From the NCBI GenBank assembly GCA_934479825.1, contig CAKSOW010000003.1, positions 64,604 to 128,603 on the forward strand: a stretch of 64,000 nucleotides of DNA. The letters are read 5' to 3'. Under the pieces are notes generated by a model. It made no database searches. It was not told the origin of the DNA and worked only from the letters and a program-made list of their open reading frames with translations. A program made the position numbers and the translations under genes. Below, piece after piece: positions 1-64,000 of the stretch. How positions within the stretch are numbered: position 1 is the first letter of the stretch; the number at the start of each line of letters is the position of its first letter. This DNA is from an uncultured Eubacteriales bacterium (GTDB lineage Bacteria > Bacillota > Clostridia > Oscillospirales > CAG-382).

Positions 1-18
1 TGTTTTTGGCGACCTTGT

Positions 19-813
19 CTACTCTTGACACGTTTTGCCCTCCGTCCGTCCGGCTTGCTCTTTCTTTTCCGCCATGCGGCTCATGCAAGCCTCCCAGAAT
101 GCGTCATAGCTTTCAAATTCCGGCTCGGACGAAAGAAACGCATTCATAGCCTTCTCGCTGTCGCCGCTGTGGTTCATCTGCACTAAGAAAACTTCGTTCA
201 ACGCCTCTTTCCGGCGCGGACAAAAGAGATAAAAATATTCATGGAACAGTTCTTCCGGCGGTTTCCTGCCGAACGCCTCATAGTATTTTTCGGCAAGGAC
301 AAACGCCTCGCTTTTTCTCCGTTCCTCACGGAACTCAAAAAACAGATCCAACGGCGCGACAAGTTTGGCAGGATTACCTGCGTATACGCCCGATTTTTTT
401 ATGCTGGTCGATACCACGCTTCCTGCGCCGATAATCACGTTGTCGCAGATAGAAACGCCGCAGAGAATCAAACTGTTCATGCCGACAAACACATTGTTTC
501 CGATCGAGACCGGCGCGGTATGTCCGATCACTCGGCCGGTAGAAGCGTTGTCCACATGCCAGCTTGCGTCATGCGTAAGCACCTTGACTCCGGCCGCAAG
601 GCCGACATTTTTTCCGATACTCAGCATAAACGGCACGGTATCGTCCAAAAACACGCTTTCCGGCGTGGGCATATATAAACTTTTATCGATTTTTGCGCCG
701 CGTGCGCATAACTCCTTTATGTAGCTTTGCGTGTCATACCGTTTGCCGAACATCAGATACTTGCGGAAATGGTTCAGTTTTTCGGCAAAGCCTTTCAATC
801 GGAAAAGCGACAT
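19..813 (-). CDS. Hexapeptide-repeat (left-handed beta-helix) acetyltransferase, probably polysaccharide O-acetyltransferase
   Basis: 264-aa ORF with LbH repeats (IGNNVFVGMNSLILCGVSICDNVIIGAGSVVSTSI...GNPAKLV). Sits last in the visible part of the minus-strand EPS cluster. Confidence 0.75.
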   Translation of the reverse strand: MSLFRLKGFAEKLNHFRKYLMFGKRYDTQSYIKELCARGAKIDKSLYMPTPESVFLDDTVPFMLSIGKNVGLAAGVKVLTHDASWHVDNASTGRVIGHTAPVSIGNNVFVGMNSLILCGVSICDNVIIGAGSVVSTSIKKSGVYAGNPAKLVAPLDLFFEFREERRKSEAFVLAEKYYEAFGRKPPEELFHEYFYLFCPRRKEALNEVFLVQMNHSGDSEKAMNAFLSSEPEFESYDAFWEACMSRMAEKKEQAGRTEGKTCQE

Positions 814-829
814 GCTTATATCCCCTTTT

Positions 830-1840
830 TTATTTTTTCAAAAAATGACACAATTTTAAAAAGTAAAACAGCGTTCGGATATGCCCGTTTTTCATAAACT
901 GATAGACTAGGCGCATTTTCGGTGTGATATTCTCAAAACGAGCCGCCGTCACATGGTTTTGCAATATCTGCCGTTTCATGTTCTTTTCGACGGTTTTCCG
1001 CGCGTCCGGCAACTCCGACGCCGTTGCCGCGTTGATGATTCCAAAGCATAAAAACGCCGTATACCGGTCGGTCTGCGCGGAAAAGTCCGCCTCTGGCGGA
1101 AACTGCATTTTTTCCAAAGCTTTCACACCCAAGGCCAATTGTTCAAACTGCACCGGGCGGAAAAGTCTGGAATCCGATCCCTGCCGCTCGCGGCACTCAT
1201 AAGCGCTTTTTCCGGAAACATATACGCTCTCGCACGCCGCATACACCTGCATAAGACAGGTCACGTCCTCGCCGAGCGAAATGCCGTCATCCACCGAAAG
1301 CTGCGGTTCATATAAGAGCGAACGCCGGATAACCTTAGCGCACAGATAGTAGAACGAATGGCGCATATCACGCGTCATGAGCATTTGCGGCCAGATAAGC
1401 TCGCAGACCTCTTTTCGGGCATAAAAGCCGTCTTGCAGCGGTTCATGAACAGTCCGTTTTCGGGTGGGATCCGCGTCCGTGAAAAAATCCACAGCGGAGG
1501 TGATTACATCCGGATGAAAGCTTTCGATGATCCCTTGGGCATTTTCAAGCATATCCGGCACAAGCCGGTCATCGCCGTCAAGACACACGACATATTCGCC
1601 CGAAGCTTGGCGGATTCCGGCTTTTCTGGCACTGACCAAACCGCCGTTTTCCTTGTGTATCACGGAAAACCGGCTGTACTTTGCCGCGTATTCGTCGCAG
1701 ATAGCAGCCGAACCGTCCGGCGACCCATCGTCCACCAAAATCGTTTCAAAATCCTGACAACTCTGCGCGGCAACGCTGTCCAGGCATTCTCTTAAATACG
1801 GTTCTACGTTATAGATCGGTATGATGACCGAAAACAGCAT
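830..1840 (-). CDS. Glycosyltransferase family 2
   Basis: The N-terminus MLFSVIIPIYNVEPYLRECLDSV...ILVDDGSPDGS and a later DGDD motif are typical of GT-A/GT2 enzymes. Confidence 0.85.
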   Translation of the reverse strand: MLFSVIIPIYNVEPYLRECLDSVAAQSCQDFETILVDDGSPDGSAAICDEYAAKYSRFSVIHKENGGLVSARKAGIRQASGEYVVCLDGDDRLVPDMLENAQGIIESFHPDVITSAVDFFTDADPTRKRTVHEPLQDGFYARKEVCELIWPQMLMTRDMRHSFYYLCAKVIRRSLLYEPQLSVDDGISLGEDVTCLMQVYAACESVYVSGKSAYECRERQGSDSRLFRPVQFEQLALGVKALEKMQFPPEADFSAQTDRYTAFLCFGIINAATASELPDARKTVEKNMKRQILQNHVTAARFENITPKMRLVYQFMKNGHIRTLFYFLKLCHFLKK

Positions 1841-1875
1841 GTTTTCCGCTCCTTTTTATGGATTAGCACCGCAAG

Positions 1876-2937
1876 TCACTGTGCCTTTTCGCGCATTCTC
1901 ACCAAAAGGTGCAGCAGCAGCGCGGCTTTATATTTCATACAAACAGCAAAAACGGCCTGTTTGGGAGGAAGTTTTCGGATATCGAATGCCCGTAAGGCCG
2001 CCGCAAGCGCCGGATCATGCAAAATCTTCCGGACATTCCGGTTGACTTCGGCCCGGCACTCAGGATGCGTTTTCAAGCGCATGAATTCCTGCGAAAGGGC
2101 AACTCTTGCATAAGCCTGTAACTGTCTTGCACAGTATGGCGCGAATTCTTTTGGGGGAATCTTCCGTTCCAGACGGCGCGCCGCCTCTTTCATCTGCTGT
2201 TTGGCTCTCTCAAAGCGGCCGCTTTGATAGGCCTTGGAAAAAGAGGACGCATTGCGGTAATAGTTATACAACGCTCCCGGAACGCCGACAGCGCGGTCAA
2301 TGCAGAACACAAAATCAATCAAAAACAGCATGTCCTCCGAAGCGACCACGCGTTCCGAAACAAACCGGATCCCGTTTTCTTCAATCACCGTCCGACGGTA
2401 GATGTTTTTCCAAACCGAATAGCTGTAACGCGTGTCCTCTTTTTCTTCGGGCAACGCCCCCACCATACCGAGCGCCAGACGTTTCAAGGCCTCCGGCGTC
2501 TCAAACACTTCCCGTGTCTCAAAACCGAATTTTTCGACATCCTCGCCCTCAAACACAATGCCGCCGACATGGTTGACGCCGGTCATCGCCATATCGGCGT
2601 CCGATCTTACCGCCTCGGTATACAGCGTTTCAAGCATATTCGGCGCAACAGTGTCGTCCGCGTCCACAAAGGAGATATATTCGCCTTTCGCAAGCGAAAG
2701 GCCGGCGTTTCGGGAAAGTCCGGCTCCCTCATTTTGCTTGTGGAGCACGCGGATGCGTTTATCCTCTCCGGCAAGCGCGTCGCAGAGCGAGCCTGACGAA
2801 TCGGTCGAACCGTCGTCGATCAAGAGGATCTCAATATCGGTAAGCGTCTGATGCCGCACCGAATCGACGCACTTCCTCAAAAAGTCCGCCGCGTTGTACA
2901 CCGGGATGATAACGCTGACCTTAATTTTTGCATTCAT
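1876..2937 (-). CDS. Glycosyltransferase family 2
   Basis: VSVIIPVYNAADFLRKCVDSV...LLIDDGSTDSS and FVDADD motifs. The stop overlaps the neighbouring gene, consistent with an operon. Confidence 0.85.
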   Translation of the reverse strand: MNAKIKVSVIIPVYNAADFLRKCVDSVRHQTLTDIEILLIDDGSTDSSGSLCDALAGEDKRIRVLHKQNEGAGLSRNAGLSLAKGEYISFVDADDTVAPNMLETLYTEAVRSDADMAMTGVNHVGGIVFEGEDVEKFGFETREVFETPEALKRLALGMVGALPEEKEDTRYSYSVWKNIYRRTVIEENGIRFVSERVVASEDMLFLIDFVFCIDRAVGVPGALYNYYRNASSFSKAYQSGRFERAKQQMKEAARRLERKIPPKEFAPYCARQLQAYARVALSQEFMRLKTHPECRAEVNRNVRKILHDPALAAALRAFDIRKLPPKQAVFAVCMKYKAALLLHLLVRMREKAQ

Positions 2938-4229
2938 GCGGACTCCTCCTCATAATTTTTTCCGAACAGACGAATCTGTTCTTCTTTCGACCGTCTGTCA
3001 AAGCCGTGTCCGATGATGAGCACGGCAAGCGTCGTATTGAATAAGTGGTAATTCATGGTATTATCGGTGCTGGAAACGATCAGGACGTACAGGATGATGG
3101 CAGAAGCGGCAATCGCGCCGTCGGTAAAGCCGTCGCGTCCGAAAAATTTTGTCCGGACAACCGTAAAGGCTGTCAGCCACAGAATAAAGCCCCAAAAGCC
3201 GAGGTTGATGAAGAAATCCAAAAAGTCGTTGTGAATGGCCTGAACACCGGCAACATTCAATCCGGAATTGAGCTTGAACGTCAGAAAGCCCATGCCGTTT
3301 CCGACAAATTTCGGTGAAAACTCGTAAAACGAATCAACCGATTCATATATCATAGCACGTCCGCTGGTGTCGATACCGGCCTCCTCCATTCTTTGGAAAA
3401 CGCCCGATTTGACAATGCCGATATAGGAAAGAAGCACCGCCACAGAAAGCGCCATGACAATCGAAATCAGCCTTGATGCCAGCTTTTCTTTACCGCGGCT
3501 CTTTAAAAAACGGCAAAGATAGCCAAACATAAGCGCCGCGCCCACGGCAAGAACCGCGATCCGCTTGAACGCCGCGACAAAGCAAAAGCCGGCAAGGCCG
3601 AAGCCGATCAGATACCCAAGCCCTTTTCGCGGAAACAACAGCATATACAATAAGTATGCCCCTAAGCAAAAGGCAAGCTCATGAATCTCCGCCTGTTTGA
3701 CGACATCTCCCGTCTCTCCGGCAAATGTAAGAACCAGCGTGATAAATTCCGAGACAAAGCTGCCGAGTCCGTTTCTCACGATAACCATGGCAATCATGAG
3801 CAGATTGGAGGTCAGGATCGCGCCGAGATTGAGCCAGATCGCCTTTTCGCCGAACAGGTACAAAAGCATGGCGGCGGCAAGAGCGGCATGAAACGAGTTC
3901 ATGAAGATGAAATAGTAGGAAAGTCCGCGCGTGATGACATGGGCGTCGCTCCGCTCGATGATCCACACAAGCATGGATGCCCCGAGCGTTACCAATAACG
4001 GCAACCCCATCACGCACGCCGACTTGAAGCCAACGACTGCACGCGGAAAATCCGGTTTGATCATGAAACAGACAAGTCCCGAAGCAATGATGATAAGACC
4101 GAACAAATGCCGGAACGTGATACTGAGTTTGAACGTCAGCGTCTGATCCAGAAAATAGTACATCATGACCGCAAGTGCGAAAAAATAGACCGTTATGATC
4201 TTTTCGGCAAGCTTGTTTCCGATATTCAC
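2934..4229 (-). CDS. Wzy-type O-antigen/EPS polymerase-like polytopic membrane protein
   Basis: 431-aa protein that is strongly hydrophobic, with about 10 or more predicted TM segments. Located between GT genes and a chain-length-determinant-like gene. The call rests on context and topology, not a strict motif. Confidence 0.55.
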   Translation of the reverse strand: MNIGNKLAEKIITVYFFALAVMMYYFLDQTLTFKLSITFRHLFGLIIIASGLVCFMIKPDFPRAVVGFKSACVMGLPLLVTLGASMLVWIIERSDAHVITRGLSYYFIFMNSFHAALAAAMLLYLFGEKAIWLNLGAILTSNLLMIAMVIVRNGLGSFVSEFITLVLTFAGETGDVVKQAEIHELAFCLGAYLLYMLLFPRKGLGYLIGFGLAGFCFVAAFKRIAVLAVGAALMFGYLCRFLKSRGKEKLASRLISIVMALSVAVLLSYIGIVKSGVFQRMEEAGIDTSGRAMIYESVDSFYEFSPKFVGNGMGFLTFKLNSGLNVAGVQAIHNDFLDFFINLGFWGFILWLTAFTVVRTKFFGRDGFTDGAIAASAIILYVLIVSSTDNTMNYHLFNTTLAVLIIGHGFDRRSKEEQIRLFGKNYEEESA

Positions 4230-6133
4230 ACGTTCGCCGCCTTTTCGGTGGGCTCCTCAGAGGGAGCAGCCTTTATGGTTGCCTTTGCCACGCGGATCTC
4301 TTTTTTCGACATGGCTTTGGTCAAGAGCGCCCGGATCTTACGGATTCCGTTGACGGAAGTTTCTGCAAGTCCCATGGTATATTCAATATCCGCTTCGGTA
4401 TATTTTTCACGCTGTTCAAGGAGCAATGTAATGCGTTTCAGGATGTGCTCGACCGTAATGTAGTCGGTGCGGTTTACAAAAATGACAAATTGTGCATTTC
4501 CGTTATAGACATAGAACGCGTCCAGCGTACCGAAAGCTTCTTTGATGATATCGGCAACAAAGCGGATCAAACCGTCTCCGCCATCGCGTCCGTACACATC
4601 GTTTAACGAAGTCTGATTGAGAATATGGAAGTTGACACAGACAATGCCGTCGTCCAAGATCTTGCGGTCATTGCTCTTCAAATAGTTGTCAAAAGCCACA
4701 CGGTTGGCAAAACCGGTCAGGTGGTCGGTATAGAACATGTACTCGATGATGTCGTTGACTCTTCCGAGAAGCGTTGCACCGAACGAGCAGACAAGGAGGA
4801 AGAACACCGCCGCAATTGCCGTATACAGTTTCACATCGACGCTTTCGCCGACTGCTACGCTCGACAGGGTCGAAATGTATTTGGCGCCCAAATACTCATT
4901 ATACTCGGCATTGGTCTGCTCGGCAAGATCATGGTACTTATTGAGTTTGTCCACCAGTGTCTTGATATCCTCATAGACTGCCGTGCGCAAGTCCTCATAA
5001 CCCGCTTCGCTGAGTTCCGCACAGGTTTTACCGGAATAGGCGCATAAGCCGCCGCAGGTACCTTTGCATTCATTGAAGGTATTGATCAAATATTGGTAAT
5101 AGGCAGACTGAATCACCGCGTATTCGCGCGTATCGGTATGGTCGCGCCAGCTGTATATGAGTTTATCGTAGGTTACGGTATGATCTGCGCCGTTCTGACT
5201 GCCGTATTCCTTTTCATAGACCTGATCGAGAATATACTCATGATTGATATTGGTATTGCCCGACTCACGCATTTTTACAACATAATCGTCAATAATTTGC
5301 AGAACGTCGTTTATTTTGCCGTCTTCGGAAATATTGGAAATGCTGTTCTGACTGATACGCTCGGTATAGTCGGAGACTAAGACGGCTTTGTTTTTGGTGA
5401 TCTGGTGGCCGAAGATGCGCGAATAGAGCTTGGCAACCTCGGTATCCTGCAAATAGTAAAATTCATTAGCAAGGTCGGCAAAGGAAAGACCGGTCGTGGT
5501 CGCACGGAAATAGAGATTGCCCGATGAACGCCGGTTGAGTGCCTGCAAGGTTTCACTTATATTGTCGTCAATCAGATCCATCATTTCGATATAATCATAC
5601 GATTCATCGTAGATATCGGAAAGCGAATTGACGGTAGAGCTGGAATTGAGATACTTTTCACCGAATTCCGAATAGTAAATATTGATGATCTCATCCAACA
5701 CGCGTCTGGCAAAACCCATGCCCTCACCTTTTTTCGCCACGAATGAAACGATATAGGTAGTCGGTTCTTCGGTATACTGCTCACCGTTATCTAAAACCGC
5801 CTGCTTTCTGGCCGCTTCATCCTCATCGATCACTTCGGTGATATTGACGCGCGAAAGCAAGGAATCAATCGAATAAATGCCTTCGTCAAGCCCCAGACTT
5901 GCCGTAACCTTGGTCATGATAGCCGACGATTTGATCTCATTGACATCAAGCGCCGTTCCGTCAGGCGCTTGACCGGATTTTGCCTCGTCATAATCGTAGT
6001 GAATAACGGTCGAAGCAACATAAGTCTGCGAAGAGGACAGCACAAAATAGACTGCCGCCGTTAACACAACGCAAAGTACGATAATAAACGGCAGGAATTT
6101 TTTGATATAGCGTGAAAGCTGAAATTTCTTCAT
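4226..6133 (-). CDS. Polysaccharide co-polymerase (Wzz/PCP)-like bitopic membrane protein fused to a C-terminal degenerate GGDEF domain
   Basis: N-terminal TM followed by a Wzz-like start (SSSQTYVASTVIHYDY), a roughly 400-aa extracytoplasmic region and a second TM (LYTAIAAVFFLLVCSFGATLLG). The cytoplasmic tail has GGDEF-fold landmarks HLTGFANRVAF and NDVYGRDGGDGLIRF, but YNGNAQF in place of RxGGDEF. Confidence 0.7.
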   Translation of the reverse strand: MKKFQLSRYIKKFLPFIIVLCVVLTAAVYFVLSSSQTYVASTVIHYDYDEAKSGQAPDGTALDVNEIKSSAIMTKVTASLGLDEGIYSIDSLLSRVNITEVIDEDEAARKQAVLDNGEQYTEEPTTYIVSFVAKKGEGMGFARRVLDEIINIYYSEFGEKYLNSSSTVNSLSDIYDESYDYIEMMDLIDDNISETLQALNRRSSGNLYFRATTTGLSFADLANEFYYLQDTEVAKLYSRIFGHQITKNKAVLVSDYTERISQNSISNISEDGKINDVLQIIDDYVVKMRESGNTNINHEYILDQVYEKEYGSQNGADHTVTYDKLIYSWRDHTDTREYAVIQSAYYQYLINTFNECKGTCGGLCAYSGKTCAELSEAGYEDLRTAVYEDIKTLVDKLNKYHDLAEQTNAEYNEYLGAKYISTLSSVAVGESVDVKLYTAIAAVFFLLVCSFGATLLGRVNDIIEYMFYTDHLTGFANRVAFDNYLKSNDRKILDDGIVCVNFHILNQTSLNDVYGRDGGDGLIRFVADIIKEAFGTLDAFYVYNGNAQFVIFVNRTDYITVEHILKRITLLLEQREKYTEADIEYTMGLAETSVNGIRKIRALLTKAMSKKEIRVAKATIKAAPSEEPTEKAANV

Positions 6134-6154
6134 ATGTTTATCTCCTTTGCCGCC

Positions 6155-7552
6155 TTAAAGAGTATAGTTCTTTTCGTCGTCCTCTAAAACCGAAGCCACA
6201 TCCCCGGTTTTGAGAAGTTCGCCGGCAATGCCGTACAAATACAGCGCAAAGAAGAACATAAAAACAAGCACCGCGCTGATAAGCGCTTTCTTTACAAACG
6301 TATTATCGGTTACGCTGACGCTGATACAATTATTCATGCGCGTTTCGGAATACTCTTGACTGATTCGTGCCGCACGCGTGGCATATTTGGCAAGCTCCTC
6401 CTCCACGCCGCGGATCATCTCATCAAGGGCGGCATTGTTTCCGCTTGATGCCGATGCGGAAAGATGTGAGATCAGGTCGTTGTTGGTGTTTATCTGCTTA
6501 TAATATTCTTCCGACTGTTTGCTGTACGACTGCGCCTCCAAAGAAAGCTCGTCGATTCCGACCTTAGTGCGTCCCATATAAAATTCATCCGAAGTGTCCC
6601 ATGTCGGAACAAGCACAACGCGCGTCATTTCTTCCGCATACATGTTCACAGCCGCATTTCGGGTGTCATACGAACTGCGCGCCCGTCTGGCATCGTAATC
6701 GAGCAGCGTGTTTTTGTAATTTAAGCGTTTGATGTATTCGGACGGATTCTTGGATATGCCGTTTTGCGTGACATAGGCCTTGATGTTGTTTTCGATCTGT
6801 TCTTCGTTTAAATTCTCCACTTTGGAGGCAATCGAATAGAACGTCTCGCCGTCCGAAGAAACAAAGCTGGAATTCCGGTTAGCCATGCCGTACATATAGT
6901 TGGCAATGGTCTGCGTTTGTTTTTGCAGATAGGTGATAATGTCGAGATAATCGGATTCATTGGCCTCGGCGTCTTTTTCCGGCGTGAAGTTCATCACCGA
7001 AAAATCGTCTGCATATTTTCCGATATAGAATTCCTTGAACGCGTCGCCCACCAACTGAACCACGTTTTTTGCATCAAGACCTGCCGTCTTTGCGCTTGCC
7101 GTATAGGTGATCCGGAATTCAGTGGAAATATGATAACCTTTTTCCGAAAGAGAGTTGCCTTGGACGGTCGGTTCGACTGTCAGGCACTTCTTTAAATCCT
7201 TTACCGTCACATCCGTAAAGCCGCCTTTTTCAATGGCGCGCGCAATGACGGCATTGTCCAGGATTTCAGCCATGTCAAAACGTGTGCCGTTGGAATTCTG
7301 CGCCTTGGAGGCTTCGGTGTAATTTAAGGAGACAATGGCCTGCTTGTAGTTGTTCTTGTTCAGATTGAAACCTAAGAAAACAGCCACGACAAACACAAAG
7401 GTAAGCACAAATGCCCCGGCCTTGACCTTTCGTTTGGCAAGCAAAAAGTTTTTGACTTTGGAAAGCGGAAAATGACGGGTCTTTATCGCAATTACAACAA
7501 CCGAAAAGGCGATAAGGACAACCACCGCAAGCATACACAGTTTGAGTAACAT
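6155..7552 (-). CDS. Second chain-length-determinant-like membrane protein (N- and C-terminal TM segments, large external domain)
   Basis: 465-aa ORF with TM helices at both ends flanking a roughly 350-aa hydrophilic domain. It sits next to the PCP-GGDEF gene. Assigned by topology and context only. Confidence 0.4.
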   Translation of the reverse strand: MLLKLCMLAVVVLIAFSVVVIAIKTRHFPLSKVKNFLLAKRKVKAGAFVLTFVFVVAVFLGFNLNKNNYKQAIVSLNYTEASKAQNSNGTRFDMAEILDNAVIARAIEKGGFTDVTVKDLKKCLTVEPTVQGNSLSEKGYHISTEFRITYTASAKTAGLDAKNVVQLVGDAFKEFYIGKYADDFSVMNFTPEKDAEANESDYLDIITYLQKQTQTIANYMYGMANRNSSFVSSDGETFYSIASKVENLNEEQIENNIKAYVTQNGISKNPSEYIKRLNYKNTLLDYDARRARSSYDTRNAAVNMYAEEMTRVVLVPTWDTSDEFYMGRTKVGIDELSLEAQSYSKQSEEYYKQINTNNDLISHLSASASSGNNAALDEMIRGVEEELAKYATRAARISQEYSETRMNNCISVSVTDNTFVKKALISAVLVFMFFFALYLYGIAGELLKTGDVASVLEDDEKNYTL

Positions 7553-7570
7553 GTTTCTTCCCCTCTTTCC

Positions 7571-8887
7571 TTAATAGCGATTGACGTCGATGATGACAAG
7601 TTCCGGCTGGTTGCCGATGCGTACCACCCCTTTATTGGAAAGGCCGCGGCTGACAATAAGCGTCTTTCCGGAAAGATCATATTTTCCGGCAATGTAGGTA
7701 TCGTCCGGCTTCTTTTCCGGAAACAATCCGTTTTTGCGCTCATATAAGCCGCCCAGATACGGCAGCCGCACAACACCACCGTGCGTATGTCCGCACAGCA
7801 CTAAATCCCCCCAATAGCCCTCTCCGAATGTTTCAAAAATATACGGTTCGTGGCAGAGGAGAACCTTTAAGTTTCCGGTATCTTCGTTTAAAAATCCGTC
7901 ATAGCTGTCCTCGCAGTAATTCCAGAATGCCGAAGGATTGGTGGTCAGCACGCCGTAGATATCCACCGTGTTTTCGCCGATTTGGGCGGAGGCTTTCTCG
8001 TTGAGAAGCACATGAACCCCGACCTTTTCCAAGGCCGCGCGGAAAGCGTCGTCGCTTTTTTTGAGTTTCTCCGGATCTCCGTCCGTCATGCTGTCAAGTT
8101 CTTCACGCGTCATGTGTGAAGCATACACGATATCGTCCTCGTTGTTGCCGTATGCACAGTATACCGGGGCAATTTCGGTAAGTTTGGCGTATAAGGAGAC
8201 AACATTGTCCACCGAATCGTGCTTATCCACCATATCGCCGGTCGTGACGATGATATCCGGTTTCAATACGGAAATGCGGCCGATCAACGTTTCGTTATCC
8301 TTGCCAAAGCTTGCGTCATGCAGATCGGAAAGCTGAATGATACGCAGATTTCCGCCTATCTTGCCGCTGCCGACCTGATAGAAATCCTCTTCAAAAGTCA
8401 GATTATCCAAATAATTCATGCCGACCAGCACCACAAGTCCTGCGGCACAGACCAGAATGCAAGCCAAAATTCCTGCCCAGATACGCTTGGAACGGCTTTT
8501 ATTTTTATATTCGGCAATTCTCACCTGTTCGATCTTGATTTCGGTCTCATAACCGATAGTGTCAAAAAAGCATTTGGTGAAAATGTCATAGTAGTTATCA
8601 TAAAAATCTGACAGATCATCGTTTCCGGTATAGCGGAAAACCACTAAATTCTTTTTGATCCGTACAATGGAAAAATTATTGAACCACTTATCCATTGCGT
8701 CCTCGCTGGTTCTTGTTTTCAGCGTTTCAAGCGTATTCTTGAACGCGTAATCAAGCGCTCGGGTGATATTATTGATTTTTTTCTTTTCGTTTCCCTGTTC
8801 GGGCGGTGTGAGATTCGGATTCAACACAAATCCCTCGCTTTCTTTCGGTATCGGCTGAACCGGTTCATTTCTCTTCGATAACATTCC
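7571..8887 (-). CDS. Membrane-anchored calcineurin-like metallophosphoesterase with a cytoplasmic DnaA-domain-I-like N-terminus
   Basis: Metallophosphoesterase motifs: LSDLHD, TGDMVD, GNNED, CHEP, GHTHGG. One TM (IWAGILACILVCAAGLVVLVGM). The ORF extends to 8989, but that would overlap the upstream GT4 gene by 125 nt. The start chosen here is the ATG at 8887, and it is uncertain. Confidence 0.7.
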   Translation of the reverse strand, partial: GMLSKRNEPVQPIPKESEGFVLNPNLTPPEQGNEKKKINNITRALDYAFKNTLETLKTRTSEDAMDKWFNNFSIVRIKKNLVVFRYTGNDDLSDFYDNYYDIFTKCFFDTIGYETEIKIEQVRIAEYKNKSRSKRIWAGILACILVCAAGLVVLVGMNYLDNLTFEEDFYQVGSGKIGGNLRIIQLSDLHDASFGKDNETLIGRISVLKPDIIVTTGDMVDKHDSVDNVVSLYAKLTEIAPVYCAYGNNEDDIVYASHMTREELDSMTDGDPEKLKKSDDAFRAALEKVGVHVLLNEKASAQIGENTVDIYGVLTTNPSAFWNYCEDSYDGFLNEDTGNLKVLLCHEPYIFETFGEGYWGDLVLCGHTHGGVVRLPYLGGLYERKNGLFPEKKPDDTYIAGKYDLSGKTLIVSRGLSNKGVVRIGNQPELVIIDVNRY

Positions 8888-9968
8888 GGTAGACTTTCTC
8901 GGTCTTTTCAACCACATTGTCATAGTTATAACGGGCGCAGATATAGGCACGCTGTTCGGCTGCCCGCGGATTTTCGTCCGGAGCGGCAAGCAGAGTTTCT
9001 AACTTTTGCGCAAGCGAATCAACTTTTCCGCTTTGAAAAACTTCGGCAAAATCCGCTGTCACGGAAGTGTTTTCCGGAATATCGCTGACAAGACATCTTG
9101 CGCCTGCGGACATGGCTTCCAACAGTGTGAGCGCCAAGCCTTCGATTTCGCTCGGCAGCACATACAGCGCACAATTTGCATACAGCTCGCATAAAAGGTT
9201 GCCGTCGGCAAAGCCCATAAACACGATGTTTGGATTCTTTTCTGCCAGATTTCTTATCTTCCCGCCGTATTCGTTTTCAGGCAGTTCCCCGGCAATGACC
9301 AGCTTTTTATCGGTTTTTATGTTTTTATATGCCTCAATCAAATAATGCAGACCCTTTTCGGGTACAATGCGCGCAAGATACAGAATATAATCGTTCTTTT
9401 TAAGACCAAAACGGTAGGTTATCTGATTGGCCGGCAACAGTTTTATCGGTACGATCGCATTTTCAACAAACACAGTATCGCGGCCATAGGTGGCTTTGAA
9501 ATACTGTCTGACGTTTTCCGAAAGCACGATCACTTCATCGGCATATTTGGCAATGATTCTTTCGCCGAGTTTCAGATACGCCGACGCGAAACGGTTCCAT
9601 TTGGCTCTCTGCCAATCCAATCCGTGCACCGTTGCAACAGTCTTTCTGCCAAACAGCTTTGCCACGGCAATCATGACCGACGGACCGAGCGCGTGAAAGT
9701 GGAGAACATCATAACGACGCCTTAACGCTGAAAACGTCGCCGTTACCGAAGCAACCATGGCATTGAGCGCCTGCTTGCGAAACGTAAAGGTGCGGTAAAC
9801 CTCCACGCCCTCCACGAAATAGTGATTCTTGTCCTGCAGTTTTCCCCGATTATAGACCGTCACTGCATGCCCTCTTTTGACAAGGCGCGTGGCCAGTTCA
9901 TATACGACCACTTCTATGCCGCCGGAACGGGACGGGAAATCCTTGTGCCCGATCATAGCGATTTTCAT
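8865..9968 (-). CDS. Glycosyltransferase family 4 (GT-B)
   Basis: MKIAMIGHKDFPSRSGGIEVVVYELA... and the C-terminal EGLALTLLEAMSAGARCLVSDIPEN (E-x7-E region) are typical of GT4. Confidence 0.85.
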   Translation of the reverse strand: MKIAMIGHKDFPSRSGGIEVVVYELATRLVKRGHAVTVYNRGKLQDKNHYFVEGVEVYRTFTFRKQALNAMVASVTATFSALRRRYDVLHFHALGPSVMIAVAKLFGRKTVATVHGLDWQRAKWNRFASAYLKLGERIIAKYADEVIVLSENVRQYFKATYGRDTVFVENAIVPIKLLPANQITYRFGLKKNDYILYLARIVPEKGLHYLIEAYKNIKTDKKLVIAGELPENEYGGKIRNLAEKNPNIVFMGFADGNLLCELYANCALYVLPSEIEGLALTLLEAMSAGARCLVSDIPENTSVTADFAEVFQSGKVDSLAQKLETLLAAPDENPRAAEQRAYICARYNYDNVVEKTEKVYRNVIEEK

Positions 9969-9993
9969 GCGGTTTTCCTCCCTTTCCTCGTGT

Positions 9994-10686
9994 TTAGCGT
10001 CCCTCGCGTGTGATGACCACGAGCGCCGTTTTGAATAAAAGTTTCAAATCCGTGAGCATGGTTCGGTGCTCGATGTAGTCGATGTCCATTTCGACCCACT
10101 TGTCAAACGGGATATCGTTGCGGTCGTTTGCCGTCTGCCAATAGCAGGTTAGTCCCGGAGTCACCACAAGGCGAAGCTTCTGATAATCGTCATATTGGGC
10201 AACTTCTTCCGGAAGCGGCGGCCGCGGACCGACAAGGCTCATATCGCCCCTTATCACATTGATAAGCTGTAAAATCTCATCAATACTGGTCTGCTGTAAG
10301 AAACGTCCCACACGCGTGATACGCGGATCGTCCTTGATTTTGAACACCGGGCCGTCCATTTCATTCTGCGATTCCAGTTCTTTTCTTAACTGTTCGGCAT
10401 TGCAGACCATGGTGCGGAATTTATACATGGTAAAAGGCTTTCCGTGCCGTCCGACGCGTTTTTGGCGAAAGATCGGACTGCCGTGCGGATCGTCTAAAAA
10501 GATAAGTATGTAAATTAGTAAAAGAAACGGTGACAGAATCAATGCAACAAGAATGGAAACCGTTAAGTCAAACGCGCGCTTTTTCAGCCAATAATTCTTT
10601 TTCGGCGCTTTGAACAGCCGATCCATGCTCTCTTTCGTTTTTTCATCCACTTTGTTATAATCAATAAATACTTCCGCCCGATTCAT
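9994..10686 (-). CDS. Undecaprenyl-phosphate sugar phosphotransferase (small monotopic 'bacterial sugar transferase', priming enzyme)
   Basis: Motifs PIFRQKRVGRHGKPFTMYKFRTM, PRITRVGRFLQQTSIDEILQLINVIRGDMSLVGPRPPLPEE. It is the first gene after the promoter and leader. RBS AGGGAGG. Confidence 0.9.
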   Translation of the reverse strand: MNRAEVFIDYNKVDEKTKESMDRLFKAPKKNYWLKKRAFDLTVSILVALILSPFLLLIYILIFLDDPHGSPIFRQKRVGRHGKPFTMYKFRTMVCNAEQLRKELESQNEMDGPVFKIKDDPRITRVGRFLQQTSIDEILQLINVIRGDMSLVGPRPPLPEEVAQYDDYQKLRLVVTPGLTCYWQTANDRNDIPFDKWVEMDIDYIEHRTMLTDLKLLFKTALVVITREGR

Positions 10687-10700
10687 GGCTTTACCTCCCT

Positions 10701-10742
10701 AAAAAATAAAAAAGACTGACTGCACAAACCAGGCAGTCAGTC
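10701..10742 (-). terminator. Intrinsic terminator in the 5' leader of the EPS operon (riboswitch expression platform)
   Basis: Minus strand reads GACUGACUGC-CUGGUUUGU-GCAGUCAGUC followed by UUUUUUAUUUUUU. This lies directly upstream of the RBS of the sugar transferase gene. Confidence 0.8.
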
Positions 10743-10821
10743 GATCATTCCGTTTCCGGGTTAGACACTTAACTTTGCGTCCCCACTTTTCAATGGGTTT
10801 GCCAAAAAGACTATAAAACTG
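10734..10821 (-). ncRNA. c-di-GMP-I (GEMM-I) riboswitch aptamer
   Basis: Minus strand contains GGCAAACCCAUUGAAAAGUGGGGACGCAAAG: the GGCAAAC junction, a P2 hairpin capped by a GAAA tetraloop, and the ACGCAAAG motif. Next comes a second hairpin with a CUAA receptor-like bulge. A P1 pairing (CAGU..AGUC / GACU.ACUG) overlaps the terminator's 5' arm. Confidence 0.75.
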
Positions 10822-10877
10822 TCAGACGCTATCCTGATATTTGGCATAGCGAGAGGGATTCTTCCATTAACGACAAA

Positions 10878-10906
10878 ATTATACATGAAATGACCCGATT
10901 TGTCAA
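10878..10906 (-). promoter_or_regulatory. Sigma-A promoter of the EPS operon
   Basis: Minus strand reads TTGACA, a 17-nt spacer, then TATAAT (both hexamers are exact consensus), about 190 nt upstream of the first ATG. Confidence 0.75.
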
Positions 10907-11050
10907 GCTTTTTTGAAAGTGCCGGTCAAAACGGCCAAAGCCGCGTAAATCCAGTATTTTGCGCTGTTTTCTCCCCCAAAGCAGTCAATTGTCCCGGTGC
11001 AAAGCGGATTTTTATGTGTGTCGCATTTGTAAATATTTCTCTTTTATGCT

Positions 11051-11078
11051 TTTACAACCGAAATTTTATGCTATTATA
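11051..11078 (+). promoter_or_regulatory. Possible promoter for topB
   Basis: TTTACA, 16 nt, TATTAT, about 60 nt upstream of the topB ATG. Confidence 0.35.
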
Positions 11079-11135
11079 TAGCTAAAACAGTGAATTGCAG
11101 AACTTGTCGGAAACGCCCGACCGGAGGAAAATAAC

Positions 11136-13379
11136 ATGTCAAAAACCATTGTACTTGCGGAAAAACCGTCGGTTGCAAGAGAACTGGCCGCCGTGCTCGG
11201 CTGCCGTATACGCGGCGACGGCTGTCTTATCGGCGAAAAATACACCGTCACCTGGGCGCTCGGTCATCTTGTCACGCTGGCCGACCCGGAACAATACGAC
11301 GAAAAATATAAAAAATGGTCGATGGAGACCCTGCCCATGCTCCCGGAAAAAACCGAACTGTGCGTCATTCCCGAAACCAAGAAGCAATATGCCGCCGTCA
11401 AGAAACTCATCAAGGACAAGGATACCGACTGCGTCATTATTGCCACCGACGCCGGACGCGAGGGCGAACTTGTGGCGCGCTGGATCTTGGAAAAGGCCGG
11501 CTACAAAGGGGCAATCAAACGCCTTTGGATCTCTTCACAGACCGAAAAAGCCATCAAAGAGGGCTTTGCACACTTAAAGGACGGAAAAGATTATGTCAAT
11601 CTCGCCAATGCCGCCAAAGCACGTGCCGAAGCGGATTGGTTGGTCGGGCTCAATGTCACGCGCGCACTCACCTGTCACTATGGGGCAAGTCTTTCAGCCG
11701 GCCGCGTGCAGACCCCGACGCTGGCGCTCATTGTGCGCCGTGAGCAGGAAATAAGCAATTTCAAGCCGCGCGACTATTTCAACGTGCGCGCGCTTTTCAA
11801 AACGCCCGGCGGTTCGTTCTCAGCGCTTTGGAAAAACGAAAAGAAACTGTCAGCCATTTCCGATATCGACACGGCAAACGCACTTTGCGCCAAGATTAAG
11901 GGCGGCTCGTTCGCCGTGTCCGAGATTACGTCAACTACCGTCAAAAAGCCGTCGCCCGCCCTGTACGACCTTACCGAATTACAGCGCGACGCCAATAAAC
12001 TCTACAAAATGTCCCCCAAGGAAACGCTTTCGGTCATGCAGCGCCTGTATGAGATCCACAAGGTGCTCACCTATCCGCGCACCGATTCGCGCTACCTTTC
12101 GGACGACATTGTTCCGACGCTTCCCGAACGGCTCCGCGCTATGCGTGTCGGAACACTTGCCGCACCGGCAAACGATGTGCTCCGCTCCGGGAAAAGCATT
12201 CACGCGTCTTGTGTGAACAATGCCAAGGTCTCGGATCACCACGCCATCATTCCGACCGAAAAAACGCCGGATCTTGCGTCGTTCAACACCGATGAAAAGC
12301 GAATCTACTTATTGGTCGCGCTCCGTTTTTTATGCTGTTTTATGCCGGATTATACCTATAAACAGATTAAGGCTACGCTAATCTGCGGCGGCGAAAGCTT
12401 TTATGCGGCAGGCAAAAGCGTCGTGGATGAAGGGTGGAAAAAACTGTCGGTCACGCCGGACGAGGACGAGGAAAATGCAGACACCGACCAGGCGGAAATC
12501 GAAAGCGATTCGCTCCCGCCGCTCGAAAAGGGCGCCAAGCTTGTCTGTGCCGACACGCTCATCAAGGCGCAAAAGACCTCCGCGCCCTCGCGCTATACCG
12601 AAGCCTCCCTCCTTTCCGCCATGGAGAATCCCTCCAAATACATCACCGACCGCGCTATGAAAGAATACATCGGCGGCGGACTCGGAACACCGGCCACACG
12701 GGCGGATATCATTGAAAAATTATATTCTTCGTTTTACATTGAAAAGAAAGACAACGTCATTCATCCGACTTCCAAGGGCATCCAGATTATCGGTCTCGTT
12801 CCGCCGGAATTAAAAGAACCGCTTCTCACGGCGACCTGGGAACAGCGATTGGAGGCTATTGCGCACGGAAACGGTAAAAAAGACGAATTCATCGGCGAGA
12901 TGAAGCAATATGCTGCCGAACTGGTGCGCACGGTCGCTGCAAGCGACGCCGTCTACAAACACGACAATGTGACGCGCACCCCCTGCCCGGTCTGCGGCAA
13001 ATACATGCTGGAAGTCAAGGGCAAAAAGGGAAAAATGCTTGTCTGCCCGGACAGAACCTGCGGCTATCGGGAAAATCTTTCGGTAATCACCGGCGCAAGA
13101 TGTCCCGAATGTCACAAAACCACGGAGCTCCGCGGCAAGGACGATAAACGGATTTTTGTCTGCTCTTGCGGCTTCAAGCAGAAATACGACGTCTTTACAG
13201 CTAAGCGGAAAGAAAATGCGTCTTCCGCCAACAAGCACTACGTTTCGCACTTTTTGCAGAATCAGAACAAAGCCGAACCGAAAGGCGAAAGCGCTTTTGC
13301 CGAGGCTTTGAAAAAAGCGCTTTCCGAAAGCGGAAAGGACACGTCAAAAGCCGGGAAAGGCGGCAAAGGTAAAAAATAA
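11136..13379 (+). CDS. topB: DNA topoisomerase III
   Basis: Toprim N-terminus (IVLAEKPSVARELA), type IA core (YPRTDSRYLS active-site Tyr region) and C-terminal CxxC zinc ribbons. 747 aa. Confidence 0.9.
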   Translation: MSKTIVLAEKPSVARELAAVLGCRIRGDGCLIGEKYTVTWALGHLVTLADPEQYDEKYKKWSMETLPMLPEKTELCVIPETKKQYAAVKKLIKDKDTDCVIIATDAGREGELVARWILEKAGYKGAIKRLWISSQTEKAIKEGFAHLKDGKDYVNLANAAKARAEADWLVGLNVTRALTCHYGASLSAGRVQTPTLALIVRREQEISNFKPRDYFNVRALFKTPGGSFSALWKNEKKLSAISDIDTANALCAKIKGGSFAVSEITSTTVKKPSPALYDLTELQRDANKLYKMSPKETLSVMQRLYEIHKVLTYPRTDSRYLSDDIVPTLPERLRAMRVGTLAAPANDVLRSGKSIHASCVNNAKVSDHHAIIPTEKTPDLASFNTDEKRIYLLVALRFLCCFMPDYTYKQIKATLICGGESFYAAGKSVVDEGWKKLSVTPDEDEENADTDQAEIESDSLPPLEKGAKLVCADTLIKAQKTSAPSRYTEASLLSAMENPSKYITDRAMKEYIGGGLGTPATRADIIEKLYSSFYIEKKDNVIHPTSKGIQIIGLVPPELKEPLLTATWEQRLEAIAHGNGKKDEFIGEMKQYAAELVRTVAASDAVYKHDNVTRTPCPVCGKYMLEVKGKKGKMLVCPDRTCGYRENLSVITGARCPECHKTTELRGKDDKRIFVCSCGFKQKYDVFTAKRKENASSANKHYVSHFLQNQNKAEPKGESAFAEALKKALSESGKDTSKAGKGGKGKK

Positions 13380-14013
13380 TGCAAAATCAGAACAGAGAGA
13401 AATGGCTGTCCTGGACCATGGAAATCCAAAGTCTTGCGCAGGCAGGGCTTGCCTACACGACGAATGTTTACGATATAGAACGCTATGAGCGGCTTCGGGA
13501 CATTTCTGCGGAAATGATGGCGGAAAAGACCGGCTATCCGCTTGAAAAGGTGAAAGACCTCTTTTGCAGCGAAGCCGGCTATCAGACGCCGAAGATCGAT
13601 ACGCGCGCCGTTGTGTTTAAATTAAAGACGGAAAAATTCTTCTCACACACGAAAAAAACGGAACATGGGCGCTGCCGGGCGGCTGGTGCGACGTACTGCA
13701 ATCGGTCGGCTCCAACACGGTCAAGGAGTTGAAAGAAGAAACGGGACTTGACGGAAACCCCGTGCGTTTAGTGGCCGTTCAAGATCGGAACAAGCACAAT
13801 TTTCCGCTCTATGCCTACGGTATCTGCAAAGTTTTTATTCTCTGCGAAGTGACCGGAGGGCAGTTTGAACCCAACAGCGAAACCACTGAAATCGCCTATT
13901 TTGCGCTGGATTCGCTTCCCGAAAATCTGGCCAACGAAAAAACGACCGCCGAGCAGATAAAACTGTGCTTTGAAGCGTATGAAAATCCGGATATGCCAGT
14001 CTATTTCGACTGA
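13379..14013 (+). pseudogene. NUDIX hydrolase (with Nudix_N-type N-terminal domain) interrupted by a frameshift
   Basis: ORF 13379-13732 encodes the N-domain up to TPKIDTRAVVFK. The Nudix fold and box (DGKILLTHEKNGTWALPGGWCDVLQSVGSNTVKELKEETGL) continue in another frame from about 13621 and join ORF 13729-14013. The switch is at the T3A3 run at 13616-13621. Confidence 0.7.
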
Positions 14014-14101
14014 ATGGCGTTAAATTCGGAAAACATTTGAATAATTTTGGCAAGTGCCGTCTCACTTTCATCGGTTATCACACAAAATTCATGAAATACG
14101 C

Positions 14102-14130
14102 TTTACAAAAGCATAAAAAGCTGTTATAAT
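14102..14130 (+). promoter_or_regulatory. Sigma-A promoter upstream of the yerC-like gene
   Basis: TTTACA, 17 nt, TATAAT. Confidence 0.55.
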
Positions 14131-14185
14131 AATATGTAATGATTTTCTGCGGCGAAAGCCGTCTGTTTCAGAAAGGACAACGTTC

Positions 14186-14479
14186 ATGAACGAAAAGCTC
14201 AAAAGTGCGGATGTCAATAATCTTTTTCATGCAATCTTATCTTTAAAGGACATAAACGAATGCTATGATCTGTTTGAGGATCTGTGCACGGTCGCCGAGA
14301 TCAAGGAAATGGCCAAGCGTTTCCGTGCAGCCAAAATGCTGTCGGACGGGGCAAAATATACCGAAATATCCGACGCGACCGGTTTATCCACCGCGACCAT
14401 CAGCCGTGTGAACCGTTCCTTGAAATACGGCACGGACGGCTACATGAAAATGCTTGCGAGAATCGATTATGAAGACTAA
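14186..14479 (+). CDS. YerC/YecD family TrpR-related DNA-binding protein
   Basis: 97 aa. The pattern LFEDLCTVAEIKEMAKRFRAAKML..G..YTEISDATGLSTATISRVNRSLKYG is typical of the family. Confidence 0.8.
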   Translation: MNEKLKSADVNNLFHAILSLKDINECYDLFEDLCTVAEIKEMAKRFRAAKMLSDGAKYTEISDATGLSTATISRVNRSLKYGTDGYMKMLARIDYED

Positions 14480-15239
14480 CGAATACGGGAAGTATCTGTC
14501 GGAAGCATACGACATACTGGAAACCGATGTAAACTACGAGGAGTGGGCGGAGTTTTATCTTGCCTGCATGCAGAAATTTACGGGCAAAAAGCCGGTACAT
14601 GTATGCGATATGGCTTGCGGCACAGGAAAATTATCGGTCGCGTTAGACAAGCGCGGCTGTAAAGTGACAGCTTTCGACCTGTCCGAAGAGATGTTAACGC
14701 TTGCGGACAAACGCGCCCGCGAGGAAGATGCCGGCAATGTCCGCTTTACCCGGCAGGATTTGCGCGATTTCCGCGTCTACACGCCGGCGGAATTATGCGT
14801 ATGCATGATGGACGGAATCAATTGTCTCGGCACGCCGACCGATGTTTCAAGCGCCTTTGAAAGTGTTTACCGGGCGCTCACAGACGGCGGTCTTTTCATT
14901 TTTGATGTCAATTCACGGCATAAATTTGAAGAGACCTACGGCGAAAACGCATATCTTCTGGAAAATGAAAACGTCTTTTTGGCTTGGCAGAATTTTTATG
15001 AGCCGTCTGCCAAAAAATGCGACATGTTTCTCACGTTTTTCGTCCAAAACGAGGACGGAAAGTACGAGCGGTTCGACGAATCGATACGCGAGCGCATGTA
15101 TCCGGCAAAAACATTAGACCGCTTGCTTGACCGCGCCGGTTTCGACGTGCTTTGCCGCACATCGGACTTTGATTTTACCCCGGCAGATGAAACGGTATGT
15201 GACCGCATCTTCTACATCTGCCGTAAAAAGGATGAATAG
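14469..15239 (+). CDS. Class I SAM-dependent methyltransferase
   Basis: Motif I VCDMACGTGKLSVAL, acidic FDLSEEML, and motif post-II. The start is taken at the ATG at 14469 (MKTNEY), which overlaps the upstream stop. Confidence 0.8.
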   Translation: MKTNEYGKYLSEAYDILETDVNYEEWAEFYLACMQKFTGKKPVHVCDMACGTGKLSVALDKRGCKVTAFDLSEEMLTLADKRAREEDAGNVRFTRQDLRDFRVYTPAELCVCMMDGINCLGTPTDVSSAFESVYRALTDGGLFIFDVNSRHKFEETYGENAYLLENENVFLAWQNFYEPSAKKCDMFLTFFVQNEDGKYERFDESIRERMYPAKTLDRLLDRAGFDVLCRTSDFDFTPADETVCDRIFYICRKKDE

Positions 15240-15326
15240 CCACCTATAAAAGCACTGCGCAAGAGCATTTGCGGCTGTTTTTCCGCCTTTTTACTTTTTA
15301 TTTCACTCATCTCCAAGGAGTACGCC

Positions 15327-16214
15327 ATGCTCGGAAATACCATCACCAGAGCCATGACCGTCTGCGGAAACGCACGCGTCATTCTGATAAATTCGCGCGA
15401 AATGGTAAACGACGCCATTCGCATTCACCATTTGTCGCCGACGGCGGCCGCCGCTCTCGGACGCACCCTGACAGCCGCCTCCATGATCGGCGTTATGCTC
15501 AAAAACAAGGACGATTCGGTCACCGTTTCTTTTAACGGAGACGGCGTTTGCGGCAAGATTTTAGCGGTAGCCGACTATTACGGCAACACAAAAGGATATG
15601 TCGAACATCCCGAAGCCGACCTGCCGCTCAATTCCAAGGGAAAACTCGATGTTGCCGGTGCGGTCGGGCACGGCATGCTTTATATTGTGCGCGACGAGGG
15701 CGCAAAAGAACCTTACGTCGGCGCAACGCCGATCGTGTCAGGCGAGATTGCCGAGGACATCACCGATTATTATGCCCGAAGCGAGCAGATTCCGACAGTC
15801 TGTGCGCTTGGCGTATTGGTCGGAAACGATTATACCTGCCGATCAGCCGGCGGCTACATGATCCAACTGTTACCCGGCGCGGACGAGGCGTTCATCGACA
15901 AACTGGAAGCGCGTATTCCCCTCATTCCGCCGGTTTCGACGCTGTTTTCAACCGGAAAGACCAACGCCGAATATTTAAAGGACATCATGGGCGACATTGC
16001 ATGCGACATTTTCGATGAAGCCGATGTCTCCTATCACTGCGACTGCACCAAAAGCCGTGTGGAACGGGCGCTCATCAGCATTGGGGAAAAAGAATTAAAC
16101 GAAATGATTGACGAGAACAAGAATTTCGACGTCACCTGCCAGTTCTGCGACAAGATCTACACCTTTACGCCGGACGATCTGCGGCAACTCTTGAAAAGGG
16201 CAAAAAACAAATGA
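15327..16214 (+). CDS. hslO: Redox-regulated chaperone Hsp33
   Basis: Hsp33 fold sequence and the C-terminal zinc centre CDC...CQFC. Confidence 0.9.
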   Translation: MLGNTITRAMTVCGNARVILINSREMVNDAIRIHHLSPTAAAALGRTLTAASMIGVMLKNKDDSVTVSFNGDGVCGKILAVADYYGNTKGYVEHPEADLPLNSKGKLDVAGAVGHGMLYIVRDEGAKEPYVGATPIVSGEIAEDITDYYARSEQIPTVCALGVLVGNDYTCRSAGGYMIQLLPGADEAFIDKLEARIPLIPPVSTLFSTGKTNAEYLKDIMGDIACDIFDEADVSYHCDCTKSRVERALISIGEKELNEMIDENKNFDVTCQFCDKIYTFTPDDLRQLLKRAKNK

Positions 16215-17653
16215 CCATTCACAAAACAAACGTTTTAAACGAAAACACGGACGATATAGCCAATCAGAAAAAATATGCCGACCGCGTGCGGCTTTTGCTA
16301 AGTGAAAAAGAAAAACGCTTAGGCAGAAAGCTTGCCGTTTTTGTTCAGACCTTCGGCTGCCAGCAGAACGAAGCCGACAGTGAGCGTTTGATCGGCTCGG
16401 CCTTGTCGCTCGGCTACGAAAAGGCCGACGCGCCCGAAAAGGCGGATCTCATCATCTACAACACCTGTGCGGTGCGCGAGCATGCCGAATTGAAAGCATT
16501 GTCCAAGACCGGACAGTTAAAACATATCAAAGCCGCCAATCCCGAACTGTTGGTCGGACTTTGGGGCTGCATGGTAAACCAAGAGCACCGCGTTTCCGAT
16601 ATCAAAAACAAATACCCTTATGTCGATTTCGTAGCCGGCACGAACATGCTGCACCGGTTACCCGAAATTTTATGCGACGTATTGGTCAATCACCGCCGCC
16701 GCTACTATGTGGAGGACGGCGATACGCCGATTGTGGAGGGAGTGCCGGTCAGCCGCGAAAGCGATATCAAAGCATGGCTTTCCATCATGTACGGCTGCGA
16801 CAATTTCTGCACCTACTGCGTTGTGCCGCATGTGCGCGGCAGAGAGCGGAGCAGAAAGCCGGATTCGGTGATTGAAGAAGCAAGGGAACTCATTGACAGC
16901 GGTTGCCGGGAGATCACTTTACTCGGGCAAAATGTCAATTCCTATGGCAAAGGGCTTGAAGAACCGTGCAGTTTTGCACAGCTTTTAGAAAAAGTCTGCT
17001 CGCTTGACGGTGACTATTTAGTCCGTTTCATGACTTCTCACCCGAAAGACGTTTCGGATGAGCTGATCGAGGTCATGCGCACGCATCCTCATGCCGCAAG
17101 GCACTTTCATTTGCCGGTACAGTCCGGAAACAACCGTATCCTTGCGAAAATGAACCGCAAATACACCCGCGAAGCCTATATGGAGGTCGTGAAAAAGCTG
17201 CGCGCCGCCATGCCGGATATCACCTTAACGACCGATATTATCATCGGTTTTCCCGGAGAAACGGCCGAGGAATTTGAGGATACGTTAAACTTGGTGCGCG
17301 AGGTTGGATACGATTCCATTTTCGCGTTCATCTATTCACCGCGCAAAGGTACGCCGGCGGCTGACATGGACGATCCCGTTACCTATGAGGAAAAGACTGA
17401 GCGCTTTGCCCGGCTTATGGCTCTGCACCATGAAAACATCGTGCGCATAAATGAGACGTTTGTGGGCAAAACAATAAAGGTTTTATGTGAGACGCCGGAC
17501 ACACCCGACAACACGTCCTTTTCCGGCCGCAGTTCGGGCAACAAACTCATCCGCTTTACCGCGCCGCGCGGTTCGGCACTCTATGGAAAGTTTGTGGATG
17601 TGAAAATCGACCGTGCCGGAGACGTACAGATTTACGGTGAAGCGGTTTTATAG
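16211..17653 (+). CDS. miaB: tRNA-2-methylthio-N6-dimethylallyladenosine synthase (radical SAM methylthiotransferase)
   Basis: UPF0004 domain (VQTFGCQQNEADSE), radical SAM CDNFCTYCVVP, and a TRAM domain at the C-terminus. ATGA overlap with hslO. Confidence 0.9.
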   Translation: MTIHKTNVLNENTDDIANQKKYADRVRLLLSEKEKRLGRKLAVFVQTFGCQQNEADSERLIGSALSLGYEKADAPEKADLIIYNTCAVREHAELKALSKTGQLKHIKAANPELLVGLWGCMVNQEHRVSDIKNKYPYVDFVAGTNMLHRLPEILCDVLVNHRRRYYVEDGDTPIVEGVPVSRESDIKAWLSIMYGCDNFCTYCVVPHVRGRERSRKPDSVIEEARELIDSGCREITLLGQNVNSYGKGLEEPCSFAQLLEKVCSLDGDYLVRFMTSHPKDVSDELIEVMRTHPHAARHFHLPVQSGNNRILAKMNRKYTREAYMEVVKKLRAAMPDITLTTDIIIGFPGETAEEFEDTLNLVREVGYDSIFAFIYSPRKGTPAADMDDPVTYEEKTERFARLMALHHENIVRINETFVGKTIKVLCETPDTPDNTSFSGRSSGNKLIRFTAPRGSALYGKFVDVKIDRAGDVQIYGEAVL

Positions 17654-17684
17654 CCGATACGCCTAAAACCCGGAAAGGAAAACT

Positions 17685-18110
17685 ATGGGAAACAACGAAA
17701 TTATTGAGCTTGCCAAGTCCCTTGGCGAAGCGTTGAAAAACTGCGAAGAATACAAGGCTTTCTGCGAAACACGCGATGAAATGCGGAAAAACGTCCTTTT
17801 AAAGGAACAATTAGACGAATTTAAGGTTCAGAAGAGCGTTTTGGAAGTGGAAAAGGAAAAGGGCGAACCGGACGAACACGTCGTGGACGTCCTTTCGGCA
17901 CGTCTTGAAGTCTTATATAAGCAGATCACGGAAAATCCGCAGATGAAAGCCTACACGAAAGCCGAAGAGGATTTAAACCTGTTAATGAATGCGGTCAATA
18001 TGACCATTTCCTCCTACATCGGTGCGGAAGAATACACCGCTGATGCCTCCGAGGACGAGGACGCAGAGGGCTGCACGCACAACTGCTCGACCTGCCGCGG
18101 CTGTCATTAA
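17685..18110 (+). CDS. YlbF/YmcA family regulatory protein with a Cys-rich C-terminal tail
   Basis: 141 aa, helical and Glu/Lys-rich, with a UPF0342-like pattern. The tail is CTHNCSTCRGCH. Position upstream of mutS, which I recall as typical for Clostridia. Confidence 0.65.
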   Translation: MGNNEIIELAKSLGEALKNCEEYKAFCETRDEMRKNVLLKEQLDEFKVQKSVLEVEKEKGEPDEHVVDVLSARLEVLYKQITENPQMKAYTKAEEDLNLLMNAVNMTISSYIGAEEYTADASEDEDAEGCTHNCSTCRGCH

Positions 18111-18167
18111 AACCGACAGCAAAATACAAAACTTTTTCCGCAAAACGACACGAAAGGGGTGGTTTGC

Positions 18168-20777
18168 TTGCCGTATACGCCCATGATGCTCCAATACTTT
18201 GACATCAAAAATCAATATAAAGACCATTTGTTATTCTATCGGCTCGGCGACTTTTACGAGATGTTTTTTGACGACGCGAAAACAGCATCGCGCGAATTGG
18301 ATCTGACGCTCACCGGCCGCGACTGCGGCATGCCGGAAAGAGCCCCGATGTGCGGCGTGCCGTTTCACAGCGCTGACAGTTATATTGCGCGTCTTGTTGC
18401 CAAAGGCTACAAAATCGCCATCTGCGAGCAGACCGAAGACCCGGCCTTGGCAAAAGGACTTGTCAAGCGCGAGGTCATCCGGGTCATCACACCCGGCACT
18501 GTGACCGAAAGCGGAATGTTGAACGAGGGAAAGAACAATTATCTGTGCGCCGTCTTTTTTGCCGGGGCAAGCGCCGGGCTTTGCTTTGCCGACATTTCTA
18601 CGGCCAAGGTATGCGCCACGCAGATCACCGATGGCAACATTACCGACAAGATCTGTTCGGAACTTGCCGCGTTTGCGCCCAAAGAGATCCTTTCGAGCGC
18701 CGACCGCATGGATTACCCCGAAATTTACACGTTTGCCAAAGACCGGCTTGGTGCGTTCTTTGACGACACCCGAAACGAACTGTTTGAAAACGGCAGCTTT
18801 TCCGAGCTGGAAACACGTTTTGGAAAAGAAGTATTTGAGTCCCACAGCTTAGGCGCCGGAAGTCCGGCGGTTTTAGCGCTTGACGCGCTCATCCGCTACA
18901 TCCGCGAGACCCAAAAAGTCGATCTTGCCTATATCAATTCGCTGGAATATTATACAAATGAACTCTATCTCGGTTTAGACGTGAACACGCGCCGCAGTCT
19001 GGAACTTTGCGAGACACTGCGCACCAAGGAAAAGCGTGGCACGCTGCTTTGGGTGCTCGACCGCACCAAGACGGCCATGGGCGCCAGACTTCTTCGCAAA
19101 TGGATCGAACAGCCTCTTGTTTCGGTCGGCGCTATCTTAAACCGTCAACAAGCCGTTTCCGAATTGGTAGACAGTTATATTGAAAAAGAAGAATTGCAGA
19201 ACCTGTTGAGCTCAGTCGGCGACATGGAGCGTCTGATGACCAAAATCGTCTACAACACAGCCGGCGGCAAAGATATGCGCGCGCTGTATCAGACCATTTC
19301 GGTACTTGCACCGGTCAAGCAACAGTTAAAGGGCATGGTTTCCCCGGAGCTTGCAAGACTGCGCGACGAATTGGATGTGCTTTCCGACATCGGCGATTAT
19401 ATCGACCGCGCCATTGTGGAAGATCCGCCGTTTTCGGTTCGTGAGGGCGGTTTCATTCAAAGGGGATTTTCACCGGAGATCGACGAGTTAAACGCCATAC
19501 AGACTGACGGAAAAAGCTGGATTGCCAGTGTGGAGCAGTCGGAACGGGAATTGACCGGTATCAAGGGCTTGAAGATCGGCTACAACCGTGTATTCGGCTA
19601 TTACATTGAAGTGACCAATTCCTATAAAAATCAGGTACCCGACCGTTACATACGCAAGCAGACCCTAACGGGCTGCGAACGTTACATCACGCAGGAATTA
19701 AAGGATATGGAGGCCAAGATTCTGGGAGCAAAAGACAAGGTCTGCGCACTTGAATACGAGGAATTCCAGAAACTGCGCGAATTTATTGCCGGAAATGTGT
19801 TGCGTGTACAGAAAGCGGCGGATATCTTATCCAAGCTTGACGTATACATTTCCCTTGCGGATGTTGCCGGACGGAACAATTATGTCTGCCCGGAGGTGGA
19901 CGCTTCCGATTCGATTCTCATAAAGGACGGCCGCCATCCGGTGGTGGAAAAGTTCTTGAAGAACGAGATGTTTGTTCCCAACGATGTGAATCTGAACGAA
20001 AATGAGCGGCTTATGCTCATAACCGGCCCGAATATGGCCGGTAAATCCACCTACATGCGTCAGACGGCTCTTATCATTCTCATGGCGCAGATCGGTTCGT
20101 TCGTTCCGGCATCAAGCGCCAAGATCGGCGTTGTGGACAAGCTTTTCACCCGTATCGGCGCGTCGGACGACCTTGCGGCCGGTCAATCGACTTTCATGCT
20201 TGAAATGACCGAATGCGCCTACATATTAAAAAACGCCACCTCGCGCAGTTTTATCATCTATGATGAGATCGGGCGCGGTACATCGACCTATGACGGCATG
20301 AGTATCGCACGCGCCATTATTGAATATACTGTCAGCAAGAAGCTATATGCCAAAACCATGTTTGCGACACACTACCACGAACTGACGGAATTGGAGGATC
20401 TTTGCCGCGGCGTTGTCAATTACAACATTGTTGCGAAAAAACGCGGCGATGAGCTGATCTTCTTGCGGAAGATCGTGCGCGGTGCGGCCGATGAAAGCTA
20501 CGGTATCGAAGTGGCAAAGCTTGCCGGAGTGCCGGATGAGGTAGTACGCCGTGCGGATAAGATCTTAGCCAACATCGACGAGCATGCGCCGGTCGATCCG
20601 AAAAAGAATCTCATGCCGAAAAAAGAAGAGGCCGGTGCGATGACGTTAGGGCTTGAAACCATGCTGTATGAAGAAGTCTGCGAGGCTATCAAGAAATTAG
20701 ACGTCAACACGCTGACGCCGATTGAGGCATTAGGCAAATTATATGAAATGAAAAAAAGTCTGGAAGGCGCAAAGTAG
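18168..20777 (+). CDS. mutS: DNA mismatch repair protein MutS
   Basis: TPMMLQYFDIK N-terminus, Walker A GPNMAGKST, STFMLEM, DEIGRGTSTYDG. The ORF opens at 18159 (GTG). TTG at 18168 has better spacing from the AAAGGGG RBS. Confidence 0.9.
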   Translation: MPYTPMMLQYFDIKNQYKDHLLFYRLGDFYEMFFDDAKTASRELDLTLTGRDCGMPERAPMCGVPFHSADSYIARLVAKGYKIAICEQTEDPALAKGLVKREVIRVITPGTVTESGMLNEGKNNYLCAVFFAGASAGLCFADISTAKVCATQITDGNITDKICSELAAFAPKEILSSADRMDYPEIYTFAKDRLGAFFDDTRNELFENGSFSELETRFGKEVFESHSLGAGSPAVLALDALIRYIRETQKVDLAYINSLEYYTNELYLGLDVNTRRSLELCETLRTKEKRGTLLWVLDRTKTAMGARLLRKWIEQPLVSVGAILNRQQAVSELVDSYIEKEELQNLLSSVGDMERLMTKIVYNTAGGKDMRALYQTISVLAPVKQQLKGMVSPELARLRDELDVLSDIGDYIDRAIVEDPPFSVREGGFIQRGFSPEIDELNAIQTDGKSWIASVEQSERELTGIKGLKIGYNRVFGYYIEVTNSYKNQVPDRYIRKQTLTGCERYITQELKDMEAKILGAKDKVCALEYEEFQKLREFIAGNVLRVQKAADILSKLDVYISLADVAGRNNYVCPEVDASDSILIKDGRHPVVEKFLKNEMFVPNDVNLNENERLMLITGPNMAGKSTYMRQTALIILMAQIGSFVPASSAKIGVVDKLFTRIGASDDLAAGQSTFMLEMTECAYILKNATSRSFIIYDEIGRGTSTYDGMSIARAIIEYTVSKKLYAKTMFATHYHELTELEDLCRGVVNYNIVAKKRGDELIFLRKIVRGAADESYGIEVAKLAGVPDEVVRRADKILANIDEHAPVDPKKNLMPKKEEAGAMTLGLETMLYEEVCEAIKKLDVNTLTPIEALGKLYEMKKSLEGAK

Positions 20778-21002
20778 CCATTCGGATTTTTAATAAAACC
20801 AAACGATAAAGGGGGAAGACAAGTGGATATTCCGGGGCGAAGTAGACACGGACAGAGCATATCGCGGCAAGACGCTTGTCTTTTTCCGCGTTCCCTGTTT
20901 TCAAAGACGCGGCGCATAAGCTGATTTTTTTCAAGACAGCGCGCCGTGCAGTCCCGTTCTGCTTTCCTGTACGCATCATACATAAGGAAAGGACGGAGAA
21001 AC

Positions 21003-22379
21003 ATGACCAACGAGCTTGAAGTAAATGAGCTTATCGAACAGCTTGAAGAGCTGCTCGAACAAAAGAACTTCCGCGCCATGAAGCCGATTTTGGAGGAACT
21101 TCCGGCAGCGGACATTGCTGAGTTTTTGGAGGAACTGACGGTTGACCGCGCTATGCCGGTCTTCCGGTCATTGCCCAAGGAAACGGCTGTCGAGGTTTTC
21201 AGCTATTTTGAGCCGGAGACCCAGGAAAAATTCATCACTTCGATTACCGATGAAGAAATCGGGCGTATCGTCGAAGAACTAAGCGTAGACGACGCGGTGG
21301 ATATGTTGGAGGAACTGCCGGCAACCATCGTAAAAAAGGTATTAAAAAACGCAAGCGCCGCCACGCGCAAGACTATCAATCAGTTTTTGAACTACCCTGA
21401 GAATTCGGTCGGAAGCATTATGACTGCCGAATTTACCGACATCAAAGGGGACATGACTGTCGGAGACGCGATACGTTATCTGCGCAGTGTTTCCGACAAT
21501 AAAGAGACCATTTACACCTGTTACATCATCAGCCCATCCAGAGAGTTGGAGGGAGTGGTTGAACTTTGCGACATCCTTGCCTGCAAAGACGACAACACGC
21601 TCATTTCCGACATCATGGAAACCGGCGTAGTCAAGGCTGTCACCACCGAGGACAGAGAAGCGGCGGCCGGATTATTCTCAAAATACGATCTGAACACGTT
21701 GCCGGTGGTAGACACGGAAAACCGGTTAGTCGGCATTGTCACGGTTGACGATATCGTGGACGTTATCGAAGAAGAGGCGACCAAGGACATTGAGCAAATG
21801 GCCGCTATGGAACCGCTTGAAACGCCGTATTTAAAAACCGGTGTATTTACGATCGTGCGCAAGCGCATTGTATGGCTGCTCATCTTAATGGTTGCCGGAA
21901 CGATAACCGGCACGATTTTAGGAAAATTTGAAGAGGCCATTGCTGCAATTCCGTTGCTTGTCACGTTTATGCCGATGATTTTCGACACCGGCGGAAATTC
22001 CGGTTCGCAAGCCAGCACCACGGTCATCCGCGGTCTTACGACGGGTGAATTGGAATGCAGTGACGCGCCGAAGATTCTTTGGAAAGAGCTTCGTGTTTCG
22101 GTTGTGGTAGGCGTTTTATTTGCCGCCATCAATTTTTTGCGTGTCGTGCTTTTGACAAGCGATCCGGATAAGGTTTTAATTGCGCTTGTGGTTTCGCTTG
22201 CGATGTTATTCACCATTGTCATTGCGAAATCCTTAGGGTCGGTACTGCCGATTCTTGCCAAGAAGCTGAATTTTGACCCGGCTGTCATGGCGGCGCCCTT
22301 AATTACGACGCTTGTGGACGTATGTGCGATGCTTGTCTATTTTGGACTTGCCATCAAGTTACTGTCATTCCGGCTATAA
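21003..22379 (+). CDS. mgtE: Magnesium transporter MgtE
   Basis: MgtE N-domain, two CBS domains and the TM domain with the PMIFDTGGNSGSQAST signature. The ATG at 21003 is preceded by AAGGAAAGGA. Confidence 0.9.
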   Translation: MTNELEVNELIEQLEELLEQKNFRAMKPILEELPAADIAEFLEELTVDRAMPVFRSLPKETAVEVFSYFEPETQEKFITSITDEEIGRIVEELSVDDAVDMLEELPATIVKKVLKNASAATRKTINQFLNYPENSVGSIMTAEFTDIKGDMTVGDAIRYLRSVSDNKETIYTCYIISPSRELEGVVELCDILACKDDNTLISDIMETGVVKAVTTEDREAAAGLFSKYDLNTLPVVDTENRLVGIVTVDDIVDVIEEEATKDIEQMAAMEPLETPYLKTGVFTIVRKRIVWLLILMVAGTITGTILGKFEEAIAAIPLLVTFMPMIFDTGGNSGSQASTTVIRGLTTGELECSDAPKILWKELRVSVVVGVLFAAINFLRVVLLTSDPDKVLIALVVSLAMLFTIVIAKSLGSVLPILAKKLNFDPAVMAAPLITTLVDVCAMLVYFGLAIKLLSFRL

Positions 22380-22402
22380 GAATTTTTCTCCCGCGGGAGA
22401 TA

Positions 22403-22436
22403 GGCGGCTCCGAGCATTCGGAGCCGCCTTTTTATA
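22403..22436 (+). terminator. Intrinsic terminator of mgtE
   Basis: GGCGGCTCCGA-GCAT-TCGGAGCCGCC followed by TTTTTATATTTTT. Confidence 0.85.
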
Positions 22437-22540
22437 TTTTTGAAAAATGTGAAAAGGGGCGGTTTTACGTTCTTTTTGCTTCTGCAAAAAGAACCAAAAA
22501 GCAGCCGCGAGGGTTGCGACCCTCCCGACTCCCGGGGAGC

Positions 22541-23371
22541 GGTTCAAAACCCGTGCGGTGGGAGTATAGGCAAAATTTGAAATGTTCAGCACATTAAGAT
22601 TTTTTGCGAAAAATTTTTAGTGCCACAAAACGCACGGCCATGTTTTGAACCGGCGCGAACCGCGAATTTTCATCAGACGCTCGGACGCGTCAAAAGTTGC
22701 CGGTGGCAAGTTTTGGCGTGTCGGAGACCGCCGAAACAGGGAGTATTGTGAGCGGACGCGAACAAGACGACCATGTTTCAAGGAGACTATCGCTAAATAT
22801 CTGTATTTTGATTTAGGTCGGTTAGTGCTGGGGCTTGACGCCGCAAACGGTCGATGAAAAGGAAAGTTGCACGTTATCTTTGTTGCGGTGAAAAGGGGAC
22901 ACTGGCGTGGATTGATAGACAGTTTGGTGCAAAGCCATAGCTTTGGGGTGCACCAAAGCTATGTGGGCAGGTAATATTTTTAGACTTTGCCAAAACGCTT
23001 TTATGCGCAGAAAATTTGAAGTTATACAGTTCTGTCCGAAACTATTTGTTTTCCGAAAAGATTTCTTTCTGTTCGCCACAAAACAACTTCCTACCCAACC
23101 TTCTCTTTTTCGCAAAACCGGAATCTGCTCTCGCCCTCCCCCTCCCACCAAACTCCCCCTTTTTCGGAAACACATAACCTACTGTCCACCCAAATCAAAA
23201 CTTGCCTTTTCATAAATACCTACAAATCCTTGCGCAGTAAAGTACGCGTCTCGCACCGGTTCAAAATACTCCGAGCTGTATGGCACAAGGTTGCAAATTC
23301 TCGTAAAAATCCTTGATAGCTACATAACTTGCGACTTAATCAAAAATTTGCCGCTCGGAATTTTGAACCGG
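22541..23371 (+). repeat. Copy A of an interspersed non-coding element bounded by inverted hairpin modules (22541-22653 and 23256-23371)
   Basis: Homologous by eye over most of its length to 58550-59266 (same orientation) and 46050-46782 (opposite orientation). There is no long ORF. The flanks (about 22452-23563) are chains of short palindromes. Confidence 0.8.
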
Positions 23372-23533
23372 GGTCGCAGGGCGGAGCCCCGCGTGCTTTT
23401 TGGTTACTTTTTGCACGCCGCAAAAAGTAACTGAAAACCGTCCCTTACCTGCTTTTCGCGAAACGAAAAGCACTCTTCCCAGGTTTTTCCGAAAAAGAAA
23501 AGCCTGCCCTTTTGTTACTTTTCGGAAAAGTAA

Positions 23534-23563
23534 GGCTCCCGAAAGCAAATGCTTTCGGGAGCC
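23534..23563 (-). terminator. Hairpin terminator downstream of the SLH surface-protein gene (looks bidirectional)
   Basis: GGCTCCCGAAAGC-AAAT-GCTTTCGGGAGCC with T-rich sequence on both strands, 18 nt beyond the stop at 23581. Confidence 0.7.
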
Positions 23564-23580
23564 TCTTTGTTTATTTCAGA

Positions 23581-26500
23581 TTACTGAAAACGAATCCAGT
23601 CGATCCAGAATTCACCCGGAACATTATTGAACGGGTCAATACGGAGTCCCGATATCGTTCCTGTCCAATCGGCATTGGACGAAAGGTCGAACGAATACTC
23701 AATATATTCGCCGTTTGAGGTCTGCTCTAACTCAGCACGGTAAGTACGTCCTTCGGAAAGGCCGCCTGCGCTTGATTGGAAGTAAACCACAAGCTGGAAT
23801 TCGCCCTTGTTCTCGTCGGTCTTTTCAGCCTGAATCTCATGTTTCATGCGAATTTTCAAGGTCTTATAACGGTTTGCGTCAATCGAAAGCACCGGAGAGG
23901 TGAGAGCCGGGTCATAACGACCGCCCCAGCCGCCTTTCTGATCCATGTCGTTTCCGTAGAAATTGCCGTCAACAACCGTTGCCGTCGCGTTTCCGAGCGT
24001 CCAACCCTCACCGTCGCCGGTAAGATTGAATTCCCACTCATTGGCCACACGGGAAGAAATCGCCTCATAGACTTCGTCGCTGAATGTGATAACGTTAAAC
24101 AGTTTCACGCCGTTTTCATCCGTCTTGGTTTCGGTCTTATAGCCGAACGTATCGACAATAAAGTGAAGCGGAACCATGGGAATGCCGTCTTCGAGATACG
24201 GTGCATAGTTCACCGAAACCGGTTCGCCGTTGACTGTGATCTTCTTGGAGCCCATGGTAAACACAATCTGCTTGCCATTTTTGGTGAGCGTCAGCTTCTT
24301 GTTGACTTTATCCCACGTGTACGCGCAAGAGAAACGATAGCCAATACCGGTATCCGGATAGAACGGAATCAGTCTATCGCCGTCCACGTCAACCGGAGAG
24401 TAATCAAATTTCACTTCTTCGCCGTTGAGAAGGAACTTTTCAGTCACCGCGTCGCCCAAGAACTGAACTTTTTCCGCACGGAACGAATTCTGAGAGGTAA
24501 TCGGGTCAATACGGAGCGCCGTAATCGTGCCGGTCCAGGTTGCAAGCGACGACATATTGATGACAACCGGGTTCATTCCCTCTTGGGTAATCTTCGCGGA
24601 AGCACCCTTGTCAGCCGTCCAGCTCTGGCTCTTATCCGTCTGGAAGTAGACCTCGACGCTGTTGCCGACCGGTCCGTCTACCCAAACCTTGAGCTGCTTG
24701 ACGTCTGCTGCCTTGAATTGCGGTGCAGTGCCCGGACGGTGGAGAATCGGGTCGGTATTGGTAGCCGTACCGACGATGATATCGCCCTCCGCTTCGGTGG
24801 TGCAGTTGCTGCCGTGCCAAAGCGTTTCGCCGTTTTCAGCAAACTTTTCTTCGTAAATGACTTTTGTGGCTTCCGGGGCCTTGTAGTATCCCTGCGGACG
24901 GATAATCTCGCGGTTTAACGGATACATATGTCCCAAACGCGACATTTGCAGTGTATCCGGTCTTTCATCGGTGTGATTCGGTTCTTTGGTGAATACCTTG
25001 CGGACAGTATCGAGATAACCAAAGCCGTTGAGGCCGGCCGGCATCATATACGTACCTTCGCCGTATTCGTTCCAGGTGGAAAGCATGACGAACTTCTTTT
25101 TCCATTCGTCGCCGTTTCCGGTGATATCATATTTGTCTAATGCCGAATCACGGATCCAGGTAAGAACCTGTTCCATGTTTTCGGTGGTAAGAAGCGGATA
25201 ACGGGTATAAGCCCAGGCAATGTTGTTGAAACCGGTGGAAACGGTCGGAACATTATGCATAATACCGTAGCCGTTCTTCTGCTGGTCAGCTATCTTTTCC
25301 TGGTTCCAGACTGCGCTGGACGCCGCATTGCCCCAGTTATAGGCATGAACCGCGTCGATGCCCATGTTGGCAAGCTTTTGAAGCTGTGCGGTATTGGCCG
25401 AACCCTCGCAAGCCATGATGATGATATCGTCATAGCCCATTTCCTTAACGCGCGAACGCAGGTAATCAAACGCTTCCTTGACGCCAGCCTCTGTGCCGCC
25501 GAAAGAATCCTTTAATTTGTCTGCGCCGAAAATAGACATGACCGGCTTGTTATCGATAATCATATAACGCGGATCCGAGAAGAAATACTCAACCCAGAAA
25601 TCGACAAAACGTCCCTTGAAGTCATCCAGATTTTCCGGTCTTGTGCCGTTGGCCGCTTCCCAAAGAAGGGCAAACTTGCCGTATTTTTCACTGTATTTTG
25701 CGTTCATGAAGCCCTCAAAGAGCGCTTTCGGCGTTGAGCCGTAGAAAGACTTAAAGGGCGCGTCGCTCGAATGGTACCAGCAGATAAGCTGGAAGTCCAC
25801 ACCGTGTTCCGCCATAAACTTGATTTCCCAGTCGGCGACTTCCGGCAGTCCTTCGTCATACCAGCCTAAAACCGGCTTGTTTTCGTCATACGGCGAAATG
25901 TTGTCCCAGCCCCAGTGGTGACCGTTTCTCCACAGGTTGCAGACATTGATACCGATAAAGTAATCGTCTGCGCCTGCCGGAACTTTCGGTTCAGAGGGAT
26001 AGTTATCATAATCGGGAATCTTCTCAACGATGATATCGTCCAGTTTCAGCGTCTTACCGCCGTTGTTTTCGGAGGCAATATACAAACCGTCAAGCGTAGA
26101 AGCGGCAGCCGCAAACGGAATATCCTTTGCAATGGTCTTACCGCTGACCTTGATGGTAGCTGTCTGCGTTGCCGTATCGGCATACAGACGAACCATATAC
26201 CACATGTAATTCGAGTAGCTGCGAAGTTCCTTGCCGTTGGCGTACATCTTGCCGTCCTTGGTAGTAAAGGAAACGATCGGCGTGCCGCCCGAGGTAAGAG
26301 CATACGTAAAGCCGTCTGCCATTTCCGGGTAAAGCAGGATGAGCTCCGTGCTGATATTCCCGCTCACTGCCTTAAAGGACTTGGACATGGAAGCCTTTCC
26401 GGTGTTGCCTTTAAAGACAAATTCGCCGCCGGATACTTCGACCGTCATATCGCCGGTCTGCTCCACTGTCCAAGAGTCGGGAATGACTTTGGTACGTGCG

Positions 26501-28263
26501 GAATCGTTGACAAGGTAGTTGCAATACATACGAAGCGGATAAACCGCGGTGTCCATAACCGCTTCGTCGGTTGTTCCGGTGCGGAACACGGCAATATCAA
26601 CCGCCGCGCCGGTGGCAAAACCGAATGTGCCGCAATTCTTGCCGTCAAGCTCAATGCGGTTGGTTCTTGCCGCAAGGTCAGTATCGATGCGGATAATGGT
26701 GGGCTTGCCGAGCGTCGGTTTTACGCCGACCGGCTTTTCTTCCCCCTTATCGAGAACATAAAATTCACCGTTCTTGGTAAAGAGTTTGTAAGCCTCCGTT
26801 CCGGATGTGCCGAGCGTTTCCATGTACCAGCCGTCGATAAACGAGTTGAACGTAACGCCGAATTCGGTCGTTACAACGCCTGCGTCCTGAACGGTGAGCG
26901 TGCGGGTAAGCGTTACCGGTTCGGTCGTGCTGATATCGGAAAGCGAATAAGGCGGTTCGTCACTTGTTTTGCCGGCGCCGCCGCGGTTATCGAAATCCCA
27001 GCCGGACTGCAACGTCGTCTTGACGCTGTTACGGGTGGAATAACCGCTGTCGTCAGCAATCCAATACGCACTTTCGGGATTGACCTTGACGGTAAGGTCT
27101 TTATCCAAGCGATGCGCTTTATCGGCAATACGGTCGGCAATGGCCGCAACCTCGCTGCGCGTGATATTGGAATCGGGGTTAAACGTTCCGTAAATATCGT
27201 TACCCATGCAGATACCGGCGTTATAGAACATCAAAACGGCCTTTGCATACGCCGCATCAGACGAAATATCCGGAATGTGGGTGACATAATTCAGAGTTTC
27301 AAAGCATTCTTCGGGAAGAGCCGCCGCAAAGAGCGACACCATTTCGTGACGCTTGATAGCGCAGTCAAAGCTGTCAAACATGCCGTCGGTCAAGAACCCC
27401 TCTTTCTTGGCGTAGTTGACATAATTTGTATACCATGCGGCTCCGTCAGCCGATTTCAGATTTGCAGCTTCGCCGTCACCCTTAACGGTTGAGTGCATTC
27501 TCGAAGCAAGCGTAACCGCCTCGGCCACCGTCATCGTCCCCTCGGGGTTGTAGGTGGTCGCGCTGTCGCCGTTGACAAGAGCAAATTCATATGCGCCGGA
27601 AACAGCGTCATAGAACCAGTCTTTTACGGTAACATCCGAAAAAGCGTCGGTATAAGTACGGCTCTTGGCAAATTTCGACGGGATAACCGTTTTTTCCTTG
27701 GCCGGGATATCCTTGATCTTTTCCGCGTCGGTCAGCGTAATGCGCTTGATCGGCTGTCCTTCGACAAAGCGGATATTCTTGATCTGCGCCTTGCCGGTCA
27801 GATCGCTGAACGAATAGAAGATACCGGTGACCTTGCCTGTCCAATCGCCGTTGGTAGCCATATCAAAAGTATATTCTACAAAACCGTCGGATTTTTCCTG
27901 TAAAGTGACGCTGATCTTCTTGCTCTCGGAAAAAGCCGGAGCGTCCGTGGTACGGAAATAGAAACCATGTGAGGTTTTGTTTTTGCCCAGCGGCGAAACC
28001 TCAGACTTGACTTCCATTTTGATGTAACGGTAGACGTTTGCATCCACGTCCACGCCCGGGAAAAAGATGGCCGGGGATTCGTTTTTCTCGTTCAAGCCCT
28101 GGATATCTAAATCCAGAACCCCGTCTGTAACGGTTGCGTTAATACCGCGGAACGATAATTTGTCGTTCAACGGTACACTGATGTCGTCTGCCGCAAACGC
28201 CGCGACGGCAAACACCGTCAAAAGCGCCAACACACAGGCGAACAAGGCTGTTCTTTTTTTCAT
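23581..28263 (-). CDS. Large secreted cell-surface protein: signal peptide, SLH domains, WbsX-like glycan-active domain, copper-amine-oxidase-N-like domain, three copies of a roughly 150-aa module
   Basis: Signal peptide MKKRTALFACVLALLTVFAVAAFA. SLH-like segments (FSDVTVKDWFYDAVSGAYEFALVNG; AYAKAVLMFYNAGICMG...ITRSEVAAIADRI). WbsX-like region (YFIGINVCNLWRNGHHWGWDNISPYDENKPVLGWYDE). Stalk-like LLNGEEVKFDYSPV...GIPMVPLHFIVDTFGY. The repeated module ends in WTG-x-[IV]-[TS]. Confidence 0.8.
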   Translation of the reverse strand: MKKRTALFACVLALLTVFAVAAFAADDISVPLNDKLSFRGINATVTDGVLDLDIQGLNEKNESPAIFFPGVDVDANVYRYIKMEVKSEVSPLGKNKTSHGFYFRTTDAPAFSESKKISVTLQEKSDGFVEYTFDMATNGDWTGKVTGIFYSFSDLTGKAQIKNIRFVEGQPIKRITLTDAEKIKDIPAKEKTVIPSKFAKSRTYTDAFSDVTVKDWFYDAVSGAYEFALVNGDSATTYNPEGTMTVAEAVTLASRMHSTVKGDGEAANLKSADGAAWYTNYVNYAKKEGFLTDGMFDSFDCAIKRHEMVSLFAAALPEECFETLNYVTHIPDISSDAAYAKAVLMFYNAGICMGNDIYGTFNPDSNITRSEVAAIADRIADKAHRLDKDLTVKVNPESAYWIADDSGYSTRNSVKTTLQSGWDFDNRGGAGKTSDEPPYSLSDISTTEPVTLTRTLTVQDAGVVTTEFGVTFNSFIDGWYMETLGTSGTEAYKLFTKNGEFYVLDKGEEKPVGVKPTLGKPTIIRIDTDLAARTNRIELDGKNCGTFGFATGAAVDIAVFRTGTTDEAVMDTAVYPLRMYCNYLVNDSARTKVIPDSWTVEQTGDMTVEVSGGEFVFKGNTGKASMSKSFKAVSGNISTELILLYPEMADGFTYALTSGGTPIVSFTTKDGKMYANGKELRSYSNYMWYMVRLYADTATQTATIKVSGKTIAKDIPFAAAASTLDGLYIASENNGGKTLKLDDIIVEKIPDYDNYPSEPKVPAGADDYFIGINVCNLWRNGHHWGWDNISPYDENKPVLGWYDEGLPEVADWEIKFMAEHGVDFQLICWYHSSDAPFKSFYGSTPKALFEGFMNAKYSEKYGKFALLWEAANGTRPENLDDFKGRFVDFWVEYFFSDPRYMIIDNKPVMSIFGADKLKDSFGGTEAGVKEAFDYLRSRVKEMGYDDIIIMACEGSANTAQLQKLANMGIDAVHAYNWGNAASSAVWNQEKIADQQKNGYGIMHNVPTVSTGFNNIAWAYTRYPLLTTENMEQVLTWIRDSALDKYDITGNGDEWKKKFVMLSTWNEYGEGTYMMPAGLNGFGYLDTVRKVFTKEPNHTDERPDTLQMSRLGHMYPLNREIIRPQGYYKAPEATKVIYEEKFAENGETLWHGSNCTTEAEGDIIVGTATNTDPILHRPGTAPQFKAADVKQLKVWVDGPVGNSVEVYFQTDKSQSWTADKGASAKITQEGMNPVVINMSSLATWTGTITALRIDPITSQNSFRAEKVQFLGDAVTEKFLLNGEEVKFDYSPVDVDGDRLIPFYPDTGIGYRFSCAYTWDKVNKKLTLTKNGKQIVFTMGSKKITVNGEPVSVNYAPYLEDGIPMVPLHFIVDTFGYKTETKTDENGVKLFNVITFSDEVYEAISSRVANEWEFNLTGDGEGWTLGNATATVVDGNFYGNDMDQKGGWGGRYDPALTSPVLSIDANRYKTLKIRMKHEIQAEKTDENKGEFQLVVYFQSSAGGLSEGRTYRAELEQTSNGEYIEYSFDLSSNADWTGTISGLRIDPFNNVPGEFWIDWIRFQ

Positions 28264-28339
28264 AAACTTCTCCTTTTGTTCCTTTTATTTTGCGTTCTCC
28301 AAGTTCCGTCAGATTCAAAAAACGCGTAAGGTTTCTTAT

Positions 28340-28368
28340 ATTATAGCAAAAAATCGCGTCTTTGTAAA
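28340..28368 (-). promoter_or_regulatory. Sigma-A promoter for the SLH surface-protein gene
   Basis: Minus strand reads TTTACA, 17 nt, TATAAT, about 75 nt upstream of the ATG at 28263. Confidence 0.55.
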
Positions 28369-28393
28369 TACTAACTTTCCATAGACGCGATTT
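28351..28393 (-). terminator. Terminator-like hairpin after the small Cys-rich ORF
   Basis: Minus strand reads AAATCGCGTCT, a 21-nt loop, AGACGCGATTT, then TTTGC. It overlaps the promoter above. Confidence 0.45.
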
Positions 28394-28466
28394 TTGTGCA
28401 TATCTTCCATATTTCGCAAAGCGTTATTGTCATTTTACACAAAACGCTTTGACTTTTGCCTATTCG

Positions 28467-28643
28467 TCATGAGTAGCGCTTGTTCCGACAGCCCCCGTTT
28501 TTTTCACAGGCCTCTCGTTTTGCACACTCATATACAGTTTTTCCGTTTTCGGTATAACGGCTGACCGGTACATTGGAATCGAGCACATGGCAATACCGTT
28601 CCACCGTCTCACGGTAAACCCCTTTTTCGAAATCGGTTTTCAC
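28467..28643 (-). CDS. Small (58 aa) Cys-containing hypothetical protein, below the ORF-track cutoff
   Basis: GTG start 7 nt after AAAGGAGGGG. Translation: VKTDFEKGVYRETVERYCHVLDSNVPVSRYTENGKTVYECAKREACEKNGGCRNKRYS. Followed by its own hairpin. Confidence 0.45.
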   Translation of the reverse strand: MKTDFEKGVYRETVERYCHVLDSNVPVSRYTENGKTVYECAKREACEKNGGCRNKRYS

Positions 28644-28719
28644 ACAAATCCCCTCCTTTTTTGTGGTGTATAGACAGTATATGTCAAAAGAAAGGTTTTA
28701 TGTGCGAAGAAATTTAATT

Positions 28720-29478
28720 TTAGTGAATATCGACCGTCACCGAAATCGGGTAGTGGTCGGACAGCCAGACATCGCCTTTTTGATCCTTATGGACGGTTAA
28801 CGAGCCCTTGACGGCAGTTTTGTTGGAGAAAATGTAGTCGATCTTATAGTCTTTTTCCTTCCCGTAGCCGTGATAGGTGGTTTCTTTAATGGAGGCGGTC
28901 AGATCATGCACGCCCTTAATACTCCTGATTTCTTTGATCGACGCTTCATCCGGGAGCGCATTGAAATCGCCGGTCAGAATAAACGGATACTTGTTCTCGG
29001 AAAGGAGTTTGGTCATGAGAAGCGACGCACCGCAAAGACGGGCATACACACCAACATGGTCGAGGTGGGTATTGGCAAACGTAAAAAGCTTGCCCTCTTT
29101 ACGGGAAACAAGCGTTGCCTGAACGGAAATACGGGGACACGGGCTTTGGTCGAGCATGTAGCGCGAACCCGGCACGTCCGGCGTATCGGACAGCCAGAAC
29201 TGATCAAATTTCACCAAGTCAAACCGATCCTTGCGGTAGGCGATCGATACGCTTTCACCGGAATAGTCGTTATTCCGTCCCATACCGAGCACCGTATAAT
29301 CCGGCAGATTGTCGCACAGCCATGCGCGCACATGCGGCAAAACCTCTTGGAAACCGATAACGTCCGGCTTTTCCCGGTCTAAAAATTCCTTGATGAAAGC
29401 CTTTCTTCCCTCAAAGCAGTTTGCACCGTCATCCAATGTATCATAACGGATATTGAAAGTCATAGCGTTTACAAGCAT
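28720..29478 (-). CDS. Endonuclease/exonuclease/phosphatase (EEP) family protein
   Basis: MTFNIRYD start, GFQEV, the TGDFN motif and the SDHYPI C-terminal motif. The ATG at 29478 follows AAAGGAGA. Confidence 0.85.
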   Translation of the reverse strand: MLVNAMTFNIRYDTLDDGANCFEGRKAFIKEFLDREKPDVIGFQEVLPHVRAWLCDNLPDYTVLGMGRNNDYSGESVSIAYRKDRFDLVKFDQFWLSDTPDVPGSRYMLDQSPCPRISVQATLVSRKEGKLFTFANTHLDHVGVYARLCGASLLMTKLLSENKYPFILTGDFNALPDEASIKEIRSIKGVHDLTASIKETTYHGYGKEKDYKIDYIFSNKTAVKGSLTVHKDQKGDVWLSDHYPISVTVDIH

Positions 29479-29525
29479 GTTTAAATCTCCTTTATTTTTA
29501 CGGCAATCCGAATCCGGATGCCGGT

Positions 29526-30293
29526 TTATTTCTCTTTCGGTTTCCAACCGTCGATAGCCGCTTTCTGCATAGCTCCCAGAATGCGGTGCTTCAAACCCTT
29601 GTTTTCCCGGTCCATAGCCGCAAGCATCTTTTTATAGCGTTCGCGGTCGCTGGTCTTGTCCATCGGGCAGGGACTGCCGAGTACCGGCAGATCCGAATGA
29701 TTGATAAAATAGCGGATATCTTTTTCCGGCGCGTACACAAGCGGACGGATCATGGTGATCTTTTTGCGGTCGAGATAAGTCACCGGTGAAAAACAGGCGA
29801 TCCGTCCCTCGTTGAACAGATTCATCATGAAAGTTTCCACTGCGTCGTCAAAATGATGACCGAGAGCAATTTTGTTGCAATTAAGCTCCTTGGCATGGTC
29901 GTGCAGCATGCCCCGGCGCATGCGCGCGCACAACGAGCAAGGGTTCTTTTCTTTCCGTTCGTCAAAAATGAGCCTTGCTAATTCGGTTTCAAACAGAGTA
30001 AAACGCACATCAAGCTGTTCGCACAGCGCGGCAAGACGCGCAAATCCCTCACGCGTTTCGCCTTCATCCCCCATGCCGACCTTGTAAAAGCCCGGATCCA
30101 TGGTCACGGCCTCCAATTCAAAATGCTTCGGATAAAAGCCGCGAAGCGAAGCAAGGGCGCACAAAAGCGCAAGCGAATCTTTTCCGCCCGAAAGTCCCAC
30201 GGCAATCCGGTCGCCCTCTTCGATCATGCCGAAATCATCGACCGCCCGGCGCGTGTAACTGAGTATTCTCCTGATCTGATAGGTATAGGCCAT
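29526..30293 (-). CDS. ttcA: PP-loop ATPase of the TtcA / tRNA 2-thiocytidine synthetase family
   Basis: PP-loop VGLSGGKDSLALL, CSLCARMRRG, and the GHHFDD motif. The start is taken at MAYTYQIRR (30293). Confidence 0.75.
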   Translation of the reverse strand: MAYTYQIRRILSYTRRAVDDFGMIEEGDRIAVGLSGGKDSLALLCALASLRGFYPKHFELEAVTMDPGFYKVGMGDEGETREGFARLAALCEQLDVRFTLFETELARLIFDERKEKNPCSLCARMRRGMLHDHAKELNCNKIALGHHFDDAVETFMMNLFNEGRIACFSPVTYLDRKKITMIRPLVYAPEKDIRYFINHSDLPVLGSPCPMDKTSDRERYKKMLAAMDRENKGLKHRILGAMQKAAIDGWKPKEK

Positions 30294-30471
30294 ATTTTTC
30301 GCTCCGCTCTGTGATTTTACCGCTTTATTATAGTCGTTTGATACGGAATTGTCAATCATATTCCGCAAATTTTCTCCATATATATTTTATATCCGTCGGA
30401 TACGAACGTTTCTTGCGCGTCCCGGTCTGCATGGCGCTTTCCGACTTATAAAACTATCCCCGAAAGGTCGT

Positions 30472-31665
30472 ATGTCCATGAAAAAAGTGCGGCTGTCCTC
30501 TGCACGAAAAAAGCCACTAAACCGGCGCGTCGGTCCGGGACATTTTCTTTGCTTTTCCGCCTGTGTCGCATTGTTTTGCAGCGTCGCCCTGATCGGGCTT
30601 TCGGCTCACAAGCCCGTTGTCGCCGACACCCCCGTTTCGGTCACCGTTCCGCTCTTAGGCGAAGTAAACGGCTTTTCGGGCGGTGTTTCCGCCGAGGGCG
30701 CCTGTCTCATCGACGGCAAAAGCGGCGCGGTGTTATACGAAAAAAACAGCTCCGCCCGGCTTCCCATGGCAAGCACCACCAAAATCATGACCGCGCTTGT
30801 CGTTTTGGAACATCTGCCGCTGGATCTTGTCGTAAACGTTCCGAAAGAAGCAACGCTCATTGAAGGGTCTTCCATCTATCTGCGTGAAAACGAAAGCATG
30901 ACCGTCGAAAACCTGCTGTACGGCCTGCTTTTGGAATCGGGCAACGACGCGGCGCATACGCTTGCCGTCGCTGTTTCGGGAGATATCCCCCCTTTTGCCG
31001 CACTCATGAACGAAAAGGGAGCGTCTCTCGGCCTTTCCGGCACGCATTTTGAAAATCCGCACGGACTTTCAGCCGACGGACACTACACCACCGCCTATGA
31101 ATTGGCACGCATCACGGCAGAAGCCATGAAAAACGAATTCTTCCGGCAAGCCGTCGCCACACAGAAAAAGATCGTGCCCTCCATGGACGGGGAACTGACG
31201 CGGTACTTCTTCAACCACAACAAACTGCTTCGGCTATACGACGGTGCAGTTGGGGTAAAAACCGGCTTCACCAAAGCAGCCGGCCGGTGTCTTGTCAGCG
31301 CGGCACAGAAAAACGGTTCTTTATTTATCGCCGTCACGCTCAACGACGGAAACGACTGGAACGACCACAAAAACATGCTCGATTATGCCAGCAAAACTTT
31401 TGATACGGTAGAGATCGCGCCCAAAGGCGCTTTATGCGTCTATGCGCACGGCGCACGCTTTTCCAATCCGGACGGCATCTATCTGACCGTTCCCAAGGGA
31501 AACAAGCCGGTTTTCTCGTACCGCGTGACAATAGAAAAAGACAGCGGCATCGCCGAATATTTCGATTCGACCGGCACGCCGCTCGGACGTTTTCCGCTTC
31601 TAAGAGAAGAATACACGGAAAACGGCTTGAACCGTACGGATGAAAACGCCTCTGTTTCCGGTTAA
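30472..31665 (+). CDS. D-alanyl-D-alanine carboxypeptidase (serine-type, PBP5/DacB-like)
   Basis: N-terminal TM/signal, SxxK (ASTTKIM), SGN (ESGNDAA) and KTG (VKTGFT) motifs. Confidence 0.85.
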   Translation: MSMKKVRLSSARKKPLNRRVGPGHFLCFSACVALFCSVALIGLSAHKPVVADTPVSVTVPLLGEVNGFSGGVSAEGACLIDGKSGAVLYEKNSSARLPMASTTKIMTALVVLEHLPLDLVVNVPKEATLIEGSSIYLRENESMTVENLLYGLLLESGNDAAHTLAVAVSGDIPPFAALMNEKGASLGLSGTHFENPHGLSADGHYTTAYELARITAEAMKNEFFRQAVATQKKIVPSMDGELTRYFFNHNKLLRLYDGAVGVKTGFTKAAGRCLVSAAQKNGSLFIAVTLNDGNDWNDHKNMLDYASKTFDTVEIAPKGALCVYAHGARFSNPDGIYLTVPKGNKPVFSYRVTIEKDSGIAEYFDSTGTPLGRFPLLREEYTENGLNRTDENASVSG

Positions 31666-32624
31666 GCCGCCCTGATCATCTCCGTCTGTCCGGCAGACGT
31701 TTGTTCCAGCGGCCACACGTTTTCTCCGTCGGACAAAAGAATAATATCGCCCAGTTCGTCCGTCCGCAATACCGTAACGCCGTACTCTTCCAATGTGGCA
31801 AGCGTTTTTTTGTGCGGATGACCGTAGCTGTTGTCTCTGCCGCAGCTGATGACAGCATAGGTCGGCGAAACCGCCGCGATAAAGCCGGGGGAATTCGAGG
31901 TTACCGAACCGTGATGGCCGGCAGAATACACATCGGCACGCAAGTCGTAACCGTTCGCCATCATGGCTTTTTCCGCCCCCTTTTCTGCGTCTCCCGTAAA
32001 CAAAAACGAGGTTTCGCCATAGATGAGTTTGATAGCAAGACTCGATTCGTTGGCATCGTCGTAATCAACTGTTTCCGGCGAAAGAATCTGAAATACCGCC
32101 GAATCCGCAAAGGTAAACCGGTCGTCGATCCGCGTGCCGACGATTTCGGTTTGTTCATCAAAGCGATTGTGACTAACCATATAGATCAACCGGTCATACG
32201 GATAGGTTTCGGTAAAATCCGCATGAACGACAAAATTTTCCACCGGAAAATTTTCAATCACCGCCGACGCGCCGCCATAATGATCTTCATGCGGATGCGT
32301 CAGGATCAGATAATCCAGCTTTTCCACACCCACGTCGTTCATGTATTTGACAAGGTATTCCGCTCCCGCGGTCGGACCGCAGTCAATGAGCATACTGCTG
32401 CCGTCCGGCGCGACCAAAAGTGTTGCGTCTCCCTGCCCGACATCGATAAAATAAGCCGCAAAATACTCCTGTGCCTGGCTGAATACCTGCTTATATTCCT
32501 TGTGCGCTTTATCATCGCGTACGGCAAGAAATATAAGATAGACTGCCGCCGCCAAAACCAAAACCGATTTGGCCGTTCGATTACGGATTTTTGAGGTCGG
32601 AAAAGTAGGGAATTTCTTTCTCAT
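31662..32624 (-). CDS. Membrane-anchored MBL-fold metallo-hydrolase (ComEC C-terminal-domain-like)
   Basis: N-terminal TM. FIDVGQGDATLL, the THPHEDHYGG (HxHxDH) motif, and GHHGS. Confidence 0.8.
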   Translation of the reverse strand: MRKKFPTFPTSKIRNRTAKSVLVLAAAVYLIFLAVRDDKAHKEYKQVFSQAQEYFAAYFIDVGQGDATLLVAPDGSSMLIDCGPTAGAEYLVKYMNDVGVEKLDYLILTHPHEDHYGGASAVIENFPVENFVVHADFTETYPYDRLIYMVSHNRFDEQTEIVGTRIDDRFTFADSAVFQILSPETVDYDDANESSLAIKLIYGETSFLFTGDAEKGAEKAMMANGYDLRADVYSAGHHGSVTSNSPGFIAAVSPTYAVISCGRDNSYGHPHKKTLATLEEYGVTVLRTDELGDIILLSDGENVWPLEQTSAGQTEMIRAA

Positions 32625-32800
32625 GCATATTTCTTCCTTAAAATTATAACAGACAGCCCTTGGCGTCGGTCTGCGTCAAAACAATTCTGATACCGCTAAA
32701 AACGGACTGCTTCCGTTCGTCATGAAGTTCCTGACGCCGGTCGCAGACCGTTTTTTGTTCCGGCGTGCCGCCAATTTGCATATTGGGGCGCACGTCCGGA

Positions 32801-35635
32801 TCACCGTCCGTGATTCATTTTCAGTTCCAGATATTCCTGCGGCGTGATAAGCACCTTTCGCGGCTTGGAACCTTCAAACGGACCGACAATGCCGATTTTT
32901 TCCAACTTATCCACAATGCGCGCCGCTCTCGAATACCCAAGCGACAACTTGCGCTGCAACAGGGATGTGGAAATCATATTGGCATCTACTGCCACTTTGA
33001 TGGCATCGAACATAGCGTCGTCCGAATCCAAAATCGCGTCGCGGTCGTCCGAATCGTATTCGTCGCCGCCCTCGTCAGAAGCGCCGCGGCCTTTCTTCTT
33101 TTCACCGCAATGCTCAGCCTCGCGTTCGATGCTGTCGATGATATCGCTGTCATACTCAGCCTCCGAACCGCTCTTCAAGAAGTCGATGATCTTTTCGATT
33201 TCCGCGTCGGTGACAAACGAGCCCTGCACACGGATCGGCTTCATACTGCCGACCGGCGCATACAGCATATCGCCGCGGCCAAGCAGTTTTTCCGCACCGG
33301 CCACGTCGATAATGGTTCTCGAATCGACCTGAGAGGCCACCGTGCAGGCGATACGCGACGGCACGTTTGCTTTGATAAGACCGGTGATGACGTCAACCGA
33401 CGGACGCTGCGTACCGATGACCAAATGCATACCGGCCGCACGGGCTTTTTGCGCGATACGACAAATGGAATTTTCCACGCTGTCGCGCGCCGTCATCATA
33501 AGATCGGCAAGCTCGTCGATAATGATAACGATTTTCGGCATATGCTCTTTTTCGGGATCGTTTTCGGTGACTTTATTGTAGGAATCGATATCGCGCACGC
33601 CCACTTCTTCAATCAACTGGAAACGGCGCTCCATTTCGTTCACTGCCCAGGCAAGCGAACCGGCTGCCTTTTTCGGGTCGCTCACGACCGGAACCAATAA
33701 ATGCGGCATGCCGTTGTAAACGCCGAATTCCACCTTTTTCGGGTCGATCAACAGCAACCGGCATTCATCCGGGCGCGCCTTGTAAAGCAGACTGACAATA
33801 AAGCTGTTGATACAGACCGATTTACCCATACCGGTCGCGCCGGCAATGAGCAAGTGCGGCATTTTGGCAATATCCATATACACCGGACTTCCGGCTACGT
33901 CCATGCCGAGACATACCGAAAGGCGGCTCTTTTGTTGGGCAAACTTGGGATTTTCAATCAAATTCCGGATATAGACCGTCGAAACCGTCTTGTTCGGAAT
34001 CTCAATACCGACCGCCTGCTTGCCGGGAATCGGCGCTTCAATACGCACGCCGGCCGCCGCAAGGTGTAAGGCAATATCGTCCGAAAGGTTTTGAATCGAC
34101 TTGACGCGCACACCGATTTCCGGCTGTAATTCATAGCGCGTGACGGTCGGACCGCAGCAGATGTTGGTAATTTTGGTCTTGACGCCGAAGTTGGCAAGCG
34201 TTTCGACCAGCTTTACCGATGTGTTCTTGATTTCATCGGTCACGGCAAAGGTCGCCGGATTCGGGTCTTTCTGCAAAAAGTCGATATCCGGAAACCGGTA
34301 CAGTTCCGCCGGATCCGGTTTGGGTTCAACCTTGATGTTCTCTTTTTCGCCTTCGGATTCCGACGCATTTTGCCCGACAAGCGCGGCAGACTCCGCACCG
34401 TCGGTAAGCACCGAAGTTCCGGCTGTCACTCCGGCGGCGGCAATCACCGCGTCGTCGGTGAAGATCTCGGAAAGATCTATTTCCTTGGGAGCATCGGCAT
34501 TCACAACGCCGTCGGCTTTGTGGGAATTCGACGCGGAATCGGTAAAGCGCACGCTATCTTTAATGCTGTCATAAACGGCCGGGTCGGGTGCAATCGCATC
34601 ATCGGGTGCGGTTTCTTCGCCAGCGGACGCGTCTGCGAATGTTCCGCAGGCGGCCGATTTATCGCCTGTGGCAAGGCGCACGGCGTCAGGCGATATTTCA
34701 AGTTCGGGAAATTCCGGATTTGTTTCGTCCGGTTGATTTTCCGCTTCATGCACCGGTTCATCCGGTTCTTTTTCGGAAACTTTTTCGGTTTCAGCGGGTT
34801 CTTCTTCATCGCCCATGCCGCCTAAGTAAGCCTTTTTCTTCTTTTGTGCCGGCTGAACCGTCAGTTCCTCCTGTACCGGATTTCTGCGGCTCTCGTCAAT
34901 TTTCCGTTTCAGGTCTTCTTTCTGACGTACGCGTGCGTTATAGACCTCAGCCTTGATTTTTTCGCGCAGATACGCGACGATGTCAAGCGGCGTAATGCCG
35001 AACACGGCAAACGCAAGGAGCAATACCGCGAAAACGCAGATGATCCATGCGCCAAAGCCCGTAATCATGTTCAAAAAATTGGCGATCACGCCGCCGACGA
35101 TTCCTCCGCCCTTGTACAGCTTACCGAGTTCATATAGGCTGTTTTCGCCAATCAAACGGTAGCCGTCATACAGAACCTTGTCCGCCGGGGCGGCCGTCGC
35201 ACGTGAAATCAAGTGACAGAGCGCCGAACAAGAACAGATAAAACCGGTATCAATGAAAAACTTGGAGCGCAGCCGGCCGCTTTTCATATCCGTTTTCCAA
35301 AGCAGTGCCTCCGCTACAAGGCAGATCGGCAAGAATACCGCGCCTGCGGCAAAAAGGCCGCACAGAAAGTGCGCGAGATAGCCGATAAAGCTCATTTTTT
35401 CAGGGATAATAAAGCAGATTCCAAGAAACAATCCGAGAAACGCCAGAATATACGGCATGAAGTTGTAAGAAAACGTACTTTCCACATTCCGGCTGTGTTT
35501 TAAGGTCTTGATCTCCTCTTTCAGCCGAAGATTTTCTTCTTTTTGTTTCGCCGTTTTTTCACTGCCGGTTTTCCGTGCGCCGGACGGCTGTTTGGCTGTT
35601 TTCGGCTTTATGTCGGGTGTCTTTTTTGCAGGCAT
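32801..35635 (-). CDS. ftsK: DNA translocase FtsK/SpoIIIE
   Basis: N-terminal TM segments and a low-complexity linker. Motor domain with Walker A GATGMGKSV, and a C-terminal winged-helix gamma domain (LLQRKLSLGYSRAARIVDKLE). Confidence 0.9.
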   Translation of the reverse strand: MPAKKTPDIKPKTAKQPSGARKTGSEKTAKQKEENLRLKEEIKTLKHSRNVESTFSYNFMPYILAFLGLFLGICFIIPEKMSFIGYLAHFLCGLFAAGAVFLPICLVAEALLWKTDMKSGRLRSKFFIDTGFICSCSALCHLISRATAAPADKVLYDGYRLIGENSLYELGKLYKGGGIVGGVIANFLNMITGFGAWIICVFAVLLLAFAVFGITPLDIVAYLREKIKAEVYNARVRQKEDLKRKIDESRRNPVQEELTVQPAQKKKKAYLGGMGDEEEPAETEKVSEKEPDEPVHEAENQPDETNPEFPELEISPDAVRLATGDKSAACGTFADASAGEETAPDDAIAPDPAVYDSIKDSVRFTDSASNSHKADGVVNADAPKEIDLSEIFTDDAVIAAAGVTAGTSVLTDGAESAALVGQNASESEGEKENIKVEPKPDPAELYRFPDIDFLQKDPNPATFAVTDEIKNTSVKLVETLANFGVKTKITNICCGPTVTRYELQPEIGVRVKSIQNLSDDIALHLAAAGVRIEAPIPGKQAVGIEIPNKTVSTVYIRNLIENPKFAQQKSRLSVCLGMDVAGSPVYMDIAKMPHLLIAGATGMGKSVCINSFIVSLLYKARPDECRLLLIDPKKVEFGVYNGMPHLLVPVVSDPKKAAGSLAWAVNEMERRFQLIEEVGVRDIDSYNKVTENDPEKEHMPKIVIIIDELADLMMTARDSVENSICRIAQKARAAGMHLVIGTQRPSVDVITGLIKANVPSRIACTVASQVDSRTIIDVAGAEKLLGRGDMLYAPVGSMKPIRVQGSFVTDAEIEKIIDFLKSGSEAEYDSDIIDSIEREAEHCGEKKKGRGASDEGGDEYDSDDRDAILDSDDAMFDAIKVAVDANMISTSLLQRKLSLGYSRAARIVDKLEKIGIVGPFEGSKPRKVLITPQEYLELKMNHGR

Positions 35636-35659
35636 TTATGTTCTTCTTTCTTTCATTCT

Positions 35660-36472
35660 TTATTTTTGTTTTTTCCTATCGCTTCCGCAGACCGTGGCAA
35701 GCGAAAGCGCCGTAATTTCCGCGTCCGGATACTGTTCGGAAAGGGTTTTGGCGGCGGAGAGCACGCTGGCACCGGTGGTGATGACATCGTCCACAAGAAC
35801 GATCCTCTGCGGATTCCACGGCGGACGACGGAAAAACGGACGCACATAATACCGTCCGCTTTGATTGGCCACACGCTGTCCGGCATTCAAGCCCTTTTGC
35901 TCTTTTCCAAACAGAAGTCTTGCAAGACAGCCGGAAAAGTACACCTTTTCCGCGGAAAACGCCGTTTTCGTTTTAAGCGGCACGCCGCGCTTTCTGCCCT
36001 GCGGTACTGCCGAATCGTTCAACAGTTTCACCAAAGCGCCTGTCAACAGCGCCGCCTGGTCAAAACCGTATTTTCTAAGTCCTGCCGAACTGCGCGGAAT
36101 GTTGATATACAAAACTTTTCCGCTCTTTAAGTTTTCCGGCAGAATACCGATAAGTTTCATGGCGCATTCTTTCACAGCCGCCTTGTCCGGATGCCGTTTC
36201 AAATAAAACAAAAGTCCGCGCACCGCGTCATATTCATAGGTGTAGAGAGAGCGACAGACAACCTCCCTCTCACTGCCGACCGCTTGTCCCGGCAAAGCCG
36301 ATTCCGTAAGCCGGAATTCCGGATACGCAAGCCGTGCGATTTCAAGCGCCGACTGACAGGCTTTGCATAACTGACCGTCTCCCGTTCCCGCCCCGCAGAC
36401 CGGGCAGCCGCAATCACAGACATGCCGGAAAACATTCCTTACAAAAGCGGTGGGAAACGCAAAGCCGCTCAT
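35660..36472 (-). CDS. comF: ComF family protein (zinc finger plus phosphoribosyltransferase domain)
   Basis: CxxC...CxxC N-terminus and the PRTase motif VLVDDVITTGAS. One-nt overlap with the lexA stop. Confidence 0.8.
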   Translation of the reverse strand: MSGFAFPTAFVRNVFRHVCDCGCPVCGAGTGDGQLCKACQSALEIARLAYPEFRLTESALPGQAVGSEREVVCRSLYTYEYDAVRGLLFYLKRHPDKAAVKECAMKLIGILPENLKSGKVLYINIPRSSAGLRKYGFDQAALLTGALVKLLNDSAVPQGRKRGVPLKTKTAFSAEKVYFSGCLARLLFGKEQKGLNAGQRVANQSGRYYVRPFFRRPPWNPQRIVLVDDVITTGASVLSAAKTLSEQYPDAEITALSLATVCGSDRKKQK

Positions 36473-37080
36473 TAAGCGTAATGACGCACTAACGCCACGA
36501 CTTTGCCGAGAACGGCAACCTCATCGACAAGAATCGGCTCCATGGTGCGGTTTTCCGGTTGCAGACGGAACCGGCCGTTTTCCTTGAAAAAGCGCTTAAC
36601 CGTAGCCTCTTCACCGACAAGAGCTACGACGATCTCCCCGTTTTCCGCCACACTGCGCTGTTCGACGATAACATAATCACCGTCTAAAATTCCGGCTTCA
36701 ATCATACTTTCGCCCTTGACTTTCAAGCAAAACAACTTGCTTTCATCATAGGAGTGGAATGTCGAATAGGTAATATACCCCTCTAAATTTTGAGTCGCTA
36801 AAATCGGAAGACCTGCCGCAACCTGCCCGATGACCGGCACGCGATACCGTTTGCCTTCTTCCAATGCGTCGTCCGCCTTTTTTATGGCGCGGCTCTTGCC
36901 GGCCAATTTTTCGATGTATCCCTTTGAGGCAAGCCGCTCGATATACATATGTGCCGTAGATGTGGATTTTATGCCGAGCGACGAACAGATCTCCCGTACT
37001 GACGGCGGATATCCCTGTTCGTCAATGGTTTGATTGATATAATCCAAGACCCTTTTTTCTTTTGGTTTCAGTTTATCCAT
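36472..37080 (-). CDS. lexA: LexA repressor
   Basis: wHTH N-domain (GYPPSVREICSSLGIKSTSTAHMYIERL), AAG cleavage site (GQVAAGLPI), and S24 peptidase Ser/Lys motifs (GESM ... VKRF). Confidence 0.9.
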   Translation of the reverse strand: MDKLKPKEKRVLDYINQTIDEQGYPPSVREICSSLGIKSTSTAHMYIERLASKGYIEKLAGKSRAIKKADDALEEGKRYRVPVIGQVAAGLPILATQNLEGYITYSTFHSYDESKLFCLKVKGESMIEAGILDGDYVIVEQRSVAENGEIVVALVGEEATVKRFFKENGRFRLQPENRTMEPILVDEVAVLGKVVALVRHYA

Positions 37081-37130
37081 ACAAATCCCCTTTCCGGCCA
37101 TGCTTGTCCCGGTTCTGTTTATCTGATACA

Positions 37131-37170
37131 ATTATACTCTATTCGCCGTCAAAATTCAAACATAAGTTCC
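37131..37170 (-). promoter_or_regulatory. lexA promoter with an overlapping SOS (Cheo-type) box
   Basis: Minus strand reads GGAACTTATGTTTGAAT, 17 nt, TATAAT. GAAC-TTAT-GTTT matches GAAC-N4-GTTC with one mismatch and overlaps the -35. Confidence 0.55.
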
Positions 37171-37440
37171 TATTTTAACATAAATACTTATATTTTTTTA
37201 CCATTAGTTCAATGTTTGCGACATAATTCGACAGCATTCGACAAGATACCGTTTCTCATTAAATTGGCACAAACACAGCCAACCGTCGGAAAAAGACGAA
37301 TTTTTGCGAAAAAGCAAGAAAGTTCCGCGGAAATTCTTGCAAAACAAAAAGAAATATGCTATAATAATATGGATTTTAATCCGTACTGTGAAATCTGTCC
37401 GGAAAATTTCTCGGCACTGCCGCAAAGGAGCGTGTTTTTA

Positions 37441-37977
37441 ATGCATATTCTTCCTCTTGACAGGGAAAAATACGACTATTTCGAGTTACACTATTCTTAT
37501 ACCACGCCCGGTCACTACAAAGCGGTCGTTTCGGATACCAAAGAGCAGATGAGTTACACGCTCACGCGCGAAAACTATGACGCACCGCGAGCCGAAGAAA
37601 ACACCGACACGCTGTTTCAGGATTATTGGGAAAATCCCGAGGCGTTTGCCGCATGCGACGGCGACGGAACGGTTTTAGGATATGTGGAATTCGCTCCCGA
37701 AGAGTGGAACAACCGCTTGCGCATGACGCAATTGTTGGTTCTTCCCGAAAACCGCGGTAAGGGAGTCGGACGTTTCTTGGTGGATTTTGTGATAGCCGCA
37801 GCCAAAGAACGCGATTACCGTGTGGTGGTTTTGGAAACCCAGAATTACAATCTGCCGGCCATTGACTTTTATCACGCCTGCGGATTCCGTTTTTGCGGCG
37901 GCAACACTTTTTTCTACTCCAACAGCGATATTGAGGACGATGAGGTCATGCTCGAAATGTCGTTCCTCGTCGATTGA
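37441..37977 (+). CDS. GNAT family N-acetyltransferase (streptothricin-acetyltransferase-like)
   Basis: 178 aa. Acetyl-CoA motif A LVLPENRGKGVGRFLV and ...AIDFYHACGFRF. The ATG at 37441 follows AAAGGAG. The upstream part of the ORF 37030-37977 lies antisense to lexA and across the lexA promoter, so it is unlikely to be coding. Confidence 0.8.
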   Translation: MHILPLDREKYDYFELHYSYTTPGHYKAVVSDTKEQMSYTLTRENYDAPRAEENTDTLFQDYWENPEAFAACDGDGTVLGYVEFAPEEWNNRLRMTQLLVLPENRGKGVGRFLVDFVIAAAKERDYRVVVLETQNYNLPAIDFYHACGFRFCGGNTFFYSNSDIEDDEVMLEMSFLVD

Positions 37978-38001
37978 TTTATCCGAAAGGTCGTTTCTTA
38001 T

Positions 38002-38733
38002 ATGTTTCCCGGAATCGGAACGGTCGCCAACGCGCTTGCCATTGTGGTCGGCGGCCTTATCGGTCTTATTTTAAACAAACGCCTGAAAAAGGAATTGAGC
38101 GACGCGCTGATCATCGCTCTCGGCGCCGCCATCGTCTTTATCGGTGCGTCGGGGACGCTTGCTGGCATGTTAAACGTGTCGGAGAACGGTTCGGGTGCGC
38201 TTGAAACAAAAAATGTGATGCTTCTCATTTTTTCCCTGGTCGGCGGCACGCTCATCGGTTCGTTTCTCGGCATCAAGCAGAAAACCGAGCGCCTTGGCGC
38301 ATACTTGAAAGAAAAGTCCGGCGCGAGCGGAGACACACGTTTTATCGACAGTTTTGTCTCGGCGTCGCTTACGGTGTGTATCGGTGCGATGGCGGTCATC
38401 GGCTCGATTGAGGACGGCATGAGCGGAAAACCGCAGACGCTGTTTGCTAAAGCCATTTTAGACGGACTGATCATCATGGTATTTGCGTCCGTCACCGGAA
38501 AGGGTGCGGTATTTTCTGCGCTTCCGGTCGCAGCCTTTCAAGGACTTATAACACTTGCGGCGGTGTTTTTCGCCGGATTTATTCCCGAACAGGCCATCAC
38601 CAACATGTCGTTTGTCGGCTCGGTGCTTGTCTTTTGCGTGGGCGTGAATCTGATGTTCGACAAAAAGATCAACGTCGCCGATATGCTGCCTGCCATTTTT
38701 CTCGCAATACCCTTTACCTATTTGCCGTTTTAG
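38002..38733 (+). CDS. DUF554 family membrane protein
   Basis: The start MFPGIGTVANALAIVVGGLIGL and a polytopic Gly-rich profile are typical of DUF554 (YdfK/YqgA-like). Confidence 0.75.
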   Translation: MFPGIGTVANALAIVVGGLIGLILNKRLKKELSDALIIALGAAIVFIGASGTLAGMLNVSENGSGALETKNVMLLIFSLVGGTLIGSFLGIKQKTERLGAYLKEKSGASGDTRFIDSFVSASLTVCIGAMAVIGSIEDGMSGKPQTLFAKAILDGLIIMVFASVTGKGAVFSALPVAAFQGLITLAAVFFAGFIPEQAITNMSFVGSVLVFCVGVNLMFDKKINVADMLPAIFLAIPFTYLPF

Positions 38734-38792
38734 CGGCGCATTTACCGTCAATTACATACAACCGACTATATCTGAAAGGAACAGAACCCGAT

Positions 38793-40472
38793 ATGTCTAA
38801 CACAGATAATCTGCAAAAGCTTGCTTCCCTTATTTTTCCCGACGTCACCGACGCGGACACAGTCGAATCCCTGGAAGAGCGTTTTCCCGAACGCGGTTTA
38901 AGCGAGGGCGCAAAAGTCACGCGCATCGCGCCCAGTCCCACCGGTTCCATGCACATCGGAAACCTTTACGGCGGTCTTGCCGACGAACGCATCGCGCATT
39001 CTTCTTCGCCGGACGGCGTGTTCTATCTCCGTATTGAGGACACCGACGACAAACGCGAAGTACCAGGCGCGGTTGAAAAGATCATCAAATATCTCGGTGC
39101 GTTCGGTATCGAATTTGACGAGGGCGCGTCTGCTGACGGCGATATCGGCGCTTACGGACCCTACCGTCAGCGTGCGCGCGCCAAGATCTATCACATTGTT
39201 GCAAAGAAGCTGTTGCTTGACGGCAGAGCTTATCCGTGTTTCTGCACCGAAGAAGATTTACAGAAAGCCCATGCCGCGCAAGAGGCCGCCAAGGAAAACT
39301 TCGGTTATTACGGCAAATGGGCGATTCACCGCGATATGCCGGTCGAAGAAGCGATAGAGCGCATCGAAAACGGCGAAAGCTATGTTTTGCGTTTTCGTTC
39401 CATGGGCGATCCGGCAAAAAAGGTTGAGTTCAAGGATCAGATCAAGGGCAAGCTCTCTTTCCCGGAAAATGACCAGGATTTTGTACTTTTAAAATCCGAC
39501 GGCATTCCGACCTATCACTTTGCCCATGTGGTGGACGACCATTTCATGCGCACCACCGACGTTGTCCGCGGTGAGGAATGGCTCTCCACATTACCGTGGC
39601 ATGTGGAATTGTGGCGCGCCTGCGGCTTTAAAATGCCGCGTTTCTGCCACACCGCCCAAGTTATGAAATTAGACGAAGAGACCGGCGCCAAGCGCAAGAT
39701 GTCCAAGCGCAAAGACCCGGAATGCACGCTCGGTTTCTATTTTGAAAAAGGGTATCCGGCCGCCAGCGTCATCGAATACCTAATGACGCTTCTCAATTCC
39801 AACTATGAACAGTGGCGTGCGGCCAACCCTGCCGCCTCCTACAAGGATTTTCCGTTCAAAGCAAGCGCCATGGGCAATTCCGGCGCGATGTTCGACCTTG
39901 CCAAGTTCAACGACGTTTCCAAAAACGTCATCGCGCATATGTCCGCCGACGAAGTGTATGATTTTGTTGCGGCATGGGCTAAGGAAAACGATCCCGAATT
40001 TTATGCGGTCATTTCTTCCGACCCCGACTATTTGAAACGTTTTCTCGCTATCGGACGCGGCGGCAAAAAGCCGAGAAAGGATTTCGCATGTTGGAGCGAA
40101 GTCAAGGATTTTGTTTCCTATATGTATGACGGATTATTTGAGCAGAAAGACGAATATCCGGCTCATGTGAGTGCCGACGAAAGAAAGGCTCTTTTGGAAG
40201 AATATGCCGCTCTGTATGCGCCCGGCGACGACAACAACGCATGGTTTGAGAAGATCAAGACGCTTTCTGAGGCGCATGGCTATACGAGCGATATGAAAGC
40301 CTACAAGGCAGATCCGGACGCATTCAAGGGCAGTGTCACCGACGTCAGCAACGTCATCCGCGTAGCCGTCACCGGCCGTCAGAATTCTCCCGACCTTTGC
40401 AGCGTCATGGCCGTTCTCGGCAAAGACCGCGTCACAGAGCGCTTAAAGGCCGCGGCCGGACAAGCAAGATAA
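38793..40472 (+). CDS. gltX: Glutamate--tRNA ligase
   Basis: Class I HIGH-type motif (SMHIGNLYG), KMSKRK motif and ...HFAHVVDDHFM. The ATG at 38793 avoids overlap with the DUF554 gene. Confidence 0.85.
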   Translation: MSNTDNLQKLASLIFPDVTDADTVESLEERFPERGLSEGAKVTRIAPSPTGSMHIGNLYGGLADERIAHSSSPDGVFYLRIEDTDDKREVPGAVEKIIKYLGAFGIEFDEGASADGDIGAYGPYRQRARAKIYHIVAKKLLLDGRAYPCFCTEEDLQKAHAAQEAAKENFGYYGKWAIHRDMPVEEAIERIENGESYVLRFRSMGDPAKKVEFKDQIKGKLSFPENDQDFVLLKSDGIPTYHFAHVVDDHFMRTTDVVRGEEWLSTLPWHVELWRACGFKMPRFCHTAQVMKLDEETGAKRKMSKRKDPECTLGFYFEKGYPAASVIEYLMTLLNSNYEQWRAANPAASYKDFPFKASAMGNSGAMFDLAKFNDVSKNVIAHMSADEVYDFVAAWAKENDPEFYAVISSDPDYLKRFLAIGRGGKKPRKDFACWSEVKDFVSYMYDGLFEQKDEYPAHVSADERKALLEEYAALYAPGDDNNAWFEKIKTLSEAHGYTSDMKAYKADPDAFKGSVTDVSNVIRVAVTGRQNSPDLCSVMAVLGKDRVTERLKAAAGQAR

Positions 40473-40486
40473 CGGGAGAACGCAAT

Positions 40487-42184
40487 ATGGATCATCGAAC
40501 TATTACCGTTCCGGCCTCCCTTGCCGCGCGCGGTATCAATGCCACTCCCCAAGTCGTAAGCAAGTTGGACGAGCTTTCCGAAAGCGGCGGTATTTTACGC
40601 TTTGAACCGGGTACGTATCATTTTTACGAGGACGGCGCGGCCACCGGTTTTTTTGCCCCCTCCAACAACAGTTCCGGCACGAAAAAGGTCTGCTTTCCGG
40701 TTTTCGACGCCCGGAACATAACGCTGGACGGCGGAGGCAGCATCTTTGTCTTTCACGGAAAAGCCTTTCCGTTTATCGTTTCGGAGAGCGCAGACATAAC
40801 ACTCCGGAACTTCACCTGCGACACGGCGCTTCCGTCCGTTGCCGCCATAAAAATTACCGAAAAAAACGAAGAAGGCTTTTGCGCGGTCATCGATAAGAAA
40901 AAAAGTCCGTTCCACACCGAAAACGGTCATTTGGTATTTGAGCTTGAAAACGGCGTTCTTTCGACCGAGGCCGGAAAAGTCTCCTTACATTCGCTCGACC
41001 GAATGAACATCAAATACCTGTACGCCGGTGACTCGTCGCAGGACAGGACCGGACTCGCCGCGCCGTTTATGGACACCGACGCGTTCGACCTCGGCGATAA
41101 GATCTATTTCCGATATCGGGAGGACACCCAGATTTCGTGTCCGTTTGAGGTCGGCGAACGCGTGGTCATCAATTTGGAAGAAAAGCGCGAACGCGCGGTG
41201 TTCTTTTTTGAAAATTCCGAGCGTGTGACCGTTGAAAACGTCGTGATCCGCCGCGGCGGCGGCATGGGCGTCATCGCCCAAATGTGCACCGATATAACGG
41301 TCACGAATATGCGTACCGACAAAACAGCGCACGGCGACAGCGTAACACTGACAGCAGACGCGTTTCACTTGGTCAATTGCAGCGGCACATTTGAGCTTTC
41401 CGGCTGTGATATGAGCTCATTTTTAGACGACGCCTGCAACGTTCACGGCGTTTATACCGTGCTTGACCGCGTAAACGGCGATTGTCTGCATGTACACTTG
41501 GGACATGCGGATCAAAACTATTTCTGCCCCTATAAGGCTTGCGACCGGATCGTTTTGATTGACGACAAAACGTTGGAACCCGTTTGCGAGGCGATTGTAA
41601 AAGACGTATTTTTCACCTCCAACGACGGCATGAATCTATCGGTCGGGGTAGAGTTTCTCCATGGAGCCGACGCGTTAAGACCCGGCTTTTTTGTGGAAAA
41701 TCCGCTTCGCATGCCCGATACGCTGATTCATAACAACCGTTTTTCCGACTTTCCGCATTTCCGCCTTTCGGGTGCCGGAAAGATACGGTTTGAAAACAAC
41801 GTGGTTTCCGATTGTCAGGCCGCCATTTATTTCTACGACCTTGCAGCCTATTGGTTCGAATCGGGACGGATCCATGACGCCGTCGTAAAGCAGAACCGTT
41901 TTATCAACTGCAACGCACTCTGTGCGGATCAGGTCATCGATATCCGCGTATCCGGCTTTGACGAACATAACGCGCCGCCCGTTCATGACCGGATCGAAAT
42001 TTCGGAAAATTCCTTTGAAAAGATCCGGAAATACGCTGTGCACGCTTTCGGCGTCAAAGAGCTGGTCGTAAAAAACAATACGTTAGACGGTGCACCGCTT
42101 GACCGGACAAAAATCTCATACACAGGGAATATAAAAACAGGCGCGGAGGAATCAATATGTTTCACGGAAAATACAAGGCCGTAA
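40487..42184 (+). CDS. Right-handed parallel beta-helix protein, possibly a GH110-like glycosidase
   Basis: 565 aa with no signal peptide. Repeated beta-helix coils (ITLDGGGSIFVFHG..., VTVENVVIRRGGGMGV..., IRFENNVVSDC...). The family assignment is tentative. Confidence 0.55.
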   Translation: MDHRTITVPASLAARGINATPQVVSKLDELSESGGILRFEPGTYHFYEDGAATGFFAPSNNSSGTKKVCFPVFDARNITLDGGGSIFVFHGKAFPFIVSESADITLRNFTCDTALPSVAAIKITEKNEEGFCAVIDKKKSPFHTENGHLVFELENGVLSTEAGKVSLHSLDRMNIKYLYAGDSSQDRTGLAAPFMDTDAFDLGDKIYFRYREDTQISCPFEVGERVVINLEEKRERAVFFFENSERVTVENVVIRRGGGMGVIAQMCTDITVTNMRTDKTAHGDSVTLTADAFHLVNCSGTFELSGCDMSSFLDDACNVHGVYTVLDRVNGDCLHVHLGHADQNYFCPYKACDRIVLIDDKTLEPVCEAIVKDVFFTSNDGMNLSVGVEFLHGADALRPGFFVENPLRMPDTLIHNNRFSDFPHFRLSGAGKIRFENNVVSDCQAAIYFYDLAAYWFESGRIHDAVVKQNRFINCNALCADQVIDIRVSGFDEHNAPPVHDRIEISENSFEKIRKYAVHAFGVKELVVKNNTLDGAPLDRTKISYTGNIKTGAEESICFTENTRP

Positions 42185-42858
42185 CATTCAGTTATGACGA
42201 CGGCGTTTCCCAGGACGTGCGCTTAATTGAACTGCTCGACAAATACAGTTTAAAGGCCACGTTCAACCTGAATTCCGAAATGTTCGGTCAATGCTGTGAC
42301 CTTACCGTCAAGGGAGAGACCGTTACGCATCATATCCTGTCCGCCCAAGAAGCACGCGGGCTTTATACCGGGCATGAGGTGGCGGTTCACACGCTCACGC
42401 ACCCGAATTTAACCACACTTTCCGACCGGGAAGTGATCCGACAGGTGGAAAAAGATCGTGAAAACCTCTCGGAGCTATTCGGCTATGAGGTCTGCGGCAT
42501 GGCGTATCCGTGCGGCGGCGTCAACAATGACGACCGTGTGGCGGCGTTGATTAGAGAAAACACCGAAATCCGCTATGCGCGCACCATTACTTCCAATTAC
42601 AGCTTTGACGTGCAGGAAAACTTACTTCGTTTCAATCCGACCCTTTCGCATATGGACACCGAAAAACTGTTTTCCTTAGCGGAAGAATTTCTCGCCGCAC
42701 ATCCTACGCGTGACCAGATTTTCTACATCTGGGGGCACAGCTACGAGTTAGACGCCGCAGACGGTTGGGAAACGCTCGAACGGTTCTGCAAGCTCATCAG
42801 CGGCAAAGAGGACATTTTCTACGGCACAAACCGCGAAGTTTTACTTGGCGGACACTGA
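42157..42858 (+). CDS. Polysaccharide deacetylase (NodB homology, CE4) family protein
   Basis: VTFSYDDG (TFDDG-type motif 1) and HTLTHPNL (H-x4-H motif 2). 28-nt overlap with the upstream gene. Confidence 0.8.
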   Translation: MFHGKYKAVTFSYDDGVSQDVRLIELLDKYSLKATFNLNSEMFGQCCDLTVKGETVTHHILSAQEARGLYTGHEVAVHTLTHPNLTTLSDREVIRQVEKDRENLSELFGYEVCGMAYPCGGVNNDDRVAALIRENTEIRYARTITSNYSFDVQENLLRFNPTLSHMDTEKLFSLAEEFLAAHPTRDQIFYIWGHSYELDAADGWETLERFCKLISGKEDIFYGTNREVLLGGH

Positions 42859-42898
42859 TTTTTAAAATAACCGGCTCATCCGGCAAGGAGTGAACATT

Positions 42899-44560
42899 AT
42901 GGCAGAAGAAAACATTTCCACAAACTTTATACACGAGGTCATCGACGCGGACATTGCCGCAGGACTCACGGAACGCATTCACACGCGTTTTCCGCCCGAA
43001 CCCAACGGATACCTCCATATCGGTTCGGCCAAGGCCATCTGGATCAACTATTCGACCGCCAAAAAGTATAACGGTCTTTTCAATCTGCGTTACGACGACA
43101 CCAACCCCGTCAAAGAGGACGATGAGTTTGTGCGCTCAATTGAAGAAGATTTACGCTGGCTCGGCGCGATTCCGGACGGTATTTTCTACGGCTCGGACTA
43201 CTTTGACAAGTGCTATGAATACGCCGTCAAGCTCATAAAAGACGGTAAAGCCTATGTCTGCGACCTGTCTGCCGACCAAATGCGCGAATACCGCGGAACG
43301 CTCACCGAACCGGGTAAAAACAGCCCTTGGCGCGACCGTTCGGTCGAAGAAAATCTCGATTTGTTTGAACGCATGAAAAACGGCGAATTTCCGGACGGTT
43401 CCCATACGCTTCGCGCCAAGATCGATATGGCAAGCCCCAACATGAATTTGCGCGACCCGGCCATTTACCGCATTCTGCACACGCCGCACCACCGTCAGGG
43501 CAACAAATGGTGCATCTATCCGCTGTATGACTTTGCTCACCCGATCCAGGACGCGCTTGAAGGAATCACCCATTCGCTCTGCTCGATTGAATTTGAGAAC
43601 CACCGTCCGTTATATGATTGGGTCGTGGACAATATCGGCTTTGAGCATAAACCCAAACAGCGCGAATTTGCCCGTCTAAACGTAACCTACACGGTCATGA
43701 GCAAACGGTATCTCCGCGCGCTCGTCGAAGAAAAGCTCGTGGACGGTTGGGATGACCCCCGTATGCCCACGCTTTGCGGCTTGCGCCGCCGCGGTTTCAC
43801 GCCGGCTTCGATTTTTGACTTTGTACAGCGTTCAGGCATTTCCAAGGCTCTTTCACTGTGTGATATCAACCTGCTCGACCACTGCATCCGTGAAGAATTG
43901 AATGCGTCCGCACCGCGCCGTATGGCGGTTCTTGATCCGCTTGAAGTGGAAATTACCAATTTCACAGAAGGGGAAACCGTTTACTTCGATGTTGTCAACA
44001 ACCCCGAAGATCCGTCAGCCGGAACGCGCAAAGTGCCCTTTACCAGGCATTTGTATATTGAACGCGCCGATTTCTCGGACAATCCTCCTCCCAAGTTCCA
44101 GCGTCTGAAACCCGGCTCTGAGGCTCGTTTCATGAGTGCCTATGTCGTGAAATGCAATGAGGTCATCTATGGCGACAACGGCCATCCGGCCAAGCTTCTT
44201 TGCACGGTTGACCCGGAAACCGCAGGCTGCAATCCGCCCGACGGCAGAAAAATTAAAGGAACGATCCATTGGGTGAGCGCCGCACATGCCAAGACAGCCG
44301 AGGTGCGCTTATACGACAGACTCTTCACGATTGAAGATACCGGCGCAATTCCGGAGGATAAATCGTTCAAGGATTATCTCAATCCGGAAAGCTTAACGGT
44401 CATGCCCAACGCCAAGCTGGAAGAAGCCCTTGGCGACGCAAAGCCGGGCGACCGTTTCCAGTTCGTGCGCATGGGATATTTCTGCGCTGACACGCGGAAC
44501 GAAAATGTCTTTAACCGCATTGTAACCCTGAAAGACAGCTTTGCAAAGACCTTGAAATAA
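42899..44560 (+). CDS. glnS: Glutamine--tRNA ligase
   Basis: FPPEPNGYLHIGSAKA (HIGH), VMSKR (KMSKS), and a GlnRS-specific C-terminal beta-barrel region. The ATG at 42899 is 8 nt after GGAG. Confidence 0.9.
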   Translation: MAEENISTNFIHEVIDADIAAGLTERIHTRFPPEPNGYLHIGSAKAIWINYSTAKKYNGLFNLRYDDTNPVKEDDEFVRSIEEDLRWLGAIPDGIFYGSDYFDKCYEYAVKLIKDGKAYVCDLSADQMREYRGTLTEPGKNSPWRDRSVEENLDLFERMKNGEFPDGSHTLRAKIDMASPNMNLRDPAIYRILHTPHHRQGNKWCIYPLYDFAHPIQDALEGITHSLCSIEFENHRPLYDWVVDNIGFEHKPKQREFARLNVTYTVMSKRYLRALVEEKLVDGWDDPRMPTLCGLRRRGFTPASIFDFVQRSGISKALSLCDINLLDHCIREELNASAPRRMAVLDPLEVEITNFTEGETVYFDVVNNPEDPSAGTRKVPFTRHLYIERADFSDNPPPKFQRLKPGSEARFMSAYVVKCNEVIYGDNGHPAKLLCTVDPETAGCNPPDGRKIKGTIHWVSAAHAKTAEVRLYDRLFTIEDTGAIPEDKSFKDYLNPESLTVMPNAKLEEALGDAKPGDRFQFVRMGYFCADTRNENVFNRIVTLKDSFAKTLK

Positions 44561-44568
44561 GATTTTCT

Positions 44569-44601
44569 GCGGACGGCTTTCGGGTCGTCCGCTAATTCTT
44601 T
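44569..44601 (+). terminator. Probable terminator of glnS
   Basis: GCGGACG...CGTCCGC hairpin followed by TAATTCTTT. Confidence 0.45.
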
Positions 44602-44634
44602 ACCAATACATCCCTACAACACAGGAGGAACAGC

Positions 44635-45777
44635 ATGTTATTAAAAAACATCTGCGCTGTCCGGCATGACCGCATAATGCCTTGCGATATCCGCATTCAA
44701 AACGGAAAAATTGCCGCGTTCGGTCTTGATCTTTTGCCGGAAGAAAACGAAACGATCGTCGACGGCGGCGGCGCTTACGCCTTTGCAGGCCTGATCGACA
44801 GTCATACGCACGGCGCCATGGGCAGTGTGTACTACAATCCGAACTGCGATGTCGATAAAATTCTGGCGTTTGAAGCAAGCGAGGGCGTTACTATGGTAGC
44901 CGCAACGCTTGAAAGTGCGCCCATTGACGAAGAAATTTCGCTGGCGCGCTATCTTCTCCCCTTTTTTGCCCCCAAAAGCGGCAGAGCCAAGCTCGGCGGC
45001 ATTCATTTTGAAGGTCCGTTTTTAAATCCTGCCAAAAAGGGTGCCATGAACCCGGACGGCATGGTTGTGCCGAATGTGACGGATTTTGACCGTCTGTATG
45101 AAGCGGCAGAGGGACATATGAAGCTCATCACGGTAGCGCCCGATATGCCGGGTGCGCTCGACGTAATAAGCCGCGCCGCGTCTCTTGGCGTTTCCGTTTC
45201 CGCCGGTCACACCATGGCAAGTGCGGAACAAATGAAAGCGGCAGTCGATGCCGGAGTGACGCGCATGACGCACACTTTTAACGCATGCCGGAGCTTTGAC
45301 CACAGAGAACCGGGCATTTTAGGTGCGGCGCTCACAGACGACCGCGTGACCTGCGAGGTGATCTGCGATTTCGCGCATCTGCATCCGTTGACCGTTGAAC
45401 TCGTCTACCGCGCCAAGGGTGCGTCGCGTTTCACGGCTATCAGCGATTCGGAATTTGCCGCCGGTCTTGCCGAAGGAAAACTAATTGGCGAGGACGGGCG
45501 TGAACGTTTTATTGACGGCGGTGTTGCCCGGCTTTCAGACGGAACGATCTGCGGCAGTGCGTCGTCGCTTGCACGCGGTTTCCGCAACCTGTGTTCGCTC
45601 GGGATTCCGCTTTGGGAGGTCAGTCGGATGTGTTCGGAGAATCCGGCCAGGGCACTCGGCATTTTCGGCGAAACCGGAAGTTTAGATATCGGCAAAAGCG
45701 CCGATCTGTTTCTTACAGACAGGGATTTCCATGTCAAAACCGTATTTGTGGATGGCGAAAAAGTAACAAACGCATAG
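44635..45777 (+). CDS. nagA: N-acetylglucosamine-6-phosphate deacetylase
   Basis: GLIDSHTHG metal site, HFEGPFLNPAKKGA, TVAPD, and the HTFNA motif. Confidence 0.9.
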   Translation: MLLKNICAVRHDRIMPCDIRIQNGKIAAFGLDLLPEENETIVDGGGAYAFAGLIDSHTHGAMGSVYYNPNCDVDKILAFEASEGVTMVAATLESAPIDEEISLARYLLPFFAPKSGRAKLGGIHFEGPFLNPAKKGAMNPDGMVVPNVTDFDRLYEAAEGHMKLITVAPDMPGALDVISRAASLGVSVSAGHTMASAEQMKAAVDAGVTRMTHTFNACRSFDHREPGILGAALTDDRVTCEVICDFAHLHPLTVELVYRAKGASRFTAISDSEFAAGLAEGKLIGEDGRERFIDGGVARLSDGTICGSASSLARGFRNLCSLGIPLWEVSRMCSENPARALGIFGETGSLDIGKSADLFLTDRDFHVKTVFVDGEKVTNA

Positions 45778-45782
45778 TATTT

Positions 45783-45925
45783 CCAAGGGCTGCTCGCCCT
45801 TGACCTCGCCCGCTTTTCTTTTAAGAAAAGTGGGACAAAAGAATTCATATTTTGCCGCCCGATGGTTTGAATCGTCAAACCATCGGGCGGTTTTGGCTTT
45901 CCCGGAAAAGCCCGGAAAGAGGCTC
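45783..45925 (+). repeat. Multi-hairpin 3' module (four consecutive palindromes) that includes the nagA terminator
   Basis: CAAGGGC-TGCTC-GCCCTTG; CCCGCTTTTCTT..AAGAAAAGTGGG; GCCGCCCGATGGTTTG-AATCGT-CAAACCATCGGGCGG+TTTT (45854-45894); GGCTTTCCCGGAAAAGCC. Homologous in inverted orientation to 53411-53550. Confidence 0.75.
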
Positions 45926-46049
45926 TTAGGGAAACCGTTCTTTTCTCGAAAAGTTTCCAAAAGGAACGGTTTTAATGTTACTTTTTCGCTTGTACGAAAA
46001 AGTAACCCAAAAGTACACCAGAGGGTGCGCCCTCTGGACTCCGGGGAGC

Positions 46050-46782
46050 GGTTCAAAATTCCGAGCGGTGGGATTTTAGGTGAAATTTGAAACGTTCAGC
46101 GTATTAAGATTTTTTGCAAGAATTTATTAGTGCCGCAAATACGCACGGCCATGTTTTGAACCGGTGCGAGACGGTAGTTTTACTGCGCAAGGATTTGTGA
46201 GTTTTTATAATTTTTATAAAAAGAAAAACTATGATTTGAGTAGACAGTAGGTTATGTGTTTCAGGGAACGGGGAGTTTGGTGAGATGTTGTTTTTGAGAG
46301 AATAGAAAGCTTTTATTTGGGAAAACGGAAAGTTGGAGACGAGAATGCAAAAAATTCAGTTTTTTTGCACACAAAAACATTTTTAATAAACCTCAAATTT
46401 TTCGCAAGCTCACATCACTTTTGTGTAAAGCTAAGCTTATTTTTATTCCAACTTTCCACCAGTCCACACCCCTTTTGCATCATGCCAAATCATGGTTTTG
46501 CTCCAACTTTTCCACTCAGCCCACACTAATTTCCCCTTTCCGCCGCAACAATATAACGTGCGTGCAGTTTCCCTTTAAAACGGCTACTTGCGGCGTCAAG
46601 CCTGCACTGCAACTTCAATTTTTCACAAAACCCAATTCTGCGTCTTATCAAAAGTTTCCCTTTCGCACCGGTTCAAAACATGGCCGTGCGTGTTTGCGGC
46701 ACTGACAAACTTTTGCAAACTTTTTTAATACGCTGAATGTTTCAAGTTTCACCTGAAATTCCACCGCACGGGTTTTGAACCG
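46050..46782 (-). repeat. Copy B of the interspersed hairpin-bounded element (modules 46050-46164 and 46668-46782), inverted relative to copies A and C
   Basis: The interior is the reverse complement of the copy A/C interior. For example, GACAGTAGGTTATGTGTTTC here corresponds to GAAACACATAACCTACTGTC in A. Palindrome-rich flanks span about 45905-46950. Confidence 0.8.
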
Positions 46783-47000
46783 TTCCCCGGGAGTCCAGAG
46801 GGCGGCGGCCCTCGGCGTGTTTTTGGTTACTTTTTGCACGCCGCAAAAAGTAACAGAAAAAACATCTCTTCCTTTACTTTTCGAGAAACGAAAAGTATGT
46901 ATTATCATCCCTTAGGGAAATTTTCAGAAAAAGGAAAATTTCCCTAAGAACCCCTTTACAGGCTTTGGGCATCATACAACGTGTTTTTGTCGAATGCCTC

Positions 47001-47028
47001 TTGACAAATCGCTTTTTTGGAGTATAAT
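47001..47028 (+). promoter_or_regulatory. Sigma-A promoter of the ABC transporter operon
   Basis: TTGACA, 16 nt, TATAAT. Followed by the palindrome AGTTAGTT-CAATCT-AACTAACT (47040-47061). Confidence 0.65.
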
Positions 47029-47078
47029 AGTTTCTGCGAAGTTAGTTCAATCTAACTAACTGCATTTCAGAAAGGCAG

Positions 47079-47789
47079 ATGACGGTCATGGCATACTTGG
47101 AGGTTTCGGATCTAACCAAAAGCTTCGGCGAGGGCGGCGGAAAAGTGGAGGTTTTGCGCGGCGTCAATATGACGGTGGAAAAAGGTGAAATGTGCACGAT
47201 CTTAGGCCCGTCGGGAAGCGGAAAATCCACGCTTTTGAACGTCATCGGCGGTTTGGACGGTGCAGACGGCGGAAAAATTATAATTGACGGGAAGAACCTG
47301 GTCGGTCTGGACGCCGAAGAATTGTCCGCCTTCCGGCGCGATTACCTCGGTTTTGTTTTTCAGTTTTATAACTTGGTGCCGAATTTAACGGTGTTAGAGA
47401 ACATTGAAGTGGGCGAATACCTGTCGGACGAGCCGTTGGATATGGAGGAAATTTTACAGGTACTCGGCTTGGAGGAACTGAAAAACCGCTTTCCGCATGA
47501 ACTTTCGGGCGGTCAACAGCAACGGTGTTCCATCGGCCGTGCGCTCATTAAGAACCCCAAACTTCTTTTGTGTGATGAACCTACCGGCGCGCTCGACTAC
47601 AAGACATCCAAAGACATTCTTTCGCTCATCGAACGGATCAATGCCGCCTATAACACCACCATCCTCATGGTTACGCACAACGAAACCATCAGTGCCATGA
47701 CGCATAAGACCGTATATTTAAAGGATGGCGCGGTAAGCAAGATCACCGCCACGCAAAAGCGCGTCCATGCGCTTGACTTGGAATGGTGA
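47079..47789 (+). CDS. ABC transporter ATP-binding protein (MacB/FtsE-like)
   Basis: Walker A GPSGSGKST, signature LSGGQQQR, Walker B LLLCDEPTGALD. An alternative start is at 47088. Confidence 0.9.
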   Translation: MTVMAYLEVSDLTKSFGEGGGKVEVLRGVNMTVEKGEMCTILGPSGSGKSTLLNVIGGLDGADGGKIIIDGKNLVGLDAEELSAFRRDYLGFVFQFYNLVPNLTVLENIEVGEYLSDEPLDMEEILQVLGLEELKNRFPHELSGGQQQRCSIGRALIKNPKLLLCDEPTGALDYKTSKDILSLIERINAAYNTTILMVTHNETISAMTHKTVYLKDGAVSKITATQKRVHALDLEW

Positions 47790-47793
47790 CGCC

Positions 47794-50346
47794 ATGGTGT
47801 TGAACAGACGCTTATTCCGGGATTTCAAGGAAAATCTGGTGCGCAATCTTGCCATGATTCTCATTGTCGCGCTTTCCATGGCATTGGTGGTGGCGCTTTG
47901 CTCCAACACGGAATGCTTGAACTATGTCATTCACGACGAATGGGAAAAATGCAAGGTCGAAGACGGCAGTTTTGAAACCTATGTGCCGCTGTCCAAACGG
48001 AATCTGCTGGATTTATCCGAATTGGATGTCACAATTGAAAAAATGTTCTACACCGACGTTCCGGTAAGCGACGTATCGGTATTGCGCTTTTTTGTTAATC
48101 GCAAAAATATTGACCTTGCGTTTGTTGAACAGGGCAAAACGCCGCAGAACGATCATGAGATTTTCATGGAAAAGCTGTATGCCAAAAACCATTCTATTTC
48201 GGTCGGCGACACGTTTTATGTCGGCTCGTATCCGTTCATGGTGTGCGGCATCGGCTGTATTCCCGATTACGGCTATGTCAAGCAGAACACGTCGGACGTA
48301 GCGCAGAACGATGAATTTTCGGTGGTTTTAGTCACTTCCGGCGCATTTAACGCCGTTAAGGGCACAAACAAGGTCGTTTATAACTATGCCTATCGGTTAG
48401 GAGAAAACTGTACAGCCAAGGATTTAAAAAAGAAATTGGTCAAGTTGGATTTTGACCCGAACTCCGTCAAGGATACCTACATTCGCCATCAGATCGCCCA
48501 GGCTGACGCGTTGAACGCCGGATTCTACGCTTTTACCGATGCTGTCCGCTACGGTTCGGAAAGTCTGGCGCGCGGCATTCATTCGGTCGGACGCGCCTAT
48601 GCGGCCTATGACGGCGAACGCGCGACCAAAGAATTATATAACGGCGCCATGTCGCTGTCCGATGCGGCTCTTGCCTTTCAAGAGCAATACGGCTCTTATC
48701 TTGCCGCAAACACAAAAGTCGAATTTATCAATCTGTCCGGCTTTGCCGAGGCAAAATACAGCATCCGCATCAACGACCCGTTGAACGATTCCAAGCTCGG
48801 CAAGCAGGCGGCTCTTGTGGTCGGCGTGATATTGCTGATGCTTCTTGTGTATATGCTTGCGATCTTCGCCGGCGGCACGATCGAAAAGGAACGCGCCATT
48901 ATCGGAACGCTGTATGCCTTAGGGTACAGCAAAAAAGAAATTTTGTCGCACTACATGAAGATACCGATATTCATTACGCTTTTCGGTTCGGTTGTCGGTA
49001 CGCTTTGCGGTTTTAAACTGGTGGATTTTCTGTCGGTTACATACAGTACGATGTATTCGTTTCCGGACCTTGTGCATATTTATCCGCTGTATGTCGAATT
49101 ATATGCCATCGGTATGCCGGCTTTCCTTGCCTATGTCATCAACCGGCATGTGCTGCGCAAAAAGCTCGACGAAACACCGTTGCAGATGATGCACGAAAAA
49201 GTGACCGGCATCGGACGGCTGAATTTTGAGCTGCACGGCATGAGCTTTTCGGCGAAATACCGCATCCGTCAGTTCTGCCGCGAGATAAAGGGGAACTTAA
49301 CGTTATTTGCCGGCGTGCTTCTGTCGGTGCTTCTCATGATGTTCTCGTTTGCCTGCTTTGGAAGTATATCGTCGTATATCAAAAGCGTCGCAGACGATGT
49401 GCATTACGAATATCTATACGTTTTGCGCAATCCGGTGGAAGATCTGCCCAAAAACGCGGTAGTCGGCTATACAGCCGGGTTCAATGTGGACTATGCCATG
49501 ACCGGCGGCGAAATGGAAGTGACGCTTTCAGGTATCGGGCGCGACAATCCATATTTTGATTTTTCCGGCACGCTTTCCGACGACCCGGGCGAGGTGTTCA
49601 TGTCGAATTCCGTCCGAATCAAATTCGGCTATAAGGTCGGCGACACGGTAGTATTTCATGACAGCGCCGCCGACAAGCGATATGCCTTCAAGATTGCCGG
49701 TGAAGTCACGTTCGGCAGCGGCCTGTATTTCTTTATGGATCTTGACGCAATGCGCGAAGCGTTCGGACTTGAATACTTCGACAAGGACGATCTCAAAAAA
49801 GGCGAACGCATTCCAAAAGCAAGCGATTATTATTACAACACGGTTTATTCGGATGTCCCTCTTACCTTTCATCACAATATGATGGTCTCCCAGATCGTCA
49901 AAACCGATTTACAGCGCGGCGCGGACAAATTCATGACGCTGATGGGCGATATGATCTATCTGTTAATCGGGGTATCGGTGATCATTTTCGTGTCGGTGAT
50001 GTATTTACTGATGAAGTTAGAGATTGACCGAAGCAGTTTTTCCGTTTCGCTCTTAAAGGCGCTCGGCTACAAGGAAAAGACGGTCAACAGCTTTTATATC
50101 GGCAGTTCGTTCTATGTGACGCTCGTGTCAGTCGTTTTCGGTATGCCGGTCTGCAAACTGGTCGTAAATGTGATGTATCCGTACTGTGTTTCCAACGTCA
50201 ACGGCGGTTTTCCGGCCGTCGTCGCACCGATGCAGTATGTGTATATCGCGCTCATTGCCTTTGCCAGCTTTTTTGCCACGCGTGCGTTTCTGGTACGGTA
50301 TTTGAAAAAGATCAAACTTACCGATATTTTAAAGAACCGCGAATGA
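47794..50346 (+). CDS. ABC transporter permease with two FtsX-type domains
   Basis: About 850 aa. Two 4-TM FtsX modules are separated by large extracytoplasmic domains. Immediately follows the ATPase gene. Confidence 0.85.
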   Translation: MVLNRRLFRDFKENLVRNLAMILIVALSMALVVALCSNTECLNYVIHDEWEKCKVEDGSFETYVPLSKRNLLDLSELDVTIEKMFYTDVPVSDVSVLRFFVNRKNIDLAFVEQGKTPQNDHEIFMEKLYAKNHSISVGDTFYVGSYPFMVCGIGCIPDYGYVKQNTSDVAQNDEFSVVLVTSGAFNAVKGTNKVVYNYAYRLGENCTAKDLKKKLVKLDFDPNSVKDTYIRHQIAQADALNAGFYAFTDAVRYGSESLARGIHSVGRAYAAYDGERATKELYNGAMSLSDAALAFQEQYGSYLAANTKVEFINLSGFAEAKYSIRINDPLNDSKLGKQAALVVGVILLMLLVYMLAIFAGGTIEKERAIIGTLYALGYSKKEILSHYMKIPIFITLFGSVVGTLCGFKLVDFLSVTYSTMYSFPDLVHIYPLYVELYAIGMPAFLAYVINRHVLRKKLDETPLQMMHEKVTGIGRLNFELHGMSFSAKYRIRQFCREIKGNLTLFAGVLLSVLLMMFSFACFGSISSYIKSVADDVHYEYLYVLRNPVEDLPKNAVVGYTAGFNVDYAMTGGEMEVTLSGIGRDNPYFDFSGTLSDDPGEVFMSNSVRIKFGYKVGDTVVFHDSAADKRYAFKIAGEVTFGSGLYFFMDLDAMREAFGLEYFDKDDLKKGERIPKASDYYYNTVYSDVPLTFHHNMMVSQIVKTDLQRGADKFMTLMGDMIYLLIGVSVIIFVSVMYLLMKLEIDRSSFSVSLLKALGYKEKTVNSFYIGSSFYVTLVSVVFGMPVCKLVVNVMYPYCVSNVNGGFPAVVAPMQYVYIALIAFASFFATRAFLVRYLKKIKLTDILKNRE

Positions 50347-50404
50347 GAAAAAACATATTTTTTCAGGTTTCAGCGTATCTTGACGCTCCGTTTAAAAATA
50401 ATAC

Positions 50405-50433
50405 TTGACAAGATGGCAATGTTTGCATATAAT
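50405..50433 (+). promoter_or_regulatory. Sigma-A promoter upstream of acpP
   Basis: TTGACA, 17 nt, TATAAT. Confidence 0.65.
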
Positions 50434-50499
50434 TATGTGTGATGAATCGGAGAAAATCCGATTTACTTGATAATTCCACGCAGAAAAGAGGTTTGACCC

Positions 50500-50727
50500 A
50501 TGGTAGAAACGATCATCGACTTGCTTGCCAAGCAGTTCCGTATCGACCCCGCCACCATTGACGCAGATACCAACATTGTCGAGGATCTTGGCGCGGATTC
50601 GCTTGAAATCGTCGATATGCTTATGGCAATCGAAGAAAATTTCGGCATAACGGTTTCCGATGAAGAAGCGCTTACGCTGAAAACCGTAAAAGACGTTGCG
50701 GATTTTATCGAAGAGAAAAAAATGTAA
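50500..50727 (+). CDS. acpP: Acyl carrier protein
   Basis: 75 aa with the phosphopantetheine attachment motif DLGADSLEIVDMLMAIEE. Confidence 0.9.
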   Translation: MVETIIDLLAKQFRIDPATIDADTNIVEDLGADSLEIVDMLMAIEENFGITVSDEEALTLKTVKDVADFIEEKKM

Positions 50728-50806
50728 GGAACGCGGAGTCGCATCAACCGTTGCGTCAGATACCGCATTTCAAAATTTTACATTTTTTACATTTAAAGGT
50801 ATAAAT

Positions 50807-50857
50807 CGGGAGCATTATGCTGTAAAATAACAAAGAGCGTAATGCTCCCGGTTTGTT
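50807..50857 (+). terminator. Possible acpP terminator
   Basis: CGGGAGCATTA, 22-nt loop, TAATGCTCCCG, then GTTTGTT. The loop is long and the T-tract weak. Confidence 0.4.
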
Positions 50858-50930
50858 ATGCGTATAATACGCTTTTTTGATAAATATGCGCCCGTAAACG
50901 GCACATATAAAGAAAGGAATTTTCAATTCC

Positions 50931-52145
50931 ATGAGCGAAAAAAGATTTGTTTATGCCGATAATGCGGCTACGACAAGCGTCCATCCGCGGGTACTTGCGG
51001 AAATGCTGCCGTATCTCGGCGAGTTTTACGGAAATCCGTCCAGCCTGTATTCCAAAGGCCAACAAGTGTTCACACTGTTGGAAGGCGCACGTGCGCGTAT
51101 AGCGGCGCTTTTAGGCTGTGAAGCGCGTGAACTCTATTTCACCGGCTGTGGCTCGGAGGGCGATAACTGGGCCATTAAAGGCGCTGTGGACGCCTATTTG
51201 CAGAAAAACAAAGTAACCGCTTGCCATGTCGTCACCACCAAGATTGAACATCATGCCGTTCTCAATACCTGCAAAGCGCTGGAAAAGAAAGGCATTGCCG
51301 TTACCTATCTGGATGTCGATTCCAACGGCAAGGTAAATCCCGACGATGTGATAACCGCTTTGCGTGACGATACCTGTATCGTCGCTGTCATGTACGCCAA
51401 CAACGAGATCGGTACGATTGAACCGATTGCCGAAATCGGCGCGAAAATCAAGGAATACAATGCCGCAAACAACAAAAAAGTTCTGTTTTTCTCTGATGCG
51501 GTTCAGGCTGTCGGACATGTTCCGGTCGATATAAAGAGTTTAAACGTGGACATGCTTTCGCTTTCCGGACATAAATTCCGCGCCCCCAAAGGCGTAGGTG
51601 CGCTGTATATCAAGAGCGGCGTTGTCATCAAGAGTTTGATCGACGGCGGCGGCCAGGAACGCGGCAAGCGCGGCGGCACGGAAAACGTTGCGTCGATCAT
51701 GGGACTTGCCAAAGCGCTTGAAATTGCCTGCGACGAGATGAAAGATGACAATGCGCGTCTTGCCATGCTGCGCGACGAGCTGATCTACCGTCTGACGACC
51801 GAAATCCCGGAAGCGCAGTTGACGGGACACCCCACCAAGCGGCTTCCCGGAACGGCAAGCTTTGTCTTTAAATATATCGAGGGTGAATCCTTGCTGTTAT
51901 TGCTTGACGCAGAGGGCGTTTGTGCGTCCACAGGCTCTGCCTGCTCGTCCAAGTCGCTCGAACCGTCGCACGTATTGCTGTCTATCGGACTGCCGCATGA
52001 AATTGCTCACGGTTCTCTCCGCTTAACGCTTTCTCACGAAACCACCAAAGAAGATGTGGATTATATCGTCGAAAAAGTCAAATATGTGGTGCAGACGCTT
52101 CGCAACTTCTCGCCGATCTGCCCGAAAGAATTAAAGCAAAACTAA
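50931..52145 (+). CDS. nifS: Cysteine desulfurase NifS
   Basis: PLP-Lys motif SLSGHKFRAPKGVGALY, active-site loop STGSACSS, and the YADNAATT start. Confidence 0.9.
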   Translation: MSEKRFVYADNAATTSVHPRVLAEMLPYLGEFYGNPSSLYSKGQQVFTLLEGARARIAALLGCEARELYFTGCGSEGDNWAIKGAVDAYLQKNKVTACHVVTTKIEHHAVLNTCKALEKKGIAVTYLDVDSNGKVNPDDVITALRDDTCIVAVMYANNEIGTIEPIAEIGAKIKEYNAANNKKVLFFSDAVQAVGHVPVDIKSLNVDMLSLSGHKFRAPKGVGALYIKSGVVIKSLIDGGGQERGKRGGTENVASIMGLAKALEIACDEMKDDNARLAMLRDELIYRLTTEIPEAQLTGHPTKRLPGTASFVFKYIEGESLLLLLDAEGVCASTGSACSSKSLEPSHVLLSIGLPHEIAHGSLRLTLSHETTKEDVDYIVEKVKYVVQTLRNFSPICPKELKQN

Positions 52146-52185
52146 CCGAACGCGTGTTATTTTCGATTATAAGGGAGGATTACCC

Positions 52186-52653
52186 ATGTTATATTCAGCC
52201 AAGGTCATGGATCATTTCACACATCCGCGCAATGTCGGCGAAATGCCCGACGCTACGGCAACCGGCGAAGTCGGCAATGCCAAATGCGGCGATATCATGA
52301 AGATCTATTTGAAGATCGACGAAAACGACATCATCACCGACGCTAAATTTGAAACATTCGGCTGTGCGTCTGCAATTGCAACCTCTTCCATGGCAACCGA
52401 GCTTATCAAAGGTCAGCCGATCTCCAAAGCGCTTGAACTGTCCAATGCCGCCGTTGTTGAGGCTCTCGACGGACTTCCGCCGGCCAAGATCCATTGTTCG
52501 GTGCTCGCCGAAGAAGCGGTCAAAGCGGCCATTTTAGACTACTACAAAAAGACCGGACGCGATACAACCGAATTGGAAAAAGAATGCGGCGGCTGTTGCT
52601 CTTGCTGCGGCGGTCATGAAGAGGAACACCATGCGGTTCCCGAAGAGGAATAA
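52186..52653 (+). CDS. nifU: Fe-S cluster assembly scaffold (NifU/IscU type) with a Cys-rich tail
   Basis: GNAKCGD, FGCASAIATSS and KIHCSVLA cluster ligands. C-terminal CGGCCSCCGGHEEEHH. Confidence 0.9.
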   Translation: MLYSAKVMDHFTHPRNVGEMPDATATGEVGNAKCGDIMKIYLKIDENDIITDAKFETFGCASAIATSSMATELIKGQPISKALELSNAAVVEALDGLPPAKIHCSVLAEEAVKAAILDYYKKTGRDTTELEKECGGCCSCCGGHEEEHHAVPEEE

Positions 52654-52672
52654 AAACGAAAGAAGAAGCAGA

Positions 52673-53125
52673 ATGAAAAACGTTTATATTGCCAACGACC
52701 ATGCGGCGGTCGATTTGAAAAATGAGCTTTGTCCTTATATCGAAAGCCTTGGTTTCCATGTCATCAACTTAGGTACAGACGAAAAAACAAGCGTCAACTA
52801 TCCGGAATATGCCGAAAAAGCGGCCAAGGCGGTACTTGCCGATGAGGGCTCGCTCGGCATTCTGATCTGCGGAACCGGTATCGGCATGTCGCTTGCCGCA
52901 AACAAGGTACATGGAATTCGCGCCGCGGCAGTCAGTGAAGTATACAGTGCGAAATTAACGCGCATGCACAACGATGCCAATATGGTGTGTATCGGGGCGC
53001 GCGTCATTGGGCCGGAAACGGCGAAAATGATTGTGGAAGCCTTTTTGACAACTCCGTTCGAGGGCGGCCGTCATCAAAAACGTGTTAATATGATCACGGA
53101 GATCGAAGAAAGAGAATCCAAATAG
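52673..53125 (+). CDS. rpiB: Ribose-5-phosphate isomerase B
   Basis: IANDHAAVDLK, ILICGTGIGMSLAANK, and the NDANMVCIGARV motif. ATG at 52673. Confidence 0.9.
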   Translation: MKNVYIANDHAAVDLKNELCPYIESLGFHVINLGTDEKTSVNYPEYAEKAAKAVLADEGSLGILICGTGIGMSLAANKVHGIRAAAVSEVYSAKLTRMHNDANMVCIGARVIGPETAKMIVEAFLTTPFEGGRHQKRVNMITEIEERESK

Positions 53126-53132
53126 GGTGTTG

Positions 53133-53166
53133 TTCCGTCGGGAAACATCTCTGTTTCCCGACGGAA
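53133..53166 (+). terminator. Hairpin after rpiB (15-bp stem, weak T-tail)
   Basis: TTCCGTCGGGAAACA-TCTC-TGTTTCCCGACGGAA followed by TTGGG. Confidence 0.45.
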
Positions 53167-53221
53167 TTGGGACGGCACAAACAGTATTTTTCGACAAAAC
53201 AAAGTTTTTTGCGAAAAACCC

Positions 53222-53250
53222 TTGACAAGTTGCGCTCTTTATGGTATTAT
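53222..53250 (+). promoter_or_regulatory. Sigma-A promoter of tRNA-Lys
   Basis: TTGACA, 17 nt, TATTAT, about 36 nt upstream of the tRNA 5' end. Confidence 0.65.
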
Positions 53251-53286
53251 ATTAAGGCTGTGAAACGAAAGAACGTTTTCTCTGTT

Positions 53287-53362
53287 GCCCCTGTAGCTCA
53301 GCCGGTAGAGCACATGACTTTTAATCATGGTGTCCGGAGTTCGATTCTCCGCAGGAGCACCA
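53287..53362 (+). tRNA. tRNA-Lys (anticodon UUU), CCA encoded
   Basis: Cloverleaf: acceptor GCCCCTG/CAGGAGC (one C-A mismatch), D arm GCTC-AGCCGGTA-GAGC, anticodon arm CATGA-CTTTTAA-TCATG, T arm CGGAG-TTCGATT-CTCCG, 3' ACCA. Confidence 0.85.
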
Positions 53363-53363
53363 A

Positions 53364-53403
53364 CCCCCGACAAATACTTGCGTATTTGTCGGGGGTTCTT
53401 TTT
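53364..53403 (+). terminator. Intrinsic terminator after tRNA-Lys
   Basis: CCCCCGACAAATAC-TTGC-GTATTTGTCGGGGG followed by TTCTTTTT. Confidence 0.85.
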
Positions 53404-53410
53404 ATGTAAA

Positions 53411-53550
53411 GCCGGGAAAGAGCGTTTCCGGTTTTACCGGAAAAACCAAAGACGCTCGATGGCAAACCATCGAGCGTCAAATTTTAAATTCTTTTGCCCC
53501 ACTTTTCTTTTAAGAAAAGCGGGCTCAGTTTAAGGGCGAGCAACCCTTGT
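53411..53550 (-). repeat. Second copy of the multi-hairpin 3' module, carrying the terminator of the nucleotidyltransferase gene (53441-53478)
   Basis: The reverse complement aligns by eye with 45783-45925. Shared landmarks are AAGGG.TGCTCGCCCTT, CCCGCTTTTCTT..AAGAAAAGTGGG, and the CGATGG...CCATCG long hairpin followed by TTTGGTTTTT on the minus strand. Confidence 0.75.
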
Positions 53551-53558
53551 ACATGCGT

Positions 53559-54416
53559 TTAGGCCTTGAACTTGTCGTATAACCCCTTGGCACAGAGTGC
53601 GGCAATCGCATCCACGACCGACTGCTTGTCTTCCTTGTAGGTAACTCCATACCACTTGTCGTCGGTGTAGAGAACCTTGACTTTTTCACCGTCAACCTTG
53701 ATCATTTTGTCCACAATGCGCGGAAGCAGATATTCGCTCTTCAATTCCGTCCCCTGCTCGGCAAGGAATTTCACAAAACCGCTTTCCAGCTCATCAAACA
53801 GCTTCGGCATAAAACCGAACATGTTCATGGACGCAATGGTGTCTGCCGGAAAATCATTGTCTTTCGGAATCGAGAGATGCTCCGTCACGCCGGTGAGGTA
53901 GTTGTTCGCGTCGATATCGCAGATACCGCGCGCAACCGTGCCGTTTTCGCTGACCGTGTTCTGCAGCTTGTAACCGACCATACAGGTCTCCGTGCTGGTC
54001 TCAAAATGTTTCTTCAATACCTTGTAGCCGCCTTTTCCGTAGAAATCGTCGGCATTGATAACAGCAAACGGGCCATGGATGAAGTTCTTCGCGCAGAGAA
54101 CCGCCTGACCGGTACCCCACGGCTTTACACGGTTTTCGGGAACCGTATAGGGCGCAGGAATGTCATCCAATTCCTGGAAAGCATATTCAACGTCGATCAT
54201 CTTTTCGATTCTCTTGCCGATGATCTCACGGAAATCATGCTCAATCGCCTTTTTGATGACAAAAACCGCTTTGTCAAAACCGGCTTCAAGGGCATCGTAA
54301 ACGGAAAATTCGAGAATTACCTCGCCGTGCGGGCCGACCGGTTCGATCTGCTTCAAACCGCCGAAACGACTGCCCATACCGGCCGCCATTACAAGAAGTG
54401 TCATTTTGTTGTCCAT
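53559..54416 (-). CDS. Sugar-phosphate nucleotidyltransferase family protein
   Basis: N-terminal LVMAAGMGSRFGGLKQ (the G-x-G-x-R signature of NTP transferases). 285 aa. Confidence 0.75.
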   Translation of the reverse strand: MDNKMTLLVMAAGMGSRFGGLKQIEPVGPHGEVILEFSVYDALEAGFDKAVFVIKKAIEHDFREIIGKRIEKMIDVEYAFQELDDIPAPYTVPENRVKPWGTGQAVLCAKNFIHGPFAVINADDFYGKGGYKVLKKHFETSTETCMVGYKLQNTVSENGTVARGICDIDANNYLTGVTEHLSIPKDNDFPADTIASMNMFGFMPKLFDELESGFVKFLAEQGTELKSEYLLPRIVDKMIKVDGEKVKVLYTDDKWYGVTYKEDKQSVVDAIAALCAKGLYDKFKA

Positions 54417-54453
54417 GTTGTATTACTCCTTTTGTTATTTGATTGGCATAAAT

Positions 54454-56817
54454 TTATTTGGTGACAATGACCCGAATCTCACCGTTTTCAGCATATACCG
54501 AAATACCGGTAATCTTGGAGTCATAGCCTGCAATAATGAGTTCCGCCGCGCGATCCTCGATTTCGGTCTGTATCAGACGGCGCAAATTGCGCGCCCCGTA
54601 TTTGACCGAATAGGCCTTGTCGGCAAGCAGCGTGTAGACCTCGTCCGTACAGGTCAACAGAATCTTCTTGACTTCCAGCGTATCGGCAAGTTCTTTTACC
54701 ATGATACGTGCAATGGAAACAAAGTTTTCGCGGCTCAGACTGTTAAAGGTGATGATCTCATCGACACGGTTGATAAACTCCGGACGTAAGAAAGCGGCAA
54801 GCGCCTTGTGCGTTTTGTCCTCGTTCACCTCAGCCTGCGATTTGGAAAATCCGGCTGCCGCACTTGTGCCGACCGAGCCGGCATTGGTGGTCATGACAAT
54901 GATCGTGTTCTTGAAATTGACCTCTTTGCCGTGCGCATCGGTAATGCGGCCGTCGTCGAGAATCTGTAACAGCACATTGAGAACATCGGGGTGCGCCTTT
55001 TCAATCTCATCAAACAGAACAACGCTGTACGGACGGCGGCGAATCTTTTCGGTGAGCTGTCCGGCTTCATCATAGCCGACATAGCCGGGCGGCGAGCCGA
55101 TAATCCGGCTGACGGCATGCTTTTCCATAAATTCGGACATGTCGAGTCGGATCAATGCCTCAGGAGAATCAAACAGATCCGACGCAAGCGTCTTGACAAG
55201 CTCAGTCTTTCCGACGCCGGTAGGCCCGGCAAAAATAAAGGAAACCGGCTTTTCTTTGGCATAGATCCCGGCACGCTGACGTTTGATAGCCTTTGCGACA
55301 GCCTCTACTGCTTTATCCTGCCCGATAATGCGGCGTTTTAAGCGTTCAGCCAATTTGTCGATACGCAGGAATTCGTTTTCGTTGATTGTGCTTGCCGGAA
55401 TGCCGGTCCAGATCTCAATGACCTTGGCAAGCTCCTCAGTGGTCAATTTTACGTTCCCGCGCTTTTCTTCCCAATCGTTATAAAGCGCAAGCTGTTTGGC
55501 TTCTTGTGTTTTCGCGTCGGCAAGCTCCCGATAGTAGGCTTCCGATTCTTCCGGTTTTTCCTCGTTCGGGGGAGCGGCCTCCAAGCGTGCCACCTCCGCC
55601 TTTGCTTTGTCAAGAGCGGCTTTGGCGTTCTCTGCTTCGATGACGGTTTCGTCGTGAAGCGCAAGGTGCGACGCCGCCTCGTCCATTAAATCAATGGCCT
55701 TGTCGGGCAGGAAACGGTCGGTAATATAGCGTTCGGAAAGCGTTACAGCCGCTTTTACCGTCTCATCCGGAATGACAACGCCGTGGAAACTTTCATAATA
55801 CGGCTTGATACCCTCCAAAATTTTCACGGTATCCGCCACAGACGGTTCGGCAATGACGATCGGCTGGAAACGGCGTTCCAATGCGGAATCTTTTTCAATA
55901 TATTTGCGGTATTCGGCAAGCGTGGTCGCACCGATAACATGAATTTCGCCGCGCGAAAGCGCCGGTTTCAGAATGTTGGCGGCGTTCATACCGCCCTCGG
56001 AATCGCCAGCCGCGACGATGTTGTGCACTTCATCGATAACCAAAAGAATATTGCCGAGTTTCTTGACCTCTTCGATAAGACCTTTCATACGATTCTCAAA
56101 CTGACCGCGGAATTGCGTACCTGCTACCATGGCGGTCATATCGAGAAGGCAGACTTCAAAGCCCCTTAACTTCAACGGCACGTCTCCCGACGCAATTTTC
56201 TGCGCCAAGGCTTCGGCAATGGCCGTTTTTCCGACGCCCGGCTCACCGATCAGGCAAGGATTGTTTTTCTGACGGCGGCAGAGAATCTGAATGGTGCGTT
56301 CCAACTCCCTGTCGCGGCCGATAACGCGGTCAAGTTCGCCGCGTTTTGCCTTTTCGGTCAGGTTGAGAGAGAACATATCTAAATTTTTTCGTCCTTTGGC
56401 GGATTTCTTTTTGGCGTCGTTTCCGTTTTTCTGTCGGTTGACGCCGAAATTGCCGAGATTTCCGAAAATCGAGCCGAGATTGACGGACGGTGTGCGCGTT
56501 TCGCTCTCATCGGGATCGTCGGGGTCATCCGGATTGTCCGGATTATCGGGATTTTCCGGATCGCCTTCCATACCGGGCATACCGGAAAGAAGTCCGGAAT
56601 TTTCCATTAGTCCGGAAAGCTCTTCGCTCATGTTTTCGAGCTGTTCGTCATCGATGCCCATTTTTTCAAGCATATCGGTGACAGGCGCGATACCGAGCTC
56701 CTTGGCACAGAGCAAGCAATAGCCCTCGGATTCGGCCGGCTTCTTACCGGTCGGGTCGAATTTTTGAAGAAAGACCACAGCCGGTCTTTTTTTGCATTTA
56801 CAACAAATAGCAGACAT
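54454..56817 (-). CDS. Clp/Hsp100-family AAA+ ATPase (two NBDs) with an N-terminal Cys4 zinc-ribbon-like segment in place of a Clp_N domain
   Basis: NBD1 Walker A GEPGVGKT, NBD2 Walker A GPTGVGKT, a coiled-coil middle region, and a sensor-2 region. The start is taken at MSAICCKCKK (56817). The upstream part of the ORF overlaps pgsA. Confidence 0.85.
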   Translation of the reverse strand: MSAICCKCKKRPAVVFLQKFDPTGKKPAESEGYCLLCAKELGIAPVTDMLEKMGIDDEQLENMSEELSGLMENSGLLSGMPGMEGDPENPDNPDNPDDPDDPDESETRTPSVNLGSIFGNLGNFGVNRQKNGNDAKKKSAKGRKNLDMFSLNLTEKAKRGELDRVIGRDRELERTIQILCRRQKNNPCLIGEPGVGKTAIAEALAQKIASGDVPLKLRGFEVCLLDMTAMVAGTQFRGQFENRMKGLIEEVKKLGNILLVIDEVHNIVAAGDSEGGMNAANILKPALSRGEIHVIGATTLAEYRKYIEKDSALERRFQPIVIAEPSVADTVKILEGIKPYYESFHGVVIPDETVKAAVTLSERYITDRFLPDKAIDLMDEAASHLALHDETVIEAENAKAALDKAKAEVARLEAAPPNEEKPEESEAYYRELADAKTQEAKQLALYNDWEEKRGNVKLTTEELAKVIEIWTGIPASTINENEFLRIDKLAERLKRRIIGQDKAVEAVAKAIKRQRAGIYAKEKPVSFIFAGPTGVGKTELVKTLASDLFDSPEALIRLDMSEFMEKHAVSRIIGSPPGYVGYDEAGQLTEKIRRRPYSVVLFDEIEKAHPDVLNVLLQILDDGRITDAHGKEVNFKNTIIVMTTNAGSVGTSAAAGFSKSQAEVNEDKTHKALAAFLRPEFINRVDEIITFNSLSRENFVSIARIMVKELADTLEVKKILLTCTDEVYTLLADKAYSVKYGARNLRRLIQTEIEDRAAELIIAGYDSKITGISVYAENGEIRVIVTK

Positions 56818-56888
56818 TTTTTCCTCGTTAATATCTGCGCTTTCGGTGGCGCAGAACAGATTTAAAAAAATTGGTTTGTATCTGACGG

Positions 56889-57443
56889 CTACGATTTTTT
56901 GCCGGCCGATACCGAACGAATCATTTTGATCAAATCCTCTCCGCAGTAAACGCCGCAGGAAAAGACAAAGTACAGCGCAACCAAAATGCAGATCAGATCC
57001 ACGCCGAATACGCCGATCTGTTCGGAAAACAGGGAAATGACGAAAACCGCTCCGAATACAAGCACGGTTGCAAGTTTGCCGAAAAAGTTGGATTTGACAA
57101 CGAATTTTGTTTTGCGGAAAATGACAAGCGCTCCGATAGCCGTTGCCAATTCCTTGGCAAAATAGATGAGCGGCATCCAGAATGGGACATAATCCCGATA
57201 CCACAGACAGAGAAACGCCGAAAGCTGCAAGAGTTTATCGGCTAACGGGTCAAGCACTTTACCGAGAGTGGAGGTGCAGTTGAAGCGGCGCGCAATGTAG
57301 CCGTCGAGCACATCGGTGGCTCCGGCAAGTATAAAGACGATGACTGCCGCCGGAATGTTTCCGTTCAAGAACAAAATTACGAAAACAGGCACCATACATA
57401 GCCGTATGACCGATAAAATGTTGGGTAGATACTTAACAGACAT
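56889..57443 (-). CDS. pgsA: CDP-diacylglycerol--glycerol-3-phosphate 3-phosphatidyltransferase
   Basis: CDP-alcohol phosphatidyltransferase motif DVLDGYIARRFNCTSTLGKVLDPLADK. Confidence 0.9.
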   Translation of the reverse strand: MSVKYLPNILSVIRLCMVPVFVILFLNGNIPAAVIVFILAGATDVLDGYIARRFNCTSTLGKVLDPLADKLLQLSAFLCLWYRDYVPFWMPLIYFAKELATAIGALVIFRKTKFVVKSNFFGKLATVLVFGAVFVISLFSEQIGVFGVDLICILVALYFVFSCGVYCGEDLIKMIRSVSAGKKS

Positions 57444-57508
57444 AAAAACCTCCGAACCGCACTTTGCCTTTTGCGCCCGGTGCGGTAAATGGACTTTGTG
57501 CCGTAGGA

Positions 57509-58225
57509 TTATTTATAGAGAAACGCAAGCGGATTGATACCGGAAAGTTTGGTGAACAAGATAGCATTGGCTGCGCTTTCTTTATCTATGGCGATGCCTG
57601 CGCCCGGCAGATACGGCAATGCGATGTTTACCACCGTGCAGAAAACGAATACGGCAAGAAGTCCGGCTGCCGCGCCAAAGACGAAGCCGCCTAATTTATT
57701 GGCAAAATGTAATACCGGCAATTTGAAAATGAGATCCAACAACAGCACGGCAAGATTCAAAAGTACAATAGCCGCTAAGAATACGGCAAGCACCGCAAGT
57801 GCGTTGGATAACGTCTCGGCGGCAGGTTCAACGATATAATCGGATAATTTGGCCGCTATCTGCGTTTCGCCGCTTTCGACAAGTTCGGTATATTTTTCCT
57901 TGACTTTATCCGTACCCGTGCCGAAACCGGACAGAAGAGCGGTAATGCCGGCAGGGGCGTCGTCAAGAAGAGTGCCGAGTTTTTCCGAATCCAAGGAATT
58001 GGCTACGTATTCTTCTACTTTTTCGTTTAAATTGTCCGTTAACTGCTTATAGACTAATGTACTGCGAAAATATTCTGCTACGGACGCATGAAAATTGACG
58101 GCAATCAATACCGCGGCGATCGTTACGACCGTACCGCAGACGGATTTGATAAGGCCGCGTTTAGCGCCGCTTATGGCAAACAAAACAAAAATTACGGCAA
58201 TGATAACGTCAAGAAACAACCACAT
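57509..58225 (-). CDS. cvpA: CvpA family membrane protein
   Basis: The MWLFLDVIIAVIFVLFAISGAKRGLIKS start and four TM segments are typical of colicin V production protein family members. Confidence 0.75.
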   Translation of the reverse strand: MWLFLDVIIAVIFVLFAISGAKRGLIKSVCGTVVTIAAVLIAVNFHASVAEYFRSTLVYKQLTDNLNEKVEEYVANSLDSEKLGTLLDDAPAGITALLSGFGTGTDKVKEKYTELVESGETQIAAKLSDYIVEPAAETLSNALAVLAVFLAAIVLLNLAVLLLDLIFKLPVLHFANKLGGFVFGAAAGLLAVFVFCTVVNIALPYLPGAGIAIDKESAANAILFTKLSGINPLAFLYK

Positions 58226-58549
58226 ATTTGTATATCTGTCCTCTCACGATGAGCCTGATGAATAAGGGGGATAGTCTATTGTATGAATTTTAACAAAGAT
58301 ATACCCTTAACATTATAACATTATATCATTCTTTTGAAGTGAAATCAATAGAAAAAGTGTTGGTTTTGTTATTTTTCTTTTAATTTTAAAAATTCGGAAA
58401 CCCGTCTCTTAGGGAAATTTTCCCTAAGAGACGGGTTTAATGTTACTTTTTCGCTTGTACGAAAAAGTAACCAAAGGGGACGTTTTTACGTTCTTTTTGC
58501 TTCTGCAAAAAGAACCAAAAAGCAGACGGGGCTAACGCCCTGCGACCTC

Positions 58550-59266
58550 GGTTCAAAACCCGTGCGGTGAGATTTTAAGTAAAATTTGAAACGTTCTGCG
58601 CATTAAGTTTTTTTGCAAAAGTTTGTTAGAACCGCGATACGCACGGCCACGTTTTGAACCGGTGCAAAAGGGAAACTTTTGATAAGACGCAGAATCGGGT
58701 TTTGAGGAAAATTGAAGTTGCAGTGCGTGCTTGCCGCCGCAGACAGTCGATAAAAAGGGAAACTGCACGTTGTTTTTGGCACGGCGGAAATGGGAAATCG
58801 GTGTGGGTTGGTAAAAGATTAGCGTAAAGCCGTTGCTTGGCATGACATCAAAATGGTGTGAACTGATAGAAACTTTGAGATTTATTAGATGCTTTGTTTG
58901 AGGAAAACCAGAGCTTTTGCATTTTCTTACAAAACTTACCGGTTCTCACAAAAGAAACTCTCTGCTCACTACAAAACAACTTCCGCCAAACTTTTCTTTT
59001 TCCCGTAAAGCTATAAGTCTGTTGCTCAAAATAACACCTCCCACCAAACTTCCCCATTTCCTGAAACACATAACCAGCTGTCCACCCAAATCAAACTTTG
59101 CCTTTTTATAAACACCTGCAAATCCTTGCGCAGTAAAGCATGCGTCTCGCACCGGTTCAAAACATGGCCGTGCGTGTTTGCGGCACTAACAAACTTTTGC
59201 AAAACTTTTTAATACGCTCAACTTTTCAAATTTTATCTAAAATCCCACCGCACGGGTTTTGAACCG
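58550..59266 (+). repeat. Copy C of the interspersed hairpin-bounded element (modules 58550-58661 and 59152-59266)
   Basis: Same architecture and orientation as copy A. Palindrome-rich flanks span about 58398-59385. It lies in the divergent cvpA/pyrH intergenic region. Confidence 0.8.
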
Positions 59267-59450
59267 CACCCTGGGAGTCCAGAGGGCCGCAGCCCTTGGT
59301 CTGCTTTTGGTTACTTTTCGCAGAGGCGAAAAGTAACCGAAAAACGTCTCTTACATACTTTTCGCAAAATGAAAAGCATGTAACCCCAGACAGGCAGTCC
59401 CGGCCTCGCAACCAATATGTCACAATTTCTTGATATTTACAAATAAACTC

Positions 59451-59479
59451 TTGCATTTCGTAAAGATTTTTGATATAAT
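59451..59479 (+). promoter_or_regulatory. Sigma-A promoter of the pyrH-frr-uppS-cdsA operon
   Basis: TTGCAT, 17 nt, TATAAT. Confidence 0.6.
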
Positions 59480-59574
59480 GACTTAGAATATGGATAAGAG
59501 CCGCTTATCTTGCCATAAAACCGTAATTCCACACTATTTTATTTGTAAACATCCGGAAAGGAATGGGAAAACCA

Positions 59575-60282
59575 ATGCCTAAATACAAACGCGTCCTGCT
59601 CAAACTTTCGGGCGAAGCTCTCAAAAACTCCTCGGAAAAAGGAATCATCGATTTTGACTTTACCGCTAAGGTAGCCGAACAGATCAAACGCTGTACCGAC
59701 GAGGGCGTCTCGTTCGGACTTGTTATCGGCGGCGGCAACATCTGGCGCGGCGCAGGCAAAGCCATTGACCGCACACGTGCCGATCACATGGGCATGCTCG
59801 CCACAGTTATCAATTCGCTTGCTGTGCAGACCGTCTTGGAAGAACACGGCGTCCCGACGCGTGTCATGACCGCTCTGCAAATGAATCAGATTGCCGAACC
59901 GTATATCCGCAACCGCGCTGTTTCTCACCTTGAAAAAGGCCGCGCTGTCATCATTGGCTGCGGCACGGGCAACCCCTACTTTTCCACTGACACGGCGGCT
60001 GTTTTAAGAGCGGCTGAAATTGGTGCAGACGTGGTTTTATTTGCCAAGAACATCGACGGCGTTTACACGGCAGACCCAAAAAAAGATCCCAATGCCAAGA
60101 AGATTGATGAAATGACCTACGATGATATCATTCACCACGATCTCGGTGTTATCGACAGCACGGCTTCCTCATTCGGCCGTGACAACAAACTCCCGATCAT
60201 CATTTTCGGTCTGAACGATCCCGAAAACATTTATCGCGCCGTTTGCGGCGAAAAGATCGGCACGATCGTCCGCAACGGTTAA
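59575..60282 (+). CDS. pyrH: UMP kinase
   Basis: [23 protein letters not shown], and the [13 protein letters not shown] motif. The second ATG (59575) has better RBS spacing than 59563. Confidence 0.9.
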
Positions 60283-60312
60283 ACTATTGACAGAAAGAAA
60301 GGAAAACTGATT

Positions 60313-60867
60313 ATGAAACTCGAACTCAAAGAATTTGAAGAAAAAATGAAAAAGTCCGTCGCCGGACTGGAAAGCGAATATGCCACCATCAATGCCGGCC
60401 GCGCAAGCGCATCGGTGCTTGACCGCGTACAGGTCGAATACTTTGGCAGCAATATGCCGGTCAATCAGGTCGCTGAAATTAAAATGCCCGATCCGCGCAC
60501 GCTTGTTATCTCGCCCTGGGACGCTTCCTGCTTAAAGAACATTGAAAAGGCCATTCTTGCTTCGGATCTCGGAATCAATCCGCAAAACGACGGCAAGGTC
60601 ATTCGTCTTGCTTTCCCCCAGCCGACGGAGGAACGCCGCAAGGAATTAGCCAAGAAAGCGGAAAAATTCGCCGAGGAATGCAAGATCGCTGTCAGAAACG
60701 TTCGCCGCGACGCCAATGAAAAAGCAAAGGAAATGAAGAAGAACGGCGATATGACCGAGGACGAACAAAAGGCATCCGAAAAGCAGGTTCAGGATCTGAC
60801 CGACAAATATGTAGCAAACATTGACAAGGTTGCCGACGCCAAAAAGAAAGAGATCATGACGGTCTGA
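60313..60867 (+). CDS. frr: Ribosome recycling factor
   Basis: 184 aa. ...RTLVISPWD..., LGINPQNDG..IRL.FP..TEERRKEL, and VRNVRRDAN. Confidence 0.9.
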   Translation: MKLELKEFEEKMKKSVAGLESEYATINAGRASASVLDRVQVEYFGSNMPVNQVAEIKMPDPRTLVISPWDASCLKNIEKAILASDLGINPQNDGKVIRLAFPQPTEERRKELAKKAEKFAEECKIAVRNVRRDANEKAKEMKKNGDMTEDEQKASEKQVQDLTDKYVANIDKVADAKKKEIMTV

Positions 60868-61634
60868 TGTTCGGTTTTTTTAAAAAGAAACAGGAGCTTC
60901 TTCCGGAACGCGTTCCGAAGCATGTGGCATTTGTGCTCGACGGCAACGGCCGTTGGGCCGCAAAGCGTGCTCTTCCGCGCACAGCCGGTCACAAAGCCGG
61001 TGCGACTAAATTTGAAGAGATTACGGAAGTTTGCCATGAGGCCGGTGTAGAGACCATCACGGCATATGCGTTTTCAACGGAAAACTGGAAGCGGTCAAAA
61101 GAAGAAATTGACGGCATCATTGCGCTTTTAGACACCTACCTGGATGATTTGATTGAGATCAAATACAAGAAAAATATCCGTTTACGCGTACTTGGCGACA
61201 ACACGGCGTTTCCGGATTACATTCAGGAAAAGATCCGGATAGCCGAAGAAAAAACGGCGCCGAACCGGTACAATCTGAATTTATGCCTGAATTACGGAGG
61301 ACGTGCGGAATTATGTCATGCGTTCAACCGTTTAATAGAACGTGGGTTTACGCATGTGACGGAGGAAGACATCGCGTCGGAGGTCTACACAGCGCCGACG
61401 GGGGATCCGGATATTATCATCCGGACAGGCGGCGACACGCGCTTATCCAACTTTTTACTGTGGCAGGCGTCGTATGCGGAATTATATTTTACGCCGACGT
61501 TATGGCCGGATTTCTCGAAAGAGGAATTATATGAGATTTTCCGCAAGTTTTCAAAGACCAACCGCCGCTATGGCGGCTACGGTGCGGAAGCCGCACAGCA
61601 AAATTCACGGAAAAGTTTGGCAGAAAAGAAATAG
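60867..61634 (+). CDS. uppS: Isoprenyl transferase (undecaprenyl diphosphate synthase)
   Basis: HVAFVLDGNGRWA, AYAFSTENWKR, and RTGGDTRLSNFLLWQASYAELYF. The last roughly 17 codons and the stop lie inside the first unit of the 134-bp tandem array. Confidence 0.9.
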   Translation: MFGFFKKKQELLPERVPKHVAFVLDGNGRWAAKRALPRTAGHKAGATKFEEITEVCHEAGVETITAYAFSTENWKRSKEEIDGIIALLDTYLDDLIEIKYKKNIRLRVLGDNTAFPDYIQEKIRIAEEKTAPNRYNLNLCLNYGGRAELCHAFNRLIERGFTHVTEEDIASEVYTAPTGDPDIIIRTGGDTRLSNFLLWQASYAELYFTPTLWPDFSKEELYEIFRKFSKTNRRYGGYGAEAAQQNSRKSLAEKK

Positions 61635-62176
61635 TTTCCGGACGCGAAGGCAAATCCGCCGCGTCGGCATAAACGCCACCGCCGCGGCTCAAAAAAAACA
61701 GAAGTGCAAAGCTTTTGCGGAAGCCGCACAGCAAAATTCACGGGAAAGCTTGGCGGAAAAGAAATAGTTTCCGGACGCGAAGGTTATTCCGCCGCGTCGG
61801 CATAAACGCCACCGCCGCGGCTAAGAAAAAAGCAGAAATGCAAAGCTTTTGCGGAAGCCGCACAGCAAAATTCACGGGAAAGCTTGGCGGAAAAGAAATA
61901 GTTTCCGGACGCGAAGGTTATTCCGCCGCGTCGGCATAAACGCCACCGCCGCGGCTAAGAAAAAAACAGAAGTGCAAAGCTTTTGCGGAAGCCGCACAGC
62001 AAAATTCACGGGAAAGCTTGGCAGAAAAGAAATAGTTTCCACACGCGAAGGTTATTCCGCCGCGTCGGCATAAACGCCACCGCCGCGGCTAAGAAAAAAA
62101 CAGAAGTGCAAAGCTTTTGCGGAAGCCGCACAGCAAAATTCACGGGAAAGCTTGGCAGAAAAGAAATAGTTTCCGG
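61584..62176 (+). repeat. Tandem array, about 4.4 units of 134 bp (the first spacing is 133 bp)
   Basis: The unit start GCGGAAGCCGCACAGCAAAATTCACGG recurs at 61584, 61717, 61851, 61985 and 62119. The units are nearly identical. The period is not a multiple of 3. Confidence 0.9.
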
Positions 62177-62276
62177 ACGCGGAGGCCGCGGAAGGCATCC
62201 GCAAAAAAGATGCATACCCTCACAGATTTCGGCATTATGTATTCCCTTCGGAATATGGCAACAAGGATGTGACGAA

Positions 62277-63140
62277 TTGAAACAGCGAATTATTACAGGA
62301 ACGATTTTCGCAGCGCTCGTAATGGTGGTGCTGTTCTTGTCGCACACATGGGTGTATCCGACAGTCATACTGCTTTTGTGCGTTGTCGGTGCGTCCGAAA
62401 TGCTCCGGTGCGTCGGTGTTTGGAAAGAGCCGCTTTTGAGCGTGCCGGGTATGGTATATGCGGCGGCATGTCCGTTCCTTGCCATGGAATACCGGTACGG
62501 GGTTCTCATGGCGGCCACTATGGCGTATCTCTTCATCATGCTGTTTATGCTGGTTTTTGCCCATGAACGGGTCAACACTGAACGCGTATGCACGGCTTAT
62601 ACCATGATTGTTTATATTACGATCTGTTTTGTATGCTTGATCCGGCTTCGCTATGTCACCACCGAAACCGGCATGGATACCGGGCGCATGGTCGGGCAAT
62701 ACATCTATCTTCTTGTTTTTATTGCCGCATGGGTAACGGATACCTTTGCTTATTTTACCGGCGTTTTCTTCGGAAAGCATAAGCTTTGCCCGAAGATCAG
62801 CCCCAAGAAAACGATCGAAGGCTCTGTCGGCGGCATTGTTTTCTGCGTACTTGCTTTTTTGCTTTACGGATTCGTGGTTTCGCGCCTGTTCCCCTTGGAG
62901 CCGAACTACTTAGGTCTTGCCATAGTTGGTCTTGTCATGTCGGTTCTGTCGCAGGTCGGCGATCTGTTGGCGTCGGTCATCAAACGCACCTACGGCATCA
63001 AGGACTATGGGAAGTTATTTCCGGGACATGGCGGTGTGCTTGACCGGTTTGACAGCGTGCTTTTATTGGCACCGTTCCTTTTAGCTTTGGTTGAGGACGC
63101 ACAGTTTTTACAGCTGATCTTTCAGGTAGCCGCACAATAA
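62277..63140 (+). CDS. cdsA: Phosphatidate cytidylyltransferase
   Basis: The KISPKKTIEGSVGG and GDLLASVIKRTYGIKDYGKLFPGHGGVLDRFDS signatures. The start is probably TTG at 62277, after AAGGA. The upstream ORF extension is repeat-derived. Confidence 0.85.
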   Translation: MKQRIITGTIFAALVMVVLFLSHTWVYPTVILLLCVVGASEMLRCVGVWKEPLLSVPGMVYAAACPFLAMEYRYGVLMAATMAYLFIMLFMLVFAHERVNTERVCTAYTMIVYITICFVCLIRLRYVTTETGMDTGRMVGQYIYLLVFIAAWVTDTFAYFTGVFFGKHKLCPKISPKKTIEGSVGGIVFCVLAFLLYGFVVSRLFPLEPNYLGLAIVGLVMSVLSQVGDLLASVIKRTYGIKDYGKLFPGHGGVLDRFDSVLLLAPFLLALVEDAQFLQLIFQVAAQ

Positions 63141-63157
63141 ATAATTTTTGATTTTTC

Positions 63158-63184
63158 CGAGCCTGCCCTTTTCCGGCAGGCTCG
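63158..63184 (+). terminator. Hairpin after cdsA (no clear U-tail)
   Basis: CGAGCCTGCC-CTTTTCC-GGCAGGCTCG, 18 nt after the stop. Confidence 0.4.
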
Positions 63185-63275
63185 AAACAAAGTCATATGG
63201 TATAGGAAATCATAGAAAAATGACATTCGGGCATATTAGAATAACAAACGCCCGGGAAAACAAAGGACAAAAACA

Positions 63276-64000
63276 ATGATAAAACTTGTGGTCTGCGATA
63301 TTGACGGAACGCTTCTCGAAAAAGGAAATTCTTTTCTTTCGGAGGAAACAGCCGAGGCGCTTGAAAAGCTCCTTGACGCCGGAAAAACCGTGGCTCTTGC
63401 CTCGGGGCGCTCCTATCAGAGCATGCGGCGCGTGACAAAGCAGATGCCGTTTGCCGACAAACTCTATTATATCTGCGATGACGGCGCGATTTGTGTGCAC
63501 GCGGAAAAAACGCTGTATCACAAGCCGTTATCCATCGAAAACCTATTGAAATTCGACCGTAATCCGGCCTATTCCGGCTGTCCGATTTTATATTTTTCAG
63601 ACACGTTTTCCTATGTAACCGGCGCGACACCGGAATTTCTGGAAAAGATCAAGCAGGATGGAATCGATGCCCCCCGCCCGATCTCCGGCATTTACGAAAT
63701 CAAAGAGGCTATCTACAAAATCGGCATTTACGGCGGTATAAAAGGTCTCGAACCGCTTTTACCGCAACCGTTTGATTTGCGTATTTGCTACAATGCGGAC
63801 GGGTGGTTAGAATATGCGTCGCGTTTTGCCGACAAAGGGCTTGCCGTATCCGATCTGCAAATGCGGTTATATTTATCCAAATTTGATACAGCCGCTCTCG
63901 GAGACGGGGAGAATGATTTAAGTATGTTTTCCAAGGCAAAATACACCTTTGCCCGGCGCGACGGACACAAGGAGCTTGCACAGGCGGCAACCGACACATT
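63276..64000 (+). CDS. HAD-superfamily (Cof-type, IIB) hydrolase, 3' end runs off the window
   Basis: MIKLVVCDIDGTLL (DxDGT motif I), ASGRSY (motif II), GDGENDLSMF (motif IV). Open to the last base of the window. Confidence 0.8.
   Translation, partial: MIKLVVCDIDGTLLEKGNSFLSEETAEALEKLLDAGKTVALASGRSYQSMRRVTKQMPFADKLYYICDDGAICVHAEKTLYHKPLSIENLLKFDRNPAYSGCPILYFSDTFSYVTGATPEFLEKIKQDGIDAPRPISGIYEIKEAIYKIGIYGGIKGLEPLLPQPFDLRICYNADGWLEYASRFADKGLAVSDLQMRLYLSKFDTAALGDGENDLSMFSKAKYTFARRDGHKELAQAATDT

Follow-up and report, generated by a model that had tools for sequence, protein, structure and literature searches.

The question raised by this locus is what a degenerate GGDEF domain does at the cytoplasmic end of a protein with the architecture of a polysaccharide co-polymerase (PCP), encoded in a predicted exopolysaccharide (EPS) operon where a BY-kinase would be looked for. 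The stretch of DNA analyzed here, termed the window, is 64 kb long, and its relevant features are collected in Table 1. The fusion gene carries the Shine-Dalgarno sequence AAGGAG 7 nt 5' of its ATG, and the last 4 nt of its reading frame are shared with the Wzy_C gene that follows, which begins with GTG (GTGTGA). Beyond the window edge, the operon continues with genes for a Wzx-like protein, a GT2, an Acyl_transf_3 protein, a carrier protein and an AMP-binding enzyme, followed by that of an EAL protein (L001).

Table 1. Features of the PCP-GGDEF locus (window coordinates)
Feature	Position	Strand	Basis
GT2, GT2 and hexapeptide acyltransferase, downstream in operon (part within window)	19..2937	-	Pfam
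Wzy-type polymerase (Wzy_C)	2934..4229	-	Pfam 4.6e-10
PCP-like/dead-GGDEF fusion gene	4226..6133	-	635-aa ORF, ATG start
Cytoplasmic GGDEF-fold tail, aa 466-616	4286..4738	-	Pfam, PDB profile matches, Foldseek
V542-YNGNAQ-F549 where RxGG(D/E)EF is expected	4487..4510	-	sequence, alignments
I-site position, G535-T-L-D538, without Arg	4520..4531	-	HMMER alignment, A1/A2
Guanine-contact pair N511...G519-D520 kept (canonical 'IND...GD' positions)	4574..4603	-	HMMER alignment to DgcR
DxLT...NR junction motif kept (D470, T473, N477, R478)	4700..4726	-	74 diverse representatives
TM2, aa 436-457	4763..4828	-	AF2 helix 434-473
Extracytoplasmic PCP-like domain, aa 35-433	4835..6031	-	alpha/beta base and long helical bundle in model
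Four-Cys cluster C356-x3-C360-x3-C364-x6-C371	5021..5068	-	alignments A1/A2
TM1 hydrophobic core, aa 13-32	6038..6097	-	sequence; helix 7-34 in AF2 model
Tail-less paralogous PCP-like protein, 465 aa	6155..7552	-	hhalign, synteny
Membrane-anchored calcineurin-like metallophosphoesterase	7571..8824	-	Pfam Metallophos 9.1e-12; gene call in L001
GT4 glycosyltransferase	8865..9968	-	Pfam
Priming sugar-phosphate transferase (Bac_transf), operon's first gene	9994..10686	-	Pfam 1.8e-64
Intrinsic terminator (GACTGACTGC / GCAGTCAGTC and T-run)	10701..10742	-	sequence; MFE fold z=-3.4
c-di-GMP-I riboswitch aptamer	10729..10813	-	RF01051 67.5 bits, gathering score 35
Sigma-70-type promoter TTGACA-17-TATAAT, 12/12 matches	10878..10906	-	sequence

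The PCP-like topology proposed in the initial annotation agrees with both the sequence and the AF2 model (pLDDT 81.9 for the 635-aa protein). Transmembrane helices 7-34 and 434-473 flank a large ectodomain, the N-terminus ahead of TM1 is K/R-rich and both termini are cytoplasmic. Strands were modeled at 37-46, 96-100, 126-134 and 420-430, together with helices of up to 43 residues that run up to aa 419, the last strand directly preceding TM2 from aa 434. The best Foldseek matches of the ectodomain in the PDB are PCPs without exception; 10 of the first 11 were Wzc, WzzB or WzzE (E 1.8e-5 to 3e-2, prob 0.93-1.0), with E-values of 1.8e-5 to 1.2e-3 for Wzc and 2e-3 for WzzB (6rbg) and further matches to WzzE and KpsE, at TM-scores that are low throughout (0.2-0.3). 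Pfam Wzz (PF02706) matched the protein at the correct place (aa 11-52) with 12.8 bits and E=0.16, below the cut-off of 25.5, so the PCP assignment rests on fold and remote homology. Among family members, the Wzz profile reached E<0.01 in 17 of 62, the best being 1e-6, and some relatives scored 21-24 bits; PF02706 is also precomputed for the relatives P0238, P0369 and P0371, and single proteins among the relatives combine the Wzz match with GGDEF or EAL. Classical PCPs carry a proline-rich motif (PX2PX4SPKX11GXMXG-like) adjoining TM2. This motif is absent before TM2 of the fusion protein, where Pro is missing altogether between aa 125 and the helix, and the only conserved prolines in the family alignment are P15, P57 and P124. 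By architecture and remote homology, the fusion protein is best explained as a divergent PCP, and control of chain length or export is its predicted role. The four-Cys cluster, in which C356, G358, C364 and C371 vary little or not at all in alignments A1/A2, lies in a loop between the two longest helices of the ectodomain. Long low-complexity insertions occur at this loop in some homologues.

The genes around the fusion gene are conserved as well. The 465-aa product encoded upstream has no Pfam match; when its family profile was compared with the N-terminal profile of the fusion protein, hhalign identified it as a tail-less PCP paralogue (Prob 98.1%, E=1.1e-13, 368 columns). This paralogue was found in 79 of 82 loci and in distant loci as well, the metallophosphoesterase gene in 73, a Wzy_C gene adjoining the fusion gene in 78 and a Wzx-like gene in 62. 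Natural fusions also link these proteins: in P0246 the paralogue is joined to a fusion-type PCP, in P0225 the metallophosphoesterase follows PCP-GGDEF at the C-terminus, and in L083 it is fused to GT4. The initial annotation had called for a survey of homologues for the same PCP-GGDEF fusion. Homologues form >1117 clusters at 90% identity, and all of the best 120 of these contain PF00990, nearly all at full length; the architecture recurs in a syntenic module of metallophosphoesterase, PCP paralogue, PCP-GGDEF and Wzy in about 80 loci of gut Clostridia. As had been supposed, no such fusion was found in the published literature. The EPS operon of these gut Clostridia in which the four-gene core is embedded is of the Wzx/Wzy type. 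Relatives without the tail, or with only an acidic disordered tail, also occur, indicating that the PCP core can work without the GGDEF module.

PCP-2a and PCP-2b proteins are defined by a fused or adjacent Walker-A BY-kinase with a C-terminal Tyr cluster, and by a cognate phosphatase; neither accompanies this PCP. Their absence, at first recorded for the part of the locus inside the window, extends past its edge and to about 80 related loci. BY-kinase-like Walker-A proteins were not found within the 64-kb window, and BY-kinases neither in the 10 kb that adjoin it on the left (L001) nor in 80 homologous loci and the distant loci L084-L086. Genes for CpsB, CpsD and LCP proteins are likewise missing from the locus.

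Where Wzc carries its kinase, the fusion protein has a GGDEF fold that has lost its catalytic motif. Pfam GGDEF (PF00990) matched aa 468-607 with E=5.4e-11 and 43 bits (cut-off 23.8), TIGR00254 scored 35.7 bits, and the profile matches in the PDB included DgcR (5.9e-14) and PleD (3.8e-8) and did not include PelD. In the AF2 model, TM2 continues as one unbroken helix to aa 473 and leads into the GGDEF fold at 478-616 (pLDDT 80-91), which superimposes on solved GGDEF domains with target-normalized TM-scores of 0.6-0.7. The best Foldseek matches were SiaD, PadC, DgcR and DgcB, with coiled-coil stalks. HMM score and modeled fold thus both bear out a GGDEF-fold tail with a degenerate A-site and I-site, and the landmarks HLTGFANRVAF, NDVYGRDGGDGLIRF and VYNGNAQF are all present in it; nt 4487-4507 cover exactly YNGNAQF, whereas the V that was included with them lies at 4508-4510, leaving the range first given for VYNGNAQF 3 nt short.

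Conservation within the tail is uneven. Among 74 diverse representatives, the junction residues D470 (92%), T473 (61%), N477 (97%) and R478 (89%) are kept, as are N511 (73%) and D520 (80%, and a further 18% Asn). Both acidic GG(D/E)EF positions are lost in the fusion protein (A547, Q548), the position of the metal-binding Asp is H503, and across the family the acidic metal ligands are replaced by A/G/S and Q/S. All 117 close homologues have Y543 and N544, which are conserved at 84% and 95% in the 74 diverse representatives. Since the GG(D/E)EF motif has become a YNG motif, the tail cannot be a cyclase. By alignment to PleD, the phosphate- and metal-binding A-site positions are substituted as well, including the phosphate-binding positions of K442 and R446, which are not conserved in the tail family, and GTP binding is thereby also disfavored. 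The reading of the I-site as GTLD was confirmed by HMMER, which aligned it to RKSD of DgcR. Close homologues (A1/A2) mostly have GKxx at this position, which is variable in the wider family, and a conserved Arg of the RxxD I-site was found neither in the 117 close nor in the 74 diverse homologues. To our knowledge, every characterized degenerate-GGDEF receptor of c-di-GMP (PelD, YdaK, PssE, PopA) uses RxxD. With RxxD absent across the family, the YdaK and PelD precedents are analogies and not a matter of membership, and ligand binding by the tail is unsupported by any known motif.

The link of the operon to c-di-GMP is more evident outside the tail. A c-di-GMP riboswitch at the operon start had been noted before, and the RF01051 match lies well above the gathering score; 42 nt separate it from the first start codon. 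According to the aptamer structure line, the terminator uses the 3' strand of the aptamer as its 5' arm, and this overlap implies an ON switch, by which the operon would be transcribed only at high c-di-GMP. Aptamers of the c-di-GMP-I class precede these genes in the window and in L003, L005, L006, L010, L015, L020 and L085, mostly at the operon start; in L015 and L085 they lie inside the cluster, directly 5' of the block holding the PCP genes. In L007 and L019, the unrelated c-di-GMP-II class stands ahead of homologous operons. A scan of 20 related loci gave no riboswitch in 11, some of which have their operon start outside the fetched flank. The initial annotation had proposed second-messenger control of both transcription and polymerization or export; the riboswitch upholds the former, whereas the latter, as far as it was to act through the tail, is hypothetical, RxxD being absent across the family.

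At the protein level, the operons of 59 of 82 loci include an EAL protein, which matches all six searched EAL catalytic motif patterns in sequence; it is built as TM-GGDEF*-EAL, with a weak GGDEF-like domain of its own. In addition, sister PCPs (P0256, P0260, P0366 and others) carry EAL directly after TM2, where the fusion protein has its GGDEF tail. In P0256 and P0260, the EAL tail has degenerate DDFGTG and ExxE motifs, as would be expected of an EAL domain that binds c-di-GMP and does not hydrolyze it. Four elements missed in the initial annotation, namely the paralogue, the metallophosphoesterase, the EAL protein of the operon and the sisters with EAL tails, are independent support for a connection to c-di-GMP at the protein level, and stronger support than the sequence of the tail.

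On balance, and somewhat more probably than not, the tail serves regulation or oligomerization of a heteromeric PCP that belongs to a Wzx/Wzy pathway induced by c-di-GMP, any ligand of it being only putative. The two paralogues would build a heteromeric PCP ring working with Wzy, and the GGDEF-like tails would hang under this ring, where the kinase domains of Wzc sit. The TM2 helix would form a rigid link into the enzymatically dead domain, and the tails would tie polymerization to the c-di-GMP system. The tail could do so by binding a guanine ligand without triphosphate-Mg, such as c-di-GMP or pGpG, via the Asn/Asp pair and the YN motif, or alternatively by docking the EAL protein of the operon. 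A more specific form, which we put forward only tentatively and consider rather doubtful, is that the tails form the cytoplasmic ring of a two-paralogue PCP and are a second-messenger-operated switch, which functionally replaces the phosphorylation-controlled BY-kinase ring of Wzc and reads c-di-GMP or pGpG in a new, non-I-site pocket of Asn/Asp and YN, the ligand possibly bridging two tails. If true, no earlier case of direct allosteric control by c-di-GMP would be known for a Wzx/Wzy-dependent polymerization machine, and the sister PCPs with EAL tails would have solved the same problem in another way.

Other readings of the tail deserve consideration. The GGDEF fold may be a ligand-free relic serving dimerization or oligomerization and protein docking, with c-di-GMP control wholly transcriptional through the riboswitch; we regard this as unlikely. 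In its favor, both known nucleotide sites of the tail are degenerate, tail-less and acidic-tail relatives occur within otherwise identical modules, and the conserved DxLT/NR junction with its continuous TM2-stalk helix suggests mechanical and not chemical coupling. Nevertheless, the polar N511 and D520 at former ligand contacts are strongly conserved, a new YN pair has become invariant in close homologues, and sister proteins swap the tail for EAL, a c-di-GMP-binding fold. Far less probable is a canonical receptor of the PelD/YdaK/PssE type, in which intercalated c-di-GMP at the I-site of the tail would allosterically activate polysaccharide synthesis. The tail is membrane-anchored and degenerate and belongs to an EPS operon like those proteins, and the riboswitch makes this operon c-di-GMP-responsive. 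The GTLD and GKxx sequences without a conserved Arg, as well as the missing PelD among the PDB sequence matches of the family profile, speak against such a receptor, and with no I-site this reading is contradicted at the sequence level.

Improbable, if less so than a canonical receptor, is signaling from outside to inside, in which the ectodomain would sense the status of the polymer or cell wall and the dead tail would signal to the co-operonic TM-GGDEF*-EAL protein as in a trigger-PDE-like pair, so that EPS status would in turn influence c-di-GMP levels and, through them, the riboswitch. The frequent presence of an EAL protein with the full set of motif patterns is consistent with this, and signal-regulated cyclases (SiaD, PadC, DgcR, DgcB) have the same geometry of stalk and GGDEF domain. 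However, the tail could not be specifically related to the N-domain of the EAL protein (hmmsearch gave no match, hhalign E=0.23), and the tight coupling to Wzy fits a biosynthetic role better. That the tail is an active but unorthodox diguanylate cyclase giving local c-di-GMP to the EPS machine is hardly credible. Databases do name relatives 'diguanylate cyclase', and the guanine-binding N and D are kept, but the acids at 547 and 548 and the metal Asp at 503 are gone and, by the alignment to PleD, the phosphate-binding K442 and R446 positions are not conserved.

Several known systems share parts of this arrangement. Like CpsC/CpsD and CapA/CapB (PCP-2b), the fusion protein is a two-TM PCP adjoining the polymerase in a Gram-positive Wzx/Wzy capsule or EPS locus. 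The PCP-2b proteins of Firmicutes, which pair with a separate BY-kinase, have a short ectodomain and roughly 230 aa in total, whereas here the ectodomain measures about 400 aa and a second, paralogous PCP stands where the partner kinase would be. PelD of P. aeruginosa, YdaK of B. subtilis and PssE of L. monocytogenes are likewise membrane-anchored dead GGDEF proteins of c-di-GMP-dependent EPS operons; they bind c-di-GMP by an intact RxxD I-site and are synthase-dependent, whereas the present tail lacks the I-site, is fused to a PCP and belongs to a Wzx/Wzy-dependent system. The stalk-GGDEF cyclases (DgcR 6zxm, DgcB 6ttr, SiaD 7e6g, PleD) match the tail best in both sequence and structure, with the same N-terminal helix into DxLT/NR and the guanine-contacting Asn/Asp, but their GG(D/E)EF is intact and RxxD is usually present, where the tail has YNGNAQF and no RxxD. 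The degenerate EAL receptors LapD and FimX, which are not polysaccharide co-polymerases, resemble the EAL-tailed sister PCPs and not the fusion protein itself with its GGDEF*. Wzc of E. coli K30 (PCP-2a; PDB 7nhr, 7nib, 9r68) differs in that its cytoplasmic domain is a Walker-A BY-kinase with a Tyr cluster, served by a phosphatase, and not a dead GGDEF fold; the host here is monoderm and provides no Wza partner, the Pro-rich motif is absent, and sequence similarity between the two proteins is undetectable. Wzc is nevertheless the best structural match of the ectodomain, sharing the order of TM1, large helical ectodomain, TM2 and fused cytoplasmic domain, and it works with Wzy and Wzx in the polymerization of repeat units.

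An AAGGAG ribosome-binding site precedes the start of the gene under study by 7 nt, and the stop codon of this gene overlaps the GTG start of a Wzy_C polymerase gene (GTGTGA). Residues 468-607 of its product match the Pfam GGDEF family (PF00990, E=5.4e-11; 43 bits, cut-off 23.8), and TIGR00254 falls on the same stretch, together with a dozen models of named cyclases. The AlphaFold2 model of the full-length protein, built from 117 homologues (mean pLDDT 81.9), contains TM1 as helix 7-34, an ectodomain in which a small base of alpha/beta type is followed by six long helices to residue 419 and a strand at 420-430, and then helix 434-473, which holds TM2 and passes unbroken into a GGDEF fold (478-616, pLDDT 80-91). 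Solved GGDEF domains match this tail in Foldseek with target-normalised TM-scores of 0.6-0.7. The degenerate GGDEF tail after TM2, which the initial annotation had read from the sequence, is therefore recovered by Pfam, model and Foldseek alike. Its landmarks and coordinates were also right except one, as nucleotides 4487-4507 encode YNGNAQF and the V lies at 4508-4510.

The N-terminal part was more difficult to assign. Pfam Wzz scored 12.8 bits on the target (E=0.16, below the cut-off of 25.5), placed as expected at residues 11-52, and Pfam and NCBIfam gave nothing for the ectodomain beyond this sub-threshold match. PDB sequence and profile searches with the ectodomain returned no polysaccharide co-polymerase (PCP), just spurious coiled-coil matches to PI3K p85, so that the assignment needed a structure model and Foldseek. 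Since the Foldseek list of the full-length model was dominated by GGDEF matches, a separate ectodomain-only model (pLDDT 81.6) was used, for which ten of the eleven best PDB matches were PCP structures. E-values were 1.8e-5 to 1.2e-3 for Wzc and 2e-3 for WzzB (6rbg); WzzE was also matched, with KpsE and FepE lower down. The TM-scores to these PCP structures are low (0.2-0.3), and the target is thus a divergent member. Among 62 diverse relatives, 17 match Pfam Wzz at E<0.01 (best 1e-6); precomputed PF02706 matches exist in the related proteins P0238, P0369 and P0371, and single chains combine Wzz, GGDEF and Metallophos (P0225) or Wzz and EAL (P0256). Classical PCPs carry a proline-rich motif before TM2, which is absent from the target sequence and the close-homologue alignment. 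The initial reading of a PCP-type protein consequently stands on the ectodomain fold matches, the Wzz matches of relatives and the translational coupling and adjacency to Wzy, but not on the target's own Wzz score or on the proline-rich motif. On sequence and model, this part is PCP-like and would represent a new divergent subfamily.

The ectodomain also contains a conserved Cys cluster, C-x3-C-x3-C-x6-C (ECKGTCGGLCAYSGKTC, residues 356-371), in the loop joining its two longest helices. Long Ala/Glu/Pro-rich insertions occur immediately after the residues 'CGG' of this cluster in several homologues. In this extracellular domain of an anaerobe, the cluster could form a metal or disulfide knot.

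Conservation of the tail was assessed in 117 close homologues and 74 diverse representatives at 50% identity, and DgcR and PleD align with the family profile. The GG(D/E)EF hairpin of the catalytic A-site has become (V/I)-Y-N-G-x-x-(Q/S)-F, in which all close homologues share Y543 and N544, two residues kept in 84% and 95% of the diverse representatives. The two catalytic acidic residues are replaced by A/G/S and Q/S in the family, and in the target H503 occupies the position of the metal-binding Asp. As judged from these motifs, the A-site has lost its acidic catalytic residues and its metal ligands, and an active diguanylate cyclase is ruled out; the triphosphate-binding positions are presumably lost too, going by an alignment to PleD. 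The RxxD I-site, the c-di-GMP site, is the defining feature of receptors of the PelD, YdaK, PssE and PopA type. Its position reads GTLD in the target and mostly GKxx in close homologues (alignments A1 and A2), and is unconserved and without Arg across the wider family. A canonical I-site receptor is likewise ruled out on motifs, RxxD being missing.

Other positions of the tail are well kept in the diverse representatives, including the guanine-contacting pair of the A-site (N511 73%, G519-D520 80%), the DxLT...NR junction (D470 92%, N477 97%, R478 89%) and the family-specific residues R601 (88%) and D482 (91%). The closest structural neighbours in Foldseek are SiaD, PadC, DgcR and DgcB, cyclases whose GGDEF domain sits on a dimeric helical stalk. 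We infer that the tail is probably under selection with its stalk-to-domain coupling kept, and it may still recognise a guanine moiety.

The neighbouring 465-aa protein gave a BLASTP match to the target of only E=2e-5 over 80 aa, and paralogy therefore had to rest on profile-profile comparison, in which its family profile aligned with that of the target ectodomain over 368 columns (hhalign, Prob 98.1%, E=1.1e-13). Such a tail-less paralogue lies 5' of the target-type gene in 79 of 82 loci and is present in distant loci too; in the related protein P0246 both types are fused in gene order. By profile comparison the 465-aa protein is a second PCP, and the two paralogues would form a heteromeric PCP. 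The metallophosphoesterase is fused to PCP and the catalytically dead GGDEF (GGDEF*) in one chain in P0225 and to GT4 in the homologous locus L083. Because of these fusions, the phosphoesterase domain is suggested to be cytoplasmic, beside the tail. Candidate substrates are Und-PP-glycan, a nucleotide or a phosphoprotein.

Coordinates of the features in the window and in homologous loci (L001 is the window's own contig, reaching past the left edge)
Feature	Sequence	Position	Strand	Remark
Target ORF (PCP-like/GGDEF*)	window	4226-6133	-	635 aa, ATG start
Cys cluster of target	window	5021-5068	-	ectodomain
Tail-less PCP paralogue	window	6155-7552	-	465 aa, without Pfam match; hhalign to target ectodomain
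Metallophosphoesterase	window	7571-8824	-	membrane-anchored, calcineurin-like; module member in 73/82 loci
Terminator	window	10701-10742	-	10-bp GC-rich; 5' arm = 3' strand of aptamer
c-di-GMP-I aptamer	window	10729-10813	-	67.5 bits, Rfam
Promoter	window	10878-10906	-	perfect TTGACA-17-TATAAT, from sequence
Cell-wall-anchored protein	window	23581-28263	-	1560 aa
Aminoacyl-tRNA synthetase genes and beta-helix protein	window	38634-44560	+	
DltA/DltC-like set	L001	18670-21488
EAL protein	L001	21775-21908
EAL protein, representative	L017	17581-18945
c-di-GMP turnover proteins	L083	671-6164		split PCP/GGDEF locus
c-di-GMP-I riboswitches	L085	6981-7057; 17998-18074		PCP-EAL locus
c-di-GMP-II riboswitch	L007	5234-5317		operon start
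c-di-GMP-II riboswitch	L019	2120-2203		operon start

In the operon leader, AGGGAGG and then ATG follow 3' of the terminator, and the genes are arranged in the order Bac_transf, GT4, metallophosphoesterase, 465-aa protein, target, Wzy_C, GT2, GT2 and hexapeptide transferase. The c-di-GMP riboswitch proposed for the operon start was identified as a c-di-GMP-I aptamer. Since terminator and aptamer share a strand, c-di-GMP binding would sequester that strand, block the terminator and switch the operon ON, and the leader design as read from sequence implies such a transcriptional ON switch. The 10 kb beyond the left edge in L001 encode a Wzx-like 510-aa protein, GT2, Acyl_transf_3, a carrier protein, an AMP-binding enzyme and an EAL protein. 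The Acyl_transf_3, PP-binding carrier and AMP-binding genes, 3' of glycosyltransferases, form a DltA/DltC-like set, which suggests that the polymer is acylated or aminoacylated. Housekeeping genes (MutS, MgtE, FtsK, GlnRS, ClpB) make up the remainder of the window. This part also encodes a cell-wall-anchored protein with SLH repeats, a WbsX-type glycosyltransferase/glycosidase-like part and Cu_amine_oxidN1, unrelated to the target, and class-Ic aminoacyl-tRNA synthetases (612 aa, Anticodon_2; 556 aa, GlnRS type) either side of a 595-aa right-handed beta-helix protein.

Riboswitches were sought by a regex screen and Rfam in 20 related loci and the window. c-di-GMP-I aptamers lie ahead of PCP genes in the window, L003, L005, L006, L010, L015, L020 and L085, most of them at the operon start; that of L015 is 3' of Bac_transf. 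One of the two in L085 is directly 5' of Wzy, PCP, PCP-EAL, Metallophos and GGDEF-EAL genes, and the other is 5' of a gene for an SLH-domain surface protein. L007 and L019 carry the structurally unrelated c-di-GMP-II class, and no riboswitch was found in 11 loci of the scan, in some of which the operon start is beyond the 10-kb flank. The aptamer class thus appears to be swapped on the same operon type between lineages, and two different classes on homologous operons argue strongly for c-di-GMP as the putative physiological inducer. In addition, 59 of 82 loci encode a TM+weak-GGDEF+EAL protein at the end of the operon or alongside it. All six searched EAL catalytic motif patterns are matched in 57-58 of 58 copies, so that it is probably an active phosphodiesterase, and a built-in putative phosphodiesterase in a c-di-GMP-induced operon suggests feedback. 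Comparison of its N-domain with the PCP tail gave no significant match (none in hmmsearch; hhalign E=0.23), so that it does not appear to be a copy of that tail. In L083, genes for a 1444-aa PAS-GGDEF-GGDEF-EAL protein and a PAS-GGDEF protein lie directly 5' of the EPS genes, and these are, by domain content, dedicated c-di-GMP turnover enzymes clustered with the module.

More than 1117 clusters at 90% identity match the whole target, source annotation naming the homologues only 'GGDEF domain-containing protein' or 'diguanylate cyclase', and relatives are encoded in at least 286 GTDB species genomes. The ectodomain alone retrieves 695 representatives at 50% identity; among the best 150 matches listed, the tail is present in 74 of 119 full-length proteins. 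Nearly all of the 80 loci kept for synteny come from MAGs of Clostridia of the gut or rumen, the sole cultured isolate being Lacrimispora sp. 210928-DFI.3.58 (L010). ORF clustering of 82 loci revealed a fixed core of Metallophos (73), PCP paralogue (79), PCP-GGDEF (81) and Wzy_C (78, adjoining the target-type gene in all 78), commonly with GT4, GT2, Wzx-like (62) and Bac_transf (61) genes.

No Walker-A/BY-kinase (CpsD/Wzc-type tyrosine kinase) cluster was present among the ORFs of these 82 loci, nor a BY-kinase-like Walker-A protein in the whole 64-kb window, nor a BY-kinase or phosphatase in the 10 kb of L001 past its edge. The kinase and phosphatase absence first noticed within the window thus extends beyond it and to related loci, and the same PCP-GGDEF fusion recurs in 81 of the 82. 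Relatives without a tail, or with an acidic disordered one, have the same kinase-free module of Wzy, PCP, PCP and Metallophos. 'Tail-less' relatives were rejected as ancestral BY-kinase-coupled PCPs, as P0136 is a split gene whose GGDEF part is the next ORF (149 aa) and distant tail-less members belong to the same kinase-free module. Other PCPs carry EAL directly after TM2 without GGDEF (P0256, P0260, P0268 and the P0364-P0372 group), the DDFGTG and ExxE motifs being degenerate in P0256 and P0260.

On balance it is probable, by a modest degree, that the paralogue pair forms a co-polymerase ring serving Wzy, in which the GGDEF* tails would take the place of the Wzc kinase ring as a regulatory or oligomerisation module and would tie polymerisation to the c-di-GMP system. 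How the tail would make this connection is a separate matter. A non-canonical guanine-ligand pocket is suggested by N511 and D520 together with the YN motif and by the missing triphosphate-Mg ligands, the last favouring c-di-GMP or pGpG over GTP, and we regard it as a tentative and rather unlikely route. A serious rival is that the tail would dock the EAL protein of the operon, a protein found in 59 of the 82 loci. Another serious rival, and the main risk to the novelty of the family, is a tail that would serve as a ligand-free scaffold or structural relic; both nucleotide sites have lost their canonical motifs and the stalk junction is kept, but so is the guanine-contacting pair.

PCPs, degenerate GGDEF domains in EPS machines and c-di-GMP riboswitches are already known kinds. 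Three features appear new: the PCP carries a GGDEF* or EAL module where a BY-kinase would sit, PCP paralogues occur in pairs, and a Wzx/Wzy pathway has neither a BY-kinase nor a phosphatase gene in the roughly 10 kb on either side of the PCP gene across about 85 loci. Neither a PCP-GGDEF or PCP-EAL fusion nor an account of this operon type was found in searches of the literature, in agreement with the initial view that YdaK and PelD, the degenerate-GGDEF precedents, are not known as PCP fusions. The family offers a candidate mechanism for regulating chain polymerisation in the absence of tyrosine phosphorylation, what may be a new ligand site of the GGDEF fold and a kinase-free Wzx/Wzy pathway in a large group of gut Clostridia; genome annotations that count its members as cyclases would be corrected. 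To our knowledge, the EPS machines known to be under post-translational c-di-GMP control (cellulose, alginate, Pel, PNAG, Listeria Pss and B. subtilis Yda) are all synthase-dependent. For Wzx/Wzy-dependent pathways, gating is ascribed to cycles of BY-kinase and phosphatase. In contrast to such pathways, the present family is without BY-kinase and has instead paired PCP paralogues, GGDEF* or EAL tails and riboswitch-controlled operons, and whereas Wzc holds a kinase ring in the cytoplasm, these proteins carry a GGDEF* or EAL module in that position.

Follow-up and report, generated by a model that had tools for sequence, protein, structure and literature searches.

The window analysed is a 64,000-nt stretch of DNA in which three intergenic gaps of 1.2-1.3 kb each hold one copy of a non-coding cassette. 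The cassette is about 1 kb long (0.9-1.1 kb), is repeated at many fixed intergenic sites, and belongs to a family hosted by one uncultured human-gut Clostridia/Eubacteriales species. The scanned genes of the window are housekeeping genes, and no recombinase or integrase was seen among them. Each cassette consists of an oriented core with a long hairpin module on each side, followed outward by a terminator-like hairpin and, outermost, by 1-5 AT-rich mini-hairpins. Because the terminator-like hairpins and the mini-hairpin arrays belong to the repeated unit, the entire gaps consist of element sequence. The cores and modules lie where the first-pass annotation had located them; the element itself reaches past the modules into the terminators and mini-hairpins. 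Within the window the cassettes occur at a density of ~1 per 20 kb, and their parts are as follows.

Copy A, 22452-23540 (core and modules 22540-23370)
22452-22539, minus strand: left arm, with a mini-hairpin (22468-22495) and an outward T-b terminator-like hairpin (22496-22539)
22540-22652, no strand: left module M1
22653-23256, plus strand: core, with a skew flip as in copy C and an extra segment of ~120 nt
23257-23370, no strand: right module M2, GGTTCAAAAT-AC-TCCGAGC ... GCTCGGA-ATTTTGAACC
23371-23540, plus strand: right arm, with an outward T-a terminator-like hairpin (23371-23404), then three or four mini-hairpins
Copy B, 45940-46960, inverted (core and modules 46049-46782)
45940-46048, minus strand: element-right arm, with mini-hairpins and an outward terminator-like hairpin (46005-46048)
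46049-46163, no strand: chimeric module, M1 in its body and M2-type in its 3' stem arm
46164-46668, minus strand: core, in minus orientation
46669-46782, no strand: module M1
46783-46960, plus strand: other arm, with an outward T-b terminator-like hairpin (46783-46827), then mini-hairpins and a CTTAGGGAAATTTTCC palindrome
Copy C, 58398-59385 (modules and core 58549-59266)
58398-58438, no strand: outermost left palindrome, two 20-nt arms that are 100% complementary; a like unit adjoins copy B
58441-58516, no strand: left AT-rich mini-hairpin pair, GTTACTTTTTCG..CGAAAAAGTAAC and GTTCTTTTTGC..GCAAAAAGAAC, with spacer AAAGGGGACGTTTTTAC
58517-58548, minus strand: left outward terminator-like hairpin, type T-a, a GC stem then TTTTTGG
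58549-58662, no strand: left module M1, with P1 of 11 bp, a one-sided bulge of 4 nt, P2 of 7 bp and an interior of ~75 nt
58663-58880, plus strand: G-rich core half, with a GC skew from +0.18 to +0.47
58881-58960, plus strand: AT-rich centre of the core, where the GC skew changes sign and length varies most among copies
58961-59152, plus strand: C-rich core half, with a GC skew from -0.42 to -0.62 and repeat units of the CCCACCAAACT type
59153-59266, no strand: right module M1, the inverted version of the left M1
59267-59310, plus strand: right outward terminator-like hairpin, type T-b, CCAGAGGGC-CGCA-GCCCTTGG then TCTGCTTTTGG
59309-59385, no strand: right mini-hairpins, GGTTACTTTTCGC..GCGAAAAGTAACC and CTTTTCG..GAAAAG, with spacer AAAAACGTCTCTTAC

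The description of copy C was borne out, with inverted arms at 58549-58635 and 59180-59266 that are 85% complementary, and a second inverted pair was found at 58639-58679 and 59135-59175 (83% complementary). Its outer palindromes lie at 58398-58438, 58441-58470, 58490-58516 and 59309-59338. Within the core, the G-rich half contains conserved blocks at 58687-58698 and 58729-58742 and a patch with 30 differences between strains (58704-58843), and the segment from 59039 to 59152, which includes CAAATCCTTGCGCAGTAAA and TCTCGCACC, is strongly conserved. The claim that every core begins and ends with the same inverted module holds for copy C but not for the other two, since the right end of copy A carries M2 and one module of copy B is chimeric. 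The modules are not a product of chance: the window contains CGGTTCAAA 13 times, where 1.7 would be expected, and 12 of these 13 occurrences are module ends. Likewise, the window has 6 matches to the mini-hairpin pattern, where 0.01 would be expected, and every one of them adjoins a cassette copy.

Three module types (M1, M2 and M3) were distinguished, and in all of them the closing stem CGGTTCAAA...TTTGAACCG is invariant. Each module of copy C is closed by GGTTCAAAAC-CCGTGCG ... CGCACGG-CCA(C/T)-GTTTTGAACC, and the M2 of copy A resembles M1 in the closing stem only. The module interiors are conserved and unpaired, and in three variants of the module stem G-T pairs form on the inward instead of the outward strand. 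Module types and the two terminator types combine freely between copies, chimeric modules occur, and a segment of ~112 nt is inserted at differing places in different copies; the extra ~120-nt segment in the core of copy A (about 22665-22790) recurs within the terminator loops of other copies. Comparison of the copies in this way shows that modules have been exchanged between them by recombination. The combination of interchangeable hairpin modules with an invariant stem points to a putative sequence-specific partner protein, which would probably bind that stem as well. In their asymmetric bulge and large variable loop the modules bear a structural resemblance, and only that, to integron attC sites. 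This candidate was rejected because the stems GGTTCAAAAC ... GTTTTGAACC, by reading, misfit RYYYAAC ... GTTRRRY, the modules are mirror-oriented around a non-coding core, and the window contains no integrase.

Perfect inverted repeats of ~17 nt, TTTTGAACCGGTGCGA and TCGCACCGGTTCAAAA, border the core in nearly all copies, whichever module type is present, and the same inverted sites bound each module. Such a layout would suit an invertible or shufflon-like switch, in which the four alternating sites at the module borders (ACCGGTTCAAAA / TTTTGAACCGGT) served as recombinase crossovers that flip the core or the modules. An invertible segment had indeed been among the early proposals, but the orientation of module and core is fixed in 21 of 21 copies and in all strains seen. 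The left M1 always has the same form, M2 lies on the C-rich side in 14 of 14 M2-type modules, and copies B and C are oriented alike in all strains, as read from consensus assemblies, where minor flipped sub-populations would be invisible. There is, moreover, no recombinase gene nearby and no internal promoter to switch, and we consider inversion very improbable.

Terminator-like hairpins of two sequence types (T-a and T-b) face outward on every arm examined. All arms fold, and most are more stable in the outward sense. A consensus scan of copy C called an outward GC stem plus T-run at 58540-58524 (minus strand) and 59282-59302 (plus strand); in one relative (L049) the same scan called no terminator sites, and the skew is weaker there too. 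In the T-b stems 98% of cells are paired, three pairs carry two-sided compensatory changes, and the covariation score lies above 500 of 500 shuffles and above every slid control. One-sided changes in the T-b main stem converted G-C to G-U in six cells and gave U-G in one, against one C-A cell, and these G-U and U-G changes pair on the outward-read strand only. Covariation on the outward strand thus backs the earlier prediction of outward intrinsic terminators at both ends. The features by which an intrinsic terminator is recognised, a GC-rich stem-loop and a T-run on the transcribed strand, are present as predicted from sequence, with short U-tracts of 4-5 T and then GG.

Coding capacity is as limited as had been proposed: the longest internal ORF, of 117 aa, is in copy A and is not conserved. 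The LDR and SIB repeats of E. coli turned out to hide type I toxin-antitoxin-like loci, and the cassette, as an intergenic 0.5-1 kb repeat unit with outward terminators, might similarly enclose such a locus or a micropeptide gene. A conserved ATG does follow a GGGTGGA Shine-Dalgarno-like box; however, the ORF that begins there (MCF...) ranges from 5 to 117 aa among copies, with many replacements, and is not hydrophobic. Most copies lack a second candidate (MFLCA...) or have it truncated, and ORF clustering across the copies gave no conserved cluster. Furthermore, with arms that are inverted repeats of each other, the outward RNAs would resemble and not complement one another. A toxin-antitoxin-like or micropeptide locus is thereby largely refuted and hardly credible.

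The window was also compared with known families. At the gathering threshold an Rfam scan returned only tRNA and a c-di-GMP-I riboswitch, in agreement with the view that the cassette belongs to no known RNA family; the scope of the scan took in the large non-coding RNAs OLE, GOLLD, ROOL, HEARO and raiA, none of which matched the cassette. Under permissive settings, copies C and A and one M3-bearing copy gave sub-threshold matches on the flanking palindromes only. Phage and plasmid records contained no match to the cassette, and literature searches found no description of such an element. Judged by these searches, the cassette is without a match to any known repeat or RNA family and is a mosaic intergenic repeat of new form.

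In total ~21 full copies, every one of them from the same species, were collected; they have identical architecture, and a diverged homologue with like arms was found in a more distant relative (NagA 75% identical). The family is thus not a plain decayed duplication confined to three loci, as the first-pass annotation had allowed it might be. Three observations were set aside: a supposed copy (L008) that matches the 20-mer by chance, an apparent deletion of 31 nt in one strain (L042) that is a scaffold gap of Ns, and a divergent core (L045) that is probably a join to another copy, or recombination, and was left out.

Dispersal between genes with ~200-nt inverted arms is what one would expect of an ancient non-autonomous mobile element, or of a selfish repeat of the REP/BIME/REPIN kind, whose stems once served as recognition sites for a transposase or Y1/RAYT-type enzyme from another locus. 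The terminators would then merely limit harm to neighbours, and the copies would be immobile relics reshuffled by gene conversion. As described in PMC3337134, the REPIN layout consists of two conserved inverted arms around a spacer, and the module (two ~17-nt conserved inverted arms and a ~75-nt spacer) is REPIN-like in this respect. The mixing of modules and terminator types, the chimeric modules and the varying placement of the ~112-nt segment described above also fit this origin. Among 34 flanking genes, 25 direct their 3' end toward the element (p = 0.009, with a crude ORF-based gene call), a bias typical of tolerated repeats. Several of the 3'-facing neighbours are very large surface-protein genes, and only families of large surface proteins recur in the flanks. 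Synteny with sister species breaks at the copy at both loci compared. Because sister species are rearranged at both, an orthologous empty site was not found, and a look-up at MgtE likewise found nothing.

Other evidence weighs against mobility, and the suggestion of an element that is still moving is not supported. Pairwise identity between copies is 67-82%, so that the closest two loci reach 82% and near-identical, young pairs do not exist; in every other strain with a contig that runs across the gap, copies B and C are retained in colinear order, and no presence/absence polymorphism was seen at either. No transposase recurs in ~250 kb of flanks, as had been stated for the element itself, no RAYT (Y1 transposase) gene was seen in the window or the fetched flanks, and phage or plasmid relatives are lacking. 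No solo modules were found outside cassettes. Toward their ends the copies gradually lose homology across differing numbers of mini-hairpins, and because the ends are such ragged hairpin arrays no target-site duplication can be defined. Full architecture in all copies, together with sharply uneven conservation, also speaks against immobile relics, and we regard a mobile or selfish origin as unlikely. By the same comparison, the copies are shown to be diverged paralogues that have kept their architecture and give no sign of recent movement.

Conservation is concentrated in near-invariant blocks, namely P1/P2, TGAAACACATAACC..CTGTCC.CCCAAATCA, CAAATCCTTGCGCAGTAAA and TCGCACCGGTTCAAAA. This unevenness, combined with the lack of young pairs, argues for selection rather than decay. 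Bacterial genomes have a deletion bias and, given this bias, the full architecture that all copies keep despite 18-33% divergence suggests that selection is ongoing.

The GC skew of the oriented core flips at the AT-rich centre; read outward, the mean C/G ratio is 2.2 on the left and 3.2 on the right (20 copies). The centre is the most variable part and is mostly missing in one copy (L004a, a locus represented in another assembly by L001), and strong conservation marks the block immediately upstream of the right module. Neither strand of the core and no module orientation has a conserved sigma-70 promoter, and weak promoter-like matches are present in the centre of some copies. Searches by eye for sigma-54 or ECF-like matches gave a TGGCAC-N4-TTGC in M2 that has the wrong spacing and is not conserved, and CGTCT boxes with no symmetry between the arms. 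Three structural candidates were rejected. In long-range pairing of the core halves, one possible compensatory case was not upheld and the left motif is missing in one copy. The whole-element fold reflects the inverted M1 arms only and is inapplicable to M1-M2 or M1-M3 copies. As for RNA structure in the core, the strand difference of the consensus folds comes mainly from G-U pairs, and compensatory changes are few.

From these data we tentatively infer that the cassettes are old, fixed and selected, and that they may act as transcription boundaries in both directions. Such a boundary would work at the RNA level. Polymerase would enter from the gene on the far side or start weakly in the AT-rich centre; on its way out it would first transcribe a C-rich, G-poor tract of ~200 nt, whose composition resembles a Rho-loading (rut) site, then the long module hairpin, and would finally be released at the outward intrinsic terminator. 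The genes that face copies A and B have their own terminators ahead of the element, so that little read-through may reach the cassette there. The excess of flanking genes with their 3' end toward the element and the retention of copies B and C in other strains favour the boundary reading, whereas the short U-tracts, the terminator sites not called in L049 and the inward-strand G-T pairs of the three module-stem variants count against it. A boundary function leaves unexplained the 110-nt modules, the invariant sequence of their stem, and the mini-hairpin arrays beyond the terminators.

Alternatively, each cassette could be a divergent pair of non-coding RNA genes, and the whole a large paralogous family of trans-acting sRNAs. 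Promoters that are weak or not of the sigma-70 kind, located in the AT-rich centre or immediately before each module, would start transcription, which would proceed outward through a C-rich 'seed' (CCCACC motifs) and the module, as a protein-binding body of three classes, to the intrinsic terminator. Firmicutes sRNAs such as RsaE/RoxS carry C-rich seeds, and both outward RNAs of the cassette would be C-rich and G-poor. The RNA-type (G-U) covariation of the outward terminators is consistent with this possibility, and the skew switches exactly at the AT-rich centre, as back-to-back units predict. Invariant stems with conserved unpaired interiors fit a protein- or target-binding RNA body, and the strong conservation just upstream of the right module and the weak promoter-like matches in some centres could be accommodated as well. 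However, whatever the orientation, the copies share no promoter in both position and sequence, and the centre, where transcription might begin, is the most variable part and is largely missing from one copy. It would be unusual for trans-acting sRNAs to exist in dozens of copies at 18-33% divergence. This reading also leaves the mini-hairpin arrays past the supposed 3' ends unexplained and does not predict enrichment at gene 3' ends. Since no sigma-70 promoter is conserved, a passive boundary fits better than strong sRNA genes, and we consider the sRNA family possible though doubtful.

It is also conceivable, although fairly unlikely in our estimation, that the cassettes represent a selected non-coding gene family of a new type. 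Each locus would then produce two terminator-ended, C-rich RNAs with exchangeable heads (M1, M2, M3, and further types in relatives), and a putative dedicated protein would read the invariant CGGTTCAAA stem. If true, an uncultured gut lineage would have a combinatorial RNA system with dozens of copies in each genome. Multi-copy sRNA families (sibling sRNAs, RsaE/RoxS) are comparable in that a terminator-ended C-rich RNA with a structured body is possible for each arm and that several sequence classes exist. The cassettes differ in their far higher copy number, in the mirror-image pairs that such genes would form around a common core, and in having no Rfam match.

Among described repeats, the BIMEs or REP clusters of enterobacteria and the REPINs come close: they too are dispersed intergenic mosaics of several hairpin motifs in variable combinations, with a bias toward gene 3' ends and with proposed roles that include transcription termination and effects on mRNA 3' ends. 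A REP, however, measures 20-40 nt and a REPIN about 100 nt, in contrast to about 1 kb for the cassette, whose core is oriented, conserved and non-palindromic and shows a skew flip, and which carries canonical outward terminators at either side. The sequences are not similar, and the copies of the cassette are old and diverged. The BOX element of Streptococcus pneumoniae (boxA-boxB(n)-boxC) is likewise a modular, non-coding Firmicutes intergenic repeat in which the number of internal units varies and strong RNA structure is predicted; by its general description, it is about 100-350 nt long and is set apart by having no inverted-arm layout, outward terminators or alternative hairpin cassettes. 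MITEs and Correia-type elements share inverted terminal arms, the absence of an ORF, many intergenic copies and possible regulatory signals. MITEs, however, are usually shorter than 600 bp and have sharply defined ends, target-site duplications, an IS that matches them, and copies that are young or polymorphic in their insertion, and none of these features was found in the cassettes.

Should the density in the window hold genome-wide, cassettes would account for a few percent of the genome in this uncultured Clostridia species, a common one in the human gut. If they are boundaries or RNA genes, they would constitute a large family of selected non-coding elements with intrinsic-terminator and Rho-type signals, in a lineage that belongs to a group with almost no experimental RNA biology. 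Cassettes also break short-read assemblies, and many contigs terminate inside a cassette arm. These assembly breaks in the arms, together with the synteny breaks at the copies, indicate that the cassettes affect both the assembly of MAGs of the lineage and chromosome rearrangement.

Inspection of 58200-59600 agreed with the description of copy C in the first-pass annotation. A repeat finder recovered its inverted arms (58549-58635 / 59180-59266, 85% complementary), a second inverted pair (58639-58679 / 59135-59175, 83% complementary) and outer palindromes at 58398-58438, 58484-58521 and 59305-59342, and across the whole window further family members were present at 22540-23370 and, inverted, at 46049-46782. 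The three ~1-kb non-coding cassettes are:

22452-23540, copy A
45940-46960, inverted, copy B
58398-59385, copy C

They occupy the three 1.2-1.3 kb intergenic gaps of the window (one copy per ~21 kb), and the rest of the window around them is densely coding, with housekeeping genes that include mgtE, nagA, an ABC transporter, cvpA, pyrH-frr-uppS, ftsK and lexA. CGGTTCAAA occurs 13 times in the window (1.7 expected), 12 of the 13 being module ends, while the mini-hairpin pattern occurs six times (0.01 expected) and adjoins only the three copies.

Public collections were searched for the invariant 20/21-mer, which was present in three contigs of one GTDB metagenome-assembled genome (MAG; uncultured Clostridia, Hadza gut), 17 contigs of a single metagenome assembly at ~7-8x coverage, and one other contig. 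The remaining match was a chance hit in an unrelated metagenome contig (L008), which carries at 6000-6260 a run of CTGCGAAGAATCACGACTAGGGTGGGG-like units with very short variable spacers. From the scan contigs we extracted 21 full copies. Because a contig of the metagenome assembly, at the same coverage, holds both a NagA identical to that of the window and copy B with few differences, and because MAG contig L001 equals copy L004a, all 21 are paralogues inside one species (labelled Clostridia/Eubacteriales MAGs by the sources). Many contigs start or stop inside an arm; therefore, the true copy number exceeds the assembled number.

Each core is flanked by hairpin modules of three types, all closed by CGGTTCAAA...TTTGAACCG, and the module stems covary between types.

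Module types and covarying pairs in the outer closing stem (P1) and inner stem (P2)
M1, 108-113 nt
M2, 112-115 nt
M3, 79 nt
P1 pair 10: A-T in M1 and M2, G-C in M3
P1 pair 11: C-G in M1, T-A in M2
P2: T-A to A-T between M1 and M2

The pairings M1-M1, M1-M2, M1-M3 and M3-M2 were seen; core orientation relative to the arms is constant, with M2 always at the C-rich side. The same module had been described as inverted at both ends, which holds for copy C but not for copy A, which ends in M2. The second module of copy B is an M1/M2 chimera, and the reverse chimera was found in copy L010. Beyond each module lies an outward-reading GC-rich stem with a T-run, of two sequence types (T-a and T-b) in free combination with the module types; arms of the same copy are therefore not necessarily complementary. 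Outermost are 1-5 AT-rich mini-hairpins with AAAACCGTCYCTT-like spacers. A ~112-nt segment of two hairpins (GACTCCTTGAAACATGGTCG...GACGCGTCCGAGC) behaves like a nested insertion or an additional module type: its place differs between copies, lying in the core of copy A (22665-22790) and within the terminator-like hairpin, splitting T-a, in four arms (L006, L012, L015b and L021); it is also found in L002.

Identity between copies was 67-82% with no near-identical pairs, and the window copies were no closer to one another than to the rest. This divergence, together with the retention of copy B in other strain material, argues against a young MITE family, one form of the non-autonomous mobile element proposed initially. 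Copy flanks held no recurrent transposase, and phage and plasmid records gave no cassette match. Copy C is colinear across strains ~2% different, its arms without change; between two strain haplotypes, 30 of 34 core differences fall in a 140-nt patch (58704-58843), suggesting gene conversion with an unsampled copy as donor. Inversion, also suggested at first, was not visible, orientation being constant among copies and strains, and an inverton is a minor alternative. In sister species (PyrH 83-89%, NagA 85-87% identical), shared gene order ends exactly at copies C and B, and no cassette is present at either position. In a more distantly related organism (NagA 75% identical), a diverged homologue lies at a different locus. 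Its core can be aligned, and it shares the mini-hairpins and, at either end, the outward GC stem with TTTTGG, but other hairpins replace the GGTTCAAA modules and its skew is weaker.

Conservation is sharply uneven. Stem sequences and module/core junctions are nearly invariant, as are the blocks TCCCACCAAACT, TGAAACACATAACC.GCTGTCC.CCCAAATCA and CAAATCCTTGCGCAGTAAA; sequence and length both differ between copies at the core centre and in the distal C-rich part. The T-b stem is 98% paired over 22 arms, with two-sided changes at three pairs and a covariation score above 500 of 500 shuffles and all slid controls. One-sided changes in its main stem are G-C to G-U or U-G (C-A in one cell only), which pair on the outward-read strand only, and the outward sense gives the more stable fold for most T-b arms. 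These compensatory and strand-specific changes favor the outward intrinsic terminators predicted at both ends. Copies that are 18-33% diverged all keep the full architecture, with uneven conservation along it and compensatory change in the terminator stems, and a second species has a homologue; from these sequence comparisons we argue that the copies are probably under selection and not decaying. That they are a selfish repeat, long immobile and shaped by gene conversion, we consider unlikely.

ORF analyses rejected a protein-coding reading, consistent with the initial description of no ORF longer than about 117 aa, and a toxin-antitoxin system is a minor alternative. An Rfam check gave no family match to the cassette. 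The left half of the core has a GC skew of +0.3 to +0.47 and the right half one of -0.42 to -0.68, so outward RNA would be C-rich and G-poor on both sides (mean C/G 2.2 left, 3.2 right). No conserved sigma-70 promoter was found in core or modules on either strand. The main rival reading, a divergent pair of C-rich, terminator-ended sRNA genes, would need promoters not recognisable here, and we regard it as somewhat doubtful.

By a crude ORF-based gene call, 25 of 34 flanking genes have their 3' end toward the cassette (p = 0.009), and large surface-protein genes recur next to copies. At window 23581-28263 (- strand) and in the flanks of L020, L021 and L022, surface proteins of very large size, bearing S-layer-homology and copper-amine-oxidase N-terminal domains, directly adjoin cassettes, 3' ends toward them. 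The hairpin CCCGCTTTTCTTTTAAGAAAAGTGGG lies within a 62-nt inverted repeat (87%), of which one unit adjoins copy B (45808-45869) and the other is at 53463-53524, just downstream of a tRNA (53287-53359); similar units plus a GC-rich terminator (GCCGCCCGATGG...CCATCGGGCGGC) lie by cassettes in L007, L018 and L020.

Tentatively, we suggest that the cassette may be a two-way transcription boundary, the reading that requires the fewest unseen parts and that agrees both with the lack of a conserved promoter and with the excess of gene 3' ends facing the cassette. A polymerase exiting either way would cross a ~200-nt C-rich tract, a composition of the Rho-loading type, then meet the long module hairpin and last the outward terminator. 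A boundary leaves the invariant module stems, interchangeable modules and outer mini-hairpins without explanation; these suggest a putative sequence-specific partner. Like REP/BIME/REPIN, BOX and Correia elements, the cassette is a mosaic intergenic repeat, but it differs in size, oriented conserved core, skew flip, paired outward terminators and exchangeable hairpin modules. A literature search found no description of such an element, and evidence of RNA products or of a partner protein would raise its interest.

Elsewhere in the window, a tandem repeat (61583-62185; 134-nt unit, 4.5 copies, 96% matches) covers the 3' end of uppS together with the gap between it and cdsA; this spacing varies between strains (~374-474 nt), which suggests copy-number variation. 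A c-di-GMP-I riboswitch (10729-10813, - strand, 67.5 bits) lies upstream of a minus-strand operon beginning at ~10686.
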